NCBI GenBank assembly: GCA_965602905.1
Contig: CBFCZY010000016.1
Coordinates: forward strand, 2,280 to 66,279
DNA: 64,000 nt
Reading direction: 5' to 3'
Source of the DNA: an uncultured bacterium
Lineage (GTDB): Bacteria; SAR324; XYD2-FULL-50-16
Part shown: in pieces, positions 1-64,000 of the stretch
How positions within the stretch are numbered: the first letter of the stretch is position 1
How the letters are laid out: each line of letters begins with the position of its first letter
Notes under the pieces: generated by a model
What the model was told of the DNA's origin: nothing
Databases searched by the model: none
The model's input: the letters and a program-made list of their open reading frames with translations, nothing else
Program-made: the position numbers and the translations under genes

Positions 1-587
1 ACCACCACCGTTAAGATGATACCTACTAATATAAATATCAAAACTGAGCCAAAACCAAAGCCTGTGTATTGGGCTAAAAAAGCCACGCCTTCGGGGTTTG
101 ATTTTATATCTGGTACAGCTCCTTTTACGAGGTCCAAGCCCATAAAGACCAAACCAAAACCCATTAAGGCCCCACCCCACTGCTTATGTTTGGCAGTTGA
201 AGAAAATAAGAGGGGGATGGAAATTGCGATTGCAGGCATATAAAGACCACTGATTTTGAATTTAAACCCCAATATTGCCACGGCCCAAAAGGTAAAGGTT
301 GTGCCCAGATTGGCACCCATAATAACGCCTACCGCCTCTTTGAGTTTGAGCAGGCGAGCGTGCACAAAACTCACCACCAATACTGTGGTGGCAGAAGAGG
401 ATTGGATGATGCTGGTGATCATCACACCTGTGGCAACAGCGCCCAAGCGGGTTTTTGTAGCGGCTTTTATGGCTTGGCGCAGGCGTTCGCCTTTTAAACT
501 TAATATGGCTTCACTTAAGAGCTTTAAACCAAAGAAAAAGACACCGAGACTGCCTAAAACCTCGATGATTTTATTTGCATATTCCAT
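1..587 (-). CDS. Na+/phosphate cotransporter family protein (NptA-like), N-terminal part; gene continues beyond window start
   Basis: Reverse-complement translation from ATG at 587..585 gives MEYANKIIEVLGSLGVFFFGLKLLSEAILSLKGERLRQAIKAATKTRLGAVATGVMITSIIQSSSATTVLVVSF..., a typical Na/Pi-cotransporter II-related N-terminus. The frame stays open to position 1. It is absent from the ORF track because it runs off the edge. Confidence 0.7.
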   Translation of the reverse strand, partial: MEYANKIIEVLGSLGVFFFGLKLLSEAILSLKGERLRQAIKAATKTRLGAVATGVMITSIIQSSSATTVLVVSFVHARLLKLKEAVGVIMGANLGTTFTFWAVAILGFKFKISGLYMPAIAISIPLLFSSTAKHKQWGGALMGFGLVFMGLDLVKGAVPDIKSNPEGVAFLAQYTGFGFGSVLIFILVGIILTVV

Positions 588-738
588 TGTTTTAACTTGA
601 ACACTGTAAAAATCAATTCTCTATTTAACCTTACCTTGAATTGCCCTTCTTGAAAAGAAGAAGGTTCGGGCTTTTGGGCTGACTTGACAAAGTAACTTCT
701 ACGATTCATCATTTAGCTAAACTACGAATTGATAAAAA

Positions 739-1089
739 ATGAAAGAACTCGCAAAAATATTTAAATCCCTAAGCGACCCAAATCGACTTCGCATTCTTAA
801 AATGTTAGAGGCCAGACCCCTGTGCAACTGTGAGATCCAAGAGGTTTTGGGTCTGGCAGGCTCTACCGTGTCCAAGCATTTGGCATTACTGCGTGACTCG
901 GGACTTTTGGAAGATGAGCGTAAGGGTAAATGGGTGATCTACAGCCTAGCCACAGACCAGACAGACCTCTACTCACCCCTTCTGCTAGAGGCTGTGAACC
1001 TGTGGCTCAATGATGAGCCCCAAGTGAGTGATGATTTAGCCCAAGTGGAGGCCATGAAAGGCAAATTCTTTTGCGAGACAGGAGAATAG
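739..1089 (+). CDS. arsR: ArsR/SmtB family metalloregulator
   Basis: HTH motif LSDPNRLRILKML and Cys pair PLCNCE in the metal-binding position. It is the first gene of the ars cluster. Confidence 0.8.
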   Translation: MKELAKIFKSLSDPNRLRILKMLEARPLCNCEIQEVLGLAGSTVSKHLALLRDSGLLEDERKGKWVIYSLATDQTDLYSPLLLEAVNLWLNDEPQVSDDLAQVEAMKGKFFCETGE

Positions 1090-2103
1090 ATGTTTCAAAT
1101 ATTTACAGATCTAGCCACAGGGGCTGTCAAATTAATGGGGATCGACCTAGAATCAAAGCTCGGCTCCAGTCTCCATTTTTTCATTGAAGATGTGACCAAA
1201 ATCATGGTCTTGCTGGTGGTGATGATTTACCTCATAGCTATCTTGCGGGCCTCCTTAAATATTGAAAAGGTCAGGGATTTTTTACAAAAAAGACACCCTC
1301 TTTTAGGCTACGCCTTTGGTGCCATTTTTGGGGCGATCACCCCCTTTTGTTCTTGCTCTTCTATTCCTCTATTTTTAGGTTTTACCACAGCACGCATCCC
1401 CGTGGGCATATCCTTAGCCTTTTTGATCACCTCACCGATGATCAATGAAGTTGCCATTGTGTTACTCGGTAGTTTGCTCGGTTTTCGTTTTACCTTGGTT
1501 TATGTGACCGTGGGCTTGATAGTGGGCATGGCGTCAGGTGCCTTACTGGATTTTTTCAAGGCGGAGCGTTATCTAAAACCCTTTTTAAAAGACGCCCTAA
1601 AAGAACAGGAAAATGCAGCAGCGGGCGGCACAGCCGAGCCAGAACATCTGGAGGAAAGCCCCTCTTTAACTTTGCTAGATCGGCATGCATACGCCAAAGA
1701 TGAACTTTTTGAAATCATGGGTCGCATTTGGAAATGGGTGTTTATTGGCATAGGCATAGGCGCTATTTTCCATGGCTTTGTCCCTGAATCTTGGGTGACG
1801 AGTAACCTTGGCGCTGGCCAGTGGTGGTCGGTTCCTATTGCGGTTTTTGTTGGTATTCCCCTTTATTCAAATGCCACAGGGATGATTCCCATCATGGAAA
1901 GCCTAATATTAAAGGGGTTGCCTATAGGCACGACCTTGGCCTTTTCTATGAGTGTCGTTGCTGCAAGCTTCCCTGAATTTGTTTTACTCAAGCAGGTAAT
2001 GGAGTGGCGTTTGCTCGCTATGCTCTGGGTTACTTTACTCTGCGCATTTATTTTGGTCGGTTGGTTTTTTAATGCCTTCTGGCCCATCATTGACTCACTC
2101 TAA
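1090..2103 (+). CDS. arsP: ArsP-type organoarsenical efflux permease (DUF318/COG0701 permease)
   Basis: Multi-TM protein carrying the hallmark ITPFCSCSSIPLF motif (TPFCSCSSIP) of ArsP. Its start abuts the arsR stop. Confidence 0.75.
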   Translation: MFQIFTDLATGAVKLMGIDLESKLGSSLHFFIEDVTKIMVLLVVMIYLIAILRASLNIEKVRDFLQKRHPLLGYAFGAIFGAITPFCSCSSIPLFLGFTTARIPVGISLAFLITSPMINEVAIVLLGSLLGFRFTLVYVTVGLIVGMASGALLDFFKAERYLKPFLKDALKEQENAAAGGTAEPEHLEESPSLTLLDRHAYAKDELFEIMGRIWKWVFIGIGIGAIFHGFVPESWVTSNLGAGQWWSVPIAVFVGIPLYSNATGMIPIMESLILKGLPIGTTLAFSMSVVAASFPEFVLLKQVMEWRLLAMLWVTLLCAFILVGWFFNAFWPIIDSL

Positions 2104-2112
2104 AAGGAAAAA

Positions 2113-2343
2113 ATGAAATCAATTAAGGTATTGGGTTCAGGCTGCGCAAAATGCAACCAAACAGCAGACATTATTAAAGAAATTGCCCAACAAGAAGGGG
2201 CGGAAATCGACTTGCAAAAGGTTACAGATCCTATACAAATTATGCAGTATAAGGCCTTGAGCACCCCTGCTGTTGTTGTGGATGAAAAGCTTGTCCATTC
2301 AGGCTCTATCCCCAAAAAAGAGAAAATACTAACTTGGCTATAA
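2113..2343 (+). CDS. thioredoxin-fold small protein (redox-active disulfide protein 2 family)
   Basis: 76 aa with MKSIKVLGSGCAKCNQT and a CxxC motif. This family is commonly found in ars operons. Confidence 0.7.
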   Translation: MKSIKVLGSGCAKCNQTADIIKEIAQQEGAEIDLQKVTDPIQIMQYKALSTPAVVVDEKLVHSGSIPKKEKILTWL

Positions 2344-2350
2344 AAGGAGA

Positions 2351-2692
2351 GTGATCATGGATCAATTAGACACAAAAACCGTCTCAATGATTTCTTTGGC
2401 CGCAGGGATTGCCTGCAACCATCCTGCAATGGGTCAGTGCCAACTGAAACGCTTGCGTGATCTTGGGGTGAGTGAAGATGATTTGAATGCCCTAGTTGAA
2501 ATCGCGAGGCACATTCGAGACGAGGCGCACCAAGAGCTAGATCATAAATTTGACCAAGCGGCGGAGCTTGGGCAAGCAGATGGTTCACAAAAACCAGATG
2601 AGCCCCCAACTCCTCTAAATGTGGCCAGCCCCAAAGAAACCTCAGAAGCCTGTGGCTGCACTCCCACAAAAAGTGGGCAGAGTTGCTGTTAA
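2351..2692 (+). CDS. AhpD/carboxymuconolactone decarboxylase-like small protein with Cys-rich C-terminal tail
   Basis: 113 aa with a conserved AhpD-like core (GIACNHPAMGQCQ) and a tail ending EACGCTPTKSGQSCC. It is embedded between the thioredoxin-like gene and arsC. Confidence 0.55.
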   Translation: MIMDQLDTKTVSMISLAAGIACNHPAMGQCQLKRLRDLGVSEDDLNALVEIARHIRDEAHQELDHKFDQAAELGQADGSQKPDEPPTPLNVASPKETSEACGCTPTKSGQSCC

Positions 2693-2696
2693 AGGA

Positions 2697-3110
2697 ATGA
2701 TGAAAGTACTCATACTTTGCACCGGGAATTCTTGCCGCAGCCAGATGGCAGAGGGAATATTGCAAGCTATAAAAAGCAACTGGCAAGTCTGTTCTGCAGG
2801 TACAAAACCTAGCAACGAGGTTCATCCCTTGGCTGTGATGGTAATGGCCGAGGCGGGTATTGACTTATCCAGTCATAAACCTGAATCAGTTGAAAAGTAT
2901 CTGGATGAAGAGTGGGATCTGATTTGGACTGTCTGTGGAGGAGCAAAGGAAATTTGTCCTGCTTTCTCGGGAATAGTGAAGGAAAGAATTCATATTGGTT
3001 TTGATGACCCTGCAGGATTTACCGGCAGCCCAGAAAATATTCTGGGCGGCTTTAGAAGGGTTCAGGCCCAGATCAACGAAACATGCAGGGAAATTGCGGG
3101 AAAATACTAG
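2697..3110 (+). CDS. arsC: arsenate reductase, LMW-PTP family (thioredoxin-coupled ArsC)
   Basis: MMKVLILCTGNSCRSQMAEG P-loop (CTGNSCRS). The true start is probably the ATG at 2697, preceded by AAGGAA. The track ORF starts at 2619 inside the upstream gene. Confidence 0.8.
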   Translation: MMKVLILCTGNSCRSQMAEGILQAIKSNWQVCSAGTKPSNEVHPLAVMVMAEAGIDLSSHKPESVEKYLDEEWDLIWTVCGGAKEICPAFSGIVKERIHIGFDDPAGFTGSPENILGGFRRVQAQINETCREIAGKY

Positions 3111-3155
3111 CTGAGCAAAAAAGTAGACCGAAGCCTTGATAGGCTGCTGGGCTTT

Positions 3156-3599
3156 TCAACTTGGGCTTTTTTCTATTTCTTGGGCAATTTGCAGGGCCGC
3201 ATTTTCTAAGAAGGTACGCTCCTCCTCTGTAAAGGCATGGTCACGCAAGACCATGCAGTTAAAATTGACCGTTCCCCACACTTTCCCCTCTACCATGATG
3301 GGGCTACTGATGTAGGCCTCCAAAGCCATGGAATCGTATAGAGGATGCAGTTTTAAACCTGGGCACCCGTCAATTTCTGTTAGGGCAATGGTTCTTTTTT
3401 CCTTATAAACCTGCCTACAATAGGTTGCTTCCAGTGGGAAGGTTTCCCCAGCAACAAAAACCTCCGCTTCAGAAGAAACGGCAACCAGTTCATAATTTCC
3501 CTCTTCAATATGGCTTACTATCCCCATTGTAAGGCCCAGTTTTTCTCGGCCTTCCTTGAGTAGTTTATTGCTGAAACTATTGAGATCTGCTGAAAACAT
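3156..3599 (-). CDS. stand-alone GAF domain protein
   Basis: 147 aa that reads as a single GAF-like domain with no output domain. Confidence 0.55.
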   Translation of the reverse strand: MFSADLNSFSNKLLKEGREKLGLTMGIVSHIEEGNYELVAVSSEAEVFVAGETFPLEATYCRQVYKEKRTIALTEIDGCPGLKLHPLYDSMALEAYISSPIMVEGKVWGTVNFNCMVLRDHAFTEEERTFLENAALQIAQEIEKSPS

Positions 3600-3889
3600 C
3601 CTTCTCCTTTTTGATTCGATTAAGACGTTAAAGATGGATTAAGGTCTAGATTTTTGTGAAATTATCTCATGTTTTACCTAAAATCGGAATAAATATTTTC
3701 CGAGAAGGTAAGATTTATCTCATTTTCATAGGGGAAAAACCTTATTTTAAGTGAAAAATGTGTCTGAAATAAGGCCCTTGGCCCCACTAAAGGGAACCTG
3801 AACTAAAAATTAACATAACCTTAACAGAATCTAAATCTTTAACCTCTAGCCTTGGACGTAAAAACACACATAAATAAAGCCCATTCAAA

Positions 3890-6800
3890 ATGAAACTCAA
3901 GTCCATGAAGTCCAAATCCATCAGGGGAAAAATCAACTTCCTCCTCATTACCATCTCAGCCCTTTTTTTAGGGGCCATGGCTACGGTCGGCTGGAGCTAT
4001 TTCCAGATGTGGAATAACTACAAGGCTGTTGATAACAGCCGAAAACTCCAAATAAAAATTGAGGCCATCAGGAAAAATGTCGATGAGGCTAGGGTAATTG
4101 AAGGCCAGTTTTTACACCAAAAAAAGGATCACCTAAGAGACGAATTTGAAGAGCGATTGGGCAGGGCCTTAAATGATGTTGCTGAACTGATAGAAGACAA
4201 ACAAACCCCTGAAATGTCGCCCAAGCTGGTCGCTGTAGAGGAGGTTTTAGACAGCTACCAAATGGGTTTTGATAAGGTTGCCAGCCTGTATAAAAATGTG
4301 GGCTACAGTCTAATCGAGGGCTACAGAGGCCGCTTAAAGAAAAATAGCGATGAAATTAACGAGGTGATTGTCAAGCTGAAGGATAGGGCCATCATGTGGA
4401 ACTGGATGCAAGTCCAACTGCGAGAAAAAAACTACTTCCAGCTCCAAGGAGCGCCACAAGGTGGGGGGCAGTTAGCGCTTAAAAATCTTTTGAAAAGTGA
4501 GTTGCAGGCTTTAAAGGGGAAGCTCACAAAAAAACTAGGTAAGAATCATAAAATTGTTGAGCCAGCAGGCCTTTTAGATGGTTATATTAGCAATTTTGAT
4601 CGGGTTAGGTTTTACGAAACCGAAGTGCGAGACACAAAGCAAAAATTTGATGCAGAAATGGCGGCCTTGCCCCAACTTTTAACTTCACTGGAAGGGGAAC
4701 ACCGAGCCCAAGAAACCCAAATTTTTGGACAAGTGAAGCTGTTGCTCACGGTTATTACTTGGGCATTGGGGGGCATATTTTTCGGGGTGGTCGCTTACCT
4801 CTTTAAAATTTCTAGATGGGTGGGTGCAGAGATTTCTCAACCTTTAGAATCCATAACTGAAGCCAGTGTGGCCATGGCGCAGGGATGTGTAAATAAACCC
4901 TTAGCCTTTACGACAGATGATGAAATTGGTCGCCTTGCCACCAATTTTAACCTGATGCAGGAATCTGTGAAGGAGAAAATTCAATCCTTAGAGATCTTAA
5001 ATAGTCTCTCTGAAAAAATGATGGGCTTGAGCAAAAATCGTGAGATTTTAGAATTATCCCTAGATACCTTGACCGAGAAATTTGCCTCAAAATTTGATGT
5101 CAAATTCGGGTTTGCTTATCTTTACAATTCAAAAGGCCAGTTGCGCCTGAAAGGCAAAAGGGATGGTGGGCTGAGTTCGAGGCTACCCTTACAACTTGCA
5201 GAGCCAGTGGGCTTTGTTGCAGATGCCGTTGAGTCAGACCAAGCCTTGGTTCTTAAGTCTGATTTTAAACACCACGAAGACTTTTATTTTTTAAACGACC
5301 AAGTGGTGGTCGCTCTACCGATCCAGATTCAAGGTGAGTCTATTGGGGTCTTGTCTTTGGTAATTGGTTCAAGAGATTTTGTTTTCGACAGTGAAATGAA
5401 ATTTTTGGTCAACACCTTAGGGCGGATAATTTCTGCTAACCTGCAAAATGTCCAGATGATGAAGCAGATCAAAAAGCACAATCAGAGCTTAGAAACAAAG
5501 GTCAAGGCTCGGACTCAAGACGTGATGGAGCTTCTAGATAACGCAGGTCAGGGGTTTTTGGTTTTTAAGAAAGACTATAAAATTATGCCCAGTTATTCTA
5601 AGGTTTGCTTTAATCTTCTCAGTGGACACATGCAAGAGAACACGACAGACCTGACAGGATTAAAGATTACCGAGCTTCTCTTTCAAAAAAGTGATAGAGA
5701 AATGTTTACGGAATTTTTAAACCTGATTTTTGATGACTATAAAAAGAATTCCCACGGCTTTCACTTTTTACCTACAGAGTTAAACGTAGGGGATAAGATT
5801 TTAGAAAGCCGCTTTCAGCCCCTAATGGATGAATCTGGGGAGTTGAAGGTGATGGTGATTTTATCTGATATTACCAAAGAAAAATCCTTGGCTCATGAAA
5901 AATTAATCAAAGAGGAAAATAACCGCCTCTTGGTTCAGGTAGTCTCTGATAAAACAGGAACCCAGATCTTTTTAAGAGAAACAGATAAGCTTTTTTGGTG
6001 GCTCCAAGAAGGCACTGCAACCCAGTTCCAACAAGCATTGGTAATGCGTAGCCTCCACACCTTAAAGGGCAATTGTGCAAGCTTTGGCTTTACTCAAGTT
6101 TCAGCCTTAGCCCATAAAATTGAAAGTAGTATCCAAGAAAAAAATCCTTTTGACTTGGCCGCTTTGGAACGTTTAAGAATCGATTTGCAGGGGCTAGAGG
6201 CCAAGTTTAGGGATAAGGTAGCGGAACTTACAGAGCTGATTCCAGAGTTTTTAAAGGAGTCTGACAAGTTAGAAATTGCCCCACAAAAAATGGAACAGTT
6301 TAAATTGTCACTACTCACAAAAGTGAAAGAAGAGCACAAAGAAATAGTGATAGAAGAATTCACTAGCCTGCTTTACCAACAGGTAAACAAACTCCTAAAG
6401 GGTTACCCCAAAATGGTGCAAGATGTTGCCGACTCTTTGGGCAAAGAGATTGAATTTAGTGTAGAAGGCGGGGAAGTGGAGGCCGACCTAAACAGCCTAA
6501 CCCCCGTATTTTCAAACTTAGGGCATTTGGTGAAAAATGCCATTGACCACGGTATTGAAGAGTATGACACCAGAATCAAACTGGGCAAAAAAGAGGCAGG
6601 GAAATTACAGATCTCTATTTACGAAACAGAGCAAAATCTTATTTTAAAAATCACCGATGATGGCGCTGGAATGGACCCTGAAAAAATTCGCAAGTCAGCC
6701 GTTGCCAAGGGGATTTTAACGGAACAATCTTCTAAAAAATTAAGTGAGAAAGAAATTCTCCCTTTAATTTTCCATTCTGGGTTCACCACCAAAGACTCGG

Positions 6801-6982
6801 TGAGTCATATCTCTGGCAGGGGTGTGGGCATGGATGCTGTGAAAAATGCAGTGGAAGAATGTGGCGGAACCATTGCGATCACAAGCCAATTGGGCAAAGG
6901 CACCATATTTGAGATCCAACTGCCCTTAAGGGTAAGAAGATTTGGGCAGGCCGCTTTCCCTAAAGAAAAGAAACTGGCCTAA
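3890..6982 (+). CDS. membrane sensor kinase with periplasmic loop, HAMP, GAF, HPt and C-terminal HATPase_c (CheA-like phosphotransfer architecture, no HisKA, no CheW domain)
   Basis: Two TM segments flank a roughly 250-aa loop. A HAMP-like segment precedes the GAF region. The HPt-like motif SLHTLKGNCASFGFTQVSALAHKIE is followed by HATPase_c N/G boxes (HLVKNAIDHGIE, DDGAGMD, GRGVGMDAV, GKGTIFEI). Confidence 0.7.
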   Translation: MKLKSMKSKSIRGKINFLLITISALFLGAMATVGWSYFQMWNNYKAVDNSRKLQIKIEAIRKNVDEARVIEGQFLHQKKDHLRDEFEERLGRALNDVAELIEDKQTPEMSPKLVAVEEVLDSYQMGFDKVASLYKNVGYSLIEGYRGRLKKNSDEINEVIVKLKDRAIMWNWMQVQLREKNYFQLQGAPQGGGQLALKNLLKSELQALKGKLTKKLGKNHKIVEPAGLLDGYISNFDRVRFYETEVRDTKQKFDAEMAALPQLLTSLEGEHRAQETQIFGQVKLLLTVITWALGGIFFGVVAYLFKISRWVGAEISQPLESITEASVAMAQGCVNKPLAFTTDDEIGRLATNFNLMQESVKEKIQSLEILNSLSEKMMGLSKNREILELSLDTLTEKFASKFDVKFGFAYLYNSKGQLRLKGKRDGGLSSRLPLQLAEPVGFVADAVESDQALVLKSDFKHHEDFYFLNDQVVVALPIQIQGESIGVLSLVIGSRDFVFDSEMKFLVNTLGRIISANLQNVQMMKQIKKHNQSLETKVKARTQDVMELLDNAGQGFLVFKKDYKIMPSYSKVCFNLLSGHMQENTTDLTGLKITELLFQKSDREMFTEFLNLIFDDYKKNSHGFHFLPTELNVGDKILESRFQPLMDESGELKVMVILSDITKEKSLAHEKLIKEENNRLLVQVVSDKTGTQIFLRETDKLFWWLQEGTATQFQQALVMRSLHTLKGNCASFGFTQVSALAHKIESSIQEKNPFDLAALERLRIDLQGLEAKFRDKVAELTELIPEFLKESDKLEIAPQKMEQFKLSLLTKVKEEHKEIVIEEFTSLLYQQVNKLLKGYPKMVQDVADSLGKEIEFSVEGGEVEADLNSLTPVFSNLGHLVKNAIDHGIEEYDTRIKLGKKEAGKLQISIYETEQNLILKITDDGAGMDPEKIRKSAVAKGILTEQSSKKLSEKEILPLIFHSGFTTKDSVSHISGRGVGMDAVKNAVEECGGTIAITSQLGKGTIFEIQLPLRVRRFGQAAFPKEKKLA

Positions 6983-7222
6983 GTCATTCAAGTCGCTCGC
7001 TTGAAAGAATTGCTTAACTATGCGAAAATAAACTAATTTCTACCTGAGCTATGCCGACAATGCGACTATAACGATTCCTTTTCTTTTGGTTTTTGAACCA
7101 GTTTTTCCTCAATTGGAGAAATAAAGGGATTATTGTGTCGTTTGTTTTTTTAGGTATTTCCTACTTCTACGCCAGCCTTCGGACATCTTCCCTTTATTGC
7201 TCTTCCGCTATTAAAGGTCTAA

Positions 7223-8707
7223 ATGTCGCTACAGTTTTCCTCTATTACCTTTGCCTTTGAAGGGCAAAAGGCTATTTTTAACAATTTAAATCTTTCCTTT
7301 TCTAAGGGTTGGACCGGTGTTCTGGGGGCCAATGGCGCTGGGAAAACCAGCCTTTTACTTTTAGCCTTGGGGCTGTTGCGGCCTCAAAAGGGTTCTATCT
7401 TGGGGGCGAGTGATTGCCTCTATTTGAGCCAACGAGTCGATAGCCCACCTGAGCAATTGGGCGACCTGACCCAAATTACCGACGGCAATGCAGCAAAGCT
7501 TTGTGGCCTCTTGCAAATTGGGGCAGATTGGAATTCCCGTTGGGAGAGCCTCAGCCCAGGGGAGAAAAAAAGGGCCCAAGCGGCCTGCGCCTTATGGATG
7601 CCGCCTTCTGTTTTGCTTTTAGATGAGCCTAGCAATCATTTGGACTTAGAAACAAAACAAATCCTAATGCCATTGTTCCAGCAGTTTAAGGGAGTGGGCA
7701 TCTTAGTTTCTCACGACCGTAGCTGGCTAGAAAGCCTATGCAGCAATTTGGTTTGGTTAGAGCCCGACTCAAAACCCCTGTGGGCGCCAAATTTGGAGCA
7801 ACTGGAGGAGGCACAAACCCAAAAAAAAACGTCCCAGAAAAATGAATATAACAGGGTCCAAAGCGAACTAAACAACTTGCAGCAGCAATCGAGTCACTAC
7901 CGTGACCTTGCAAGCCGCAGCCACCAACTGCGCAGCAAAAGACATATTGCAAAAAAGGATCACGATGCCAAAGCCAAGATCAATGCCGCTAGGGTAACAG
8001 GGCGAGATGGCACGGCTGGTAAGTTGCTCAACCAGTTGCAAGGTCGTGCTGAACAAATGGGCGAAAAGCTGCAAGGGATTAAAATCAAACGTGACTATAG
8101 AGGGGAAATTTCCCAAGGCGGAGAAAGGGCAAAATCGAATTTACTCTTGCAACTGCCTCCAGGGAGACTCAAAATGGGTGACGACGTTTCATTGCAGTAC
8201 CCTCAATTGGAGATTACCCCAAAGGACCGCATCGGTATTGTCGGGCCAAATGGGGCTGGGAAATCGACCCTTTTAAATTTTATTGTCAGCAAATTGGACC
8301 TCCCCCCAAACCGAGTTTTGACCCTTCCGCAAGAAGTAACCTTGGAGGGAAATCAGGAGGTTGTAAGACAGTTAAAGTCCACGGCCCAAACAGAAAAGGG
8401 CAAGTTACTGAGTCTTGTCGGTCGCTTGGGAAGCGACCCAAAGGCACTGCTCCAAAGTGAGTTTCCTAGTCCAGGGGAAACCCGTAAGCTTTTAATTGCC
8501 AAAGGATTACTCTTAGACCCTTGGTTGATTGTCTTAGATGAGCCTACAAATCACTTGGACCTCCCTTCCATTTTAGCTTTGGAGCAGGCCCTCGCTCTCA
8601 GCCCTGTGGCCTTGCTTCTGGTGAGCCATGACCAAAATTTTTTAGACCGACTTTGTAATCAATTTTGGGAAATCAATGGAGGTTCTTTGACTGTGGAAGG
8701 GGCTTAA
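7223..8707 (+). CDS. ABC-F family ATPase (two ABC domains, no TMD) with long charged inter-domain linker
   Basis: Two Walker A motifs (GANGAGKTS, GPNGAGKST), two degenerate signatures (LSPGEKKRA, PSPGETRKL) and two Walker B motifs (LLLDEPSNHLD, IVLDEPTNHLD). The linker is about 110 aa and rich in K/R/Q. Confidence 0.75.
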   Translation: MSLQFSSITFAFEGQKAIFNNLNLSFSKGWTGVLGANGAGKTSLLLLALGLLRPQKGSILGASDCLYLSQRVDSPPEQLGDLTQITDGNAAKLCGLLQIGADWNSRWESLSPGEKKRAQAACALWMPPSVLLLDEPSNHLDLETKQILMPLFQQFKGVGILVSHDRSWLESLCSNLVWLEPDSKPLWAPNLEQLEEAQTQKKTSQKNEYNRVQSELNNLQQQSSHYRDLASRSHQLRSKRHIAKKDHDAKAKINAARVTGRDGTAGKLLNQLQGRAEQMGEKLQGIKIKRDYRGEISQGGERAKSNLLLQLPPGRLKMGDDVSLQYPQLEITPKDRIGIVGPNGAGKSTLLNFIVSKLDLPPNRVLTLPQEVTLEGNQEVVRQLKSTAQTEKGKLLSLVGRLGSDPKALLQSEFPSPGETRKLLIAKGLLLDPWLIVLDEPTNHLDLPSILALEQALALSPVALLLVSHDQNFLDRLCNQFWEINGGSLTVEGA

Positions 8708-8819
8708 GTAGATATAATAAATGCGGAGACTGCAATAATGTTTGACCTTGTAGGCTTTTTTACTTACCTAATATCTGAATATACATATACTCAAGGAAAA
8801 AATAAATTTAGGAGAAAAA

Positions 8820-9131
8820 ATGAAACGAATGATGTCCCTTATTTTATGCCTCTTTTTTATGAGTCCCGTAGTTGGCTACTCTCAACCCAGTGGTAAGGCT
8901 CTTTTTAAAGATCTAGGTTGCGCCAACTGTCACGATGCAAATAGACAAAAAAAGCTGGGCCCTTTTCCCGTTATCAAGCTTCAGACGGCCAAGGAAATTG
9001 AAAAGGTTTTAGCTATCTATAAAGCGGGGAAACAACGTGGACCCATGTCTAAAGTGATGAGTGGAAACACAAATATTCAGAGGCTTACCAAGGCGGATAT
9101 GGCGGCACTGGCTAAGTTTTTAACCAAATAA
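8820..9131 (+). CDS. small periplasmic c-type cytochrome
   Basis: Signal peptide and a single CANCHD heme-binding motif, 103 aa. AGGAGAAAAA RBS upstream. Confidence 0.7.
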   Translation: MKRMMSLILCLFFMSPVVGYSQPSGKALFKDLGCANCHDANRQKKLGPFPVIKLQTAKEIEKVLAIYKAGKQRGPMSKVMSGNTNIQRLTKADMAALAKFLTK

Positions 9132-9198
9132 ATTCCCCCCTACTTCTGGCGACCTTGCAGCCTGACCTAAACAGCTTGCAAGCTTTCAGCCTATAGTT

Positions 9199-9245
9199 AC
9201 AGGCCCCAGCCTTTCCTCCAGGGGCCTGTAATTCTTATTTTTGCT
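9199..9245 (+). terminator. rho-independent terminator hairpin between convergent genes
   Basis: acaggcccc (9199..9207) pairs with ggggcctgt (9221..9229) around a 13-nt loop. It is followed by aattcttatttttgcttgtattttt. Confidence 0.6.
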
Positions 9246-9252
9246 TGTATTT

Positions 9253-11856
9253 TTAGTTGGTCTTTAGTCGCTCTAAAACCTCTTTGATTCTTATGACTAA
9301 AGCCAACCGCAAGATGGGCTTAGGGAGATAATCATCCATGCCGCTTTCAAGGCATGCGGCTTTATCATCATTAAAGGCATTGGCCGTTACGGCAATAATA
9401 GGGATGTGCCCGCCTTCACTGGCTTCCTTTTCTCGGATTAAACGAGTGGCCTTGAGGCCGTCCATCTTGGGCATCCTGATGTCCATTAAGATCAAATCAA
9501 AAGAATCTGTTTCGAGCTTCTCTAGTACCTCCACTCCATTTTGAGCGAGCACCATGGTCGCCTTTAATTTATTCAGGATACTTTTCATTAAAACCTGATT
9601 CACCCTTGTGTCTTCAGCGACTAAAATTTTCAGCCCTGCTAAATCAGGTGAATCATTGGTGTCAGGTTGTATTTTGGGGGGACTTTGCTCCGCCACGATC
9701 AAGGGGATCTCAACAAAAAACTTACTCCCTTGGCCTAACTGGCTGGTTACCCAGATTTCCCCATGCATCAAGTTAACCAGTTTTTTGCAAATTGCTAGGC
9801 CTAAACCTGTGCCTCCAAAGTGTTTTGTCGTGGTTGCATCAGCTTGTGTAAAACGGTCGAAAATATTTTCAATGGCCTGCTCGCTTATACCAATACCGCT
9901 GTCTGCAATGCAAAACTGTAAGGTGGCCTCTCCAGCTGTGGTGCTACCTTTTTTCACAGAAAGCTCTACAGAGCCCTCTTTGGTAAACTTTAAAGAATTG
10001 CTTAGAAGGTTGATCAGAATTTGGCGAATTCGCAGACTGTCACCGATATAATTATTTGGCAGGTCCTCTTCTAAAGTAACGAAAAAGTTTACATTTCTAA
10101 GCTTGAATTGCGTAAAAAATAGGTCTTTTTTTGAATCTAAGAGCTTATTTAGTTCAAAGGGTTCTTTATAGATCTCTAACTGGCCAGCTTCAATTTTTGA
10201 GTAGTCTAAAATATCATTGATCAACTGCAACAGGGAATTGGAAGAATCCACAACGATTTCTAAAAAGCGCCGTTGTTCTTGGTTGAGTTCTGAGTTTAAA
10301 ACTAGATCAGTCATCCCGATGATAGCATTCATTGGCGTGCGGATCTCATGGCTCATATTAGCGAGGAAGGCACTTTTCGCATGGTCGGCAGACCTCGCCT
10401 TTTCTTCGGCCTCTTTGATGTGGGTCACATCCGTTATGGTGCCTGAAAACTGCGCAACTTCGCCCTTTTGGCCACGAGCCATAACCTTTCCACGAGCCAT
10501 TACATAAAGGTAGTGACCTTCATGATGTAGCAGGCGGTGGGTGCATTGAAAATAGTCTGTATCGCCTCTTAGATGCTCTTGAAACTGCTTGTCGAACCAA
10601 GGTTTATCGTCTTCATGTATGCGGTCAGTCCAGCAGGCAATGGTATGCTGGTGTTTGATGTGGCTCAGGCCTAAAAGGTGTAACCAGCGTTCGTCTAAGA
10701 TTAATTTTTTGTCCATTGGGTGCCAGTCCCATAGGCCATGAGCTGTTCCCTCTAAAATTAAGTTGATCCGTTCCCCCGCTTCACGGAGGATTTCAGACTT
10801 TTCCCCTCGTTGCTGTTCCATTTTAAAGTAGAAAAAGAAACCAAAGGCCGTGACCAAAGAAAAGCCTAACCATAAGAAGATTAAACTTTGCGCAAATTCC
10901 CCTAGGTAATCATCCTTGCGAAAGCTGATCACGTAGGCGACTTGTTCCCCTAAGACATTCATCACAGGCAGAAAGACCAAAAGGTAATTTTGGCCCTTGA
11001 CCTTTACCGTTTCTGCAAAGGCCTCACCGCCATTTAGCCGTACCTGAATACTAGGGGCGATTGCCGCTTTAACCTCTTCAAAGCCTGTTGCAGCAAAGGA
11101 GCTTGTTTCGCCAAGAAAGGCAGAGTGAGCAATATTTTCCTCTAGGTACAGTGGGTTTAAGGGCGAGGTTTTATAGTTTGATTTTTCATCAAAAAACACT
11201 TTTTTTGAGATGACCTTTTTTTGTAAAATAAAGTCAAATCGAGTGTCGCTAGTTACGTTGAGTTTGGCTTTTAGCGCGTCAAAAGACATGCTGGTTTCCA
11301 CAGAACCAATATGGTTTTTTTTGTAAAAAAGAGGGAAAACGTAGCGAAAACCGTTATAGATTCTTCCCTCTTCAAAACCTGAAACATAACGCTGTTGGGT
11401 ATTGGCGAGATTTACACTGGCACGAACAGACATTAAATTATCCCCAAATTTACCAGGCCTGTGAAAGCGTAAAAAACTATCCCCGTTGGGCAAGTGGAAA
11501 TGGAGTTGGCGGATGCCAAATTTTTTAATTTCGGTGTATTCTAAGTGCAGCTCGTTCCAGAGTTTTGTCCTTATCGCAGCCTTATGCGCAAGGTCGCCAT
11601 CCTTGGCTGTAGAGATAATTTCTAGCACCTTGGGGTTATCTACAACATGGTGATAAAACACCTTAGCCAAAACTTCACTGGAATAAAAAGCCTGCTGGTA
11701 AACACGGTTGAGCTGTTTTATTTCTTGAGTGAAGTAGATACTGCGGCTTTCTTTCCAGTAGTGAAGCAGTGGGCCTATGAACAGGAATTGTAAAATAAAG
11801 AAGGCTCCAAGAAGCCCCAGAAAAGTGTTCTTTGTTTGTATTTTTTTCATGATCAT
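9253..11856 (-). CDS. hybrid sensor histidine kinase/response regulator with periplasmic Cache-like sensor, PAS, HisKA, HATPase_c, REC
   Basis: N-terminal TM, a roughly 280-aa periplasmic region, a second TM and a PAS-like segment. H-box [16 protein letters not shown]. HATPase_c motifs ([23 protein letters not shown]). C-terminal receiver ([11 protein letters not shown]...[11 protein letters not shown]). Confidence 0.85.
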
Positions 11857-12193
11857 TTTTACTTTTAGTCCTTAGTTAATGATTACAAAAAAAGATCCAT
11901 TTGTCGATAAAATACAGATGCCTTTTGTAGGTATCCACTTATAAAAAGTCATTCAAATAGGGTATTTACCCTGATTTAACCCTTTCAAAGTCTGAGGCTT
12001 TCCCTTTGCCTTTGGCCTCTTTCAAGGCGAAAATAAGAGGCTTTAAATCTTTAAGCCAAACAAATCTGCTAAGGTTGGATGCTGCATTTCTGAATCAAAA
12101 ATTAATCCTCTTCTAACATAATCTAAATACAAAGCCAGTATCCTGGGGTTAACTTTTAAGCCCATAGGTACTGTCAGGCGCCTGTAGGAAGTA

Positions 12194-13972
12194 ATGTTAA
12201 AAAAGGTACAGCTGATGATACAAGATTTAGAGCAAAAAGAGAAAATGGATTGGGTCCAGAGTTTTGAGCAGCTTCAAATTCTATTCAAGCCCATTGTAAA
12301 TACCCAAAGTGGTAAAATACATGCTGTAGAGTCCTCCATTGGTTCCATCTCAAAATTGGGGTTTTACAGCAGAAAAGAGCTTTTTTGCTTTGCTGAAGAA
12401 GAAGGCTATACAAAGGACCTTCACCATTGCCTGTTAAAAAAATCACTTAAAGGATTTAGCTCTCTCCACCCTGCCGGTGAACTAAAGCTATTTTACCCCT
12501 TAACCCTAGGTTTGGACGAAAGTAGCTGGCATGATTCTGTACAAGAGTTGGCCCAAGAATATAAAATTAAACTGCCAAATATTTGCATGGTCGCTGAAAG
12601 TGAAGAGTTAATCATAGACCCCTCCACGGTAAACCAATCGGGAATTTGTATCAGTGGTGAAGTGGGTTATTTTTCTAATTTTTTTGAAAAAGAACCTAAT
12701 TTTCAATATTTCCGCCTTACTCGAAACCTGTATATTCCAGCGCAAAAAAACCGAAAAAAACGTTTTTTTATGCAAAAACTTGTAGAAAATTGTGGCTACT
12801 TTGGGGTCTCGCTACTGGCTGTAGATGTGGAAACTAAGGGCGAAGCATTATTTTTAAAAGACTTAGGTTGTAACTACATTCAAGGTGAGGTTGTATCTCG
12901 GCCCTTAAGGCCAAGTGTAGAGAGGCCCTTAGAATTTGCCTTTATAGAGCAGGTTTATAACCAGTCTAAGCGGGAAAAGGAACAGAGATGCATACATTCT
13001 TTGGCAGAAGAGATTAAAGCTGTAGAGGCCATATCTGTAACTACCCCCGTTAGTGAGGTTTTGTCGAAGTTCCAGGCCCAAGAAGAGGTTAGCTTCTTTC
13101 CTGTTGTAAACGAAATTGGTGAGCCTCTAGGTTTGATTCGTGACCGAGAACTGAAAGCTTACGTCTATTCTCCCTTTGGTCACCAACTTTTAAAAAATAG
13201 AGGGATTGGCCTCGGGCTTGATGGCTTTATTACTCAGTGCCCTAAGGTAAACACCAACGAGAAGATTGAAGACATTTTAAATATCTTCGCTAATCAAAAT
13301 TGTGAAGATGGCATTTTAATTGTAGAAAATCAAAAGTACCGAGGTATGCTCAACGCCAATTCTTTGGTCCGCCTGATCAATGAAAAAAATCTCTTCCAAG
13401 CAAGGGATCAAAATCCCTTAAGTAAGCTTCCTGGGAATCAAGTGATCAACAACTATATTCAAAAGGTGCTTCAAGATAATTCTGAAACCAGTTATTTAAT
13501 CTATTTCGATTTTGATAATTTTAAACCCTTCAATGACTACTATGGCTTTCGCAAAGGCGACCGAGCTATTTTGCTTTTTGCGGAACTGATGCAGAAATTT
13601 ATTGCTTCAAGCGGTGGCTTTATAGGGCACATCGGTGGCGACGATTTTTTTGCAGGTTTGACAGGGGATGATTACGAGTCTGTAGCTAAAAAGATCGGCA
13701 AGCTTTTGCTTAAATTTGGCGAGGATGTAAAAAGTTTTTACGATCTTAATGACCGTAAACGAGGGTTCATAAAGGCTCTAGACCGAAATGGGCGGGAGCA
13801 AGATTTTCCTCTTTTGGGCGTTTCAGCGAGCCTGTTGCAGGTCTCACCTGCCAGCGGTTGTAGGTTTGAAGAGGTTGCCGATATCTTTGCCCCTATGAAA
13901 AAGTCTGCGAAAAGTAGCCCCGACCACTATGTTGCCGCTACTTTTTGGAGTCAGCCACAAACAAATCGATAG
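12194..13972 (+). CDS. EAL(degenerate)-CBS pair-GGDEF(GGDDF variant) c-di-GMP signalling protein
   Basis: The N-terminus is EAL-like (FKPIVNTQSGKIHAVESSIG ... VDVETKGEALFLKDLGCNYIQGEVVSRP). A CBS pair lies in the middle. The C-terminus is GGDEF-like (YLIYFDFDNFKPFNDYYGFRKGDRAI ... GHIGGDDFFAGL). Confidence 0.7.
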   Translation: MLKKVQLMIQDLEQKEKMDWVQSFEQLQILFKPIVNTQSGKIHAVESSIGSISKLGFYSRKELFCFAEEEGYTKDLHHCLLKKSLKGFSSLHPAGELKLFYPLTLGLDESSWHDSVQELAQEYKIKLPNICMVAESEELIIDPSTVNQSGICISGEVGYFSNFFEKEPNFQYFRLTRNLYIPAQKNRKKRFFMQKLVENCGYFGVSLLAVDVETKGEALFLKDLGCNYIQGEVVSRPLRPSVERPLEFAFIEQVYNQSKREKEQRCIHSLAEEIKAVEAISVTTPVSEVLSKFQAQEEVSFFPVVNEIGEPLGLIRDRELKAYVYSPFGHQLLKNRGIGLGLDGFITQCPKVNTNEKIEDILNIFANQNCEDGILIVENQKYRGMLNANSLVRLINEKNLFQARDQNPLSKLPGNQVINNYIQKVLQDNSETSYLIYFDFDNFKPFNDYYGFRKGDRAILLFAELMQKFIASSGGFIGHIGGDDFFAGLTGDDYESVAKKIGKLLLKFGEDVKSFYDLNDRKRGFIKALDRNGREQDFPLLGVSASLLQVSPASGCRFEEVADIFAPMKKSAKSSPDHYVAATFWSQPQTNR

Positions 13973-14004
13973 GCAAGACCTCAAGTTTGACTTCAATTTG
14001 AATC

Positions 14005-16995
14005 ATGGTACAATGGATTTGTACATATTATATAGGCGGACTCATGAAACCAATTGATTCAAACCTAGAGAAAAAAGTCCAAAGCTTAGCTCAGGCTTTG
14101 TGGACGGCTACACAAGATAAGGCCCCTGGATTATTTGACCAAGACTTTTGGCAGGGCAAACTATTAGATCTGGTGATGAAAGACCCTGCCTTTAAAGTGG
14201 ATTTTTTTAGATTCATCGATGTGCTGCCCATCTTAAACAACAGCAAAGATTTTACCGAACACGTTGAAGAATACCTGCTGAAACCGGGCCACCAATTGCC
14301 TAAGTTCATCGAGCTCGCCTTGCAGGCTACAGCCTTCAAATTGACTGCACCCTTGGCTTCCAAAGCCGTTAAGGGCAGGGTGAGTGATCTCGCCATGGGC
14401 TTTATTTTAACAGATAAAATGGGTGAGGTTGCAGAGAAACTTTTAGAGCTCAACCATGGAGGTTTGGGGTATACTGTTGATCTATTAGGGGAAGCAACCT
14501 TGAGCCGAGAAGAGGCGCAAAGTTACCAAGAAAAATATCTCCAACTGATTGACCAAATCGCCGAAGCCAGTAAAAGACAACCTGCAAAAGGGGCCTTAAC
14601 GGAGTGGGTACAGGGGTTAGGAAACATGTCCATTAAGGTAACAGCCTTTGCCCCATACTTAGAATCTGCTGATTTAGAGGGGAATCTCGACCGATTGGAA
14701 GAGATGTTATTGCCTGTCTTTCGCAAAGCCAAAAAAGCGGGAATATTTATCAATCTCGATTTGGAACAGTGGCAGTATCACCAACTGACCTATCAACTCT
14801 TTGCAAGGCTGGCTCTGCACCCAGATCTGCAAGATTACCCTAAAATGGGTGTCGTGGTGCAAGCCTATTTGCTTTCCACAAAAGAAGACCTGCACTTTTT
14901 ATTGGGCCTTGCCCAAAAAAGAGGCACTTCCTTTAGTATCAGGTTGGTGAAGGGCGCCTACTGGGACTATGAAGTGATCAACGCCCAAAGCCACGGCCTG
15001 CCTGTTCCTGTATACTTGCAAAAGGCCCAGACGGACGTGAGTTATGAGCAGGCCAGTCAGTTTATATTGGACCATTACAAAGTGCTTCGCCCCGCCTTTG
15101 CCAGTCACAATTTGCGTAGTTTGGCCTTTGCCTTGTCTCTCGCTGAAGAGTTAGAAATACCAAAAAAAAATATAGAGATCCAAATGCTTTATGGCATGGC
15201 GGAACCGACCAGATTGGCTCTGCTAGAGGAAGGCTACCCCATTCGACTCTATACCCCTGTGGGGGATTTGCTTCCAGGGATGTCTTATTTGGTGCGGCGC
15301 CTCTTGGAAAATACCAGTAACGAAGGTTTTCTGCGCCAAAGTTACCAAGAGCATGCAAGCTTGGAAAGCCTGATGCAAAATCCCAAAAATCTAATCCAGC
15401 CCACCAGAGAGGCAACCACAGCGGATGGATTTACCAATTGCCCTGAGCTGGATTTTTCTCTGCCCCAAGTGGCAGGTAAATACCAAAAGGCGCTAAATAA
15501 AGTGCTACAAAGCCTGCCCACCCAAGTACCGGGGGTGATTTCAGGGGAACGATTCTTTCCTAAGAACTTACACTTTACCAAAAGCCCCAACGACCTAAAT
15601 TTAACTGTGGCAGAGCTCAGCTTCTTAGAAGTCAATGAGGCCGAACTTGCCATTGGTGAGGCTACCGAGGCTTGGCCCAGTTGGGCGGAAACCGCTGTGG
15701 CAAAAAGGGCCGATTACCTTGACCGTTTGGCCGATATTTTAGAAGAAAAACGCTATTTCTTTTGCGCTTTAGAGACGGTGGAGGTAGGGAAACCTTGGCC
15801 CGAGGCCGATGGGGATGTAGGCGAGGCCATCGATTTCTGCCGCTACTATGCCCATGTAGCCAGAATCACCTTAGAGCCTGAATCCTTAGGCCAACTGGAT
15901 GGAGAAGAAAACATCCTCTACCATGAGGGCCGAGGGCCAGCAGCCATCATAGCCCCATGGAATTTCCCCTTGGCCATTCTTTGCGGCATGACCACAGCGG
16001 CACTAGTGGCTGGCAACCCTGTCTTGATCAAGCCCAGTTCTAACGCAGCCCTAACAGGGTATCATTTCTTTTTGGCCCTAGAGGAAGCAGGTTTTCCTTC
16101 TGAGGTAATCCACTTTTTACCAGGGGCTGGGAGCAGTATTGGTGGCTATTTGGTTGATCATGTGGCTGTTCCTTTGGTGGCCTTTACGGGAAGTAAGGCT
16201 GTGGGTTTGGGGATTTTAGAGCGAGCAGGTCAGGTGAGGTCAGGGCAGAAACTCATTAAAAAGGTTGTCTGTGAAATGGGTGGAAAGAATGCCATCATTG
16301 TTGATTCTGATGCAGATATGGATCTTGCTGTAGCAGGGGTTATCCAGTCGGCCTTTGGTTTTGCAGGGCAAAAGTGTTCGGCCGCCTCTCGTATCATTTT
16401 GGTTGGCGAGGCCAAAGAATTATTTTTACCAAGGCTTTTGGAATCCTTAGCAAGCATGCCTGTAGCCCCTGCCACTTCGCCCAGTTGCCGCTTAGGGCCT
16501 GTTATCGACCAAGTGGCCTTTGACCGTTTGAAGGCTGTGGAGAAAAATCTAACGGCAGGGGCAGAGTTGCTATTTCGAGGTGAGGTTCCAGAAGGTGGAT
16601 TTTTTATCGCCCCACAAATTTACCAAGTGACCGACCGACAGCACCCCCTGTTACAGCAGGAATTATTTGGCCCTATTACTACAGTGATCCATTGCCCCGA
16701 TTTTGATTCGGCTTTAGATGTTGCCTTAGATAGTGAATATTTTCTAACCGGGGCAATCTATTCGCGTAACCCCGCCCATTTGGAATTGGGGAAGAAGCGC
16801 TTTAAGGTCGGTAATCTATACCTAAACCAAGGTTCCACAGGGGCAAAGGTTCAACGCCAGCCCTTTGGTGGCTTTGGCATGAGCGGGACAGGCACCAAAG
16901 CTGGGGGACGAGATTACTTAAAAAACTTTACCCACCCTAGGGTTGTAACAGAAAATTTACTAAGAAGAGGCTTTTCACCGACCCTACTCCTATAA
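14005..16995 (+). CDS. putA: bifunctional proline dehydrogenase / L-glutamate gamma-semialdehyde (P5C) dehydrogenase PutA (no DNA-binding domain)
   Basis: The N-terminal half is PRODH-like. The C-terminal half is an aldehyde dehydrogenase with EMGGKNAIIV and catalytic Cys in GQKCSA. The real start may be MKPID at 14044. Confidence 0.85.
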   Translation: MVQWICTYYIGGLMKPIDSNLEKKVQSLAQALWTATQDKAPGLFDQDFWQGKLLDLVMKDPAFKVDFFRFIDVLPILNNSKDFTEHVEEYLLKPGHQLPKFIELALQATAFKLTAPLASKAVKGRVSDLAMGFILTDKMGEVAEKLLELNHGGLGYTVDLLGEATLSREEAQSYQEKYLQLIDQIAEASKRQPAKGALTEWVQGLGNMSIKVTAFAPYLESADLEGNLDRLEEMLLPVFRKAKKAGIFINLDLEQWQYHQLTYQLFARLALHPDLQDYPKMGVVVQAYLLSTKEDLHFLLGLAQKRGTSFSIRLVKGAYWDYEVINAQSHGLPVPVYLQKAQTDVSYEQASQFILDHYKVLRPAFASHNLRSLAFALSLAEELEIPKKNIEIQMLYGMAEPTRLALLEEGYPIRLYTPVGDLLPGMSYLVRRLLENTSNEGFLRQSYQEHASLESLMQNPKNLIQPTREATTADGFTNCPELDFSLPQVAGKYQKALNKVLQSLPTQVPGVISGERFFPKNLHFTKSPNDLNLTVAELSFLEVNEAELAIGEATEAWPSWAETAVAKRADYLDRLADILEEKRYFFCALETVEVGKPWPEADGDVGEAIDFCRYYAHVARITLEPESLGQLDGEENILYHEGRGPAAIIAPWNFPLAILCGMTTAALVAGNPVLIKPSSNAALTGYHFFLALEEAGFPSEVIHFLPGAGSSIGGYLVDHVAVPLVAFTGSKAVGLGILERAGQVRSGQKLIKKVVCEMGGKNAIIVDSDADMDLAVAGVIQSAFGFAGQKCSAASRIILVGEAKELFLPRLLESLASMPVAPATSPSCRLGPVIDQVAFDRLKAVEKNLTAGAELLFRGEVPEGGFFIAPQIYQVTDRQHPLLQQELFGPITTVIHCPDFDSALDVALDSEYFLTGAIYSRNPAHLELGKKRFKVGNLYLNQGSTGAKVQRQPFGGFGMSGTGTKAGGRDYLKNFTHPRVVTENLLRRGFSPTLLL

Positions 16996-17002
16996 GGACG
17001 CC

Positions 17003-18217
17003 ATGGAAGACCAAGGAGTTAGTTTTTGCATTGAGGCCCATCTTTTAGACAGCCTAATTTTGTCTGAGCTTTTAGACCAGTTGGCCAGTTTAAAAGTTGA
17101 CTATCAGATCGAAGACTGGAAGATCGGCTCAACCAGAAAAAATGCCAGCAAGATCTGCCTGCGCCTTTGGCCCACAGGGCAGAAAGTTGAATCTTTGAAC
17201 CTACTTATGGCGAACTTTGACGCTGTGAGAGGCGAGCCTGAGCTGAAAGAAGTGGAGGTTGCCTTGTCGCCAAAGGATGGCGTTTACCCAGAAGGTTTTA
17301 TTACCACCAGCAACCAGCCAACAGAAGTTTTTTACAACAACCAATGGCTTACGGTGGCAAGTCTCTGTATGGATGCCGCCATTAAGGTGACAAAGAATAA
17401 GGCCAAGGCGGTAAAGTTTTTTGAAGTTAAAAAGGGAGACCTCATAGTTGTGAGTGATTTTGGTGTGCGAGTTCATCTGCCTAGTTCGTTGGGCAGTAGT
17501 GAAGGCTTTAGCTTTATGGGGTCTAATGTAAGCAGTGAAAAACCTTGGCAGCAGGTGATTACCTCCATTGCCAAAGAAATTAAGTCCCTCAAGGGTAGAA
17601 AAAAAGTATTGCTCGTCGGTGGCCCCGCTATTATCCACACAGGTGCAGCGATTGATTTAACGAATCTGATTGAAGGGGGTTGGGTCAATTTGATTTTTGC
17701 AGGCAACGCTCTGGCAACCCACGACATTGAAGCGGCGCTTTCGGGCACCAGTTTGGGGGTGGATCTAACGACAGGCAAAAATCAACATCTCGGCAACAGG
17801 CACCATTTGCAAGCGATCAATAAAATCCGTCAATGCGGGGGGATTGCTGAGGCTGTGAACCAAGGGGTTTTAAATTCTGGGATCATGCATGCCTGTGTGA
17901 AAGAGGGCGTAGATTTTGTTTTGGCTGGCTCCATCAGGGACGATGGGCCTTTGCCCGAAGTGATTACAGATGCAATTGAGGCCCAAAAGACCATGAAGGC
18001 GAGACTGCCTGAAGTGGGATTGGTTTTAATGGTGGCGACTCTGCTGCACTCTGTCGCTGTGGGGAATTTGCTCCCAGCAGGCATCCCCACTTATATGGTG
18101 GATATTCACTTGGGCGCAGCCACAAAATTGGGCGACCGAGGAACGGGGCAAGCGGAATCTTTGGTGATGGATGCCAAGTCCTTTTTGCATGAATTACATT
18201 TGGCCCTAAACCAATGA
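17003..18217 (+). CDS. conserved enzyme of unknown family, possibly LOR/SDH-type (archaeal-type ornithine cyclodeaminase-like)
   Basis: 404 aa with a Gly-rich VLLVGGPAIIHTGAA motif. It overlaps the next gene by 4 nt (ATGA) and follows putA by 7 nt. Family assignment is from memory and tentative. Confidence 0.45.
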   Translation: MEDQGVSFCIEAHLLDSLILSELLDQLASLKVDYQIEDWKIGSTRKNASKICLRLWPTGQKVESLNLLMANFDAVRGEPELKEVEVALSPKDGVYPEGFITTSNQPTEVFYNNQWLTVASLCMDAAIKVTKNKAKAVKFFEVKKGDLIVVSDFGVRVHLPSSLGSSEGFSFMGSNVSSEKPWQQVITSIAKEIKSLKGRKKVLLVGGPAIIHTGAAIDLTNLIEGGWVNLIFAGNALATHDIEAALSGTSLGVDLTTGKNQHLGNRHHLQAINKIRQCGGIAEAVNQGVLNSGIMHACVKEGVDFVLAGSIRDDGPLPEVITDAIEAQKTMKARLPEVGLVLMVATLLHSVAVGNLLPAGIPTYMVDIHLGAATKLGDRGTGQAESLVMDAKSFLHELHLALNQ

Positions 18218-19014
18218 AAGCCCTGCTTTGCAGCCCCGACTACTTTGGGGTGAGCTACGAGATCAACCCTTGGATGCATGTGCAAACCCAGCCTGATGGA
18301 GCACTGGCAATGACCCAGTGGCGGGCACTTTGCGAGGCCTTGCAAGGTTTGGGGGTGACTTTAGAATTGATTGCGCCTGTGAAAGGCCAACCAGATATGG
18401 TTTTTACTGCCAACGGGGGTTTGGTTAAGGGGTTAGGTGGAGCCGCCCAAGTAGTACTGCCAAACTTTCGGCACCCAGAAAGGCAAGGGGAAAGGTCAGC
18501 CTTTGCAGCATGGTTTGAAGCCTGCGGCTATCAAACCCAGAGTTTGCCTGCAAACTACCCCTTTGAGGGGGAGGGAGATGCGCTCTTTTGTGGGCAACGA
18601 TTATTTACAGGCTACCCTGTTCGCACTCATCTCGGCGCCCATAGGCAACTGGGGGAAATTTTTGACTGTGAAGTCATTTCTTTAATGTTGGTAAACCCTG
18701 CTTTTTACCACTTGGATACTTGCTTTTTTCCCATTAATCCTGAACTTGCTGTCTATTACCCTAAAGCCTTTGATGACCATGGTATCAAACTAATAAAAAC
18801 CTACTTTAAAGAAACCATTGCTCTGGCGGATACAGATGCAGCGGCCTTTTGTTGTAACGGCGTAGCCGTGGGGCAAAATTTGATTCTGCCTCAAGGTTCA
18901 GAGGAGTTGAAAGGGCAATTGGAAGCCTTAGGATTTAAGGTCACCTATCTAAATTTTAGTGAATTTATCAAGGCTGGCGGTGCGGCAAAATGCCTTACCC
19001 TCTGGCTAGAGTAA
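18214..19014 (+). CDS. amidinotransferase-superfamily hydrolase (DDAH / citrullinase CtlX-like)
   Basis: 266 aa. The N-terminus MKALLCSPDYFGVSYEINPWM and the length fit the DDAH/arginine deiminase-like pentein fold. A conserved Cys lies near the C-terminus (GGAAKCLTL). Confidence 0.6.
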   Translation: MKALLCSPDYFGVSYEINPWMHVQTQPDGALAMTQWRALCEALQGLGVTLELIAPVKGQPDMVFTANGGLVKGLGGAAQVVLPNFRHPERQGERSAFAAWFEACGYQTQSLPANYPFEGEGDALFCGQRLFTGYPVRTHLGAHRQLGEIFDCEVISLMLVNPAFYHLDTCFFPINPELAVYYPKAFDDHGIKLIKTYFKETIALADTDAAAFCCNGVAVGQNLILPQGSEELKGQLEALGFKVTYLNFSEFIKAGGAAKCLTLWLE

Positions 19015-19034
19015 GACAAATTAGGAGCCTTAAG

Positions 19035-19781
19035 CTACTTAAAAGAAGCCAAAAGTTGGCTGTTTTTGGGGTGCTTGCCTAGGAGTTCGATCAACTTTTC
19101 AATGGCACCTCGATCATTTTCTTTTCCCAAGGTGCGGTAAAGAGTATTGAGTTGTTCATATTCTTCAGGCTCAAATAAAAGCTCGGCTCTGCGAGTAGCA
19201 CTTTTCAACACATCAATTGCAGGGAAAAGACCATTTTGCGCCAGTTTTTTAGAGAGTACCAATTCCATGTTTCCTGTGCCCTTGAATTCTTCAAAGATCA
19301 CTGTGTCCATGGCGCTTCCTGTATCCACTAAAATGGTAGCGATAATGGTGATGGAACCTGAATCTTCAACGTTGCGAGCAGCACCAAAAATTCGACGAGG
19401 GATTTCCATAGCCCCTGCGCCCATACCACCTGACATGGTTTTTCCACCACTGCGGTGATTGGTGTTGTGCACCCTTGCCAAGCGAGTCAAGGAATCGAGC
19501 AGGATCATTACATCATGCCCTTCTGCGGCCTCTTTGAAGGCCTTAGATATTACTTGGTCAGCCACTTTAATATGTTCTTCTTGGCCTTGGTCCATTGAAG
19601 AAGAGTAGACTTCTGCGGTCACGCCACGTTTAAAATCCGTTACCTCTTCTGGTCTCTCATCAACCAGTAGGCAGAAGACTTTCATGTCGGGGTGGCCTTC
19701 TGTGACAGCCTTACAAATATTCTTTAAAAATGTCGTTTTTCCAGAGCCTGGTGAGGACACAACCAGTGCACGTTGACCCAT
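19035..19781 (-). CDS. rho: transcription termination factor Rho, ATPase core (ORF as given by first ATG; homology continues upstream to 20042 without a canonical start)
   Basis: Walker A SSPGSGKTT, the LLVDERPEEVTDF Q-loop region, LLDSLTRLARVHN and FGAARNVEDSGSITIIATILVDTGS match Rho closely. The ATG at 19781 is the Met inside the conserved PIG-M-GQR motif. Confidence 0.8.
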   Translation of the reverse strand: MGQRALVVSSPGSGKTTFLKNICKAVTEGHPDMKVFCLLVDERPEEVTDFKRGVTAEVYSSSMDQGQEEHIKVADQVISKAFKEAAEGHDVMILLDSLTRLARVHNTNHRSGGKTMSGGMGAGAMEIPRRIFGAARNVEDSGSITIIATILVDTGSAMDTVIFEEFKGTGNMELVLSKKLAQNGLFPAIDVLKSATRRAELLFEPEEYEQLNTLYRTLGKENDRGAIEKLIELLGKHPKNSQLLASFK

Positions 19782-39264: not shown

Positions 39265-41589
39265 TTAGTTGGGACTATGGTAGTTAGTGAGAATTTGGTA
39301 TAACAATTGTGGTTTGACAGGTTTGGCTATATAGCCATTCATCCCACAGGCTAGGCAGGCTACTTTGTCTTCGGCAAAGGCATTGGCTGTCATGGCTACG
39401 ATGGGAATAGCAGGGTTCCTTACCGCATTTACCCCTGCACGGATGGCCTCGGTTGCCTCAAGTCCATTCATAACGGGCATTCTAATATCCATTAAAACCA
39501 GATCAAAGTCTTTTTTCGCTAAGATATCTAAGGCCTCGGCTCCATTTTCTGCAAAGCCCAGCTGAACCCCAACTCGGCTTAGCATCTTTTCAACCAGCAT
39601 TTTACTCAATTTGTTATCGTCTACGACCAACACAGTTAGGCCTGTTAAATCAATATGAGTTGGATCGACTTCTTTTCCTAGATGAGGGTCTTCTGTGGTG
39701 GGTAAAGTCAAAGGGAAACTAAATTGGCTCCCTTGGCCAAGCTGACTCACTAGATCTATTTTGCTACCCATTAGCTCTACTAAACGCTGGGAAATATTAA
39801 GGCCCAGACCTGTGCCGCCATATTTAAAATGAATATCCAAATCCGCTTGGGCAAAGCTTTTAAAAATCTTCTCTTGGGACTCAGTTGCAATGCCAATGCC
39901 TGTATCTATGACGGTAAATAGAAGGGTAACCTGTCCATTTTCTTCCCCTAAAGATTTTACATGCAAATCCACTCCCCCTTGGTGAGTGAATTTTAGAGAG
40001 TTGGAAAGAAGGTTGATCAAAATTTGATTCAGCCTAAGAGCGTCTCCCATTATAAATTGAGGCAGGTCAGGGGTAATGTTTACAGTAAAGCTCAGCCCCT
40101 TTGCATTAAACTCCTTGGCAAATAAGGACTCTAGAGACTTTAAAAAATGAGGTAAGTCAAAGGGGTGTTGGTCTATCTGTAGTTTCCCTGATTCAATTTT
40201 TGCGAGATCTAAGATGTCATTGATCAATTCCAAAAGGATTTGGGAGGATTGCAATACAATTTCTAAATTTTGGGTCTGGTCTTGGTCTAAGGGGCTGTCT
40301 AAGACCAAACTGGTCATGCCCATGATCGAGTTCATAGGGGTGCGTAGATCATGGCTCATTTTCGCTAGAAAATCAGATTTGGCTCTATTGGCGAGTTCAG
40401 CCTCATTTTTGGCCTGCAATAGATCTTTGGTGCGCTCGGTAACCCGTTGTTCTAATTTCTCATTCATTGTCTGCAATTGCGCCTCAATGTGCCTTTGCTC
40501 CTCTAGGCTAATGGACAATTGCTGTTTAGAGTCCTCTAGCCTTTTATAGGCCCTGCTACTGGCAATGGCCATAGCAAGGACAGGCGTGAGACTTAAAATT
40601 AGATTAAGGTAGTGGCTTTGGTGCTCAGGGTGCTGTAAGCCTGCAACCTCTAGTATAGCCAAGGGTTCTTCTTGGTAGGTGAGGGTAACTTGGAAACCCT
40701 TCTTGGTTATCAGATAAGATTTTGGCCAATTTTTAGGTTCATTGCTTGCTTCATTGGTTGCTTTAGGTGGCTTAGTGGTATTGGGCCAACCTTGGTACCA
40801 AAGAGGCGCCCCTTCAGACCAAGCCTGCAAGCTAATTTGCTGGGGGGCGATTAAAGACATGACCAGTTGAATCAATCGTTGGGCCAAGTCCTCTTCAGGT
40901 TGGTACCCCGCTAGACTGGTAAAGAGGTCCATCATCATAGCATATTCGGCTAATTTAACCGCCGATGATTTTTTAGTTTCTTTTAACTTTTTCCCAAGCT
41001 GTTTGTGTGTTCTTTCATCTAAAAGATGTTGAATTTTTAGTTTAAGGAAGCTGGTTCCAAGGGGAATTCGCAAAACAGGGATGTCTAAAAACTCACCAAA
41101 GGCAATTAGTTTTTCTTCAACATTGGGGTAGCAGAGACTATCAAAAAGCACCAAGATGCTGGTTGATTCTTTAAAGAACAATTGTGCCGTTTCTTGGTCG
41201 AAGCCCGTGCGAGAAATGTAATCTTGCCACTCGTCAATCATGCCTGCCGAATAGATATGGGCGCCCTGAGATAAGTAGTATTCACTTAGGCTTTCAGGGG
41301 CTAAGAGGTTGAAACAGTGGCCTGCAATGGAGCAAATTTGCACGTCAGGTTGCAAAAGTGATTCAGGTTTTAACTCGGCAACGCAGGCACTACTAATGAC
41401 AAGCGTATCCCCCTCATGGTCTTGAGCCTGCTCAAAAAGCGACTCTAATTTTTCCCGACCTTTACTAGGCTGGTCGTATTCTAAAGGCAGGCTAATATTT
41501 ACAAGGTCTGGATCTCCTAACTCCTCTAGGACTTGGGTCATTTCTCGTGATAGGTAACCGCAGGTCATAATACGAAGTGGCTCCTCCAT
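39265..41589 (-). CDS. hybrid histidine kinase with roughly 350-aa N-terminal domain of unknown function (possibly DUF1638-like, corrinoid-system associated), HisKA, HATPase_c, REC
   Basis: No TM segments. The N-terminal region is Cys-containing (MTCGY..., [20 protein letters not shown]). Coiled coil, then H-box [16 protein letters not shown], HATPase_c and REC (VLVVDDNKL...[11 protein letters not shown]). Its start abuts the upstream gene stop. Confidence 0.8.
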
Positions 41590-42624
41590 TTAGCCCTCTC
41601 CTAGTGGGTATTTCCCCCATTTGTGGGCAGCGGCAACAATTTGATGAAGGACAGAGTCTGAAACTTGCCAAGGGATTTCCCCGTGATTATCGGCCAAGAT
41701 AAAACCACCGCCCTGGCCTGCCTTGGTGATGCAGGCTTTTACATTTGCCTCAGTGGTGGCTTGGTCCCAGTTGCGCATCTCCACACCGTTTAGGGTGCCC
41801 AAGATCGAAATCTTATCTTTGCAAGTTTCTTTTAGAACGACCAGATCATCTTCCATGCTCGCTCCTAAAACCGCAGCGCCTGACTGGGCAATATCACCTG
41901 CAACGGCCAAGCTTCGGCCCGAAGCCAAGTGAGTGGCTACAGGGCCATTTATGGCGGCAATCGTTTTTTGGGCGACAATATAGCCTGTCTCTAAAAATAG
42001 CTGTCGTGGTATGATTGTCGGTGAGGCGATAGGGTCAAAATAACAAATAGCCGTTGCCCCTGCTGCTAGTTGAGCGTTGGCCCATGCAGTACTAAAGGCT
42101 TGGTTTTTTTCCATTAAGCGCCAGAAGACGGGCCTGTCTTCTAGCATTAATTGCAGGTAGCCCTCAAAACCCATTTGCATGACTGGAATAGAAAAGGGTG
42201 AGATCGCAACGGCGATGATGGGCGCTTCATCCCCTTTTTCTTTGATGATGCGGATGGATTCTAAAACCTCCATTAGTGGCCGTGAGTCTTCTACTGAAGG
42301 TGGTTGAAACTTCTCAAGATCATCCAGGGTAAAGATCGGCCTGCCAGCATTGGGTGGGCCATCGGTGCGAAAAAGAACATCCCCACCCATAGCTTGCGTT
42401 TCAATGGGAGCATAGAAAAAGGGGTAGTAGCAATCATGCTGGAATTTTTCTTTCATCCGCAATTGCCCCTCTGCGACCTGTGAACCTTTAGAGAAGTAGT
42501 CCTCAATGGAAAGATCTAGCTCTTTGGCCCCATGCATGGTCAAAAATAAAAACACAGGAACACGATCAGGTTCTTGGTGGCCAAGGGTTGTTAGCACTCG
42601 CTGTAAGGAAGTCATTTCGCTCAT
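41590..42624 (-). CDS. uroporphyrinogen decarboxylase (URO-D) family protein, MtaA/CmuA-like methylcobamide methyltransferase homolog
   Basis: 344 aa. The N-terminus LQRVLTTLGHQEPDRVPVF is typical of the URO-D/MtaA family. It overlaps the upstream corrinoid gene by 4 nt. Confidence 0.7.
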   Translation of the reverse strand: MSEMTSLQRVLTTLGHQEPDRVPVFLFLTMHGAKELDLSIEDYFSKGSQVAEGQLRMKEKFQHDCYYPFFYAPIETQAMGGDVLFRTDGPPNAGRPIFTLDDLEKFQPPSVEDSRPLMEVLESIRIIKEKGDEAPIIAVAISPFSIPVMQMGFEGYLQLMLEDRPVFWRLMEKNQAFSTAWANAQLAAGATAICYFDPIASPTIIPRQLFLETGYIVAQKTIAAINGPVATHLASGRSLAVAGDIAQSGAAVLGASMEDDLVVLKETCKDKISILGTLNGVEMRNWDQATTEANVKACITKAGQGGGFILADNHGEIPWQVSDSVLHQIVAAAHKWGKYPLGEG

Positions 42625-43262
42625 GGGGCCTCCAAAATTAATTTTTCAAGTGCGCCCACTACTTCTGAGGCCGTGCCTGCGGTTGCAGTGGCCCCAACTT
42701 CTTGCCAAAGATTTGGGTCAAGGCGAAAGGGAGCCCCGCCCACAAGGATCTTAATGGGGTAGTTTTCTTCCTTAAAATGCGCAACAAGTTGCCCAACGGC
42801 GAGGGCGGAAGGCAGCATTAATGCAGAGATCAGTAGGATTTCAATCTCTTCTTTTTGAACTCGATGGGCTAAGTCCTTTACCGCAACCCCAAGGCCAAAG
42901 TCTTCCACCTTGTAACCTGCGGCGCCCAAAGCGGACTGGACAATCCTTTTACCTAAACCATGGAAATCTTCCAAAACAGCAATGGCCATTTTTGGCTGTG
43001 TCGGTTTTTTCTGGGTCCCACTTGAGGCAAATTCGCCAATGATCTCTTCACAAATGCGCCCACTCATATAGAGCTGTGAAAGAGCGGCATCCCCATTTTC
43101 CCAGTCATTGCCAATGGACTCAAAGGCTTGAACCAATAAATGCTCTGCTTTTTCCTGAGAGTTTTTGGCAATGGCCTCATTAAGGATATTGCGAACCTGA
43201 ACTCTTTCAATATTGATCAGAGCTTCTTTTAGCTCTTCTATTTCAATGGATATTTGCACCAT
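42621..43262 (-). CDS. corrinoid protein: B12-binding_2 helical cap plus cobalamin-binding Rossmann domain
   Basis: DxHxxG motif (EDFHGLG), SxL (ISALML) and GG (ILVGGAPF) in canonical order and spacing. 213 aa. Confidence 0.8.
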   Translation of the reverse strand: MVQISIEIEELKEALINIERVQVRNILNEAIAKNSQEKAEHLLVQAFESIGNDWENGDAALSQLYMSGRICEEIIGEFASSGTQKKPTQPKMAIAVLEDFHGLGKRIVQSALGAAGYKVEDFGLGVAVKDLAHRVQKEEIEILLISALMLPSALAVGQLVAHFKEENYPIKILVGGAPFRLDPNLWQEVGATATAGTASEVVGALEKLILEAP

Positions 43263-43402
43263 TTTACTTTTTTGATTGAGGTACTCTTGAGGATGGGAAC
43301 CTCGTCTTTCTTCAGGTTCCTTTTAGGATTACTATACACATAAATAGCCTTAGAAGCAATTCTTGGCTCATCTACAAGGCAATGTTTTTGGAAGATAGGT
43401 CC

Positions 43403-43924
43403 TTATCGACGGTTCAAAATTCGACTTAGGGCAACAGGCGTGATGCCAAGGTAAAGAGCAATCTCCTTTTGGGGGATTTTTTCTAGCAGGTCAGGTGTTC
43501 TGTCTTTGATCAAATCAAAGCGTTCTTGGGCCGTGCAGCAAAGAAATTCGTATTCTCGTTGCTCTTTTTTCAAAGCCAGCTCTAAGAGAAAATTAAAGAG
43601 GGTTCCTGTAATTTCCTTTTCCTCTAAACCCAGCTTCATGAGGTGGGAAAAGTCGATTTGAATGAGTTCTGACTCTTCATAGCAAAGAAGCGAGAAGGAA
43701 TTCCCTTGGCCCTTGTATGCCGCCTTTAAGCTACCCATTACATCTCCAGGAAGTAAAAAGGACTTGATCATTTCCTTCCCTTCTAGGGTCAAATAGTAGG
43801 CTTTTAGTAACCCTTTTTGGATAAAGTATAGAGCTGTGTCTTGGTCCCCTTGCCGAAAAACATGGGCACCCTTTTCCATGAGTACAGGTTTCCCATATTC
43901 TTTTAGATAACCTTTAAAATCCAT
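43403..43924 (-). CDS. Crp/Fnr family transcriptional regulator (cNMP-binding plus C-terminal HTH; no FNR-type Cys cluster)
   Basis: cNMP-binding-like N-terminus. C-terminal HTH IALYLGITPVALSRILNRR. Confidence 0.7.
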   Translation of the reverse strand: MDFKGYLKEYGKPVLMEKGAHVFRQGDQDTALYFIQKGLLKAYYLTLEGKEMIKSFLLPGDVMGSLKAAYKGQGNSFSLLCYEESELIQIDFSHLMKLGLEEKEITGTLFNFLLELALKKEQREYEFLCCTAQERFDLIKDRTPDLLEKIPQKEIALYLGITPVALSRILNRR

Positions 43925-44002
43925 TCTCTTAACCTAGGTTAATTACCAAACTTTTGGCTGACTATAAACTAGGAATATAGAACAAGCAAACAAAGGAAAA
44001 AC

Positions 44003-44734
44003 ATGGATTTAAAAGCAAAAAATATTGTGATCACAGGGGGAACCCTAGGGATTGGCTTGGAGATGGTGAAACAACTTTACCCAAACAATAATCTTTTGGT
44101 CATTGCCAGTAATGGGGAGAGGTTAGGGGCGTTAATGGAAACTTTCCCAAAGATTAAAATCCAACAATTGGATCTCAGCCAGTTATCACAACTTACTGAA
44201 GGCGCTGAAAAAATCATAGAGCAGATGCCGCAGGTGGATCTTTTGATAAATAATGCAGCCGTCCAATATACCCCCCAGTTTTTAGATGCTCAATTTGAAT
44301 ACGAAAATATTGCACGAGAGGTGACCATTAATTTTACCTCGCTTTGTTGTTTATGCCACCTTCTTTTGCCCTCAATGCAAAAGCAAAGTCGCTCAGTAAT
44401 TTTAAACATAAATTCAGGCTTGGCTTTGGCTGCGAAAAAAAGCTCTGCAATTTACTGCGCTACCAAGGGGGCGATGAATCTCTTTTCACAGTCCCTAGGT
44501 TACCAGTTAGAAGGCAGTAATATTAAAGTCTTACAAGCTTTTTTGCCCTTAGTGGAAACGGGTATGACTAAAGGGCGGGGCCAAGGGAAACTCACCGCTC
44601 CTGTGGCCGCAAAGGCTATTTTACAGGGACTTAAAAAAGAGAAAAAAGAGATTAATATTGGCAAGGTGAAACTACTGCGCTGGATACTAAGGATCAGCCC
44701 CACTTTGGGCCATAAAATTTTAAAGGGGAGTTAG
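44003..44734 (+). CDS. short-chain dehydrogenase/reductase (SDR)
   Basis: TGGTLGIG cofactor motif, NNAA and YCATK (YxxxK). Confidence 0.8.
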   Translation: MDLKAKNIVITGGTLGIGLEMVKQLYPNNNLLVIASNGERLGALMETFPKIKIQQLDLSQLSQLTEGAEKIIEQMPQVDLLINNAAVQYTPQFLDAQFEYENIAREVTINFTSLCCLCHLLLPSMQKQSRSVILNINSGLALAAKKSSAIYCATKGAMNLFSQSLGYQLEGSNIKVLQAFLPLVETGMTKGRGQGKLTAPVAAKAILQGLKKEKKEINIGKVKLLRWILRISPTLGHKILKGS

Positions 44735-45177
44735 TGATGAGGTTTGTATGGACGATTTTTTTAATCCTATTTTTTTGTGAGGGGGCTATGGCTCAAGATT
44801 ATATTGTAAAGGTTAAGGGCATAAAAGCGAAGCTTGGGGGCAACCTCATCTTATTTGTTTTTGGTGCCGAGGGATTCCCGAAAGAGCATGACAAAGCCTT
44901 AGCTCTTTTTACGGTACCCGTAACAACACAAGAGGTGGCAATCGCCTTTCAGAGCGAAGAGCCAGAGGTTGCCTTAAAGATTCTCCATGATGAAAACGGA
45001 GATGGTAAGGTGACCAAAAACTGGACTAAAATCATCCCGAAAGACGGGCTTGGCTTTTCCAAGGGGCAAAAAATCACCTTCCAAGGCGTGCCGAAATACA
45101 AAAAATCCAAGGTGACAGCGCAGGAAATGCAAAGTGGGCTGGAAGTAAATCTACATTATTATTCAGGAGAAAAATGA
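44734..45177 (+). CDS. DUF2141-family secreted protein
   Basis: Signal peptide and an HDENGDGKVTKN ... GFSKG pattern typical of DUF2141. Confidence 0.5.
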   Translation: MMRFVWTIFLILFFCEGAMAQDYIVKVKGIKAKLGGNLILFVFGAEGFPKEHDKALALFTVPVTTQEVAIAFQSEEPEVALKILHDENGDGKVTKNWTKIIPKDGLGFSKGQKITFQGVPKYKKSKVTAQEMQSGLEVNLHYYSGEK

Positions 45178-45836
45178 AATCACTACTTAAAATTATCTTG
45201 ATTCTCGGTCTTGCTTTTGCTTCGACTTTTGTAATTGCCAAGGCGACAGGCTTTTTAAATGTGGAGCAATTAACAGGCTGGGTGATAGATTCTAAAGAAA
45301 ATGCAACGGCACCTGTAGGTTTACTGATTAGCCTTTTATTGGCAGCAGACTTATTTATAGCCGTGCCTACCCTGAGCTTGAATATACTATCTGGATACCT
45401 ACTGGGCTTTGTACCGGGGGCTTTGTATGCTTTTGCTGGGATGCTTACAGCTGGGGTTCTCGGCTATGGTATCAGTAGATTGGTTGGGGAAAAATTACTA
45501 AAGTTTATTTTAAGAGACGAGGCAGACCGCAGGTCCGCAACAGAGCAATTTAACAGGTACGGATTTGTGATGATACTGCTGGCTAGGGCAGTGCCCATTT
45601 TACCAGAAGTAACAGCCTGCCTCGCGGGCATTACGAAAATGCCTTTTTGGAAGTTTCTTCTTGCATGGTTGCTCAACTCCATTCCCTATGCTTTTTTGGC
45701 TTCTTACGCTGGTTCCATCAGTACATTAGAAAACCCTAAACCCATGTTATTTACCGCCATGGCCATTAGTGGCCTCTTGTGGCTCGGTTGGTTTTTATTG
45801 CAAAAGAAGATCAAAAAACTCCATCAATCCAACTAG
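45174..45836 (+). CDS. DedA/TVP38 family membrane protein
   Basis: Multi-TM protein with a conserved G-x-x-x-(G/A)-x-x-x-G region (GFVPGALYAFAGMLTAGVLGYGISRLVG). It overlaps the DUF2141 gene by 4 nt. Confidence 0.65.
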   Translation: MKSLLKIILILGLAFASTFVIAKATGFLNVEQLTGWVIDSKENATAPVGLLISLLLAADLFIAVPTLSLNILSGYLLGFVPGALYAFAGMLTAGVLGYGISRLVGEKLLKFILRDEADRRSATEQFNRYGFVMILLARAVPILPEVTACLAGITKMPFWKFLLAWLLNSIPYAFLASYAGSISTLENPKPMLFTAMAISGLLWLGWFLLQKKIKKLHQSN

Positions 45837-45865
45837 TCTAATTTTATGGGCGGGGGATCTAAAAC

Positions 45866-46729
45866 CTAGCCAGAAATTAGGCTACGTGACTCTGTCATTT
45901 TCCATAGTGCTTGGGCCGGGGGCGAGGGGTTTTTATCTGTTCGTGCTAAATAAACGGTCATTTCACCGACAGAGCCGCTGGTGGGAATGATCTTGAGTTG
46001 TTCCTGTAAGGGGCTTTTGTCAAAAACCAACTTGGGAACAACGCCTATGCCGCTGCCCATAGCTGTGAGTGCCAGTACGGCCTCATTACCCACTACCTCT
46101 TGAACGGCCACATCCTTAAAATTATGTGTCTCTAGCCAGCCCAAAGCGGCTTCACCGGCAACCCCTTTTTTAGTAAGGATCAAGTTAAATTTCCCTCCTT
46201 TTTTAAGTAGAGGGTCTGCTAGATTTTCTGATCTTACAAAAACGATGTCTGTTTTAGTTAGGGGAATTTTTTCGATTTCCTCTGACTCTTTGAAGCTAGC
46301 GACGACAAGGTCTTTGGTTTTGCATTTTTCATGGGCTAAATACCTGCTTCCCACCTCCAAATCAATTTCAACTTGAGGGTAAGTTGCACGGAAGCTTTTG
46401 AGTAAACTTGGTAAAATGGAGTAGGCCGCTGTTGCCGAGCAAAATAGGCGCAAGGTGCCTGTCATTTTTTGGCTACTAAAGGCCAAATCTGTTTTGATCT
46501 CAGACCATTTAGATAGGCTTTCTTGGGCATAGTCTACAAAACGACTTCCCTCTTTTGTGAGGGCGACAGATTTATTATTACGGTCAAAGAGCGGGCACCC
46601 AAGCTCCTCTTCCATTCGTTGAATGCATCTACTCAAGGTAGAGGGGCTGACAAAAGATTCTTGGGCCGTTTTAGTAAAGCTTAAGTTCTTTGCAAGCTGC
46701 AAAAAGAGTTTCAGTTCATCAATGTTCAT
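45866..46729 (-). CDS. LysR family transcriptional regulator
   Basis: N-terminal HTH LKLFLQLAKNLSFTKTAQESFVSPSTLSRCIQRME. It is divergent from leuC. Confidence 0.8.
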   Translation of the reverse strand: MNIDELKLFLQLAKNLSFTKTAQESFVSPSTLSRCIQRMEEELGCPLFDRNNKSVALTKEGSRFVDYAQESLSKWSEIKTDLAFSSQKMTGTLRLFCSATAAYSILPSLLKSFRATYPQVEIDLEVGSRYLAHEKCKTKDLVVASFKESEEIEKIPLTKTDIVFVRSENLADPLLKKGGKFNLILTKKGVAGEAALGWLETHNFKDVAVQEVVGNEAVLALTAMGSGIGVVPKLVFDKSPLQEQLKIIPTSGSVGEMTVYLARTDKNPSPPAQALWKMTESRSLISG

Positions 46730-46851
46730 AATCTTTCAAAGTCCTTGAGTGTTGCAAAATTTGCAACGCATTGTTGTTTATATATCATTTTACAAAAGGT
46801 TGTTCCAGCCCTACTTTGATCATAGATTTTAAATTACTTGAGAGAGAGAAA

Positions 46852-48159
46852 ATGAAACCAATGACCATTTCAGAAAAGATCCTTGCTAAAAAAGCGGGCA
46901 AGGACTTTGTAACAGCGGGAGAAACCCACTGGTGTAAAATAGATCGGATCTTTACCCATGACCCCTGTTCCCCTGGCGTTATCGGGATTTTTAATAAAGA
47001 ATTTGGGGCTGAAGCCCCCGTCTTTAGTAAAGAGCGATATGTTATGATCCCTGAGCATTTTGTCTATACTACCGATGACTTGGCAAATAGGAACATTGTG
47101 CAAATGAGAGACTTTGCCACTGCCAAAGGGGTAAAGCATTTTTACGACGTTGGAACAAGCGACTACAAGGGCGTTTGCCATGTGGCAATGGTTGAAGGGG
47201 GCCATGTTCGCCCCTTTGAGCTAATGTTGGGGACCGATTCCCATACGGTAACGGCTGGGGCATTTGGGTGTTTTGCTATTGGGGTGGGGAATACCGATGC
47301 CGCTTACGCACTGGGCACAGGTGAAATTCTGCTCAAAGTACCTCAGTCCATTAAGGTGGAAATAGAGGGGGAACTATCTAAAGGCGTTGGCGCCAAGGAT
47401 ATCATTCTTTATCTCCTAGGCAAGTTAGGTGTAAATGGAGCAACCTACAAGACCTTGGAATTTAGTGGTTCGACCATAGAAAATATGAGCCCTGAAGAAC
47501 GAATGACTTTGTGCAACATGGCAACAGAAGCAGGTGCCAAAAGCGGGATTATGTCGCCCAATCAGGCGGCACTAGACTACTTGAAAGACTTTACCAGCGA
47601 ACCCTTAGATGTTGTGGTTGCTGACCTAGGCGCTACTTACGCCCAAGTCATTAATGTTACGGCTAAAAGCCTAGTGCCCATGGTTGCCAAGCCCTTTTCA
47701 CCAGATAACGCTGCCCCTGTGACAGAGGTTGAAGGCACTAAAGTAACCCGGGTATATTTAGGGTCTTGCACAGGTGGGAAGTTGGCTGATTTTAGGGCCT
47801 TTGCGAGAATCATAAAGGGGAACCGAGTTAAAATACCTACCTTTGCCGTTCCTGCAACCACTAGAGTATCTCAGCAGTTGGTCACCGAAAAGATAGAAGG
47901 TCAGAGTTTATATGAAATTCTACTTGGGGCAGGTGTGAATATCTCCCCCAATGCTGGTTGCGCCGCCTGTTGTGGCGGCCCGAAGGGAACCTTTGGTCGA
48001 GTAGAAGAGCCCATTACCGTTGTTTCTACCACCAATAGAAACTTCCCCGGGAGGATGGGCCATAAAGAGGCACGAGTTTATTTAGCTTCGGCACAAACGG
48101 CAGCAGCGACAGCCTTAACAGGCGTTATTTCAGACCCTAGAAACAGTAGCAAAGGATAA
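46852..48159 (+). CDS. leuC: aconitase-family dehydratase large subunit (3-isopropylmalate dehydratase/homoaconitase LeuC-type)
   Basis: Cys ligand regions (GSCTGG, GCAACCGG) are present. The start is chosen at the ATG at 46852, preceded by GAGAGAGAGAAA. The track start at 46771 is likely over-extended. Confidence 0.75.
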   Translation: MKPMTISEKILAKKAGKDFVTAGETHWCKIDRIFTHDPCSPGVIGIFNKEFGAEAPVFSKERYVMIPEHFVYTTDDLANRNIVQMRDFATAKGVKHFYDVGTSDYKGVCHVAMVEGGHVRPFELMLGTDSHTVTAGAFGCFAIGVGNTDAAYALGTGEILLKVPQSIKVEIEGELSKGVGAKDIILYLLGKLGVNGATYKTLEFSGSTIENMSPEERMTLCNMATEAGAKSGIMSPNQAALDYLKDFTSEPLDVVVADLGATYAQVINVTAKSLVPMVAKPFSPDNAAPVTEVEGTKVTRVYLGSCTGGKLADFRAFARIIKGNRVKIPTFAVPATTRVSQQLVTEKIEGQSLYEILLGAGVNISPNAGCAACCGGPKGTFGRVEEPITVVSTTNRNFPGRMGHKEARVYLASAQTAAATALTGVISDPRNSSKG

Positions 48160-48161
48160 CA

Positions 48162-48695
48162 ATGAAAGTATTAAATGGCTCAGTCTTGGTTTTACCTAAA
48201 AATGTGGATACAGACCAAATATTAACAGCGGAATTTATGAAGATTAACCCTTCTACAGAGGAGGGGCGAAGTCAACTTGGGGCCTTGGCCTTCTGTGGGT
48301 TAGTGGAGGGAAACCAAGATATCATTGACCCTCAAAGTGGAAAGTCTCACTTTGAAATTATATTAGCTGGGGAAAACTTTGGCTGTGGTTCCTCACGTGA
48401 GCATGCACCTGTGGCACTAGGTGCCGCTGGGTTCAAGGTTGTCGTGGCCCAAAGCTTTGCAAGGATCTTTTATAGAAACTGCATCGCAACGGGGGAACTA
48501 CTTCCCTTAGAAGCACCTGAGTTAGATGTTACCGCTTTAAGCAACAAGGATGAAGTGAGCATCGACCTTGAAAAAATGGAGCTTACCTTGCGGAAAGAAA
48601 ATAAATGCTTACAGCTAAACCCGCTGGGCGATGTTAAGGGGATCATCCAAGCTGGCGGACTCTTTGCCTTTGGCCGAAAAGAGGGGCGGATTTAG
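48162..48695 (+). CDS. leuD: aconitase-family dehydratase small subunit (LeuD type 2)
   Basis: 177 aa with [14 protein letters not shown], the swivel-domain signature. Confidence 0.75.
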
Positions 48696-48771
48696 GCTCC
48701 ATAGAAAATCCCCTGAATGGGGGGCATGCCCGTAAAAAAGGGCTGCCCTTTCAGGGAAGGCTTTTATGGTT

Positions 48772-49944
48772 TTAGGTGCCGAGAGCCCAATAGGTATGGA
48801 CTAGTTCTTTGAATCCCTTAGCCTGAACAGTGCCCCGAGGCTCACAGGATATTTGATCCTTCACTAGTTCGTAAGTGGATTCCGAAATTAAGATCTGCCC
48901 ATCATTGGAACTGGCCTCTAGGCGAGCGGCCAAGTTCACAGGTGCGCCAACGATGGTATAATCCATACGGTGTTCCGACCCAAAATTCCCTACAACACAG
49001 TCCCCTGTGTTGACCCCAATCCGAATTCCGATACCCATTTCTTTGGCCTTATCTCGCATTTCTAAGGACATTAAAAGGCAGTTTATAGCATCTTCTTTTT
49101 CCCCACGGGACTCAGGGTCACCAAAAAAGATCATCACGCCATCACCAATAAATTTATCAATAGTAGCTCCATGGTTAAGGGCGATTTGAGCCATTTCATT
49201 AAGGTAGCTATTCATCCACAGGGTTAAATCAGGGAGATCCATCGATTCTGAGGTAGCTGTAAAATCCACGATATCAGAGAAAAAGACAGTTAGTTTTTTA
49301 AGGTTGGTTTCGATTTTAACATCCCTTATCCCTTCAAAGATCGAATCATAGATCTGAGGAGAAAGGTATTTTGATAATTTTGAGGCTAAAAGTTCAATTT
49401 GTATTTTCTTCTCTTTGATCACAGCCGATTTTTTATAAATGGTATAACCAACCATCATTAAGAATGAAAAAAGAGAAAGGGCGCAAAGGAAAGAGGTTAA
49501 AAGGTCTGTTTCAGGGATAAACTCAAAACCAGTTGTGACAACAGCAAGGCCCATCCCTAGGGCTAAGGCCAGGGCGCCTTTGGCAAACATCATTAAACCT
49601 GCAGAAATATTATTCATGCAAGCCATTGAAACTAGGGCCGTTGTAATCCACAGGGAAAAGGACATATGGCCAACACAAAAGCCAACACAGAGGGACTCAT
49701 ACAGAAAATTTCTTAATTCTGCCTGCTTAGAGTTGGAGCTATATTTTGCGAGGAGGTAAAAAATATGGGGGCAAAGAAAACAAAAGAGGACTAAAAGAAC
49801 CCAAGAGGTTACTTCCATTTCTCGAAAATATGCCGTTGGGGCCAAGATCACAAAACCAAAGAGATAACCAATAGTACGGTTTTGGTAGGCTAGTTTATAT
49901 AGCGGCCTACGGTAAAACTTGGTTTTAGATGTCGATGGATTCAT
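48772..49944 (-). CDS. membrane-anchored class III adenylate/guanylate cyclase
   Basis: Six N-terminal hydrophobic segments. The C-terminal CHD has VFFSDIVDFTATSE ... IGVNTGDCVVGNFG. Confidence 0.75.
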   Translation of the reverse strand: MNPSTSKTKFYRRPLYKLAYQNRTIGYLFGFVILAPTAYFREMEVTSWVLLVLFCFLCPHIFYLLAKYSSNSKQAELRNFLYESLCVGFCVGHMSFSLWITTALVSMACMNNISAGLMMFAKGALALALGMGLAVVTTGFEFIPETDLLTSFLCALSLFSFLMMVGYTIYKKSAVIKEKKIQIELLASKLSKYLSPQIYDSIFEGIRDVKIETNLKKLTVFFSDIVDFTATSESMDLPDLTLWMNSYLNEMAQIALNHGATIDKFIGDGVMIFFGDPESRGEKEDAINCLLMSLEMRDKAKEMGIGIRIGVNTGDCVVGNFGSEHRMDYTIVGAPVNLAARLEASSNDGQILISESTYELVKDQISCEPRGTVQAKGFKELVHTYWALGT

Positions 49945-50059
49945 GAGGTACTTTTATGTGTAGTTCATTAGTTCATTTTTTATCCGCTAAGCTTGAGTCT
50001 AAGTCAATGTAGTAGCCCCAATAGGGTCACTAATGTTCTTTTGCCTTGAAATATTTACC

Positions 50060-50944
50060 TTAAGCGTTAACGAATTGAATTTTTTTAATCAAATAGTCTT
50101 TTCTTGATCGCCACTCAATGCCTCTCTGATTCCAGAGTAACAGCTTATTGGCATTTTCTGAACCGTAGTTGGCCCTTAGATATAACTGCGAAAAGTAGTC
50201 TTTCGATCTATTACTCAACTGCTTTACCCCCACACTTAGCATCATTAACACCTCCATTAGAATCATGGTCAACCATTCTTGAGGAAAGGAGGAAAGGCTG
50301 TGCATTTGGGGTGCAATCTTATTTTTTAAACAAGCAGCCAGTTGCCTCTTATCCTTATCCGATTCCACTAGTGAAACCGCATGTTTCACATACCTTTGTT
50401 CCCAAGGGTCAATTTGGTGATCGAGCAAGACAGTTGAAACTAAAGTCAGGGCGTAGCGATACCTTTGGCTTGCATCAAATAGTTCTACAGGAACTTTCCC
50501 AACAGGTTTGCTTTTGTGGTCTTGCCCATGAACAAAAAAGCTTCGGCCATGATACCAGGCTAAACCATCGCTGGTCCATTGAGATAAATCTGCCTTGATG
50601 CTCGTTGGGAATTTAAATCTTTCTGCGAGCATCTTGAGTAATTCACGCTCAGGGGCCGCAAGATGGACATCACAAATTAAGATCTCCACGACTTCGATAA
50701 AGATCGCAACTTGGTAGTGAGGATAAAATTCAGGTGGAGGGCCTAGTTTGGGAGGTTGGTGTTTTTGGATCGACTCCAATAACTCGGCTTTTATAGGTGA
50801 ATCTTGGATCAGCTGCATCATCCCTTTCAAGAAAGAAATTTCAGCCTCTTTGATTTTAGAATCGGCCAAGATGGCAACGATGATCAGGCGGACATACCAT
50901 TGTTTTTGTTCTTCGTTAAAAGCACTGACAGGTACTGCAAGCAT
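50060..50944 (-). CDS. TerB-like tandem-domain protein (paralog of 23461..24333)
   Basis: See the 23461 entry. The N-terminus is LIIVAILADSKIKEAEISFL. Confidence 0.55.
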   Translation of the reverse strand: MLAVPVSAFNEEQKQWYVRLIIVAILADSKIKEAEISFLKGMMQLIQDSPIKAELLESIQKHQPPKLGPPPEFYPHYQVAIFIEVVEILICDVHLAAPERELLKMLAERFKFPTSIKADLSQWTSDGLAWYHGRSFFVHGQDHKSKPVGKVPVELFDASQRYRYALTLVSTVLLDHQIDPWEQRYVKHAVSLVESDKDKRQLAACLKNKIAPQMHSLSSFPQEWLTMILMEVLMMLSVGVKQLSNRSKDYFSQLYLRANYGSENANKLLLWNQRGIEWRSRKDYLIKKIQFVNA

Positions 50945-51663
50945 GAGTCTATCCTTGGTTTGAGAGCGGTTTTACTCTTTACTCCCTAAATGCTGAGCTG
51001 CTCCATAAGCCAAATCCCAACGAGTTTGATCAAGTGAGCGAGTCTCACTTATGATTTGCAATGTTGGGTCACTCGCCCAGAGCAATGAAAGGGAATGGGT
51101 TACTTTGAAAGGAAAATTATTTCATAAGCTTAGCGAAATTATCTAGGGTGTTTTACCTAGTAGACCATAGAGTCTTTTTTATTGCAATCTTTGTATTGTA
51201 GATTGCCAAAATTTTCAAGGCTACCCACCTCTATATTAGAAGGCTGGGAGTATCAGTTATCATTACCAGATGCCTTTTAAGATCTTCGTGAATTTGAAGG
51301 ATTAGCGGGGCAGGCTTGGCATTTATCTAACCTTTTGCAGGGGGGACTTTCTTACTAAACAGGTTTTTGCGAGGTAATAGATTTGGTCTTCACATGTAAT
51401 TTCTGGAAAAATACCACTTTTAGAAATATTTTGTAATCTACTTACTAAGGTCAACTCCCTATTTTGAAAGGCTTTTTAATCTTGACCAAACCGATCAATT
51501 TATAAAATTTGGTGTTTTATCTTGTTGAAATTTATAAGTAAATGGAAATCCATCTAAAAAAACACCCTAAAAAGGACAAAAAAAGCCTTCACATATTCGA
51601 TTAGTCGTATATGCTAATGTTAAGTTTCTTAACAGACCTTCCAAAATAAAAAATGAGGTTTCA

Positions 51664-53106
51664 ATGACCAATTCTTCTCCCCTTGAGTATGACTACTCTG
51701 TTGCCAAAGGTTTTATCATCTCCGCTCTTGTCTGGGGTGCAGTGGGTATGACTGTAGGTGTCTGGATCGCTTTAGAGTTAGCATTTCCAGTCCTTAACTT
51801 CGATACCCCCTACTTGAGTTTTAACCGACTGCGGCCGCTTCACACTAATGCTGTGATCTTTGGTTTTACCCTGTCTGGTATTTTTGCCAGTTGGTATTAT
51901 ATCTCACAACGAGTGTTGAAAGTTCGCATGGTTTACCCTGGCCTCGCAAAGTTCCATTTAGTATTATACAACTTAATCATTGTCCTTGCTGCAATTACGC
52001 TTTTAATGGGGGTAACCTCTTCTAAAGAGTATGCTGAGTTACAGTGGCCTCTTGATATTCTTGTAGTGGTCATGTGGCTTAGTTGGGGTGCCCATATCTT
52101 TGCCATGGCAGGGGCTAGGAAAGAAAAAACCCTTTATGTTTCTATTTGGTATTACATGGCCTCCTTTTTAGGGGTGGGCATGCTTTATATCTTTAACAAC
52201 TTCGCTATCCCTACAAGGCTTTACTCAGGGGTCGGCAGTGTTATGCATTCGGTTTCTGCTTATTCGGGGACAAACGACGCTAATGTGCAGTGGTGGTATG
52301 GCCACAATGCTGTGGCCTTTGTTTTTACCGTGCCTATCATCGCCATGGCTTACTACTTCCTCCCAAAGCAAGTAAACCAACCTATTTGGAGCTACAAGCT
52401 TTCTCTTTGGAGCTTCTGGGGTTTGATTTTTCTCTACCTTTGGGCTGGCCCACACCATATGTTATACTCAACTATTCCTGATTGGGTGCAAACCTTAGGT
52501 ATGCTCTTTTCCCTCGTGTTAATCATTCCCAGTTGGGGCTCTATGATTAACTTGATGCTCACAGTGAGTGGAAAGTGGGAACAACTGAAAACAGATCCAC
52601 TTTTAAAATTTATGGTGATTGGTTCTACTTTCTATGGTTTTTCAACCTTAGAAGGTTCTGTGCAAGCCATTAAGTCCGTGAATGCTCTGGCGCACTTCGG
52701 TGATTGGATTATTGGGCATGTTCACAATGGTGCACTGGGCTGGGTAGCCTTTATGATCATGGCTGCAATCATGCACATGGTGCCTCGAATTTGGAATACA
52801 GAACTCTATTCCTTGAAGATTGCAAACCAGCAATTTTGGCTGCAAACCATTGGCATTGTCTTTTACTTTTCCAGCATGTGGGTAGCAGGAATAACCCAAG
52901 GTATGATGTGGCGAGCTACAGACCAATGGGGCAACCTAGCCTATAGTTTCTTAGATACAGTTAAGGTCTTGTACCCCTACTGGAGTCTTCGGGCATTCGG
53001 CGGAACTCTGTTCTTAATAGGTTTCTTTATGTTTGCTTACAATATTATTAAAACCATCCAGTTAGCGCCTAAGGCCAGCTTGGATAGTCAACCTGCAACA
53101 GCTTAA
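51664..53106 (+). CDS. ccoN: cbb3-type cytochrome c oxidase subunit I
   Basis: 480 aa, 12 TM, with heme/Cu His ligands in conserved contexts (HTNAVIFGF, WYGHNAVAF, HHM). Confidence 0.9.
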   Translation: MTNSSPLEYDYSVAKGFIISALVWGAVGMTVGVWIALELAFPVLNFDTPYLSFNRLRPLHTNAVIFGFTLSGIFASWYYISQRVLKVRMVYPGLAKFHLVLYNLIIVLAAITLLMGVTSSKEYAELQWPLDILVVVMWLSWGAHIFAMAGARKEKTLYVSIWYYMASFLGVGMLYIFNNFAIPTRLYSGVGSVMHSVSAYSGTNDANVQWWYGHNAVAFVFTVPIIAMAYYFLPKQVNQPIWSYKLSLWSFWGLIFLYLWAGPHHMLYSTIPDWVQTLGMLFSLVLIIPSWGSMINLMLTVSGKWEQLKTDPLLKFMVIGSTFYGFSTLEGSVQAIKSVNALAHFGDWIIGHVHNGALGWVAFMIMAAIMHMVPRIWNTELYSLKIANQQFWLQTIGIVFYFSSMWVAGITQGMMWRATDQWGNLAYSFLDTVKVLYPYWSLRAFGGTLFLIGFFMFAYNIIKTIQLAPKASLDSQPATA

Positions 53107-53117
53107 TAGGTGAAAAA

Positions 53118-53795
53118 ATGTTAAATAAATTTTTCTCATACATCGAACAGCGACCTTTCCACTTTGGCTTGGCTATCTTTTTAGTCATTGTCGTTGGTGG
53201 GGTTGTGGAAATCTTTCCCAGCTTCGTGGAAAACTCCCGACCAAACCAAGGTGAAAAGCCCTATACTGCTTTGCAGTTAGCAGGTAGACAGATTTATATT
53301 CAAGAATCATGTAACGCCTGTCACTCCCAGTTAATCAGGCCTTTTAAGTCGGAAACCGATCGCTATGGCAAATTCTCCACCAGTGGAGAATATGCTTACG
53401 ACCGCCCCTTCCTTTGGGGTTCCAAACGTACTGGGCCAGATCTTTTACGTGTGGGCAACTATAGAACGACCGACTGGCACGAAAATCATTTTCGCAACGC
53501 TGCCTCTGTTTCCCCTGGAACCAATATGCCTAATTTCCCTTGGCTATTTGAATGGAAGGTGGATACCGACACAGTATATGCAGAAATGTACACCATCAAA
53601 GGGGTCTTTAATACTCCCTACGACCAGGAAGGAATGCCCCCACTTGGGAGTCTAGAAGATCTGAAAAAACATATCATGGCTGAAGCTGAGTTGATTGCCG
53701 AAGACATGAAAGGGCAAGACGTAAAGGATGCCATTGCAAAAGGGGATATCCCCCAAGTGGTAGCCTTAATTAGTTACTTAAACAGTTTAAAGTGA
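53118..53795 (+). CDS. ccoO: cbb3-type cytochrome c oxidase subunit II (monoheme)
   Basis: N-terminal TM and a CNACHSQ heme motif. Confidence 0.9.
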   Translation: MLNKFFSYIEQRPFHFGLAIFLVIVVGGVVEIFPSFVENSRPNQGEKPYTALQLAGRQIYIQESCNACHSQLIRPFKSETDRYGKFSTSGEYAYDRPFLWGSKRTGPDLLRVGNYRTTDWHENHFRNAASVSPGTNMPNFPWLFEWKVDTDTVYAEMYTIKGVFNTPYDQEGMPPLGSLEDLKKHIMAEAELIAEDMKGQDVKDAIAKGDIPQVVALISYLNSLK

Positions 53796-53799
53796 GGTT

Positions 53800-53982
53800 G
53801 TGATGGAAATGGATTGGAGACAGTGGCTTTATGCCGCATTTGTATTTTCCATGCTGGTGAGCATGTTGGGCTTTGCCGCCTACCTGTGGCTTGATAAAGG
53901 CCGAGCCAGCAGAATTGAGCAAGATGGGATGATCCCCTTGCAGGATGAACCCGTTCACCCTCTTCTTAAAACTTCGGAGTAA
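53800..53982 (+). CDS. ccoQ: cbb3 oxidase small subunit CcoQ/FixQ-like
   Basis: 60-aa single-TM protein between ccoO and ccoP. Confidence 0.6.
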   Translation: MMEMDWRQWLYAAFVFSMLVSMLGFAAYLWLDKGRASRIEQDGMIPLQDEPVHPLLKTSE

Positions 53983-53985
53983 CCC

Positions 53986-54888
53986 ATGTTTGCTGCAAAT
54001 TTTTCTATTGATAGTGAATCCCAGATCACCTTGATTGCGGCTATCGCAATTGCTGGGGCTGTAGCTTGGCTCTTTTTGTTTATTATGAAAAGAATCAAGA
54101 ACCATAAAGAATTAGAAGGTGAAATTTTAGACCATAAATGGGATGGGATTGGTGAACGTAACAACCCTGCCCCTAAGGTGATGCATGTGATCATGCTTTC
54201 CACCTTTTTGTTTACTGTTTGGTACGCTACCATGGGTTTTCCCTTGGGTTCCTTTTCGCAGATCACCCAGTATAATACTGAGGTGAAAGAATACAAAGAA
54301 ACCTTTGATCAAAATTGGTCAGAGGCCAGTGAAGATGAACTCAGTGCTTTAGGCGAGAGTATTTTTAATTCCAAGTGTGTCGCTTGCCACGGTTATACTG
54401 GTGAAGGCCAAGACGGCAAGGCCGCCAACCTAATTGAGTTTGGATCAGTTAAGCATGTAGTCTATGTGTTAAAAAATGGTTCCCAAGGAATGGGTAAGCT
54501 CACTCCTTCTATGCCTGCCTTCTATATGATGTTAGGTGCTACTCCTGAGGAGAAAGAACAGAACGCCGCTGATGTGGCAGCCTATGTTGTCTCTCTTTCA
54601 AACCGTACACCAAGCGCTGGAAACCCAGAAGCTGGCAAGACAGTCTTTGATACAAACTGTTCGGCCTGCCATGGTTTTGATGGTAAAGGAAACGGCATCG
54701 GTGGTTCTATCCCCAATATGGCTGCAAACCTTACAGAGTACGGTACAGCACCCTATGTTGAAGCCATAATCAGAAATGGTAAAAAAGGTTTGATTGGCGA
54801 AATGCCTGGCTTTGAAGCTGAGGGAACTCTTTCTAACTTACAATACCAAGCCTTGTCCCTTTATGTGGCCAAGGGATTGGTAGAATAA
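53986..54888 (+). CDS. ccoP: cbb3-type cytochrome c oxidase subunit III (diheme)
   Basis: N-terminal TM and two CxxCH motifs (CVACHG, CSACHG). Confidence 0.9.
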   Translation: MFAANFSIDSESQITLIAAIAIAGAVAWLFLFIMKRIKNHKELEGEILDHKWDGIGERNNPAPKVMHVIMLSTFLFTVWYATMGFPLGSFSQITQYNTEVKEYKETFDQNWSEASEDELSALGESIFNSKCVACHGYTGEGQDGKAANLIEFGSVKHVVYVLKNGSQGMGKLTPSMPAFYMMLGATPEEKEQNAADVAAYVVSLSNRTPSAGNPEAGKTVFDTNCSACHGFDGKGNGIGGSIPNMAANLTEYGTAPYVEAIIRNGKKGLIGEMPGFEAEGTLSNLQYQALSLYVAKGLVE

Positions 54889-54901
54889 TCAAGGATACAT
54901 T

Positions 54902-55030
54902 ATGTTTAAATTGCAAGGTCTTGGTGGGTTTGTGCTCCTCGTTGTTGTTTTGGTTTCGCTCTGGGCTGGTCTTGTTACCACCGCTGTGAACAACCAAGCA
55001 GACAACGCCACCAACTATATTGAGAAGTAG
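54902..55030 (+). CDS. small single-TM protein (42 aa) between ccoP and ccoG, not in ORF track
   Basis: ATG at 54902 and TAG at 55028..55030. It encodes MFKLQGLGGFVLLVVVLVSLWAGLVTTAVNNQADNATNYIEK. It fills the gap exactly. Confidence 0.35.
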   Translation: MFKLQGLGGFVLLVVVLVSLWAGLVTTAVNNQADNATNYIEK

Positions 55031-55038
55031 GCTTTAAA

Positions 55039-56397
55039 ATGGCTGGGCTAAAGGGCAGCTATGTAGCAAAGCGCTACTGGGTTTTCGCTTTAATCACCTT
55101 GGTGATTGGGGCCATTCCCTTTGTGAAGCTTGGGGAATACCACCTGTTGCTCTTAAGCTTTAATCATGGTCGCTTTGAGCTTTTAGGTGCCAATTTTGAT
55201 GCCCAAGAGCTTTACTTCATTCCCCTTTTAATGATTTTAGGCTTTATCTTCCTCTTTTTTCTAACCAGCTTGGGTGGGAGAATCTGGTGTGGGTGGTTCT
55301 GCCCCCAAACCATTTTCCGCAGCCTTTTCCGTGATGGAATTCAGGGCCTTTTGTTGGGCTTGAGTCGTTGGAAGTGGAAAGACCGACCGCCTAAGTCTGA
55401 ATCCTTTAGCCAAAAGATTAGATTAGGCCTTTCCTACCTTATTTTACTGGTTTTAGCGGCGGTAGCCTCTGCCAATATGCTTTGGTATTTTGTCACTCCT
55501 GCTGAATTTTTTGCAGCTTTTACTGCCCCCCTAGACCATCAAATTTTACTTGGGCTTTGGGCCGGTAGCAGTCTTTTTCTCTGGCTGGATATCGGCTTTT
55601 GGGGGGAATCCTTTTGCGCTGTCGCTTGCCCCTACGCTAGGATTCAATCGGTTTTATTTGATGAAGATACCTTACTGGTTCTCTACGATGAAAAGAGAGG
55701 GAATAATAGTGATGGCTCCATGGGCAACAGAAACCTTGCCAAAGAGAAGGATGACTCTGGTGATTGTATTGGTTGCGACCTTTGTGTAAAGGTTTGCCCA
55801 GCAGGCATTGATATCCGTGAAGGTTTGCAGCTACCCTGTATTGAGTGTTTAGAGTGTGTTGATGCCTGTGCTCCTATTATGGCCAAAAAGGGCAAGGAAA
55901 ACTTAATCCACTGGGCAAGTAACAAATCCTTAAAGGGTGAAAAACTTCATCTTTTCAGGCCTAGAACCATTTTCTATTTTGTGGTTATGGCGGCCTTTGT
56001 GGCCGTTCTGTTAGGCTTAAGCGGTAAGCAGGTGGAGGTTTTAGCAAACTTAAATAGAGCGACAGGGCTTTATGCTATTAAGCCAGAACGGGTTGAAAAT
56101 CACTATATCCTGCTCTTAACCAATAAGACTTCAGAGACGAAAAGAGTAACCATTTTGGTAAAAAGTGAAGGCAATATCACATTAATCCGCCCAAAAAAGG
56201 CGGTGTTTTTAAAGCCTAAAGGCCGAGTGAAAAAGGTCTTGGTACTGGCTACAAAAGACAACCTAAACCCCAATGGGGAAAAGGATAAATCCTTGCCTAT
56301 TCGGCTCCTATTGCAAAGCGAAGCGGGAGTAGAATTGAATCAAATGATGAGTATATTTATTTATCCCTCGACACAGGAACTAAAGGAAAAACGATGA
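55039..56397 (+). CDS. ccoG: cbb3 assembly ferredoxin CcoG/FixG
   Basis: TM segments plus two 4Fe-4S motifs (CAVACPYARIQS, CIGCDLCVKVCP). Confidence 0.85.
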   Translation: MAGLKGSYVAKRYWVFALITLVIGAIPFVKLGEYHLLLLSFNHGRFELLGANFDAQELYFIPLLMILGFIFLFFLTSLGGRIWCGWFCPQTIFRSLFRDGIQGLLLGLSRWKWKDRPPKSESFSQKIRLGLSYLILLVLAAVASANMLWYFVTPAEFFAAFTAPLDHQILLGLWAGSSLFLWLDIGFWGESFCAVACPYARIQSVLFDEDTLLVLYDEKRGNNSDGSMGNRNLAKEKDDSGDCIGCDLCVKVCPAGIDIREGLQLPCIECLECVDACAPIMAKKGKENLIHWASNKSLKGEKLHLFRPRTIFYFVVMAAFVAVLLGLSGKQVEVLANLNRATGLYAIKPERVENHYILLLTNKTSETKRVTILVKSEGNITLIRPKKAVFLKPKGRVKKVLVLATKDNLNPNGEKDKSLPIRLLLQSEAGVELNQMMSIFIYPSTQELKEKR

Positions 56398-56903
56398 AAC
56401 AATGGAATTATTGGCCCTATATCACAGCGAGCTTTCTCGCCGTCGCCTTTATGATGACAGGCATGACGATATTTATTGCCGTAACAAAAGTACCTGTTGA
56501 ATTAGATGGCCGTTTTCAAATGAGCTACCAAGATTTTAATGAGAGCTATCTTGATTTTCAAAATCAGAGAGATGCCTTTGATCAGGCAGGCTATAAGATC
56601 AAAATGGAACTGCCAAAGTCGCTTGCAGCAGGCCAGTTTAATTTGTTGGTTACAGGCCCATCCAAGGTAGAAACTGCCAGCTTAGTTATCAGTCGGCCAG
56701 CTACAAACTTAGACCAACTTGGACCATTTAAATTACTTGGAGACGGGTCTAGTTTTGCCCATGAAATAACCTTACCCTTGACTGGCTGTTGGGTATTTGA
56801 TGTTAAAATGAAAGTAAATGACTGGATGATTTTTGAGCGTTCTTCCTTATTTTTCAACGATGCTGGTGAGCTTATAAAAAACCGTACCTGTGGTAGAAAA
56901 TGA
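56394..56903 (+). CDS. ccoH: FixH/CcoH-like protein
   Basis: 169 aa with an N-terminal TM. It overlaps ccoG and ccoI by 4 nt each. Confidence 0.6.
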   Translation: MKQWNYWPYITASFLAVAFMMTGMTIFIAVTKVPVELDGRFQMSYQDFNESYLDFQNQRDAFDQAGYKIKMELPKSLAAGQFNLLVTGPSKVETASLVISRPATNLDQLGPFKLLGDGSSFAHEITLPLTGCWVFDVKMKVNDWMIFERSSLFFNDAGELIKNRTCGRK

Positions 56904-59293
56904 ACCAAGCCTTAACTAGCAAATTAGTTTGTGACCATTGCCTATTGCCCATGATCCAAGAGGAGGCCATCATCCATGATGCTGCTGCCTTCTGTTGTCA
57001 CGGTTGCAAAGGCGCTTGGGACATGATCCATGCTGCTGGTTTGGCTTCTTACTATGAAAAACGAGAGCCCACCCCAGGCCTTGCTGTCAGCTTGCCTGAT
57101 TTACTTCCAGAAAGTGCAAATTTTACTGCTACTGAATTCCAAGAGACACAATCTACCCAGCTACTAATTACAGGCATCCACTGCGCTGCTTGCGTCTGGT
57201 TGAATGAAGCCTATTTGCTTAAATTGGATGGGGTGATTTCTGCAAAGGTGAACTATAGTAACCATCGAGCAACCATTGAGTGGGAGCCCGCAAAGACAGA
57301 CCTTGCAACCATCATTCATGCCCTTGCTAGTTTAGGGTATAGGGCTATGTATTACGATCCTCAGCAAAGCGAAAAGATGTTAGCCTCTCAAAGGTTGCTG
57401 GATTACCGCCGTTTTATCTTAGGCCTTTTTGCCATGATGAATATTATGTGGCTGGCTATTGCCGAATGGGCAGGATATTTTAGTGGCATGGAGCAAAATG
57501 TGAAAGATCTGCTTCACCTGGCCCAATTTACCTTGGCTACCCCTGTTGTTTTTTACTCGGGTAAGCCCTTTTTTACAGGCGCCATTGCAGGGCTTAAAAA
57601 CGGAATTTTAGGGCTGGATTTTCAAATCGCCTTTTCCACCTTTTTAATCTGGGGCTATAGTAGCTATGCTTCTGTAACCCAAACGGGCAGACCCTATTTT
57701 GAGTCGGCAGTGATGCTGATCACTTTTGTACTTGGCGGGAAATTCATAGAGCGTATTTCCCTAAAAAACATCTATGAATTTTCCAGCCATCTTGGGAACC
57801 ATCTCAAGGGCTTTGCCACTAGAATTGAAAAAAATCAAAGATCGCAGATTGCAGCCGTTTCCATTGAAATTGGCTGGGTTTTGGAAGCTAAGGCAGGGGA
57901 GCGGATTTTAGCCGATGGCATCATTGCCCAAGGTGCAAGCGACTTTGATGAAAGCTTTTTAACAGGGGAGTCAAAAGCCCAGTTTAAAAATCAAGGAGGC
58001 GAAGTTTTGGCTTCCAGCCTAAATTTGAGTGGATTAGTGCAATATAGGGTAACGAAAAAACCAGATGAATCTGTGGCCGCAAAGATCGCAGACCTTGTTG
58101 ACCTAGCCACCAACTCCAAACCACCGATGCAGCAAAGAGCAGACAAAATTGCTCGTGTTTTTGTACCCCTAGTTTTAGTACTAGCCACCTTAAATGGCTG
58201 GATTTGGGGGTGGCATGAAGGCAACTTTGAGGCTGGATTGATCCAGTTTATTGCCCTGTTAGTCATTGCCTGCCCCTGTGCTTTAAGCTTAGCTACGCCC
58301 ATTGCCTATTTGATTGGCATCAAGGAAGCCGCAAAAAAGGGCATTTTGTTTCGCAAAGCTTCCGTTATTGAAGACTTGAGCCAAGCTGAAGAATTATATT
58401 TAGATAAAACAGGCACCTTAACCGAGGGCAAGCCCAAGGTGATCCAAACATGGGGCGAAAGCCATGGTCCCTTACTCTTTGAAATGGTTTCAGGTTCACA
58501 TCATCCCTTATCCAGAGCCATTGTAGATTTTTTACCTAAATCCACAGAGTTGCAGGGCTTAGGCCTAGAGGAAATAGCAGGCAGAGGGCTAAGGGCCGAA
58601 CACAAAGGCCAAAATTACTTCCTTGGAAGTTTGGATTGGTTGAAAGAAGTTTGTGAGCTACCAGATGAGGCCCGTGTGTTCGCAAACCAACAGTTGGAAC
58701 TAGGTCGCAGTTTAGTCGCTTACGGCAAATCAGAAGTAAAGGTTATCTTTAGCTTGGAAGACCAAATCAAACCTGATCTTAATCTGACTTTGCAAAAACT
58801 AAAGGAACAGGGACTTAATTTATCCCTCTTGAGTGGTGATGCTAAGGCCCCCAGTGAAGCAGTAGCGGGCAAGGTTGGGATTAAAAATGTAATTGCTCCC
58901 TCCAGTCCTGAGGCAAAATTAGAGGTGATCTGTGAGGCTCAAAAGCGGGGCCCCGTGATCATGGTCGGTGATGGCATTAATGATAGCCCTGCCTTGGTCC
59001 AAGCCGACGTAGGGATCTCTATAGGCTGCGGCACCCAGACAGCCATTGCAGCCAGTGACTTGGTGCTTTTAGGTGACGATTTAAAAGGTCTTTTCCAAGC
59101 AAGGGTTATAGCTTCTAAAGTAGGTAGGCTAGTAAAACAAAACTTAGGGATTTCTTTAGGCTATAATATCCTCGCCCTTTCCTTGGCCTTTTTAGGCCTA
59201 GTTAACCCTCCCTTAGCCGCTGCAGCCATGTCACTTTCCAGCCTTTTGGTGGTGGGGAATGCATGGTTTTTCGGTGGAACTCAATTCAGGTAA
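56900..59293 (+). CDS. ccoI: copper-translocating P1B-type ATPase CcoI/FixI
   Basis: N-terminal Cys-rich domain, CPC motif (IACPCAL), DKTGTLT, and MVGDGINDSPAL hinge. Confidence 0.9.
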   Translation: MNQALTSKLVCDHCLLPMIQEEAIIHDAAAFCCHGCKGAWDMIHAAGLASYYEKREPTPGLAVSLPDLLPESANFTATEFQETQSTQLLITGIHCAACVWLNEAYLLKLDGVISAKVNYSNHRATIEWEPAKTDLATIIHALASLGYRAMYYDPQQSEKMLASQRLLDYRRFILGLFAMMNIMWLAIAEWAGYFSGMEQNVKDLLHLAQFTLATPVVFYSGKPFFTGAIAGLKNGILGLDFQIAFSTFLIWGYSSYASVTQTGRPYFESAVMLITFVLGGKFIERISLKNIYEFSSHLGNHLKGFATRIEKNQRSQIAAVSIEIGWVLEAKAGERILADGIIAQGASDFDESFLTGESKAQFKNQGGEVLASSLNLSGLVQYRVTKKPDESVAAKIADLVDLATNSKPPMQQRADKIARVFVPLVLVLATLNGWIWGWHEGNFEAGLIQFIALLVIACPCALSLATPIAYLIGIKEAAKKGILFRKASVIEDLSQAEELYLDKTGTLTEGKPKVIQTWGESHGPLLFEMVSGSHHPLSRAIVDFLPKSTELQGLGLEEIAGRGLRAEHKGQNYFLGSLDWLKEVCELPDEARVFANQQLELGRSLVAYGKSEVKVIFSLEDQIKPDLNLTLQKLKEQGLNLSLLSGDAKAPSEAVAGKVGIKNVIAPSSPEAKLEVICEAQKRGPVIMVGDGINDSPALVQADVGISIGCGTQTAIAASDLVLLGDDLKGLFQARVIASKVGRLVKQNLGISLGYNILALSLAFLGLVNPPLAAAAMSLSSLLVVGNAWFFGGTQFR

Positions 59294-59296
59294 ACT

Positions 59297-59485
59297 ATGG
59301 ATATGCTACCGATCATGATTTTTGTGTCCATCTTCTTAGGTGGTTTGGGGTTGGCAGGTGTCCTTTGGGGATTGAAAAATGAACAGTTTGATGACCCTGA
59401 AGGCAGCCGTTACCGCATACTGTTTGATGATGAAGAGGAAGACCGCTACCAAGAAAACCTAAAATCTAAAAAAAGAGAGATCTGA
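59297..59485 (+). CDS. ccoS: cbb3 maturation protein CcoS/FixS
   Basis: 62 aa with a single TM and an acidic C-terminus (DDEEEDRYQE). Confidence 0.7.
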   Translation: MDMLPIMIFVSIFLGGLGLAGVLWGLKNEQFDDPEGSRYRILFDDEEEDRYQENLKSKKREI

Positions 59486-60222
59486 TGGAAGGCCTGATCA
59501 TATCCCTGCCATTTTTTGCAGGTTTACTCGGTGGTTTGCATTGTTTAGGTATGTGTGGGCCAATTGTTTGTGCTTTTGGGGCAAGCTGTGGGCCTGATCG
59601 AAAGAAGGAATTTCACCTAGGCTACCAATCTGGTCGGTTGAGTTCCTACCTTGTCTTAGGGGCAGGGTTTGGCTATTTAGGAAGCCTTTTAGAAGAATCT
59701 CTACTGCTGGTTCGGTTGCAATCGGGCGCAGCTCTTTTTGGAGGGGCAGTGATGATTCTTTTTGCTTTAAGCCAAATCACAGGATTAGGGGTTGGTTTTG
59801 GCGGTTTTCAAGGGGCTATAGGCCAAAAACTAGGAAGCTTAGCTGCAAAAATCCAAAGATTAGGTAAGGGAAGTTGGTTTGTATTGGGTTCCATGACAGG
59901 CCTTCTGCCATGCGGCTTACTCTTTAGTTTGGAAGCCTTAGCCATGTCTACTGGCGACTGGTTTGGCGGTGTGGTGATCATGGGCCTTTTTTGGCTAGGC
60001 AGCCTCCCCTATCTATTGCTAGCAGGGGAATTAGCCAACAGGTTTAGTGCGAAATTACGTGGAAAAGGGCAGCAAATTTTGGCTGTGTTAATGCTCTTAA
60101 GTGGAATAGCTATTATTTACCACCGCTGGAGTATGCTTGAGTGGAGAGCAGCCTGCATCGAAAACGACCTTCTAGACCCCACAAGCAGTCTCCATTGGTT
60201 TCCCTTTGAGCTGTTTAATTGA
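59485..60222 (+). CDS. DsbD_2 / TauE-SafE-like membrane protein (HCxxMCGP motif), cbb3-cluster associated
   Basis: GGLHCLGMCGPIV motif. Multi-TM. The start overlaps the ccoS stop (TGATG). Confidence 0.65.
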   Translation: MEGLIISLPFFAGLLGGLHCLGMCGPIVCAFGASCGPDRKKEFHLGYQSGRLSSYLVLGAGFGYLGSLLEESLLLVRLQSGAALFGGAVMILFALSQITGLGVGFGGFQGAIGQKLGSLAAKIQRLGKGSWFVLGSMTGLLPCGLLFSLEALAMSTGDWFGGVVIMGLFWLGSLPYLLLAGELANRFSAKLRGKGQQILAVLMLLSGIAIIYHRWSMLEWRAACIENDLLDPTSSLHWFPFELFN

Positions 60223-60255
60223 CTCTACCTTCTTCAAAAAACTAGGGTTCCAATG

Positions 60256-62442
60256 TTAAATTACCAACTCAAGCCGAATGGGCGTGTATTTGTAACTTGG
60301 TTGCCTCGAGCTGGTATCAAATACTGGCTCTAAGAGTTGATTGACAGGGGCAAAATGCATGGGGATAAAGACCTCACCATATTTAACTTGGTTGGTTATC
60401 AAGGCCTTTGCTTTTACCACGGCTCTTTGACTGGTTACCATGACTCGATTCCCCTCTTGGATTCGCAACTCCCTCGCCTGCTCGGGGTTAATCTCTAGAT
60501 AAATTTCCTTAGGGGAAATCTTTTTTAGAATTGGCGAACGGTCTGTTCTGGTTCCTGTGTGCCACTGGGCGGAGCTACCCCTGCCAGTTAAAAGCACCAA
60601 GGGGAATTCTTTGTTTGTTACCTGTGGTGGAGCTGCCACCGCACCAAATAAAAACTTGGCTTTTTGGTCAGGGTGGAAGAACTTCCCATCGGCAAAAAGT
60701 CGGGTTTTACTGGGTCTTCTTAGGGGCCTTGGCCATTGCACCCCCCCTTGTTCTTCAATTTCTGTGTAGCCCCTAATGCCTGAAAAATTACAGGGTTGCC
60801 CCTTACTGATTTCTTGTAATGTGGCAAAAGCAACGGCTGGAGTAGCAAAGGCAGACTCTACCCAATCCAACCCAAATTTATTGGCTAGTTTTAAAAAAAT
60901 ATCAAAGTCTGTTTTTGCTTCACCTTTGATCGCTGAAACAGGGTTAACTTTGGAAAGCCTTCTTTCTGAATTGATCATAACCCCTTCCTTTTCTCCCCAG
61001 CCAGCAGCAGGTAAAAATAGATCTGCCTCTAAGGCTGTGGCTGTGTCACAAAAGATATCTTGTACCACCAGAAAGTCTAACTTTTCTCTCATTTTTTTGA
61101 GTTTTTCAGGCTCAATCCAAGAGTGAAATGGATTGGTAGCAATAACCCATAAAAATTTGATTTTTCCCTCTTCAATTTGCTCTAAAATCTGGTCATAGGC
61201 TAGCGAAGGCTGATCAGGAATTTTAGATTCATCCAGCTTTAAAATGGAGGCGATTTTTTTTCTGTCTCTTGGGCTAGCAAAGTCGTGGCCTCCAAGCAGA
61301 TTTGTAGTGTTGCTAAAAAGTCTGGAACCCATAGCGTTACATTGGCCTGTGATGGAGTTGGCACCTGTGCCAACTCTGCCAATGTTACCTGTCATCAAGG
61401 CTAGATTGATAATCGCTTGTGCCGTTAAAACAGCTTGGTGACCTTGGTTAACCCCCATGGTCCACCAGAAAGAAACTCGTTTTCCCTGGGCTATCGTGCT
61501 TGCTAGCTCTTGGATCTGGCTAAAGGTTAACCCTGTTTCTTCGGTAAGATTTAACAAATTAACGTTACTTAAAAAGTTCTTAAATGACTGAAATTCAACG
61601 GTATGGGTATCAATAAAACTCGGATCAATTGCATTTTTATCAATGAGTATTTTTGCCAATCCATAGAGTAGGCTCAAATCTGATTTGGCCTTTAAGGGGT
61701 AATGGCTTGTTGCCCCTTGGGCCGTTTTGGTATTTCTTGGGTCGATTACCAAAATTTTAGGGTCATGGGGATTTTGGACCACATGCTTCCACAATATGGG
61801 GTGGTTGATACAGGGGTTTGCCCCAATAAAAACCAAGACGTCAGACTCTTTTAAGTCTTCATAGCTAAAGGGGGGTGCATCAAAACCAAAGGACTGTTTG
61901 TAAGCGACAGCGCTGGTTGCCATGCACTGTCTTGTATTGCCGTCGCCTTCTTTTATCCCCAAACCGAACTTGGCAAGGCTACCGAGCAGAGCCATTTCTT
62001 CTGTGGTGATCTGGCCTGTAGATAAAAAGGCCGCCTCAGCGTTCCCCTTGGAATCTGTAACCGAGGTGAGTTTTTCTTTAAATAGGTTCAAGGCGGCATC
62101 CCAGCTAGATTGAGTAAACTCACCTGTTTCCCCTTTGATCAATGGGGTGGTTGCTCTGTCCTCTGCCAAAACAGGCGCCAAGGCTTGCCAACCCTTGGGG
62201 CATGCTTTTCCTAAGTTTACAGGGTGGCTTTTTTCTGGGCTGAGATTGATCGCCACGCCCTCTTTTTTATGTACCTGCAAGTTGCAACCTGTGGAGCAAT
62301 AGCCACAAACTAGGGATTGGGTTTTGTCCGGTTGGTGTGGCACTAGGCCCAAACCTTCTGGCCCAGTGGCTTTTTTGATGCTGTCCGTTAGTGGACCTTC
62401 TGTTTGTGTGACTAAGCTCTGTATTTTAGTTAAGAAGTTCAT
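60256..62442 (-). CDS. molybdopterin (MGD) oxidoreductase catalytic subunit, NasA/formate-dehydrogenase-like; no Tat signal
   Basis: N-terminal 4Fe-4S ligands CGYCSTGCN ... KACPKG. 728 aa. No RR motif in the first 40 residues. Confidence 0.7.
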   Translation of the reverse strand: MNFLTKIQSLVTQTEGPLTDSIKKATGPEGLGLVPHQPDKTQSLVCGYCSTGCNLQVHKKEGVAINLSPEKSHPVNLGKACPKGWQALAPVLAEDRATTPLIKGETGEFTQSSWDAALNLFKEKLTSVTDSKGNAEAAFLSTGQITTEEMALLGSLAKFGLGIKEGDGNTRQCMATSAVAYKQSFGFDAPPFSYEDLKESDVLVFIGANPCINHPILWKHVVQNPHDPKILVIDPRNTKTAQGATSHYPLKAKSDLSLLYGLAKILIDKNAIDPSFIDTHTVEFQSFKNFLSNVNLLNLTEETGLTFSQIQELASTIAQGKRVSFWWTMGVNQGHQAVLTAQAIINLALMTGNIGRVGTGANSITGQCNAMGSRLFSNTTNLLGGHDFASPRDRKKIASILKLDESKIPDQPSLAYDQILEQIEEGKIKFLWVIATNPFHSWIEPEKLKKMREKLDFLVVQDIFCDTATALEADLFLPAAGWGEKEGVMINSERRLSKVNPVSAIKGEAKTDFDIFLKLANKFGLDWVESAFATPAVAFATLQEISKGQPCNFSGIRGYTEIEEQGGVQWPRPLRRPSKTRLFADGKFFHPDQKAKFLFGAVAAPPQVTNKEFPLVLLTGRGSSAQWHTGTRTDRSPILKKISPKEIYLEINPEQARELRIQEGNRVMVTSQRAVVKAKALITNQVKYGEVFIPMHFAPVNQLLEPVFDTSSRQPSYKYTPIRLELVI

Positions 62443-62444
62443 AA

Positions 62445-63881
62445 TTACCCTGCCTCGCCTTGGGGCATCTGTGGGCCCAGTCCAACTTTAAAAAATAAAT
62501 GCCGCTCAATTAAGCTTCCGCAAAGAAGTCCGTAAAAAATAAAGGTTCCCAAGGTTTTTACATCGCCGACCTGTAAAACCCAAAGGGGGATAAATAGACC
62601 AAAAACCAAGATAGAATATTGCTGCAATAGCCATTCACCCCTTAACTTTGTGGTTAAAAGTTTATGGCTTTTGCCCAATAGACCTGTTGTCTTTTGGAAT
62701 TGAGTTAACTCATAGCCTACCCAAAGGAGGCTCACGGCCATAATTATCAGTAAAAGCTGGTGCGCCTCGCTTGCACGGGCAAAAGATAAAGCAAAGGAGG
62801 CCGATAAAATCAAACCTGTTAAGGGAAAACCAATCAAAGCCCTCGCCCCTTTCCAGTAGGGTCTGGGGGCTGTTTCATAAAGTTTGGCAGAGGAATAAAC
62901 CCCAAGGGCCCCAAAGATGGAGGCTAGAATCTTTAAAGGCAAGCTCAAGGCAAGACTAAAGGGAGGAGATAGCCCCAAGCCTGAAACTTGCCCAATAGCA
63001 AGAACTAACAAAAGTAGAGGTAGATAAACCCCAAGTAGTATTGCTTCACGGCTTAACCACGAAGTCTTAAGGCCTAAAAAAGCACGGTAGCTTTTAAGGG
63101 GGTGACCAAGGTGGAAGATGCTGGAGCCTAAACCAACCAGTAAAGTAACAGCCGCTAGGGCCTCAAGAAATTTAGCCTCCTCTAGAAAGAAGGAAAGGCC
63201 CAATAGGCCTAAAGAAAACTGGCTAAAAACTAAAAGCAAAACCAAAGGCAAATGGCCCTTGTCTGGTTTTCTTGTGGTCTCTAGACTTTTGTCATTTTGA
63301 GTAATATCCCCATTCACATAGTCTGTAGTGGGAAAGGTGAATTTTCGGTCTACCTCTATATTTAAGCTACTATGCATCCCCCCTGTAATTTCGTCCCTTG
63401 GTTTTACCACGATTTTAATGGCATCATTGGGGCAGCCCTGTTGGCAGGCCGTTTCTTCGCCAACTTCCAAGCGGTCGCTGCACATGTCGCATTTGCGCAC
63501 TATTTTAAGTTCTGGAATCCATTTTGGTGCATCATAGGGGCAACGTAATATACAATATTGGCAGCCAATACATTGGTCGTCTAAGTGTTTAACAATTCCT
63601 GTATTTTCGTCTTTAATGTAGGCACCAGTGGGGCAACCTGACATGCAAGCTGGGTCTAAACAATGGTGGCAAGAGGTGGTGATGGTTTGGCTGATTGAGC
63701 CAGTGGTAGATTCCACAACGCCTACGGTTCTCCAAGATTCTTCAGGTTGTAAACCATTCAAATTTTGGCAGGCTGTTACGCAGCCCTTACAACCAGTGCA
63801 GGCCTTTAAGTCGATTTCAAAGGCGTACTGCTCCCCATGGTTTGGGGTTTTTAAGGTAGAATTCATTGTTTTACTGGTCAA
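62445..63881 (-). CDS. fused 4Fe-4S ferredoxin (multi-cluster) and DmsC/NrfD-like polytopic membrane anchor
   Basis: The N-terminal 190 aa carry four Cys clusters (CTGCKGCVTAC, CHHCLDPAC, CIGCQYCILRC, CDMC...C). The C-terminal 280 aa have about 8 hydrophobic helices. It lies 2 nt upstream of the catalytic subunit. Confidence 0.7.
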   Translation of the reverse strand: MTSKTMNSTLKTPNHGEQYAFEIDLKACTGCKGCVTACQNLNGLQPEESWRTVGVVESTTGSISQTITTSCHHCLDPACMSGCPTGAYIKDENTGIVKHLDDQCIGCQYCILRCPYDAPKWIPELKIVRKCDMCSDRLEVGEETACQQGCPNDAIKIVVKPRDEITGGMHSSLNIEVDRKFTFPTTDYVNGDITQNDKSLETTRKPDKGHLPLVLLLVFSQFSLGLLGLSFFLEEAKFLEALAAVTLLVGLGSSIFHLGHPLKSYRAFLGLKTSWLSREAILLGVYLPLLLLVLAIGQVSGLGLSPPFSLALSLPLKILASIFGALGVYSSAKLYETAPRPYWKGARALIGFPLTGLILSASFALSFARASEAHQLLLIIMAVSLLWVGYELTQFQKTTGLLGKSHKLLTTKLRGEWLLQQYSILVFGLFIPLWVLQVGDVKTLGTFIFYGLLCGSLIERHLFFKVGLGPQMPQGEAG

Positions 63882-64000
63882 GTAAACTAGGCTTTATGGT
63901 TTATCCAAAAACTACTTTAAAGCTACCTACTTTCTTAACCTTCTTTCAAAGTGTGGTCTTCTGATAGGTGATTTTTTCTCCTGTGCATTACTCCAATTAA

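What the first reader, a model, noticed from the sequence alone, without database searches (positions are those of the whole stretch)
3890..6982. 1030-aa membrane sensor combining HAMP and GAF with a CheA-like HPt plus HATPase_c output and no HisKA
Classical sensor kinases autophosphorylate on a HisKA dimerisation domain. Here the catalytic HATPase_c domain at the C-terminus follows an HPt-like helix carrying the His in SLHTLKGNCASFGF, a CheA P1-type motif. N-terminal to that lie a periplasmic loop, a HAMP domain and a GAF domain. No CheW-like or P2 domains are present. The protein therefore looks like a CheA-type phosphotransfer kinase whose input is a transmembrane HAMP-GAF sensor rather than chemoreceptor arrays. 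This is an unusual fusion.
Basis: partly seen in the sequence, partly recalled or inferred. Interest (0 to 1): 0.55.

Follow-up and report, generated by a model that had tools for sequence, protein, structure and literature searches.

The report
CheA-derived sensor kinase without array domains
This SAR324 gene encodes a membrane sensor fused directly to a stripped-down CheA-type kinase core, which looks odd in isolation but belongs to a widespread, little-studied kinase family, apparently the "class III" histidine kinases.

Summary
ORF 3890..6982 (+) encodes a 1030-aa protein: TM1, a 245-aa helical periplasmic domain, TM2, HAMP, GAF, S-helix, a PAS-like domain, an Hpt of CheA P1 type (His723), a short helical hairpin, and a CheA-type P4 ATPase. 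It has no HisKA, P2, full P3 or P5/CheW domain.

It is not a one-off fusion. The PAS-like–Hpt–hairpin–P4 module recurs in many protein clusters. A strict motif scan found 186 relatives among species-representative genomes from SAR324, Bacillota, Campylobacterales, Desulfovibrionaceae and other groups. Their N-terminal sensors are highly variable.

Outside SAR324, the kinase usually sits next to CheX and a CheY-like single-domain receiver, or carries CheX fused to its C-terminus. As I recall it, this matches the "class III histidine kinases" of Adebali et al. 2017; I could not read that paper here.

SAR324 genomes hold several paralogues each, almost all orphans, including this one.

The likely mechanism is that P4 phosphorylates His723, which passes the phosphoryl group to an unlinked CheY-like receiver. 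The sensor stack provides dimerisation and control in place of chemoreceptor arrays.

Verdict: a new member of a known but uncharacterised kind; moderate-to-low interest.

The parts
3890..6982 (+). Whole gene: 1030-aa transmembrane CheA-derived (class-III-like) sensor histidine kinase.
   Evidence: ORF confirmed. Ortholog P0002 is 76% identical over 98% of the length.
3932..4003 (+). TM1 (aa 15-38).
   Evidence: Kyte-Doolittle peak. Part of the long helix 11-77 in the AF2 model. Conserved in P0002.
4004..4738 (+). Periplasmic all-helical sensor domain (aa 39-283). About 7 helices, possibly HBM-like; ligand unknown.
   Evidence: AF2 model helices 11-77, 80-102, 110-137, 144-163, 166-185, 193-216 and 223-257. 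Only a weak Pfam HBM hit, E=0.32.
4739..4804 (+). TM2 (aa 284-305).
   Evidence: Kyte-Doolittle peak. Continuous helix 260-330 running into HAMP.
4820..4972 (+). HAMP domain (aa 311-361).
   Evidence: Pfam PF00672, 37.1 bits against a cut-off of 25.
5042..5443 (+). GAF domain (aa 385-518).
   Evidence: Pfam GAF_2, 27.5 bits, just under the 28.6 cut-off. AF2 model plus Foldseek hits to solved GAF domains with TM 0.7-0.79.
5444..5542 (+). Signalling helix (S-helix, aa 519-551) with the LETKVKART motif, an ERT-type signature. Presumed parallel coiled-coil dimer element.
   Evidence: Helix 501-546 in model 2 and helix 2-21 in model 1. The motif 'N.TLE.KV.ERT' is conserved across the family. Its assignment as an S-helix rests on published knowledge (Anantharaman, Balaji and Aravind 2006).
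5549..5869 (+). PAS-like domain (aa 554-660) beginning with the family signature LLDNAGQGF. Always precedes the Hpt in full-length family members.
   Evidence: AF2 beta-alpha-beta pattern with pLDDT above 90. Weak Pfam PAS_9 hit, E=0.032. Conserved in A1/A2. The motif was used to recover 186 relatives.
5873..6238 (+). Hpt domain of CheA P1 type (aa 662-783). The phospho-acceptor His723 is the codon at 6056-6058. K726, H742 and E745 correspond to CheA K51, H67 and E70.
   Evidence: Pfam Hpt, 38 bits. Five-helix bundle in the model. H, K, G and E are invariant and the second H is at least 90% conserved across 23 family members, with CheA spacing (positions).
6281..6370 (+). Short helical hairpin (aa 798-811 and 814-827) at the position of CheA P3. 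Probably a truncated P3 remnant.
   Evidence: AF2 helices 268-281 and 284-297. The P4-anchored profile alignment puts both arms on the P4-proximal parts of P3, with about 28 columns missing at the tip. Linker alone against P3 is not significant, probability 24%. No Pfam H-kinase_dim hit.
6392..6928 (+). CheA-type P4 ATP-binding kinase domain (aa 835-1013) with intact N box (HLVKNAIDHGIE), G1 (DDGAGMD) and G2 (SGRGVGMD).
   Evidence: PDB CheA P4 entries 1i5d/1i58 at E=5e-43. Foldseek TM 0.87-0.94 to P4 structures. NCBIfam CheA equivalogs match here only. Motif positions; invariant columns.

Best explanation
The gene encodes a transmembrane sensor histidine kinase whose transmitter is a cut-down CheA. 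It has a P1-type Hpt domain carrying the phospho-acceptor His723, a vestigial P3 hairpin and a P4 ATPase. It lacks P2 and P5.

Shown by the analyses:
- The domain order.
- The CheA ancestry of P1 and P4.
- Intact ATP-binding boxes and the P1 catalytic tetrad.
- The absence of DHp and CheW domains.
- Membership of a large family that shares the PAS-like-Hpt-hairpin-P4 module.

Inferred mechanism:
1. A periplasmic signal acts on the helical sensor domain and passes through TM2, HAMP, GAF and the S-helix. These elements are obligate or habitual parallel dimers, so they supply the dimerisation that P3 gives in CheA.
2. The signal reaches the PAS-like domain, which gates access of P1 to the P4 active site.
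3. P4 transfers the gamma-phosphate of ATP to His723, either in cis or in trans within the dimer.
4. His723 passes the phosphoryl group to a CheY-like single-domain receiver.

In relatives from other phyla, that receiver and a CheX phosphatase are encoded next to the kinase or fused to it. In SAR324 the kinases are orphans, so the partner is encoded elsewhere and several paralogues may share it.

The protein therefore senses directly, without chemoreceptor arrays, CheW or methylation-based adaptation.
For: - Architecture.
- P1 catalytic residues H723, K726, H742 and E745 lie at CheA spacing and are invariant or nearly invariant in the family.
- P4 N, G1 and G2 boxes are invariant.
- About 40 of the best 150 cluster representatives in an exhaustive search align over the whole module and end at the C-terminus.
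- About 100 of the top 120 profile hits cover 93-97% of the module, carry Hpt and/or HATPase_c only, never PF02895 or PF01584, and have diverse N-terminal sensors.
- 186 relatives were found among GTDB species representatives.
- The module ends 0-28 aa before the C-terminus in every locus unless CheX is fused.
- Neighbourhoods in other phyla: 36 of 46 have a CheX gene, a fused CheX and/or a small REC adjacent. In the 32 loci closest to this protein, 30 have neither.
- Canonical CheA P4 domains (93 of 93 true CheAs) form one pure clade apart from all family P4 domains in an NJ tree.
- No HisKA or DHp by Pfam, and none in the structure model.
Against: - No biochemical data exist for any family member that I could find.
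- No receiver or CheX gene lies in the 64-kb window or next to the ortholog, so the output is unknown for this protein.
- Isolated CheA monomers are poorly active (published knowledge), so kinase activity without a full P3 is an assumption.
- Dimerisation through HAMP and the S-helix is inferred, not modelled.
- The inter-domain geometry of the model is only moderately confident (pTM 0.66).
- The hairpin-P3 relation rests on a P4-anchored alignment with low-to-moderate column confidence. The hairpin alone is not significantly P3-like.
Confidence: 0.75

Rival explanations
1. It is an ordinary class I sensor kinase with a hidden or divergent DHp (HisKA-like) domain that is the true autophosphorylation site. 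The Hpt would then be an extra phosphorelay module.
For: - TM-HAMP-GAF inputs are typical of class I kinases.
- A His (H530) sits in the S-helix motif 'KKHNQSLE' just upstream of the PAS-like domain.
- Foldseek also lists PAS-DHp-CA kinases as distant whole-chain matches (ranks 33-42).
Against: - No HisKA-family hit at E<=1.
- The S-helix His is replaced by N or Y, or is absent, in family members P0133, P0154, P0156 and P0134.
- The AF2 model has no DHp hairpin adjoining the ATPase. The Foldseek matches to class I kinases have rmsd 25-29 A.
- The ATPase is CheA-type, not class I: E=5e-43 to CheA P4 against 9e-8 for the best class I kinase.
- There is no REC domain that a phosphorelay would need.
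Confidence: 0.04
2. It is a truncated or mis-assembled canonical CheA. On this reading the P5/CheW domain, and perhaps P2 and P3, were lost through a frameshift, assembly break or pseudogenisation, so the architecture is an artefact.
For: JGI and NCBI pipelines label some relatives 'chemotaxis sensor kinase CheA'.
Against: - The stop codon position is conserved. The ortholog ends at the same point, and all 78 family genes in loci L004-L083 end 0-28 aa after P4 or continue into CheX, never into CheW.
- Only 240 bp follow the stop before an ABC-F gene.
- The distance from His723 to the C-terminus is constant at about 295-312 aa across the family.
- Family P4 domains separate cleanly from canonical CheA P4 domains.
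Confidence: 0.01
3. It is a kinase-dead or phosphatase-biased regulator. On this reading the Hpt receives phosphate from another kinase or shuttles it between receivers, and P4 serves only as a nucleotide-binding regulatory domain. The orphan status in SAR324 would reflect loss of the original CheX/CheY pathway.
For: - 30 of the 32 loci closest to this protein lack any adjacent REC or CheX.
- The full P3 dimerisation domain, needed for efficient CheA autophosphorylation (published knowledge), is missing.
Against: - All ATP-binding boxes and the P1 residues that assist catalysis (K726, H742, E745) are conserved under apparent purifying selection across orphan and non-orphan members.
- Paralogue expansion with diverse sensors fits active signalling better than decay.
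Confidence: 0.1

Closest known systems
Class III histidine kinases (HKIII) of Adebali, Petukh, Reznik, Tishkov, Upadhyay and Zhulin, J Bacteriol 2017;199:e00218-17. The reference is confirmed via PMC6501615. The content is recalled from memory because the paper is not held in the library.
   Same: - N-terminal sensory domains fused to an Hpt plus a CheA-derived kinase domain.
- No proper dimerisation domain and no CheW domain.
- Relatives of the window protein are encoded with CheX and a single-domain receiver, the hallmark recalled for HKIII systems.
   Different: - This SAR324 gene and nearly all of its closest paralogues are orphans without CheX or CheY neighbours.
- A chemoreceptor gene lies within 6 kb in only 1 of the fetched loci.
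- The family found here spans many phyla, whereas the paper reported a narrow phyletic distribution (as recalled).
- A universal PAS-like domain and a probable P3 remnant are seen here; I do not recall these being described.
- Identity of the two families could not be checked against the paper's own sequence lists.
Canonical chemotaxis kinase CheA (class II; T. maritima 1B3Q/4XIV, E. coli CheA).
   Same: - P1-type Hpt with the His, Lys, His and Glu residues at identical spacing.
- P4 ATPase 37-42% identical to T. maritima P4, with TM up to 0.94.
- Same P1 to (P3 position) to P4 order.
   Different: - No P2.
- P3 is reduced to a 14+14-residue hairpin.
- No P5, so no coupling to CheW or receptor arrays.
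- Its own transmembrane sensor, HAMP, GAF, S-helix and PAS-like domains lie N-terminal to P1.
Class I HAMP/GAF-containing sensor kinases (HisKA + HATPase_c), for example the neighbouring hybrid kinase at 9253..11856.
   Same: Membrane topology, HAMP and GAF input logic, the S-helix connector, and presumably a homodimer.
   Different: The phospho-acceptor His sits on a monomeric Hpt bundle rather than a DHp. The ATPase belongs to the CheA lineage.
Unorthodox or hybrid kinases with a C-terminal Hpt (ArcB, BarA, TorS).
   Same: They contain both an Hpt and a HATPase_c domain.
   Different: In those proteins the order is HisKA-HATPase-REC-Hpt, and the Hpt receives phosphate from a REC. Here the Hpt precedes the ATPase, has CheA P1 catalytic residues, and no HisKA or REC is present.

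Membership tests
Canonical CheA (class II HK) | P1 Hpt domain with phospho-acceptor His and assisting Lys, His and Glu (E. coli H48, K51, H67, E70). | tested here: met
   H723, K726, H742 and E745 have identical spacing. They are invariant or at least 90% conserved in A1. Pfam Hpt scores 38 bits.
Canonical CheA (class II HK) | P3 dimerisation domain (Pfam H-kinase_dim PF02895; two helices of roughly 25-30 residues). | tested here: not met
   No PF02895 hit at E<=1, and none in the precomputed Pfam annotations of about 100 family members. Linker profile against P3 profile gives probability 24%. AF2 shows only 14+14-residue helices. The P4-anchored alignment suggests a remnant lacking about 28 columns.
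Canonical CheA (class II HK) | P4 CheA-type ATP-binding domain. | tested here: met
   PDB CheA P4 at E=5e-43. Foldseek TM 0.87-0.94. NCBIfam CheA equivalogs match aa 830-1015.
Canonical CheA (class II HK) | P5 CheW-like receptor-coupling domain (PF01584). | tested here: not met
   The protein ends 17 aa after P4. There is no CheW hit. The downstream 240 bp are followed by an ABC-F gene. The C-terminal end is conserved across the family.
Canonical CheA (class II HK) | P2 CheY-binding domain between P1 and P3. | tested here: not met
   Only about 50 residues separate the end of the Hpt bundle from P4, and they form a short hairpin. The His-to-C-terminus distance is constant at about 300 aa.
Class I (HisKA-type) sensor histidine kinase | DHp/HisKA domain carrying the phospho-acceptor His directly upstream of HATPase_c. 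| tested here: not met
   No HisKA-family hit. There is no DHp in the model. The only nearby non-Hpt His (S-helix) is not conserved.
Class III histidine kinase (HKIII, Adebali et al. 2017; definition recalled from memory) | N-terminal sensory domain(s) fused to the kinase. | tested here: met
   Periplasmic helical domain, HAMP, GAF and PAS-like domains.
Class III histidine kinase (HKIII, Adebali et al. 2017; definition recalled from memory) | Hpt plus CheA-derived kinase domain, without a dimerisation domain. | tested here: met
   Caveat: a short hairpin that may be a P3 vestige is present.
Class III histidine kinase (HKIII, Adebali et al. 2017; definition recalled from memory) | Encoded with a single-domain response regulator and a CheX phosphatase. 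| tested here: not met
   None in the 64-kb window or at the ortholog's locus, and 30 of the 32 closest loci lack both. The feature is met in relatives from other phyla: 16 have a CheX gene plus a small REC, 13 have CheX fused, and 7 have a small REC only, out of 46.
Class III histidine kinase (HKIII, Adebali et al. 2017; definition recalled from memory) | Often accompanied by an unorthodox soluble chemoreceptor. | tested here: not met
   An MCP signalling domain lies within 6 kb of the kinase in only 1 fetched locus, L082. The window has one MCP-like ORF 22 kb away.
Class III histidine kinase (HKIII, Adebali et al. 2017; definition recalled from memory) | The genome also carries pilT (type IV pilus motility). 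| not testable with these tools
   Only a 64-kb window of the genome is available.
Unorthodox/hybrid kinase with phosphorelay Hpt (ArcB/BarA/TorS type) | HisKA-HATPase_c-REC-Hpt order. | tested here: not met
   The Hpt precedes HATPase_c, and there is no HisKA or REC.

The most novel reading that the evidence does not exclude
SAR324 bacteria have turned the CheA core into a family of 'self-contained receptors'. On this reading, several orphan paralogues per genome, each with a different sensor (HAMP-GAF, CHASE5, 7TMR-DISM, DUF427, PAS), autophosphorylate without P3-mediated dimerisation or receptor arrays. They then converge on one shared, unlinked CheY-like regulator. This would be a many-to-one, array-free, adaptation-free alternative to chemotaxis signalling that has shed even the CheX/CheY operon partners kept in other phyla.
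Probability: 0.2. Interest if true: 0.6.

Novelty: new member of a known kind. Interest (0 to 1): 0.3.

Why it matters
CheA is the best-studied bacterial kinase, yet its activity is thought to depend on P3 dimerisation and on P5/CheW coupling to receptor arrays. A large natural family keeps only P1 and P4, plus a stub of P3, and is driven directly by fused sensors. That makes it a ready-made test of which CheA features are needed for catalysis and which for regulation.

For this window specifically, the result is mainly corrective. The architecture is real but recurrent, and probably already named (HKIII). The added value is threefold:
- The family-wide PAS-like domain.
- The probable P3 remnant.
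- The contrast between CheX/CheY-linked members in other phyla and the expanded orphan paralogues in SAR324, an abundant and largely uncultured marine lineage.

Tried and rejected
- **Hidden DHp or HisKA.** I looked by Pfam at E<=1 and in the AF2 model. None was found.
- **Linker as a P3 domain.** Linker-only against P3-only profile comparison was not significant: probability 24%, with a poor register. Only the P4-anchored alignment suggests a remnant, so I call it probable, not shown.
- **Partner genes in the window.** phmmer with CheX and CheY-like queries found only the REC domains of three hybrid kinases. There is no chemotaxis cluster around the single MCP-like ORF.
- **Paralogues of the module in the window.** None.
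- **Literature.** The HKIII paper is not held by DOI or PMC id. Full-text searches for HKIII or class III kinases returned only one citing paper, which conflates it with Kim and Forst type III. A general CheA search gave nothing relevant.
- **First genome scan.** The attempt with alignment A3 failed for lack of a conserved stretch. It was redone with A4.
- **Heliomicrobium homolog context.** The look-up of encoding contigs had no record for P0276.
- **Rooted monophyly of the family P4.** With a distant class I outgroup the family is paraphyletic to the CheA clade. I use only the unrooted split, because the root is unreliable.
- **Identity of the periplasmic domain.** Foldseek hits on the N-terminal model were dominated by GAF. 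The HBM-like assignment remains a weak lead.
Full report
**1. Observation**

The window contains an ATG-initiated ORF at 3890..6982 (+) of 1030 codons.

Pfam finds HAMP (aa 311-361), GAF_2 (385-518; 27.5 bits, just below the 28.6 cut-off), a weak PAS_9 (585-663), Hpt (692-771) and HATPase_c (877-1014). Even at E<=1 it finds no HisKA-type, H-kinase_dim or CheW domain.

NCBIfam CheA equivalogs match only aa 830-1015. Solved T. maritima CheA P4 domains match aa 835-1013 at E=5e-43. The best class I kinase in the PDB reaches only 9e-8 over a short stretch.

Two hydrophobic segments, aa 15-38 and 284-305, are the only candidates for membrane spans.

The start at 3890 is supported by the ortholog P0002 (76% identity, a SAR324 cluster MAG), which aligns from its first residue and includes TM1. 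The database version of this protein, P0001, starts at M40 and would lack TM1.

**2. Anatomy from structure prediction**

The model of aa 531-1030 used a 103-sequence family alignment and has mean pLDDT 91.2 and pTM 0.66. In protein numbering it shows:
- a long N-terminal helix, 532-551
- a PAS-like alpha/beta domain, 554-660
- a five-helix Hpt bundle, 662-783, with His723 on the third helix
- two short helices of 14 residues each, 798-811 and 814-827
- the P4 alpha/beta sandwich, about 835-1013

Foldseek against the PDB returns CheA P4 structures with TM 0.87-0.94. The T. maritima P3P4 construct 4XIV is the top hit, with 248 aligned columns and TM 0.71.

The model of aa 1-547 has mean pLDDT 82. 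It shows:
- TM1 continuing into a seven-helix periplasmic domain
- TM2 continuous with HAMP
- a GAF fold, confirmed by Foldseek at TM 0.7-0.79 to solved GAF domains
- a 45-residue exit helix

That exit helix carries LETKVKART. Family members have 'N.TLE.KV.ERT' at this position, which is the ERT signature of the signalling helix (published knowledge: Anantharaman, Balaji and Aravind 2006).

There is no DHp anywhere between aa 520 and 850.

**3. The Hpt is a catalytic P1, and P4 is intact**

In a 23-sequence family alignment, the invariant or nearly invariant Hpt positions are H723, K726, G727, H742 and E745. They are spaced exactly as E. coli CheA H48, K51, G52, H67 and E70, the residues known to assist phosphotransfer from ATP (published knowledge of CheA P1).

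The N box (HLVKNAIDHGIE), G1 (DDGAGMD) and G2 (SGRGVGMD) are invariant across 103 sequences.

**4. The segment between Hpt and P4**

A profile of the family linker compared with a profile of P3 from 95 CheA-like proteins (93 of them canonical) is not significant: probability 24%, in a poor register.

When the comparison is anchored by P4, the alignment runs collinearly into P3. The motif 'i.I...i..l' aligns on CheA 'i.vd...ld.lmnlvgELvi'. The second arm aligns on 'eLQ..vm..Rm.pI..vF'. About 28 template columns at the hairpin tip are missing. Column confidence there is low to moderate.

Together with the 14+14-residue helices in the model, the most economical reading is a truncated P3 remnant. 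This is probable, not shown.

**5. It is a family, not a one-off**

- **Exhaustive phmmer search.** The query was aa 680-1030, run against 1.84 billion cluster representatives. It gave 40,599 hits, mostly CheA P4. Among the best 150, about 40 align over the whole module in one stretch and end at the protein C-terminus. They are 31-40% identical and range from 341 to 1015 aa.
- **Constant spacing.** The His lies a constant 292-312 residues from the C-terminus, and a conserved L[LM]DN[TA]GQGF motif opens the PAS-like domain.
- **Profile search.** About 100 of the top 120 hits cover 93-97% of the module. Their precomputed Pfam content is Hpt and/or HATPase_c, never PF02895 or PF01584. Their N-terminal sensors include DUF427, dCache_3, CHASE4, CHASE8, HAMP, PAS, NMT1-type binding protein, CBS, HNOB, REC, cNMP-binding and CheX.
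- **Species-representative genomes.** A scan with the motif plus tblastn confirmation found 186 relatives. The 80 loci retrieved come from SAR324 (2-4 paralogues in six MAGs), Lambdaproteobacteria, Cloacimonadota, Dependentiae, Bacillota (Sporomusa, Desulfosporosinus, Cohnella, Paenibacillus), Desulfovibrionaceae, Campylobacterales, a cyanobacterium, Pseudoduganella, Phenylobacterium, Algicola and Fusobacteriota.
- **SAR324 paralogues.** Ten of them carry CHASE5-HAMP-GAF, HAMP-GAF, HAMP, 7TMR-DISM, 7TMR-DISM+PAS or DUF427 inputs on the same transmitter. The HAMP-GAF version is itself recurrent.
- **Tree of P4 domains.** In an NJ tree, 93 canonical CheAs form one pure clade apart from all family members. 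The two exceptions were mislabelled P5-less proteins. The root is unreliable, so only the split is used.

**6. Genomic context**

Pfam-annotated loci gave two clear examples:
- In Arcobacter sp. FWKO B the order is kinase, CheX, a 132-aa REC, then GGDEF.
- In a 2-Mb metagenomic contig the order is kinase, a 135-aa REC, then REC-DnaJ.

I built ad hoc HMMs for REC, CheX and the module and applied them to the six-frame ORFs of all loci.

| Group | Loci | CheX gene + small REC adjacent | CheX fused (163-177 aa extension) | Small REC adjacent, no CheX | Small REC elsewhere in locus, no CheX | Neither |
|---|---|---|---|---|---|---|
| Other phyla | 46 | 16 | 13 | 7 | 3 | 7 |
| 32 loci closest to the window protein (mostly SAR324) | 32 | 0 | 0 | 0 | 2 | 30 |

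- The ortholog's locus has no REC.
- The window has no CheX and no stand-alone REC.
- An MCP gene lies within 6 kb in only one locus.
- The window's neighbours are an ars cluster, a divergent stand-alone GAF protein, an ABC-F ATPase, a cytochrome c, a hybrid kinase and an EAL-CBS-GGDEF protein. Only the cytochrome c and the EAL-CBS-GGDEF genes recur near the ortholog.
- The promoter and terminator scan was uninformative.

**7. Mechanism**

- **Shown:** a CheA-derived P1 plus P4 with all catalytic residues, no DHp, no P2, no P5, and fused sensors.
- **Inferred, step 1:** ATP-dependent phosphorylation of His723 by P4.
- **Inferred, step 2:** dimerisation and signal input through TM2, HAMP, GAF and the S-helix into the PAS-like domain, which sits directly on P1.
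- **Inferred, step 3:** transfer to a CheY-like receiver, with CheX as the phosphatase where one is present.
- **Open:** the receiver for this SAR324 protein is unlinked and unknown. Whether phosphorylation is cis or trans, and whether the hairpin still pairs, also remain open.

**8. Comparison with what is known**

The combination matches my recollection of the class III histidine kinases of Adebali et al. (J Bacteriol 2017). That combination is sensor domains, Hpt, a CheA-like kinase, no dimerisation domain, CheX and a single-domain receiver.

I could confirm the reference only through a citing paper. The article itself is not held, so the equation of the two families is a strong lead rather than a test.

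Against that definition, this protein meets the architectural criteria. It fails the operon criteria (CheX and receiver adjacent), which its relatives in other phyla meet. It is not a canonical CheA, because P2, P3 and P5 were tested and not met. It is not a class I kinase, because DHp was tested and not met.

**9. Verdict**

I file it as a new member of a known kind.

Points that may be new:
- the invariant PAS-like domain
- the probable P3 stub
- the breadth of the family
- the orphan paralogue expansion in SAR324

Interest is moderate to low at 0.3. It would rise if the array-free, many-sensors-to-one-regulator reading were demonstrated.

Noticed in passing
window 739-3110 (+): An arsenic-resistance-like cluster lies upstream: ArsR-family HTH (739-1089), ArsP_1 permease (1090-2103), a small CMD-like ORF with a Cys-rich C-terminus (2351-2692), and an LMW-phosphatase-type arsenate reductase (2619-3110).
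   Followed up: partly
window 3156-3599 (-): A stand-alone 147-aa GAF-domain protein is transcribed divergently from the kinase, 290 bp upstream. Conservation with the ortholog could not be checked because that contig starts at the kinase gene.
   Followed up: partly
window 29036-30154 (-): A 372-aa ORF has a partial MCP signalling-domain match at its N-terminus (aa 47-122) and a dCache_1 match at its C-terminus (aa 177-367). This is the reverse of the usual chemoreceptor order, and both matches are partial. Unexplained.
   Followed up: no
window 21405-23381 (+) and 36358-38712 (-): Two 7TMR-DISM sensor kinases show HATPase_c (the second also REC) but no HisKA-family hit at E<=1e-4. The window is generally dense in signalling genes: a hybrid dCache_3 kinase at 9253-11856, EAL-CBS-GGDEF at 12194-13972, and a hybrid kinase at 39265-41589.
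   Followed up: no
window 30517-31953 (-): An ORF matches the T6SS Tle1-like phospholipase effector catalytic domain at E=1.5e-55.
   Followed up: no
L019 1741-7461 and L020 1741-7458 (SAR324 MAGs PL23b_bin.72 and PL25a_bin.53): Giant 1906-1907-aa versions of the same kinase family, each preceded by a 414-aa REC-containing protein. Their long N-terminal regions were not analysed.
   Followed up: no
protein P0124: A 4858-aa protein matched the module in 17 separate stretches, with a CheA-type P4 at its extreme C-terminus (aa 4618-4852). It looks like a giant multi-Hpt protein that ends at P4.
   Followed up: no
L035, L042, L052, L055-L057, L059, L066, L069, L074, L077, L080, L081: In Bacillota (Sporomusa, Desulfosporosinus), Phenylobacterium and Algicola, the CheX phosphatase is fused to the C-terminus of the kinase, directly after P4. 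The gene is usually followed by a 230-500-aa REC-containing protein rather than a single-domain CheY.
   Followed up: partly
window 8820-9131 and 12194-13972; L001 6283-6594 and 9640-11391: The cytochrome c gene and the EAL-CBS-GGDEF gene downstream of the kinase are syntenic between the window and the ortholog's contig. The genes between them differ: ABC-F and a hybrid kinase in the window, LysR, aconitase-like and phosphonate ABC genes in the ortholog.
   Followed up: partly

What the first reader, a model, noticed from the sequence alone, without database searches (positions are those of the whole stretch)
39265..43262. Corrinoid protein, URO-D/MtaA-type methyltransferase and hybrid histidine kinase fused into one tightly coupled operon
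Three minus-strand genes are translationally coupled: a 4-nt ATGA overlap at 42621..42624 and a stop/start abutment at 41589/41590. (a) The first is a canonical cobalamin-binding corrinoid protein with DxHxxG, SxL and GG motifs. (b) The second is a URO-D-family protein of the MtaA/CmuA methylcobamide methyltransferase type. (c) The third is a cytoplasmic hybrid kinase whose first 350 residues match no standard sensor domain I recognise, although they contain several Cys and His. Corrinoid plus MtaA pairs normally serve methyl-transfer catabolism together with a substrate-specific MT1 component, and none is present here. Wiring such a pair directly to a two-component kinase suggests B12-based sensing as an input to phosphorelay signalling. 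The sensed signal could be methyl donor, cobalamin redox or ligation state, or light. A Crp-family regulator sits immediately upstream. I am not aware of a characterised system with this arrangement.
Basis: partly seen in the sequence, partly recalled or inferred. Interest (0 to 1): 0.82.

Follow-up and report, generated by a model that had tools for sequence, protein, structure and literature searches.

The report
B12 protein pair wired to sensor kinase
A vitamin-B12-binding protein, a methyltransferase-like enzyme and a signalling kinase with a previously unrecognised DUF1638-GAF sensor head form a three-gene unit conserved in over 560 bacterial species, which points to an undescribed way for bacteria to turn B12 chemistry into a cellular signal.

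Summary
Three translationally coupled minus-strand genes encode a His-on corrinoid protein, a URO-D-family protein and a soluble hybrid histidine kinase. The interpretation (B12 chemistry as signalling input) has strong comparative support.

- **Spread and synteny:** The URO-D subfamily occurs in at least 563 species-representative genomes, labelled with about 12 phyla. In 80 sampled loci the corrinoid gene lies directly upstream in 79. A homolog of the kinase's N-terminal sensor lies directly downstream in 75 of 76 evaluable loci. Flanking genes are otherwise unrelated.

- The URO-D protein lacks both zinc-binding cysteines of MtaA across its whole family, so it is not a canonical MtaA/CmuA enzyme.
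- The upstream Crp gene is not conserved with the trio.
- The corrinoid protein lacks the CarH light-sensor signature.

No paper in the searchable library describes this module. Its function and signal are inferred, not shown.

The parts
42621..43262 (-). Corrinoid (B12-binding) protein, 213 aa. It has a four-helix cap (B12-binding_2) and a Rossmann B12-binding domain, with the His-on motif DxHxxG (D99/H101/G104), SxL and GG.
   Evidence: Both Pfam domains score above their cut-offs. The closest solved relatives are MtmC (3ezx) and the D. hafniense corrinoid protein 4jgi. The motifs are at least 90% conserved in 75 family members.
41590..42624 (-). URO-D-family protein, 344 aa. It is MtaA-like but lacks both zinc-ligand cysteines (H232-L-A234 and N-H314-G-E). 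Its subfamily is very highly conserved.
   Evidence: PF01208 scores 164 bits. It is 57-61% identical to homologs labelled with many phyla, and mean column identity is 72% across 40 sequences.
42621..42624 (-). ATGA stop/start overlap between the corrinoid and URO-D genes (translational coupling).
   Evidence: The same 4-nt overlap is seen in L001, L003, L005, L008, L009 and L012.
41587..41592 (-). TAAATG: the URO-D stop codon directly abuts the kinase start codon.
   Evidence: Relatives show 4- to 47-nt overlaps at this junction.
39265..41589 (-). Soluble hybrid histidine kinase, 774 aa, with the architecture DUF1638 - helix - GAF - HisKA - HATPase_c - REC.
41020..41589 (-). Kinase residues about 1-190: a divergent DUF1638 alpha/beta domain with near-invariant C10, C69 and C92. 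The family's fourth Cys (position 38) is Tyr in this clade.
40540..41007 (-). Kinase residues about 195-350: a long helix plus a GAF domain, followed by the helix that leads into the kinase core. This is the only part of the sensor present in every variant of the module.
39703..40383 (-). Kinase core: HisKA (residues 403-468, H-box SHDLRTP at 412) and HATPase_c (residues 515-629).
39289..39633 (-). Receiver (REC) domain, residues 653-767.

Best explanation
The three genes encode one cytoplasmic sensory device. The corrinoid protein carries a His-ligated cobamide. The MtaA-like URO-D protein acts on that protein-bound cofactor, most likely transferring a methyl group between it and a small molecule not yet identified. 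The state of the cofactor is therefore set jointly by the availability of that molecule and by oxidants. The possible states are methyl-Co(III), Co(I), or oxidised and inactive Co(II).

The N-terminal DUF1638-helix-GAF module of the kinase reads that state through protein-protein contact with the corrinoid protein. The signal passes through the helix after the GAF domain to the HisKA/HATPase core. This changes autophosphorylation and phosphotransfer to the kinase's own REC domain, and from there to a phosphorelay partner encoded elsewhere.

**Shown here:**
- the gene structure and coupling;
- the domain content;
- near-universal conservation of the trio;
- modular swapping of the output domain;
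- loss of the MtaA zinc-cysteine site;
- retention of the His-on B12 motifs.

**Inferred:**
- that the pair is the input and not a regulated target;
- that methyl transfer occurs;
- which cofactor state is sensed;
- that the cysteine-rich DUF1638 domain contacts or redox-services the cobalt centre, by analogy with its genetic role in corrinoid recharging.
For: 1. **Conservation in unrelated contexts.** The order corrinoid -> URO-D -> sensor recurs, with overlapping or abutting genes, at 97%, 74%, 65% and about 60% URO-D identity. Examples include Mariprofundus, Ca. Thiodiazotropha, Anaerolineales and others.
2. **Scale.** At least 563 species-representative genomes have the URO-D subfamily. 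In the 80 loci fetched, 79 have the corrinoid gene upstream. Of 76 evaluable loci, 75 have the sensor downstream: 63 with DUF1638 and 12 with GAF only.
3. **Reverse test.** Sensors found independently by exhaustive HMMER are preceded by the pair (L093-L096). One orphan sensor (L097) retains a URO-D C-terminal scar.
4. **Size and position of the sensor family.** The 354-residue sensor has 1045 cluster representatives, and it is N-terminal in 150 of 150 listed.
5. **Interchangeable outputs.** Of 54 sensor proteins, 39 have HATPase_c, 26 HisKA, 3 HisKA_2, 11 GGDEF, 1 SpoIIE and 1 EAL. This is the signature of an input module.
6. **DUF1638 link to corrinoids.** DUF1638 is required, together with a RamA-like activator, for a split B12-dependent methionine synthase in P. 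inhibens. It is also co-induced with corrinoid-dependent demethylation in R. pomeroyi (PMC5764234, PMC12478193).
7. **No catabolic pathway nearby.** No MT1, MT2, pterin-binding or RamA gene accompanies the trio in the window's scanned ORFs or in the annotated loci. Hosts include obligate lithotrophs such as Mariprofundus (host physiology from my own knowledge).
8. **Strong constraint on the enzyme.** The URO-D protein shows 72% mean column identity across sequences labelled with many phyla.
Against: - There are no biochemical or genetic data for any member of the module.
- No fusion of the corrinoid or URO-D protein to the sensor was found among 150 representatives.
- The URO-D protein lacks MtaA's Cys ligands, so its methyltransferase activity is unproven and its substrate is unknown.
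- The GAF domain could bind a small ligand on its own, which would make the pair a regulated target instead of the input.
- DUF1638 is dispensable in about 16% of evaluable loci.
- The window's own DUF1638 region is below Pfam's cut-off, and its clade has lost the fourth family cysteine.
Confidence: 0.6

Rival explanations
1. The corrinoid/URO-D pair is a small metabolic or repair enzyme system, and the DUF1638-GAF kinase is its dedicated regulator. The kinase senses a ligand through its GAF domain and controls expression of the pair. Adjacency would then reflect co-regulation, not signal input.
For: Catabolic operons are commonly encoded next to their two-component regulators (my own knowledge). 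GAF domains are classic small-molecule binders. URO-D-family enzymes with a corrinoid protein do catalyse real methyl transfers in methanogens and acetogens.
Against: - The output is often a GGDEF cyclase or a SpoIIE phosphatase, not a transcription-controlling system.
- The sensor gene is translationally coupled downstream of the pair, not divergently placed.
- No second methyltransferase, activator or transporter is ever co-conserved.
- The DUF1638 domain has a corrinoid-linked function of its own.
Confidence: 0.15
2. The module is a light sensor. Protein-bound methylcobalamin is photolysed, the sensor detects the demethylated cofactor, and the URO-D enzyme re-methylates it for dark recovery.
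For: B12-binding domains are established photoreceptors, as in CarH, AerR and the photocobilins (PMC11796333, PMC10979010). The Co-C bond of methylcobalamin is photolabile (my own knowledge). A dedicated re-methylating enzyme would explain the URO-D partner.
Against: - The corrinoid protein lacks two of the four elements of the CarH-type light signature: L64-Y65 in place of EH, and E98xxH101 in place of GxxH.
- Many hosts are labelled as taxa from dark anoxic habitats, such as Syntrophomonadaceae, Smithella, Syntrophales, groundwater Chloroflexi and deep-sediment Desulfobacterales.
Confidence: 0.1
3. The module senses cobamide supply. Apo and holo forms of the corrinoid protein bind the sensor differently and so report B12 availability.
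For: B12 availability is widely regulated, and no B12 riboswitch is present in the window. A stand-alone B12-binding protein could act as a receptor.
Against: This does not explain why an extremely conserved enzyme (72% column identity) is always co-encoded and translationally coupled. It also does not explain a cysteine-rich DUF1638 domain linked to corrinoid recharging.
Confidence: 0.08
4. The adjacency of unrelated genes is fortuitous.
For: None beyond the prior that neighbouring genes need not be functionally linked.
Against: The same order and coupling recur in 75 of 76 evaluable species-level loci labelled with about 12 phyla, with unrelated flanks.
Confidence: 0.01

Closest known systems
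MtaC/MtaA-type corrinoid methyltransferase pairs (methanol, methylamine or methylthiol:CoM systems; bacterial O-demethylases)
   Same: Both pair a two-domain His-on corrinoid protein (cap plus Rossmann domain; DxHxxG, SxL, GG) with a URO-D-fold partner. The closest solved structures are MtmC (3ezx), 4jgi and MtaA (4ay7). The MtaA-like 'DPxxSP' region is retained.
   Different: - Both proteins score far below the NCBIfam cut-offs.
- The HxC...C zinc site of MtaA is replaced by HxA...H across the family.
- No second methyltransferase or activator is co-encoded.
- The third conserved gene is a signalling protein, not a catabolic one.
Split B12-dependent methionine synthase with stand-alone DUF1638 and RamA-like activator (Phaeobacter inhibens, Ruegeria pomeroyi)
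   Same: In both, a DUF1638 protein is encoded next to a gene for a B12-binding cap plus B12-binding protein and is functionally tied to it (PMC5764234, PMC12478193).
   Different: There DUF1638 is a stand-alone protein supporting an enzyme, with pterin-binding and homocysteine-binding partners. Here it is the N-terminal domain of kinases and cyclases, fused to a GAF domain, and the enzyme partner is URO-D-type. No RamA-like gene is nearby.
B12-dependent photoreceptors (CarH/LitR, AerR/PpaA, photocobilins, photoglobin-associated B12 domains)
   Same: Both use a B12-binding domain as the signal-perceiving element of a regulatory system. Some of these photoreceptors are fused to GGDEF or GAF domains (PMC11796333, PMC8717448).
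   Different: - In those systems the B12 domain is fused to, or directly oligomerises with, the output.
- They use AdoCbl and the GxxW/EH/GxxH/GxxxP signature.
- They need no enzyme partner.
- Here the B12 protein is separate, has a methyltransferase-type cap (LSQxYMxG), lacks EH and GxxH, and is always paired with a URO-D enzyme.
H-NOX/HnoK-type operons (a stand-alone cofactor protein that controls an adjacent histidine kinase or GGDEF protein). This analogy rests on my own knowledge.
   Same: The logic is shared. A small soluble cofactor-binding protein is encoded in an operon with a cytoplasmic kinase or diguanylate cyclase, and is presumed to regulate it by direct contact.
   Different: The cofactor here is a cobamide, not haem. 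An enzyme that acts on the cofactor protein is an obligatory third component. The receiving domain on the kinase (DUF1638-GAF) is specific to this module.

Membership tests
Methyltransferase-cognate corrinoid proteins (MtaC/MtmC/MttC; TIGR02370) | B12-binding_2 cap plus B12-binding Rossmann domain | tested here: met
   36.7 and 60.4 bits, both above the Pfam cut-offs.
Methyltransferase-cognate corrinoid proteins (MtaC/MtmC/MttC; TIGR02370) | His-on motifs DxHxxG, SxL and GG | tested here: met
   D99, H101, G104, S146, L148, G175 and G176 are each at least 90% conserved in 75 sequences.
Methyltransferase-cognate corrinoid proteins (MtaC/MtmC/MttC; TIGR02370) | Score above the curated family cut-off | tested here: not met
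   TIGR02370 scores 78.3 bits against a cut-off of 215.3. All named equivalogs score far below their cut-offs.
Methyltransferase-cognate corrinoid proteins (MtaC/MtmC/MttC; TIGR02370) | Works between a substrate-specific MT1 and an MT2 encoded nearby | tested here: not met
   only one URO-D-type partner is present. No MtaB, MttB or pterin-binding methyltransferase appears in the window's scanned ORFs or in the related loci.
MtaA/CmuA methylcobamide:thiol methyltransferases (TIGR01463 / PRK06252) | URO-D (TIM-barrel) fold family | tested here: met
   PF01208 scores 164 bits over the full length.
MtaA/CmuA methylcobamide:thiol methyltransferases (TIGR01463 / PRK06252) | Zinc site H-x-C ... C that activates the thiol acceptor | tested here: not met
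   aligned with 4ay7, the His is kept (H232), but Cys is replaced by Ala234 and Cys by His314. This is invariant in 40 family members.
MtaA/CmuA methylcobamide:thiol methyltransferases (TIGR01463 / PRK06252) | Score above the curated family cut-off | tested here: not met
   95.1 bits against 235.4 (TIGR01463), and 97.4 against 244 (PRK06252).
MtaA/CmuA methylcobamide:thiol methyltransferases (TIGR01463 / PRK06252) | Methyl transfer to or from a protein-bound corrinoid | not testable with these tools
   This needs an enzyme assay.
Uroporphyrinogen decarboxylase HemE (TIGR01464) | Score above the equivalog cut-off | tested here: not met
   45.3 bits against a cut-off of 302.95.
DUF1638 (PF07796) | Match to the Pfam model above the gathering score | tested here: inconclusive
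   The window's own sequence scores 17.9-21.2 bits against a cut-off of 27. However, 35 of 36 aligned relatives match (best E 9.5e-17), as do 50 of 54 full-length sensors. Membership therefore rests on transitive homology.
GAF domain | GAF fold | tested here: met
Hybrid histidine kinase | HisKA with H-box, HATPase_c with G-boxes, and REC | tested here: met
   73.9, 83.5 and 93.5 bits. SHDLRTP is at residue 412, DTGIG at 562 and GTGLG at 592.
Hybrid histidine kinase | Hpt domain or partner to complete the phosphorelay | tested here: not met
   the protein has no Hpt domain. The only Hpt found in the window is in the unrelated ORF 3890..6982.
CarH-type B12 photoreceptor domain | Light-response signature GxxW, EH, GxxH, GxxxP (PMC11796333) | tested here: not met
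   G51xxW54 is present, but EH is replaced by L64-Y65 (Y65 at least 90% conserved) and GxxH by E98-D-F-H101. GxxxP was not assessed.

The most novel reading that the evidence does not exclude
This would be a non-photic, enzyme-coupled B12 sensor. The URO-D enzyme reversibly methylates the protein-bound cobamide, so the methyl-Co(III)/Co(I)/Co(II) distribution works as a chemical comparator of a methyl donor/acceptor pair and of oxidants such as O2, N2O or NO.

The DUF1638-GAF module would read that state, possibly through direct cysteine-cobalt contact or through a metal or Fe-S site formed by C10, C69 and C92. It would relay the state to phosphorelay, c-di-GMP or phosphatase outputs in many hundreds of bacterial species.

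If true, this would be a new class of signal perception, and the first assigned molecular role for DUF1638.
Probability: 0.4. Interest if true: 0.92.

Novelty: categorically new. Interest (0 to 1): 0.85.

Why it matters
Known B12-based regulation works through riboswitches or through light-driven photoreceptors. A widespread module in which a corrinoid protein and a dedicated enzyme feed a kinase or cyclase would add a third mode. It would link cobamide redox or methyl chemistry directly to phosphorelay and c-di-GMP signalling.

It would also give a first molecular context for DUF1638, a domain already known genetically to matter for corrinoid-dependent methionine synthesis and glycine-betaine demethylation in marine bacteria.

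The module is common in organisms that live in redox gradients and sediments: sulfur oxidisers, iron oxidisers, sulfate reducers, magnetotactic bacteria, methanotrophs and syntrophs. It may therefore control behaviour at oxic-anoxic interfaces.

The three proteins are small and soluble, so the hypothesis can be tested directly in vitro.

Tried and rejected
- **Word-indexed homolog search** with kinase residues 1-354 found nothing. The exhaustive HMMER search was needed.
- **Back-translation search** with the sensor alignment failed because the alignment is too divergent. I used the URO-D alignment instead.
- **Tool limits.** The afdb50 fold library was unavailable. Model coordinates are not exposed, so cysteine-cysteine distances could not be measured.
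- **Riboswitch.** No Rfam family, including the cobalamin riboswitch, is present in the window.
- **Rosetta-stone fusions** of B12-binding or URO-D domains to the sensor: none in 150 representatives.
- **Split MetH.** Considered and rejected, because no pterin-binding or homocysteine-binding domain accompanies the trio.
- **CarH-type photoreceptor.** Rejected on the published signature.
- **Crp neighbour as part of the system.** Rejected, because it is present only in the window and in 97%-identical contigs.
- **Lost domain after the kinase.** I looked for a pseudogene remnant in the 553-bp gap. There is none; the relatives simply carry a second REC domain.
- **Genes downstream of the sensor.** A single-sequence phmmer tally was too insensitive to be useful.
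- **Literature.** Eight full-text searches found no description of the trio. The E. limosum methanol regulator is an unrelated MEDS-type system.

Full report
**1. Observation**

I read both junctions directly from the sequence. The first is '...CCC CAT GAG C...', giving the ATGA overlap at 42624..42621. The second is '...GGC TAA ATG GAG...', where the stop codon is followed at once by the start codon at 41592..41587, with an AGGAG-like site just upstream.

- **First protein.** It passes Pfam thresholds for B12-binding (60.4 bits) and B12-binding_2 (36.7 bits). It carries DxHxxG, SxL and GG.
- **Second protein.** It is a full-length URO-D-family member at 164 bits.
- **Third protein.** It has HisKA, HATPase_c and REC domains, an intact H-box and intact G-boxes. 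It has no hydrophobic segment long enough to span a membrane, so it is cytoplasmic.

**2. What the kinase N-terminus is**

Pfam gives only a sub-threshold DUF1638 hit (17.9 bits, cut-off 27). The word-indexed homolog search found nothing.

An exhaustive HMMER search found 1045 cluster representatives, 784 of them at E<=1e-10. Nearly all align across the whole 1-354 region. In all 150 listed representatives the module sits at the protein's own N-terminus. Total lengths run from 331 to 1685 aa.

Of 36 aligned N-terminal segments, 35 match Pfam DUF1638, with E-values down to 9.5e-17. The window's domain is therefore a divergent DUF1638. C10, C69 and C92 are nearly invariant. A fourth cysteine, at position 38, is present in 55 of 62 sequences but is Tyr in the window's clade.

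An AlphaFold2 model of residues 1-354 (pLDDT 89.8) has four parts:
- an alpha/beta domain (about 1-178);
- a long helix (180-226);
- an alpha+beta domain (232-318);
- an exit helix (321-353).

**3. What the other two proteins are**

The corrinoid protein's nearest solved relatives are methyltransferase corrinoid proteins: MtmC (3ezx), D. hafniense 4jgi and MttC. It scores far below the NCBIfam cut-offs (78 bits against 215). Across 75 family members the His-on motifs are at least 90% conserved, as is a methyltransferase-type cap motif (W54...LSQxYMxGxxCE).

It lacks two elements of the published CarH-type light signature. L64-Y65 stands in place of EH, and E98xxH101 in place of GxxH.

The URO-D protein's nearest solved relative is MtaA (4ay7), at only 42 bits. 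NCBIfam MtaA/CmuA models score 95-97 bits against cut-offs of 235-244. In the alignment to MtaA the zinc-ligand His is kept (H232), but both ligand cysteines are replaced, by Ala234 and by His314 in an 'NHGE' motif that resembles the 'GHG' of true UroD. In 40 family members H232, A234, D312, H314 and E316 are invariant, and mean column identity is 72%.

The protein is therefore a distinct and very strongly constrained subfamily, not a canonical thiol-methylating MtaA.

**4. Synteny**

The URO-D protein has more than 3400 homologs, and the top 120 are 56-97% identical. Context look-ups covered 97%, 74%, 65% and about 60% identity, including Mariprofundus aestuarium, Ca. Thiodiazotropha taylori, an 'Aminicenantes'-labelled genome and Anaerolineales HSG25. 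All show the order corrinoid gene -> URO-D gene -> DUF1638-containing signalling protein. The genes usually overlap by 4 to 47 nt, and the flanks are unrelated.

By record label they include:
- Desulfobacterota and Chloroflexota;
- Gamma-, Beta- and Alphaproteobacteria, and SAR324;
- Bacteroidota, Nitrospirota and Verrucomicrobiota;
- Planctomycetota and Spirochaetota;
- Firmicutes, Riflebacteria and Cloacimonadota.

Mariprofundus, a Zetaproteobacterium, was found separately.

In the 80 loci fetched, the corrinoid gene is directly upstream in 79. Two apparent misses are frameshift artefacts, and only L041 lacks it. Downstream, the tallies are:

| Downstream of the URO-D gene | Loci |
|---|---|
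| DUF1638 + GAF | 56 |
| DUF1638, then the contig or ORF ends | 7 |
| GAF only | 12 |
| Contig ends within 400 nt | 4 |
| No sensor despite room (L066) | 1 |

The reverse test agrees. Two divergent sensors chosen from the exhaustive search are preceded by the pair. A third (L097) is preceded by a 42-aa ORF ending 'AVHIWGHYPLDW', which is a scar of the URO-D C-terminus.

The upstream Crp-like gene is present only in the window and in 97%-identical contigs, so it is not part of the module.

**5. Modularity**

Among 54 full-length sensor proteins from species genomes, DUF1638 is detected in 50. The C-terminal outputs vary:

| Output domain | Proteins (of 54) |
|---|---|
| HATPase_c | 39 |
| HisKA | 26 |
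| HisKA_2 | 3 |
| GGDEF | 11 |
| REC | 9 |
| PAS | 7 |
| Hpt | 3 |
| EAL | 1 |
| SpoIIE | 1 |

The GAF-only variants occur in Desulfobacterales and magnetotactic Nitrospirota. They keep the pair, followed by a helix-GAF protein that ends in a small Cys-rich tail or a kinase core. A large kinase often lies directly upstream.

The constant core is therefore corrinoid + URO-D + helix-GAF. DUF1638 is a frequent but dispensable addition.

**6. Mechanism**

The pair is constant, the receiving module is specific to it, and the outputs are interchangeable. No catabolic partner is co-conserved: there is no MT1, pterin-binding methyltransferase, RamA-like activator or transporter in the window's scanned ORFs or in the annotated loci. 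The most economical reading is that the pair is the input of a sensory device.

I propose the following:
1. The URO-D enzyme sets the methylation state of the protein-bound cobamide against an unknown methyl donor or acceptor.
2. Oxidants can divert the cofactor to Co(II).
3. The DUF1638-GAF module distinguishes these states by contact.

Established knowledge of MetH and of corrinoid proteins shows that changes in cobalt state are coupled to His-on/His-off switching and to domain rearrangement. That gives a plausible handle for recognition.

DUF1638's only known phenotypes fit a domain that engages corrinoid proteins. It is required with a RamA-like activator for a split B12 methionine synthase, and it is co-induced with corrinoid-dependent demethylation (PMC5764234, PMC12478193).

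All of this is inference. No activity, binding or phenotype has been shown for any member.

**7. Rivals**

- **Regulator of its own operon (0.15).** Disfavoured by the GGDEF and SpoIIE outputs, by the translational coupling, and by the absence of any complete pathway.
- **Light sensor (0.10).** Disfavoured by the missing CarH signature and by the many aphotic hosts, but not excluded, because methylcobalamin is photolabile.
- **B12-supply sensor (0.08).** Does not explain the obligatory, highly conserved enzyme.
- **Chance adjacency.** Excluded.

**8. Novelty**

Eight full-text searches found no description of this trio. The terms included DUF1638, PF07796, corrinoid with histidine kinase, and B12-binding with two-component. 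DUF1638 appears in only four papers in the library, none about signalling.

The library omits most subscription journals, so prior description cannot be fully excluded.

The components belong to known superfamilies, and the accessory-protein logic resembles H-NOX/kinase operons (my own knowledge). However, no characterised system uses a corrinoid protein plus a dedicated enzyme as the input to two-component or c-di-GMP signalling.

**9. Context of the window**

The organism is uncultured. The only named close hit of a neighbouring gene is a SAR324 MAG at 77% identity. No species-representative genome carries a trio closer than 61%.

The window also encodes a cbb3-type oxidase cluster and many other signalling proteins. 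This is consistent with a microaerobic lifestyle in a chemical gradient.

Noticed in passing
window 36358..38712 (-): A 7TMR-DISM hybrid histidine kinase lies directly downstream of the trio. A 42%-identical counterpart lies directly upstream of the trio in L003 (74% URO-D identity). The association may therefore be conserved within this clade and could mark a phosphorelay partner.
   Followed up: partly
window 51664..59293 (+): A cbb3-type cytochrome oxidase cluster: CcoN (COX1), FixO, FixP, a FixG-like 4Fe-4S protein and a P-type heavy-metal ATPase. It suggests a microaerobic lifestyle.
   Followed up: no
window 3890..6982, 9253..11856, 12194..13972, 21405..23381, 29036..30154, 48772..49944: The window has an unusually high density of signalling genes: a HAMP-GAF-Hpt-HATPase protein, a dCache-PAS hybrid kinase, an EAL-CBS-GGDEF protein, a second 7TMR-DISM kinase, an MCP and a MASE2 adenylate cyclase. 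The only Hpt domain in the window is in ORF 3890..6982.
   Followed up: no
window 34365..36164 (+): A 599-aa secreted protein made almost entirely of MORN-like 'YxGxFxxGxxxGxG' repeats.
   Followed up: no
window 30517..31953 (-): A T6SS Tle1-like phospholipase effector domain protein (189 bits).
   Followed up: no
window 38713..39264: A 553-bp gap with no ORF lies between the trio's kinase and the next gene. The closest relatives (L003, L005) have a second REC domain on the kinase (918-919 aa against 774 aa). No remnant of that domain is present in the window.
   Followed up: yes
L019 6075..6797; L032 6096..6860 (and other Desulfobacterales loci): The GAF-only variants of the sensor end in a conserved Cys/His-rich tail, 'LPICxxCKxIRDDKGYW...FSHxICxxC', which I could not assign to a named domain. 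A large kinase-REC protein is often encoded directly upstream of the corrinoid gene in these loci.
   Followed up: partly
L097 4883..5011: An orphan DUF1638-PAS sensor is preceded by a 42-aa ORF that is a scar of the URO-D C-terminus and overlaps the sensor start by 11 nt. This is an example of decay of the module.
   Followed up: yes
L053 4337..4984 and 6113..6784: This locus, from a gammaproteobacterial symbiont, has two corrinoid-protein genes. One lies before the URO-D gene and one after it, and the sensor follows further downstream.
   Followed up: no
window 43403..43924 (-): The Crp-like protein is short (173 aa). It has a clear cNMP-binding domain but only a sub-threshold, partial HTH match (19.9 bits against a cut-off of 27).
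   Followed up: partly
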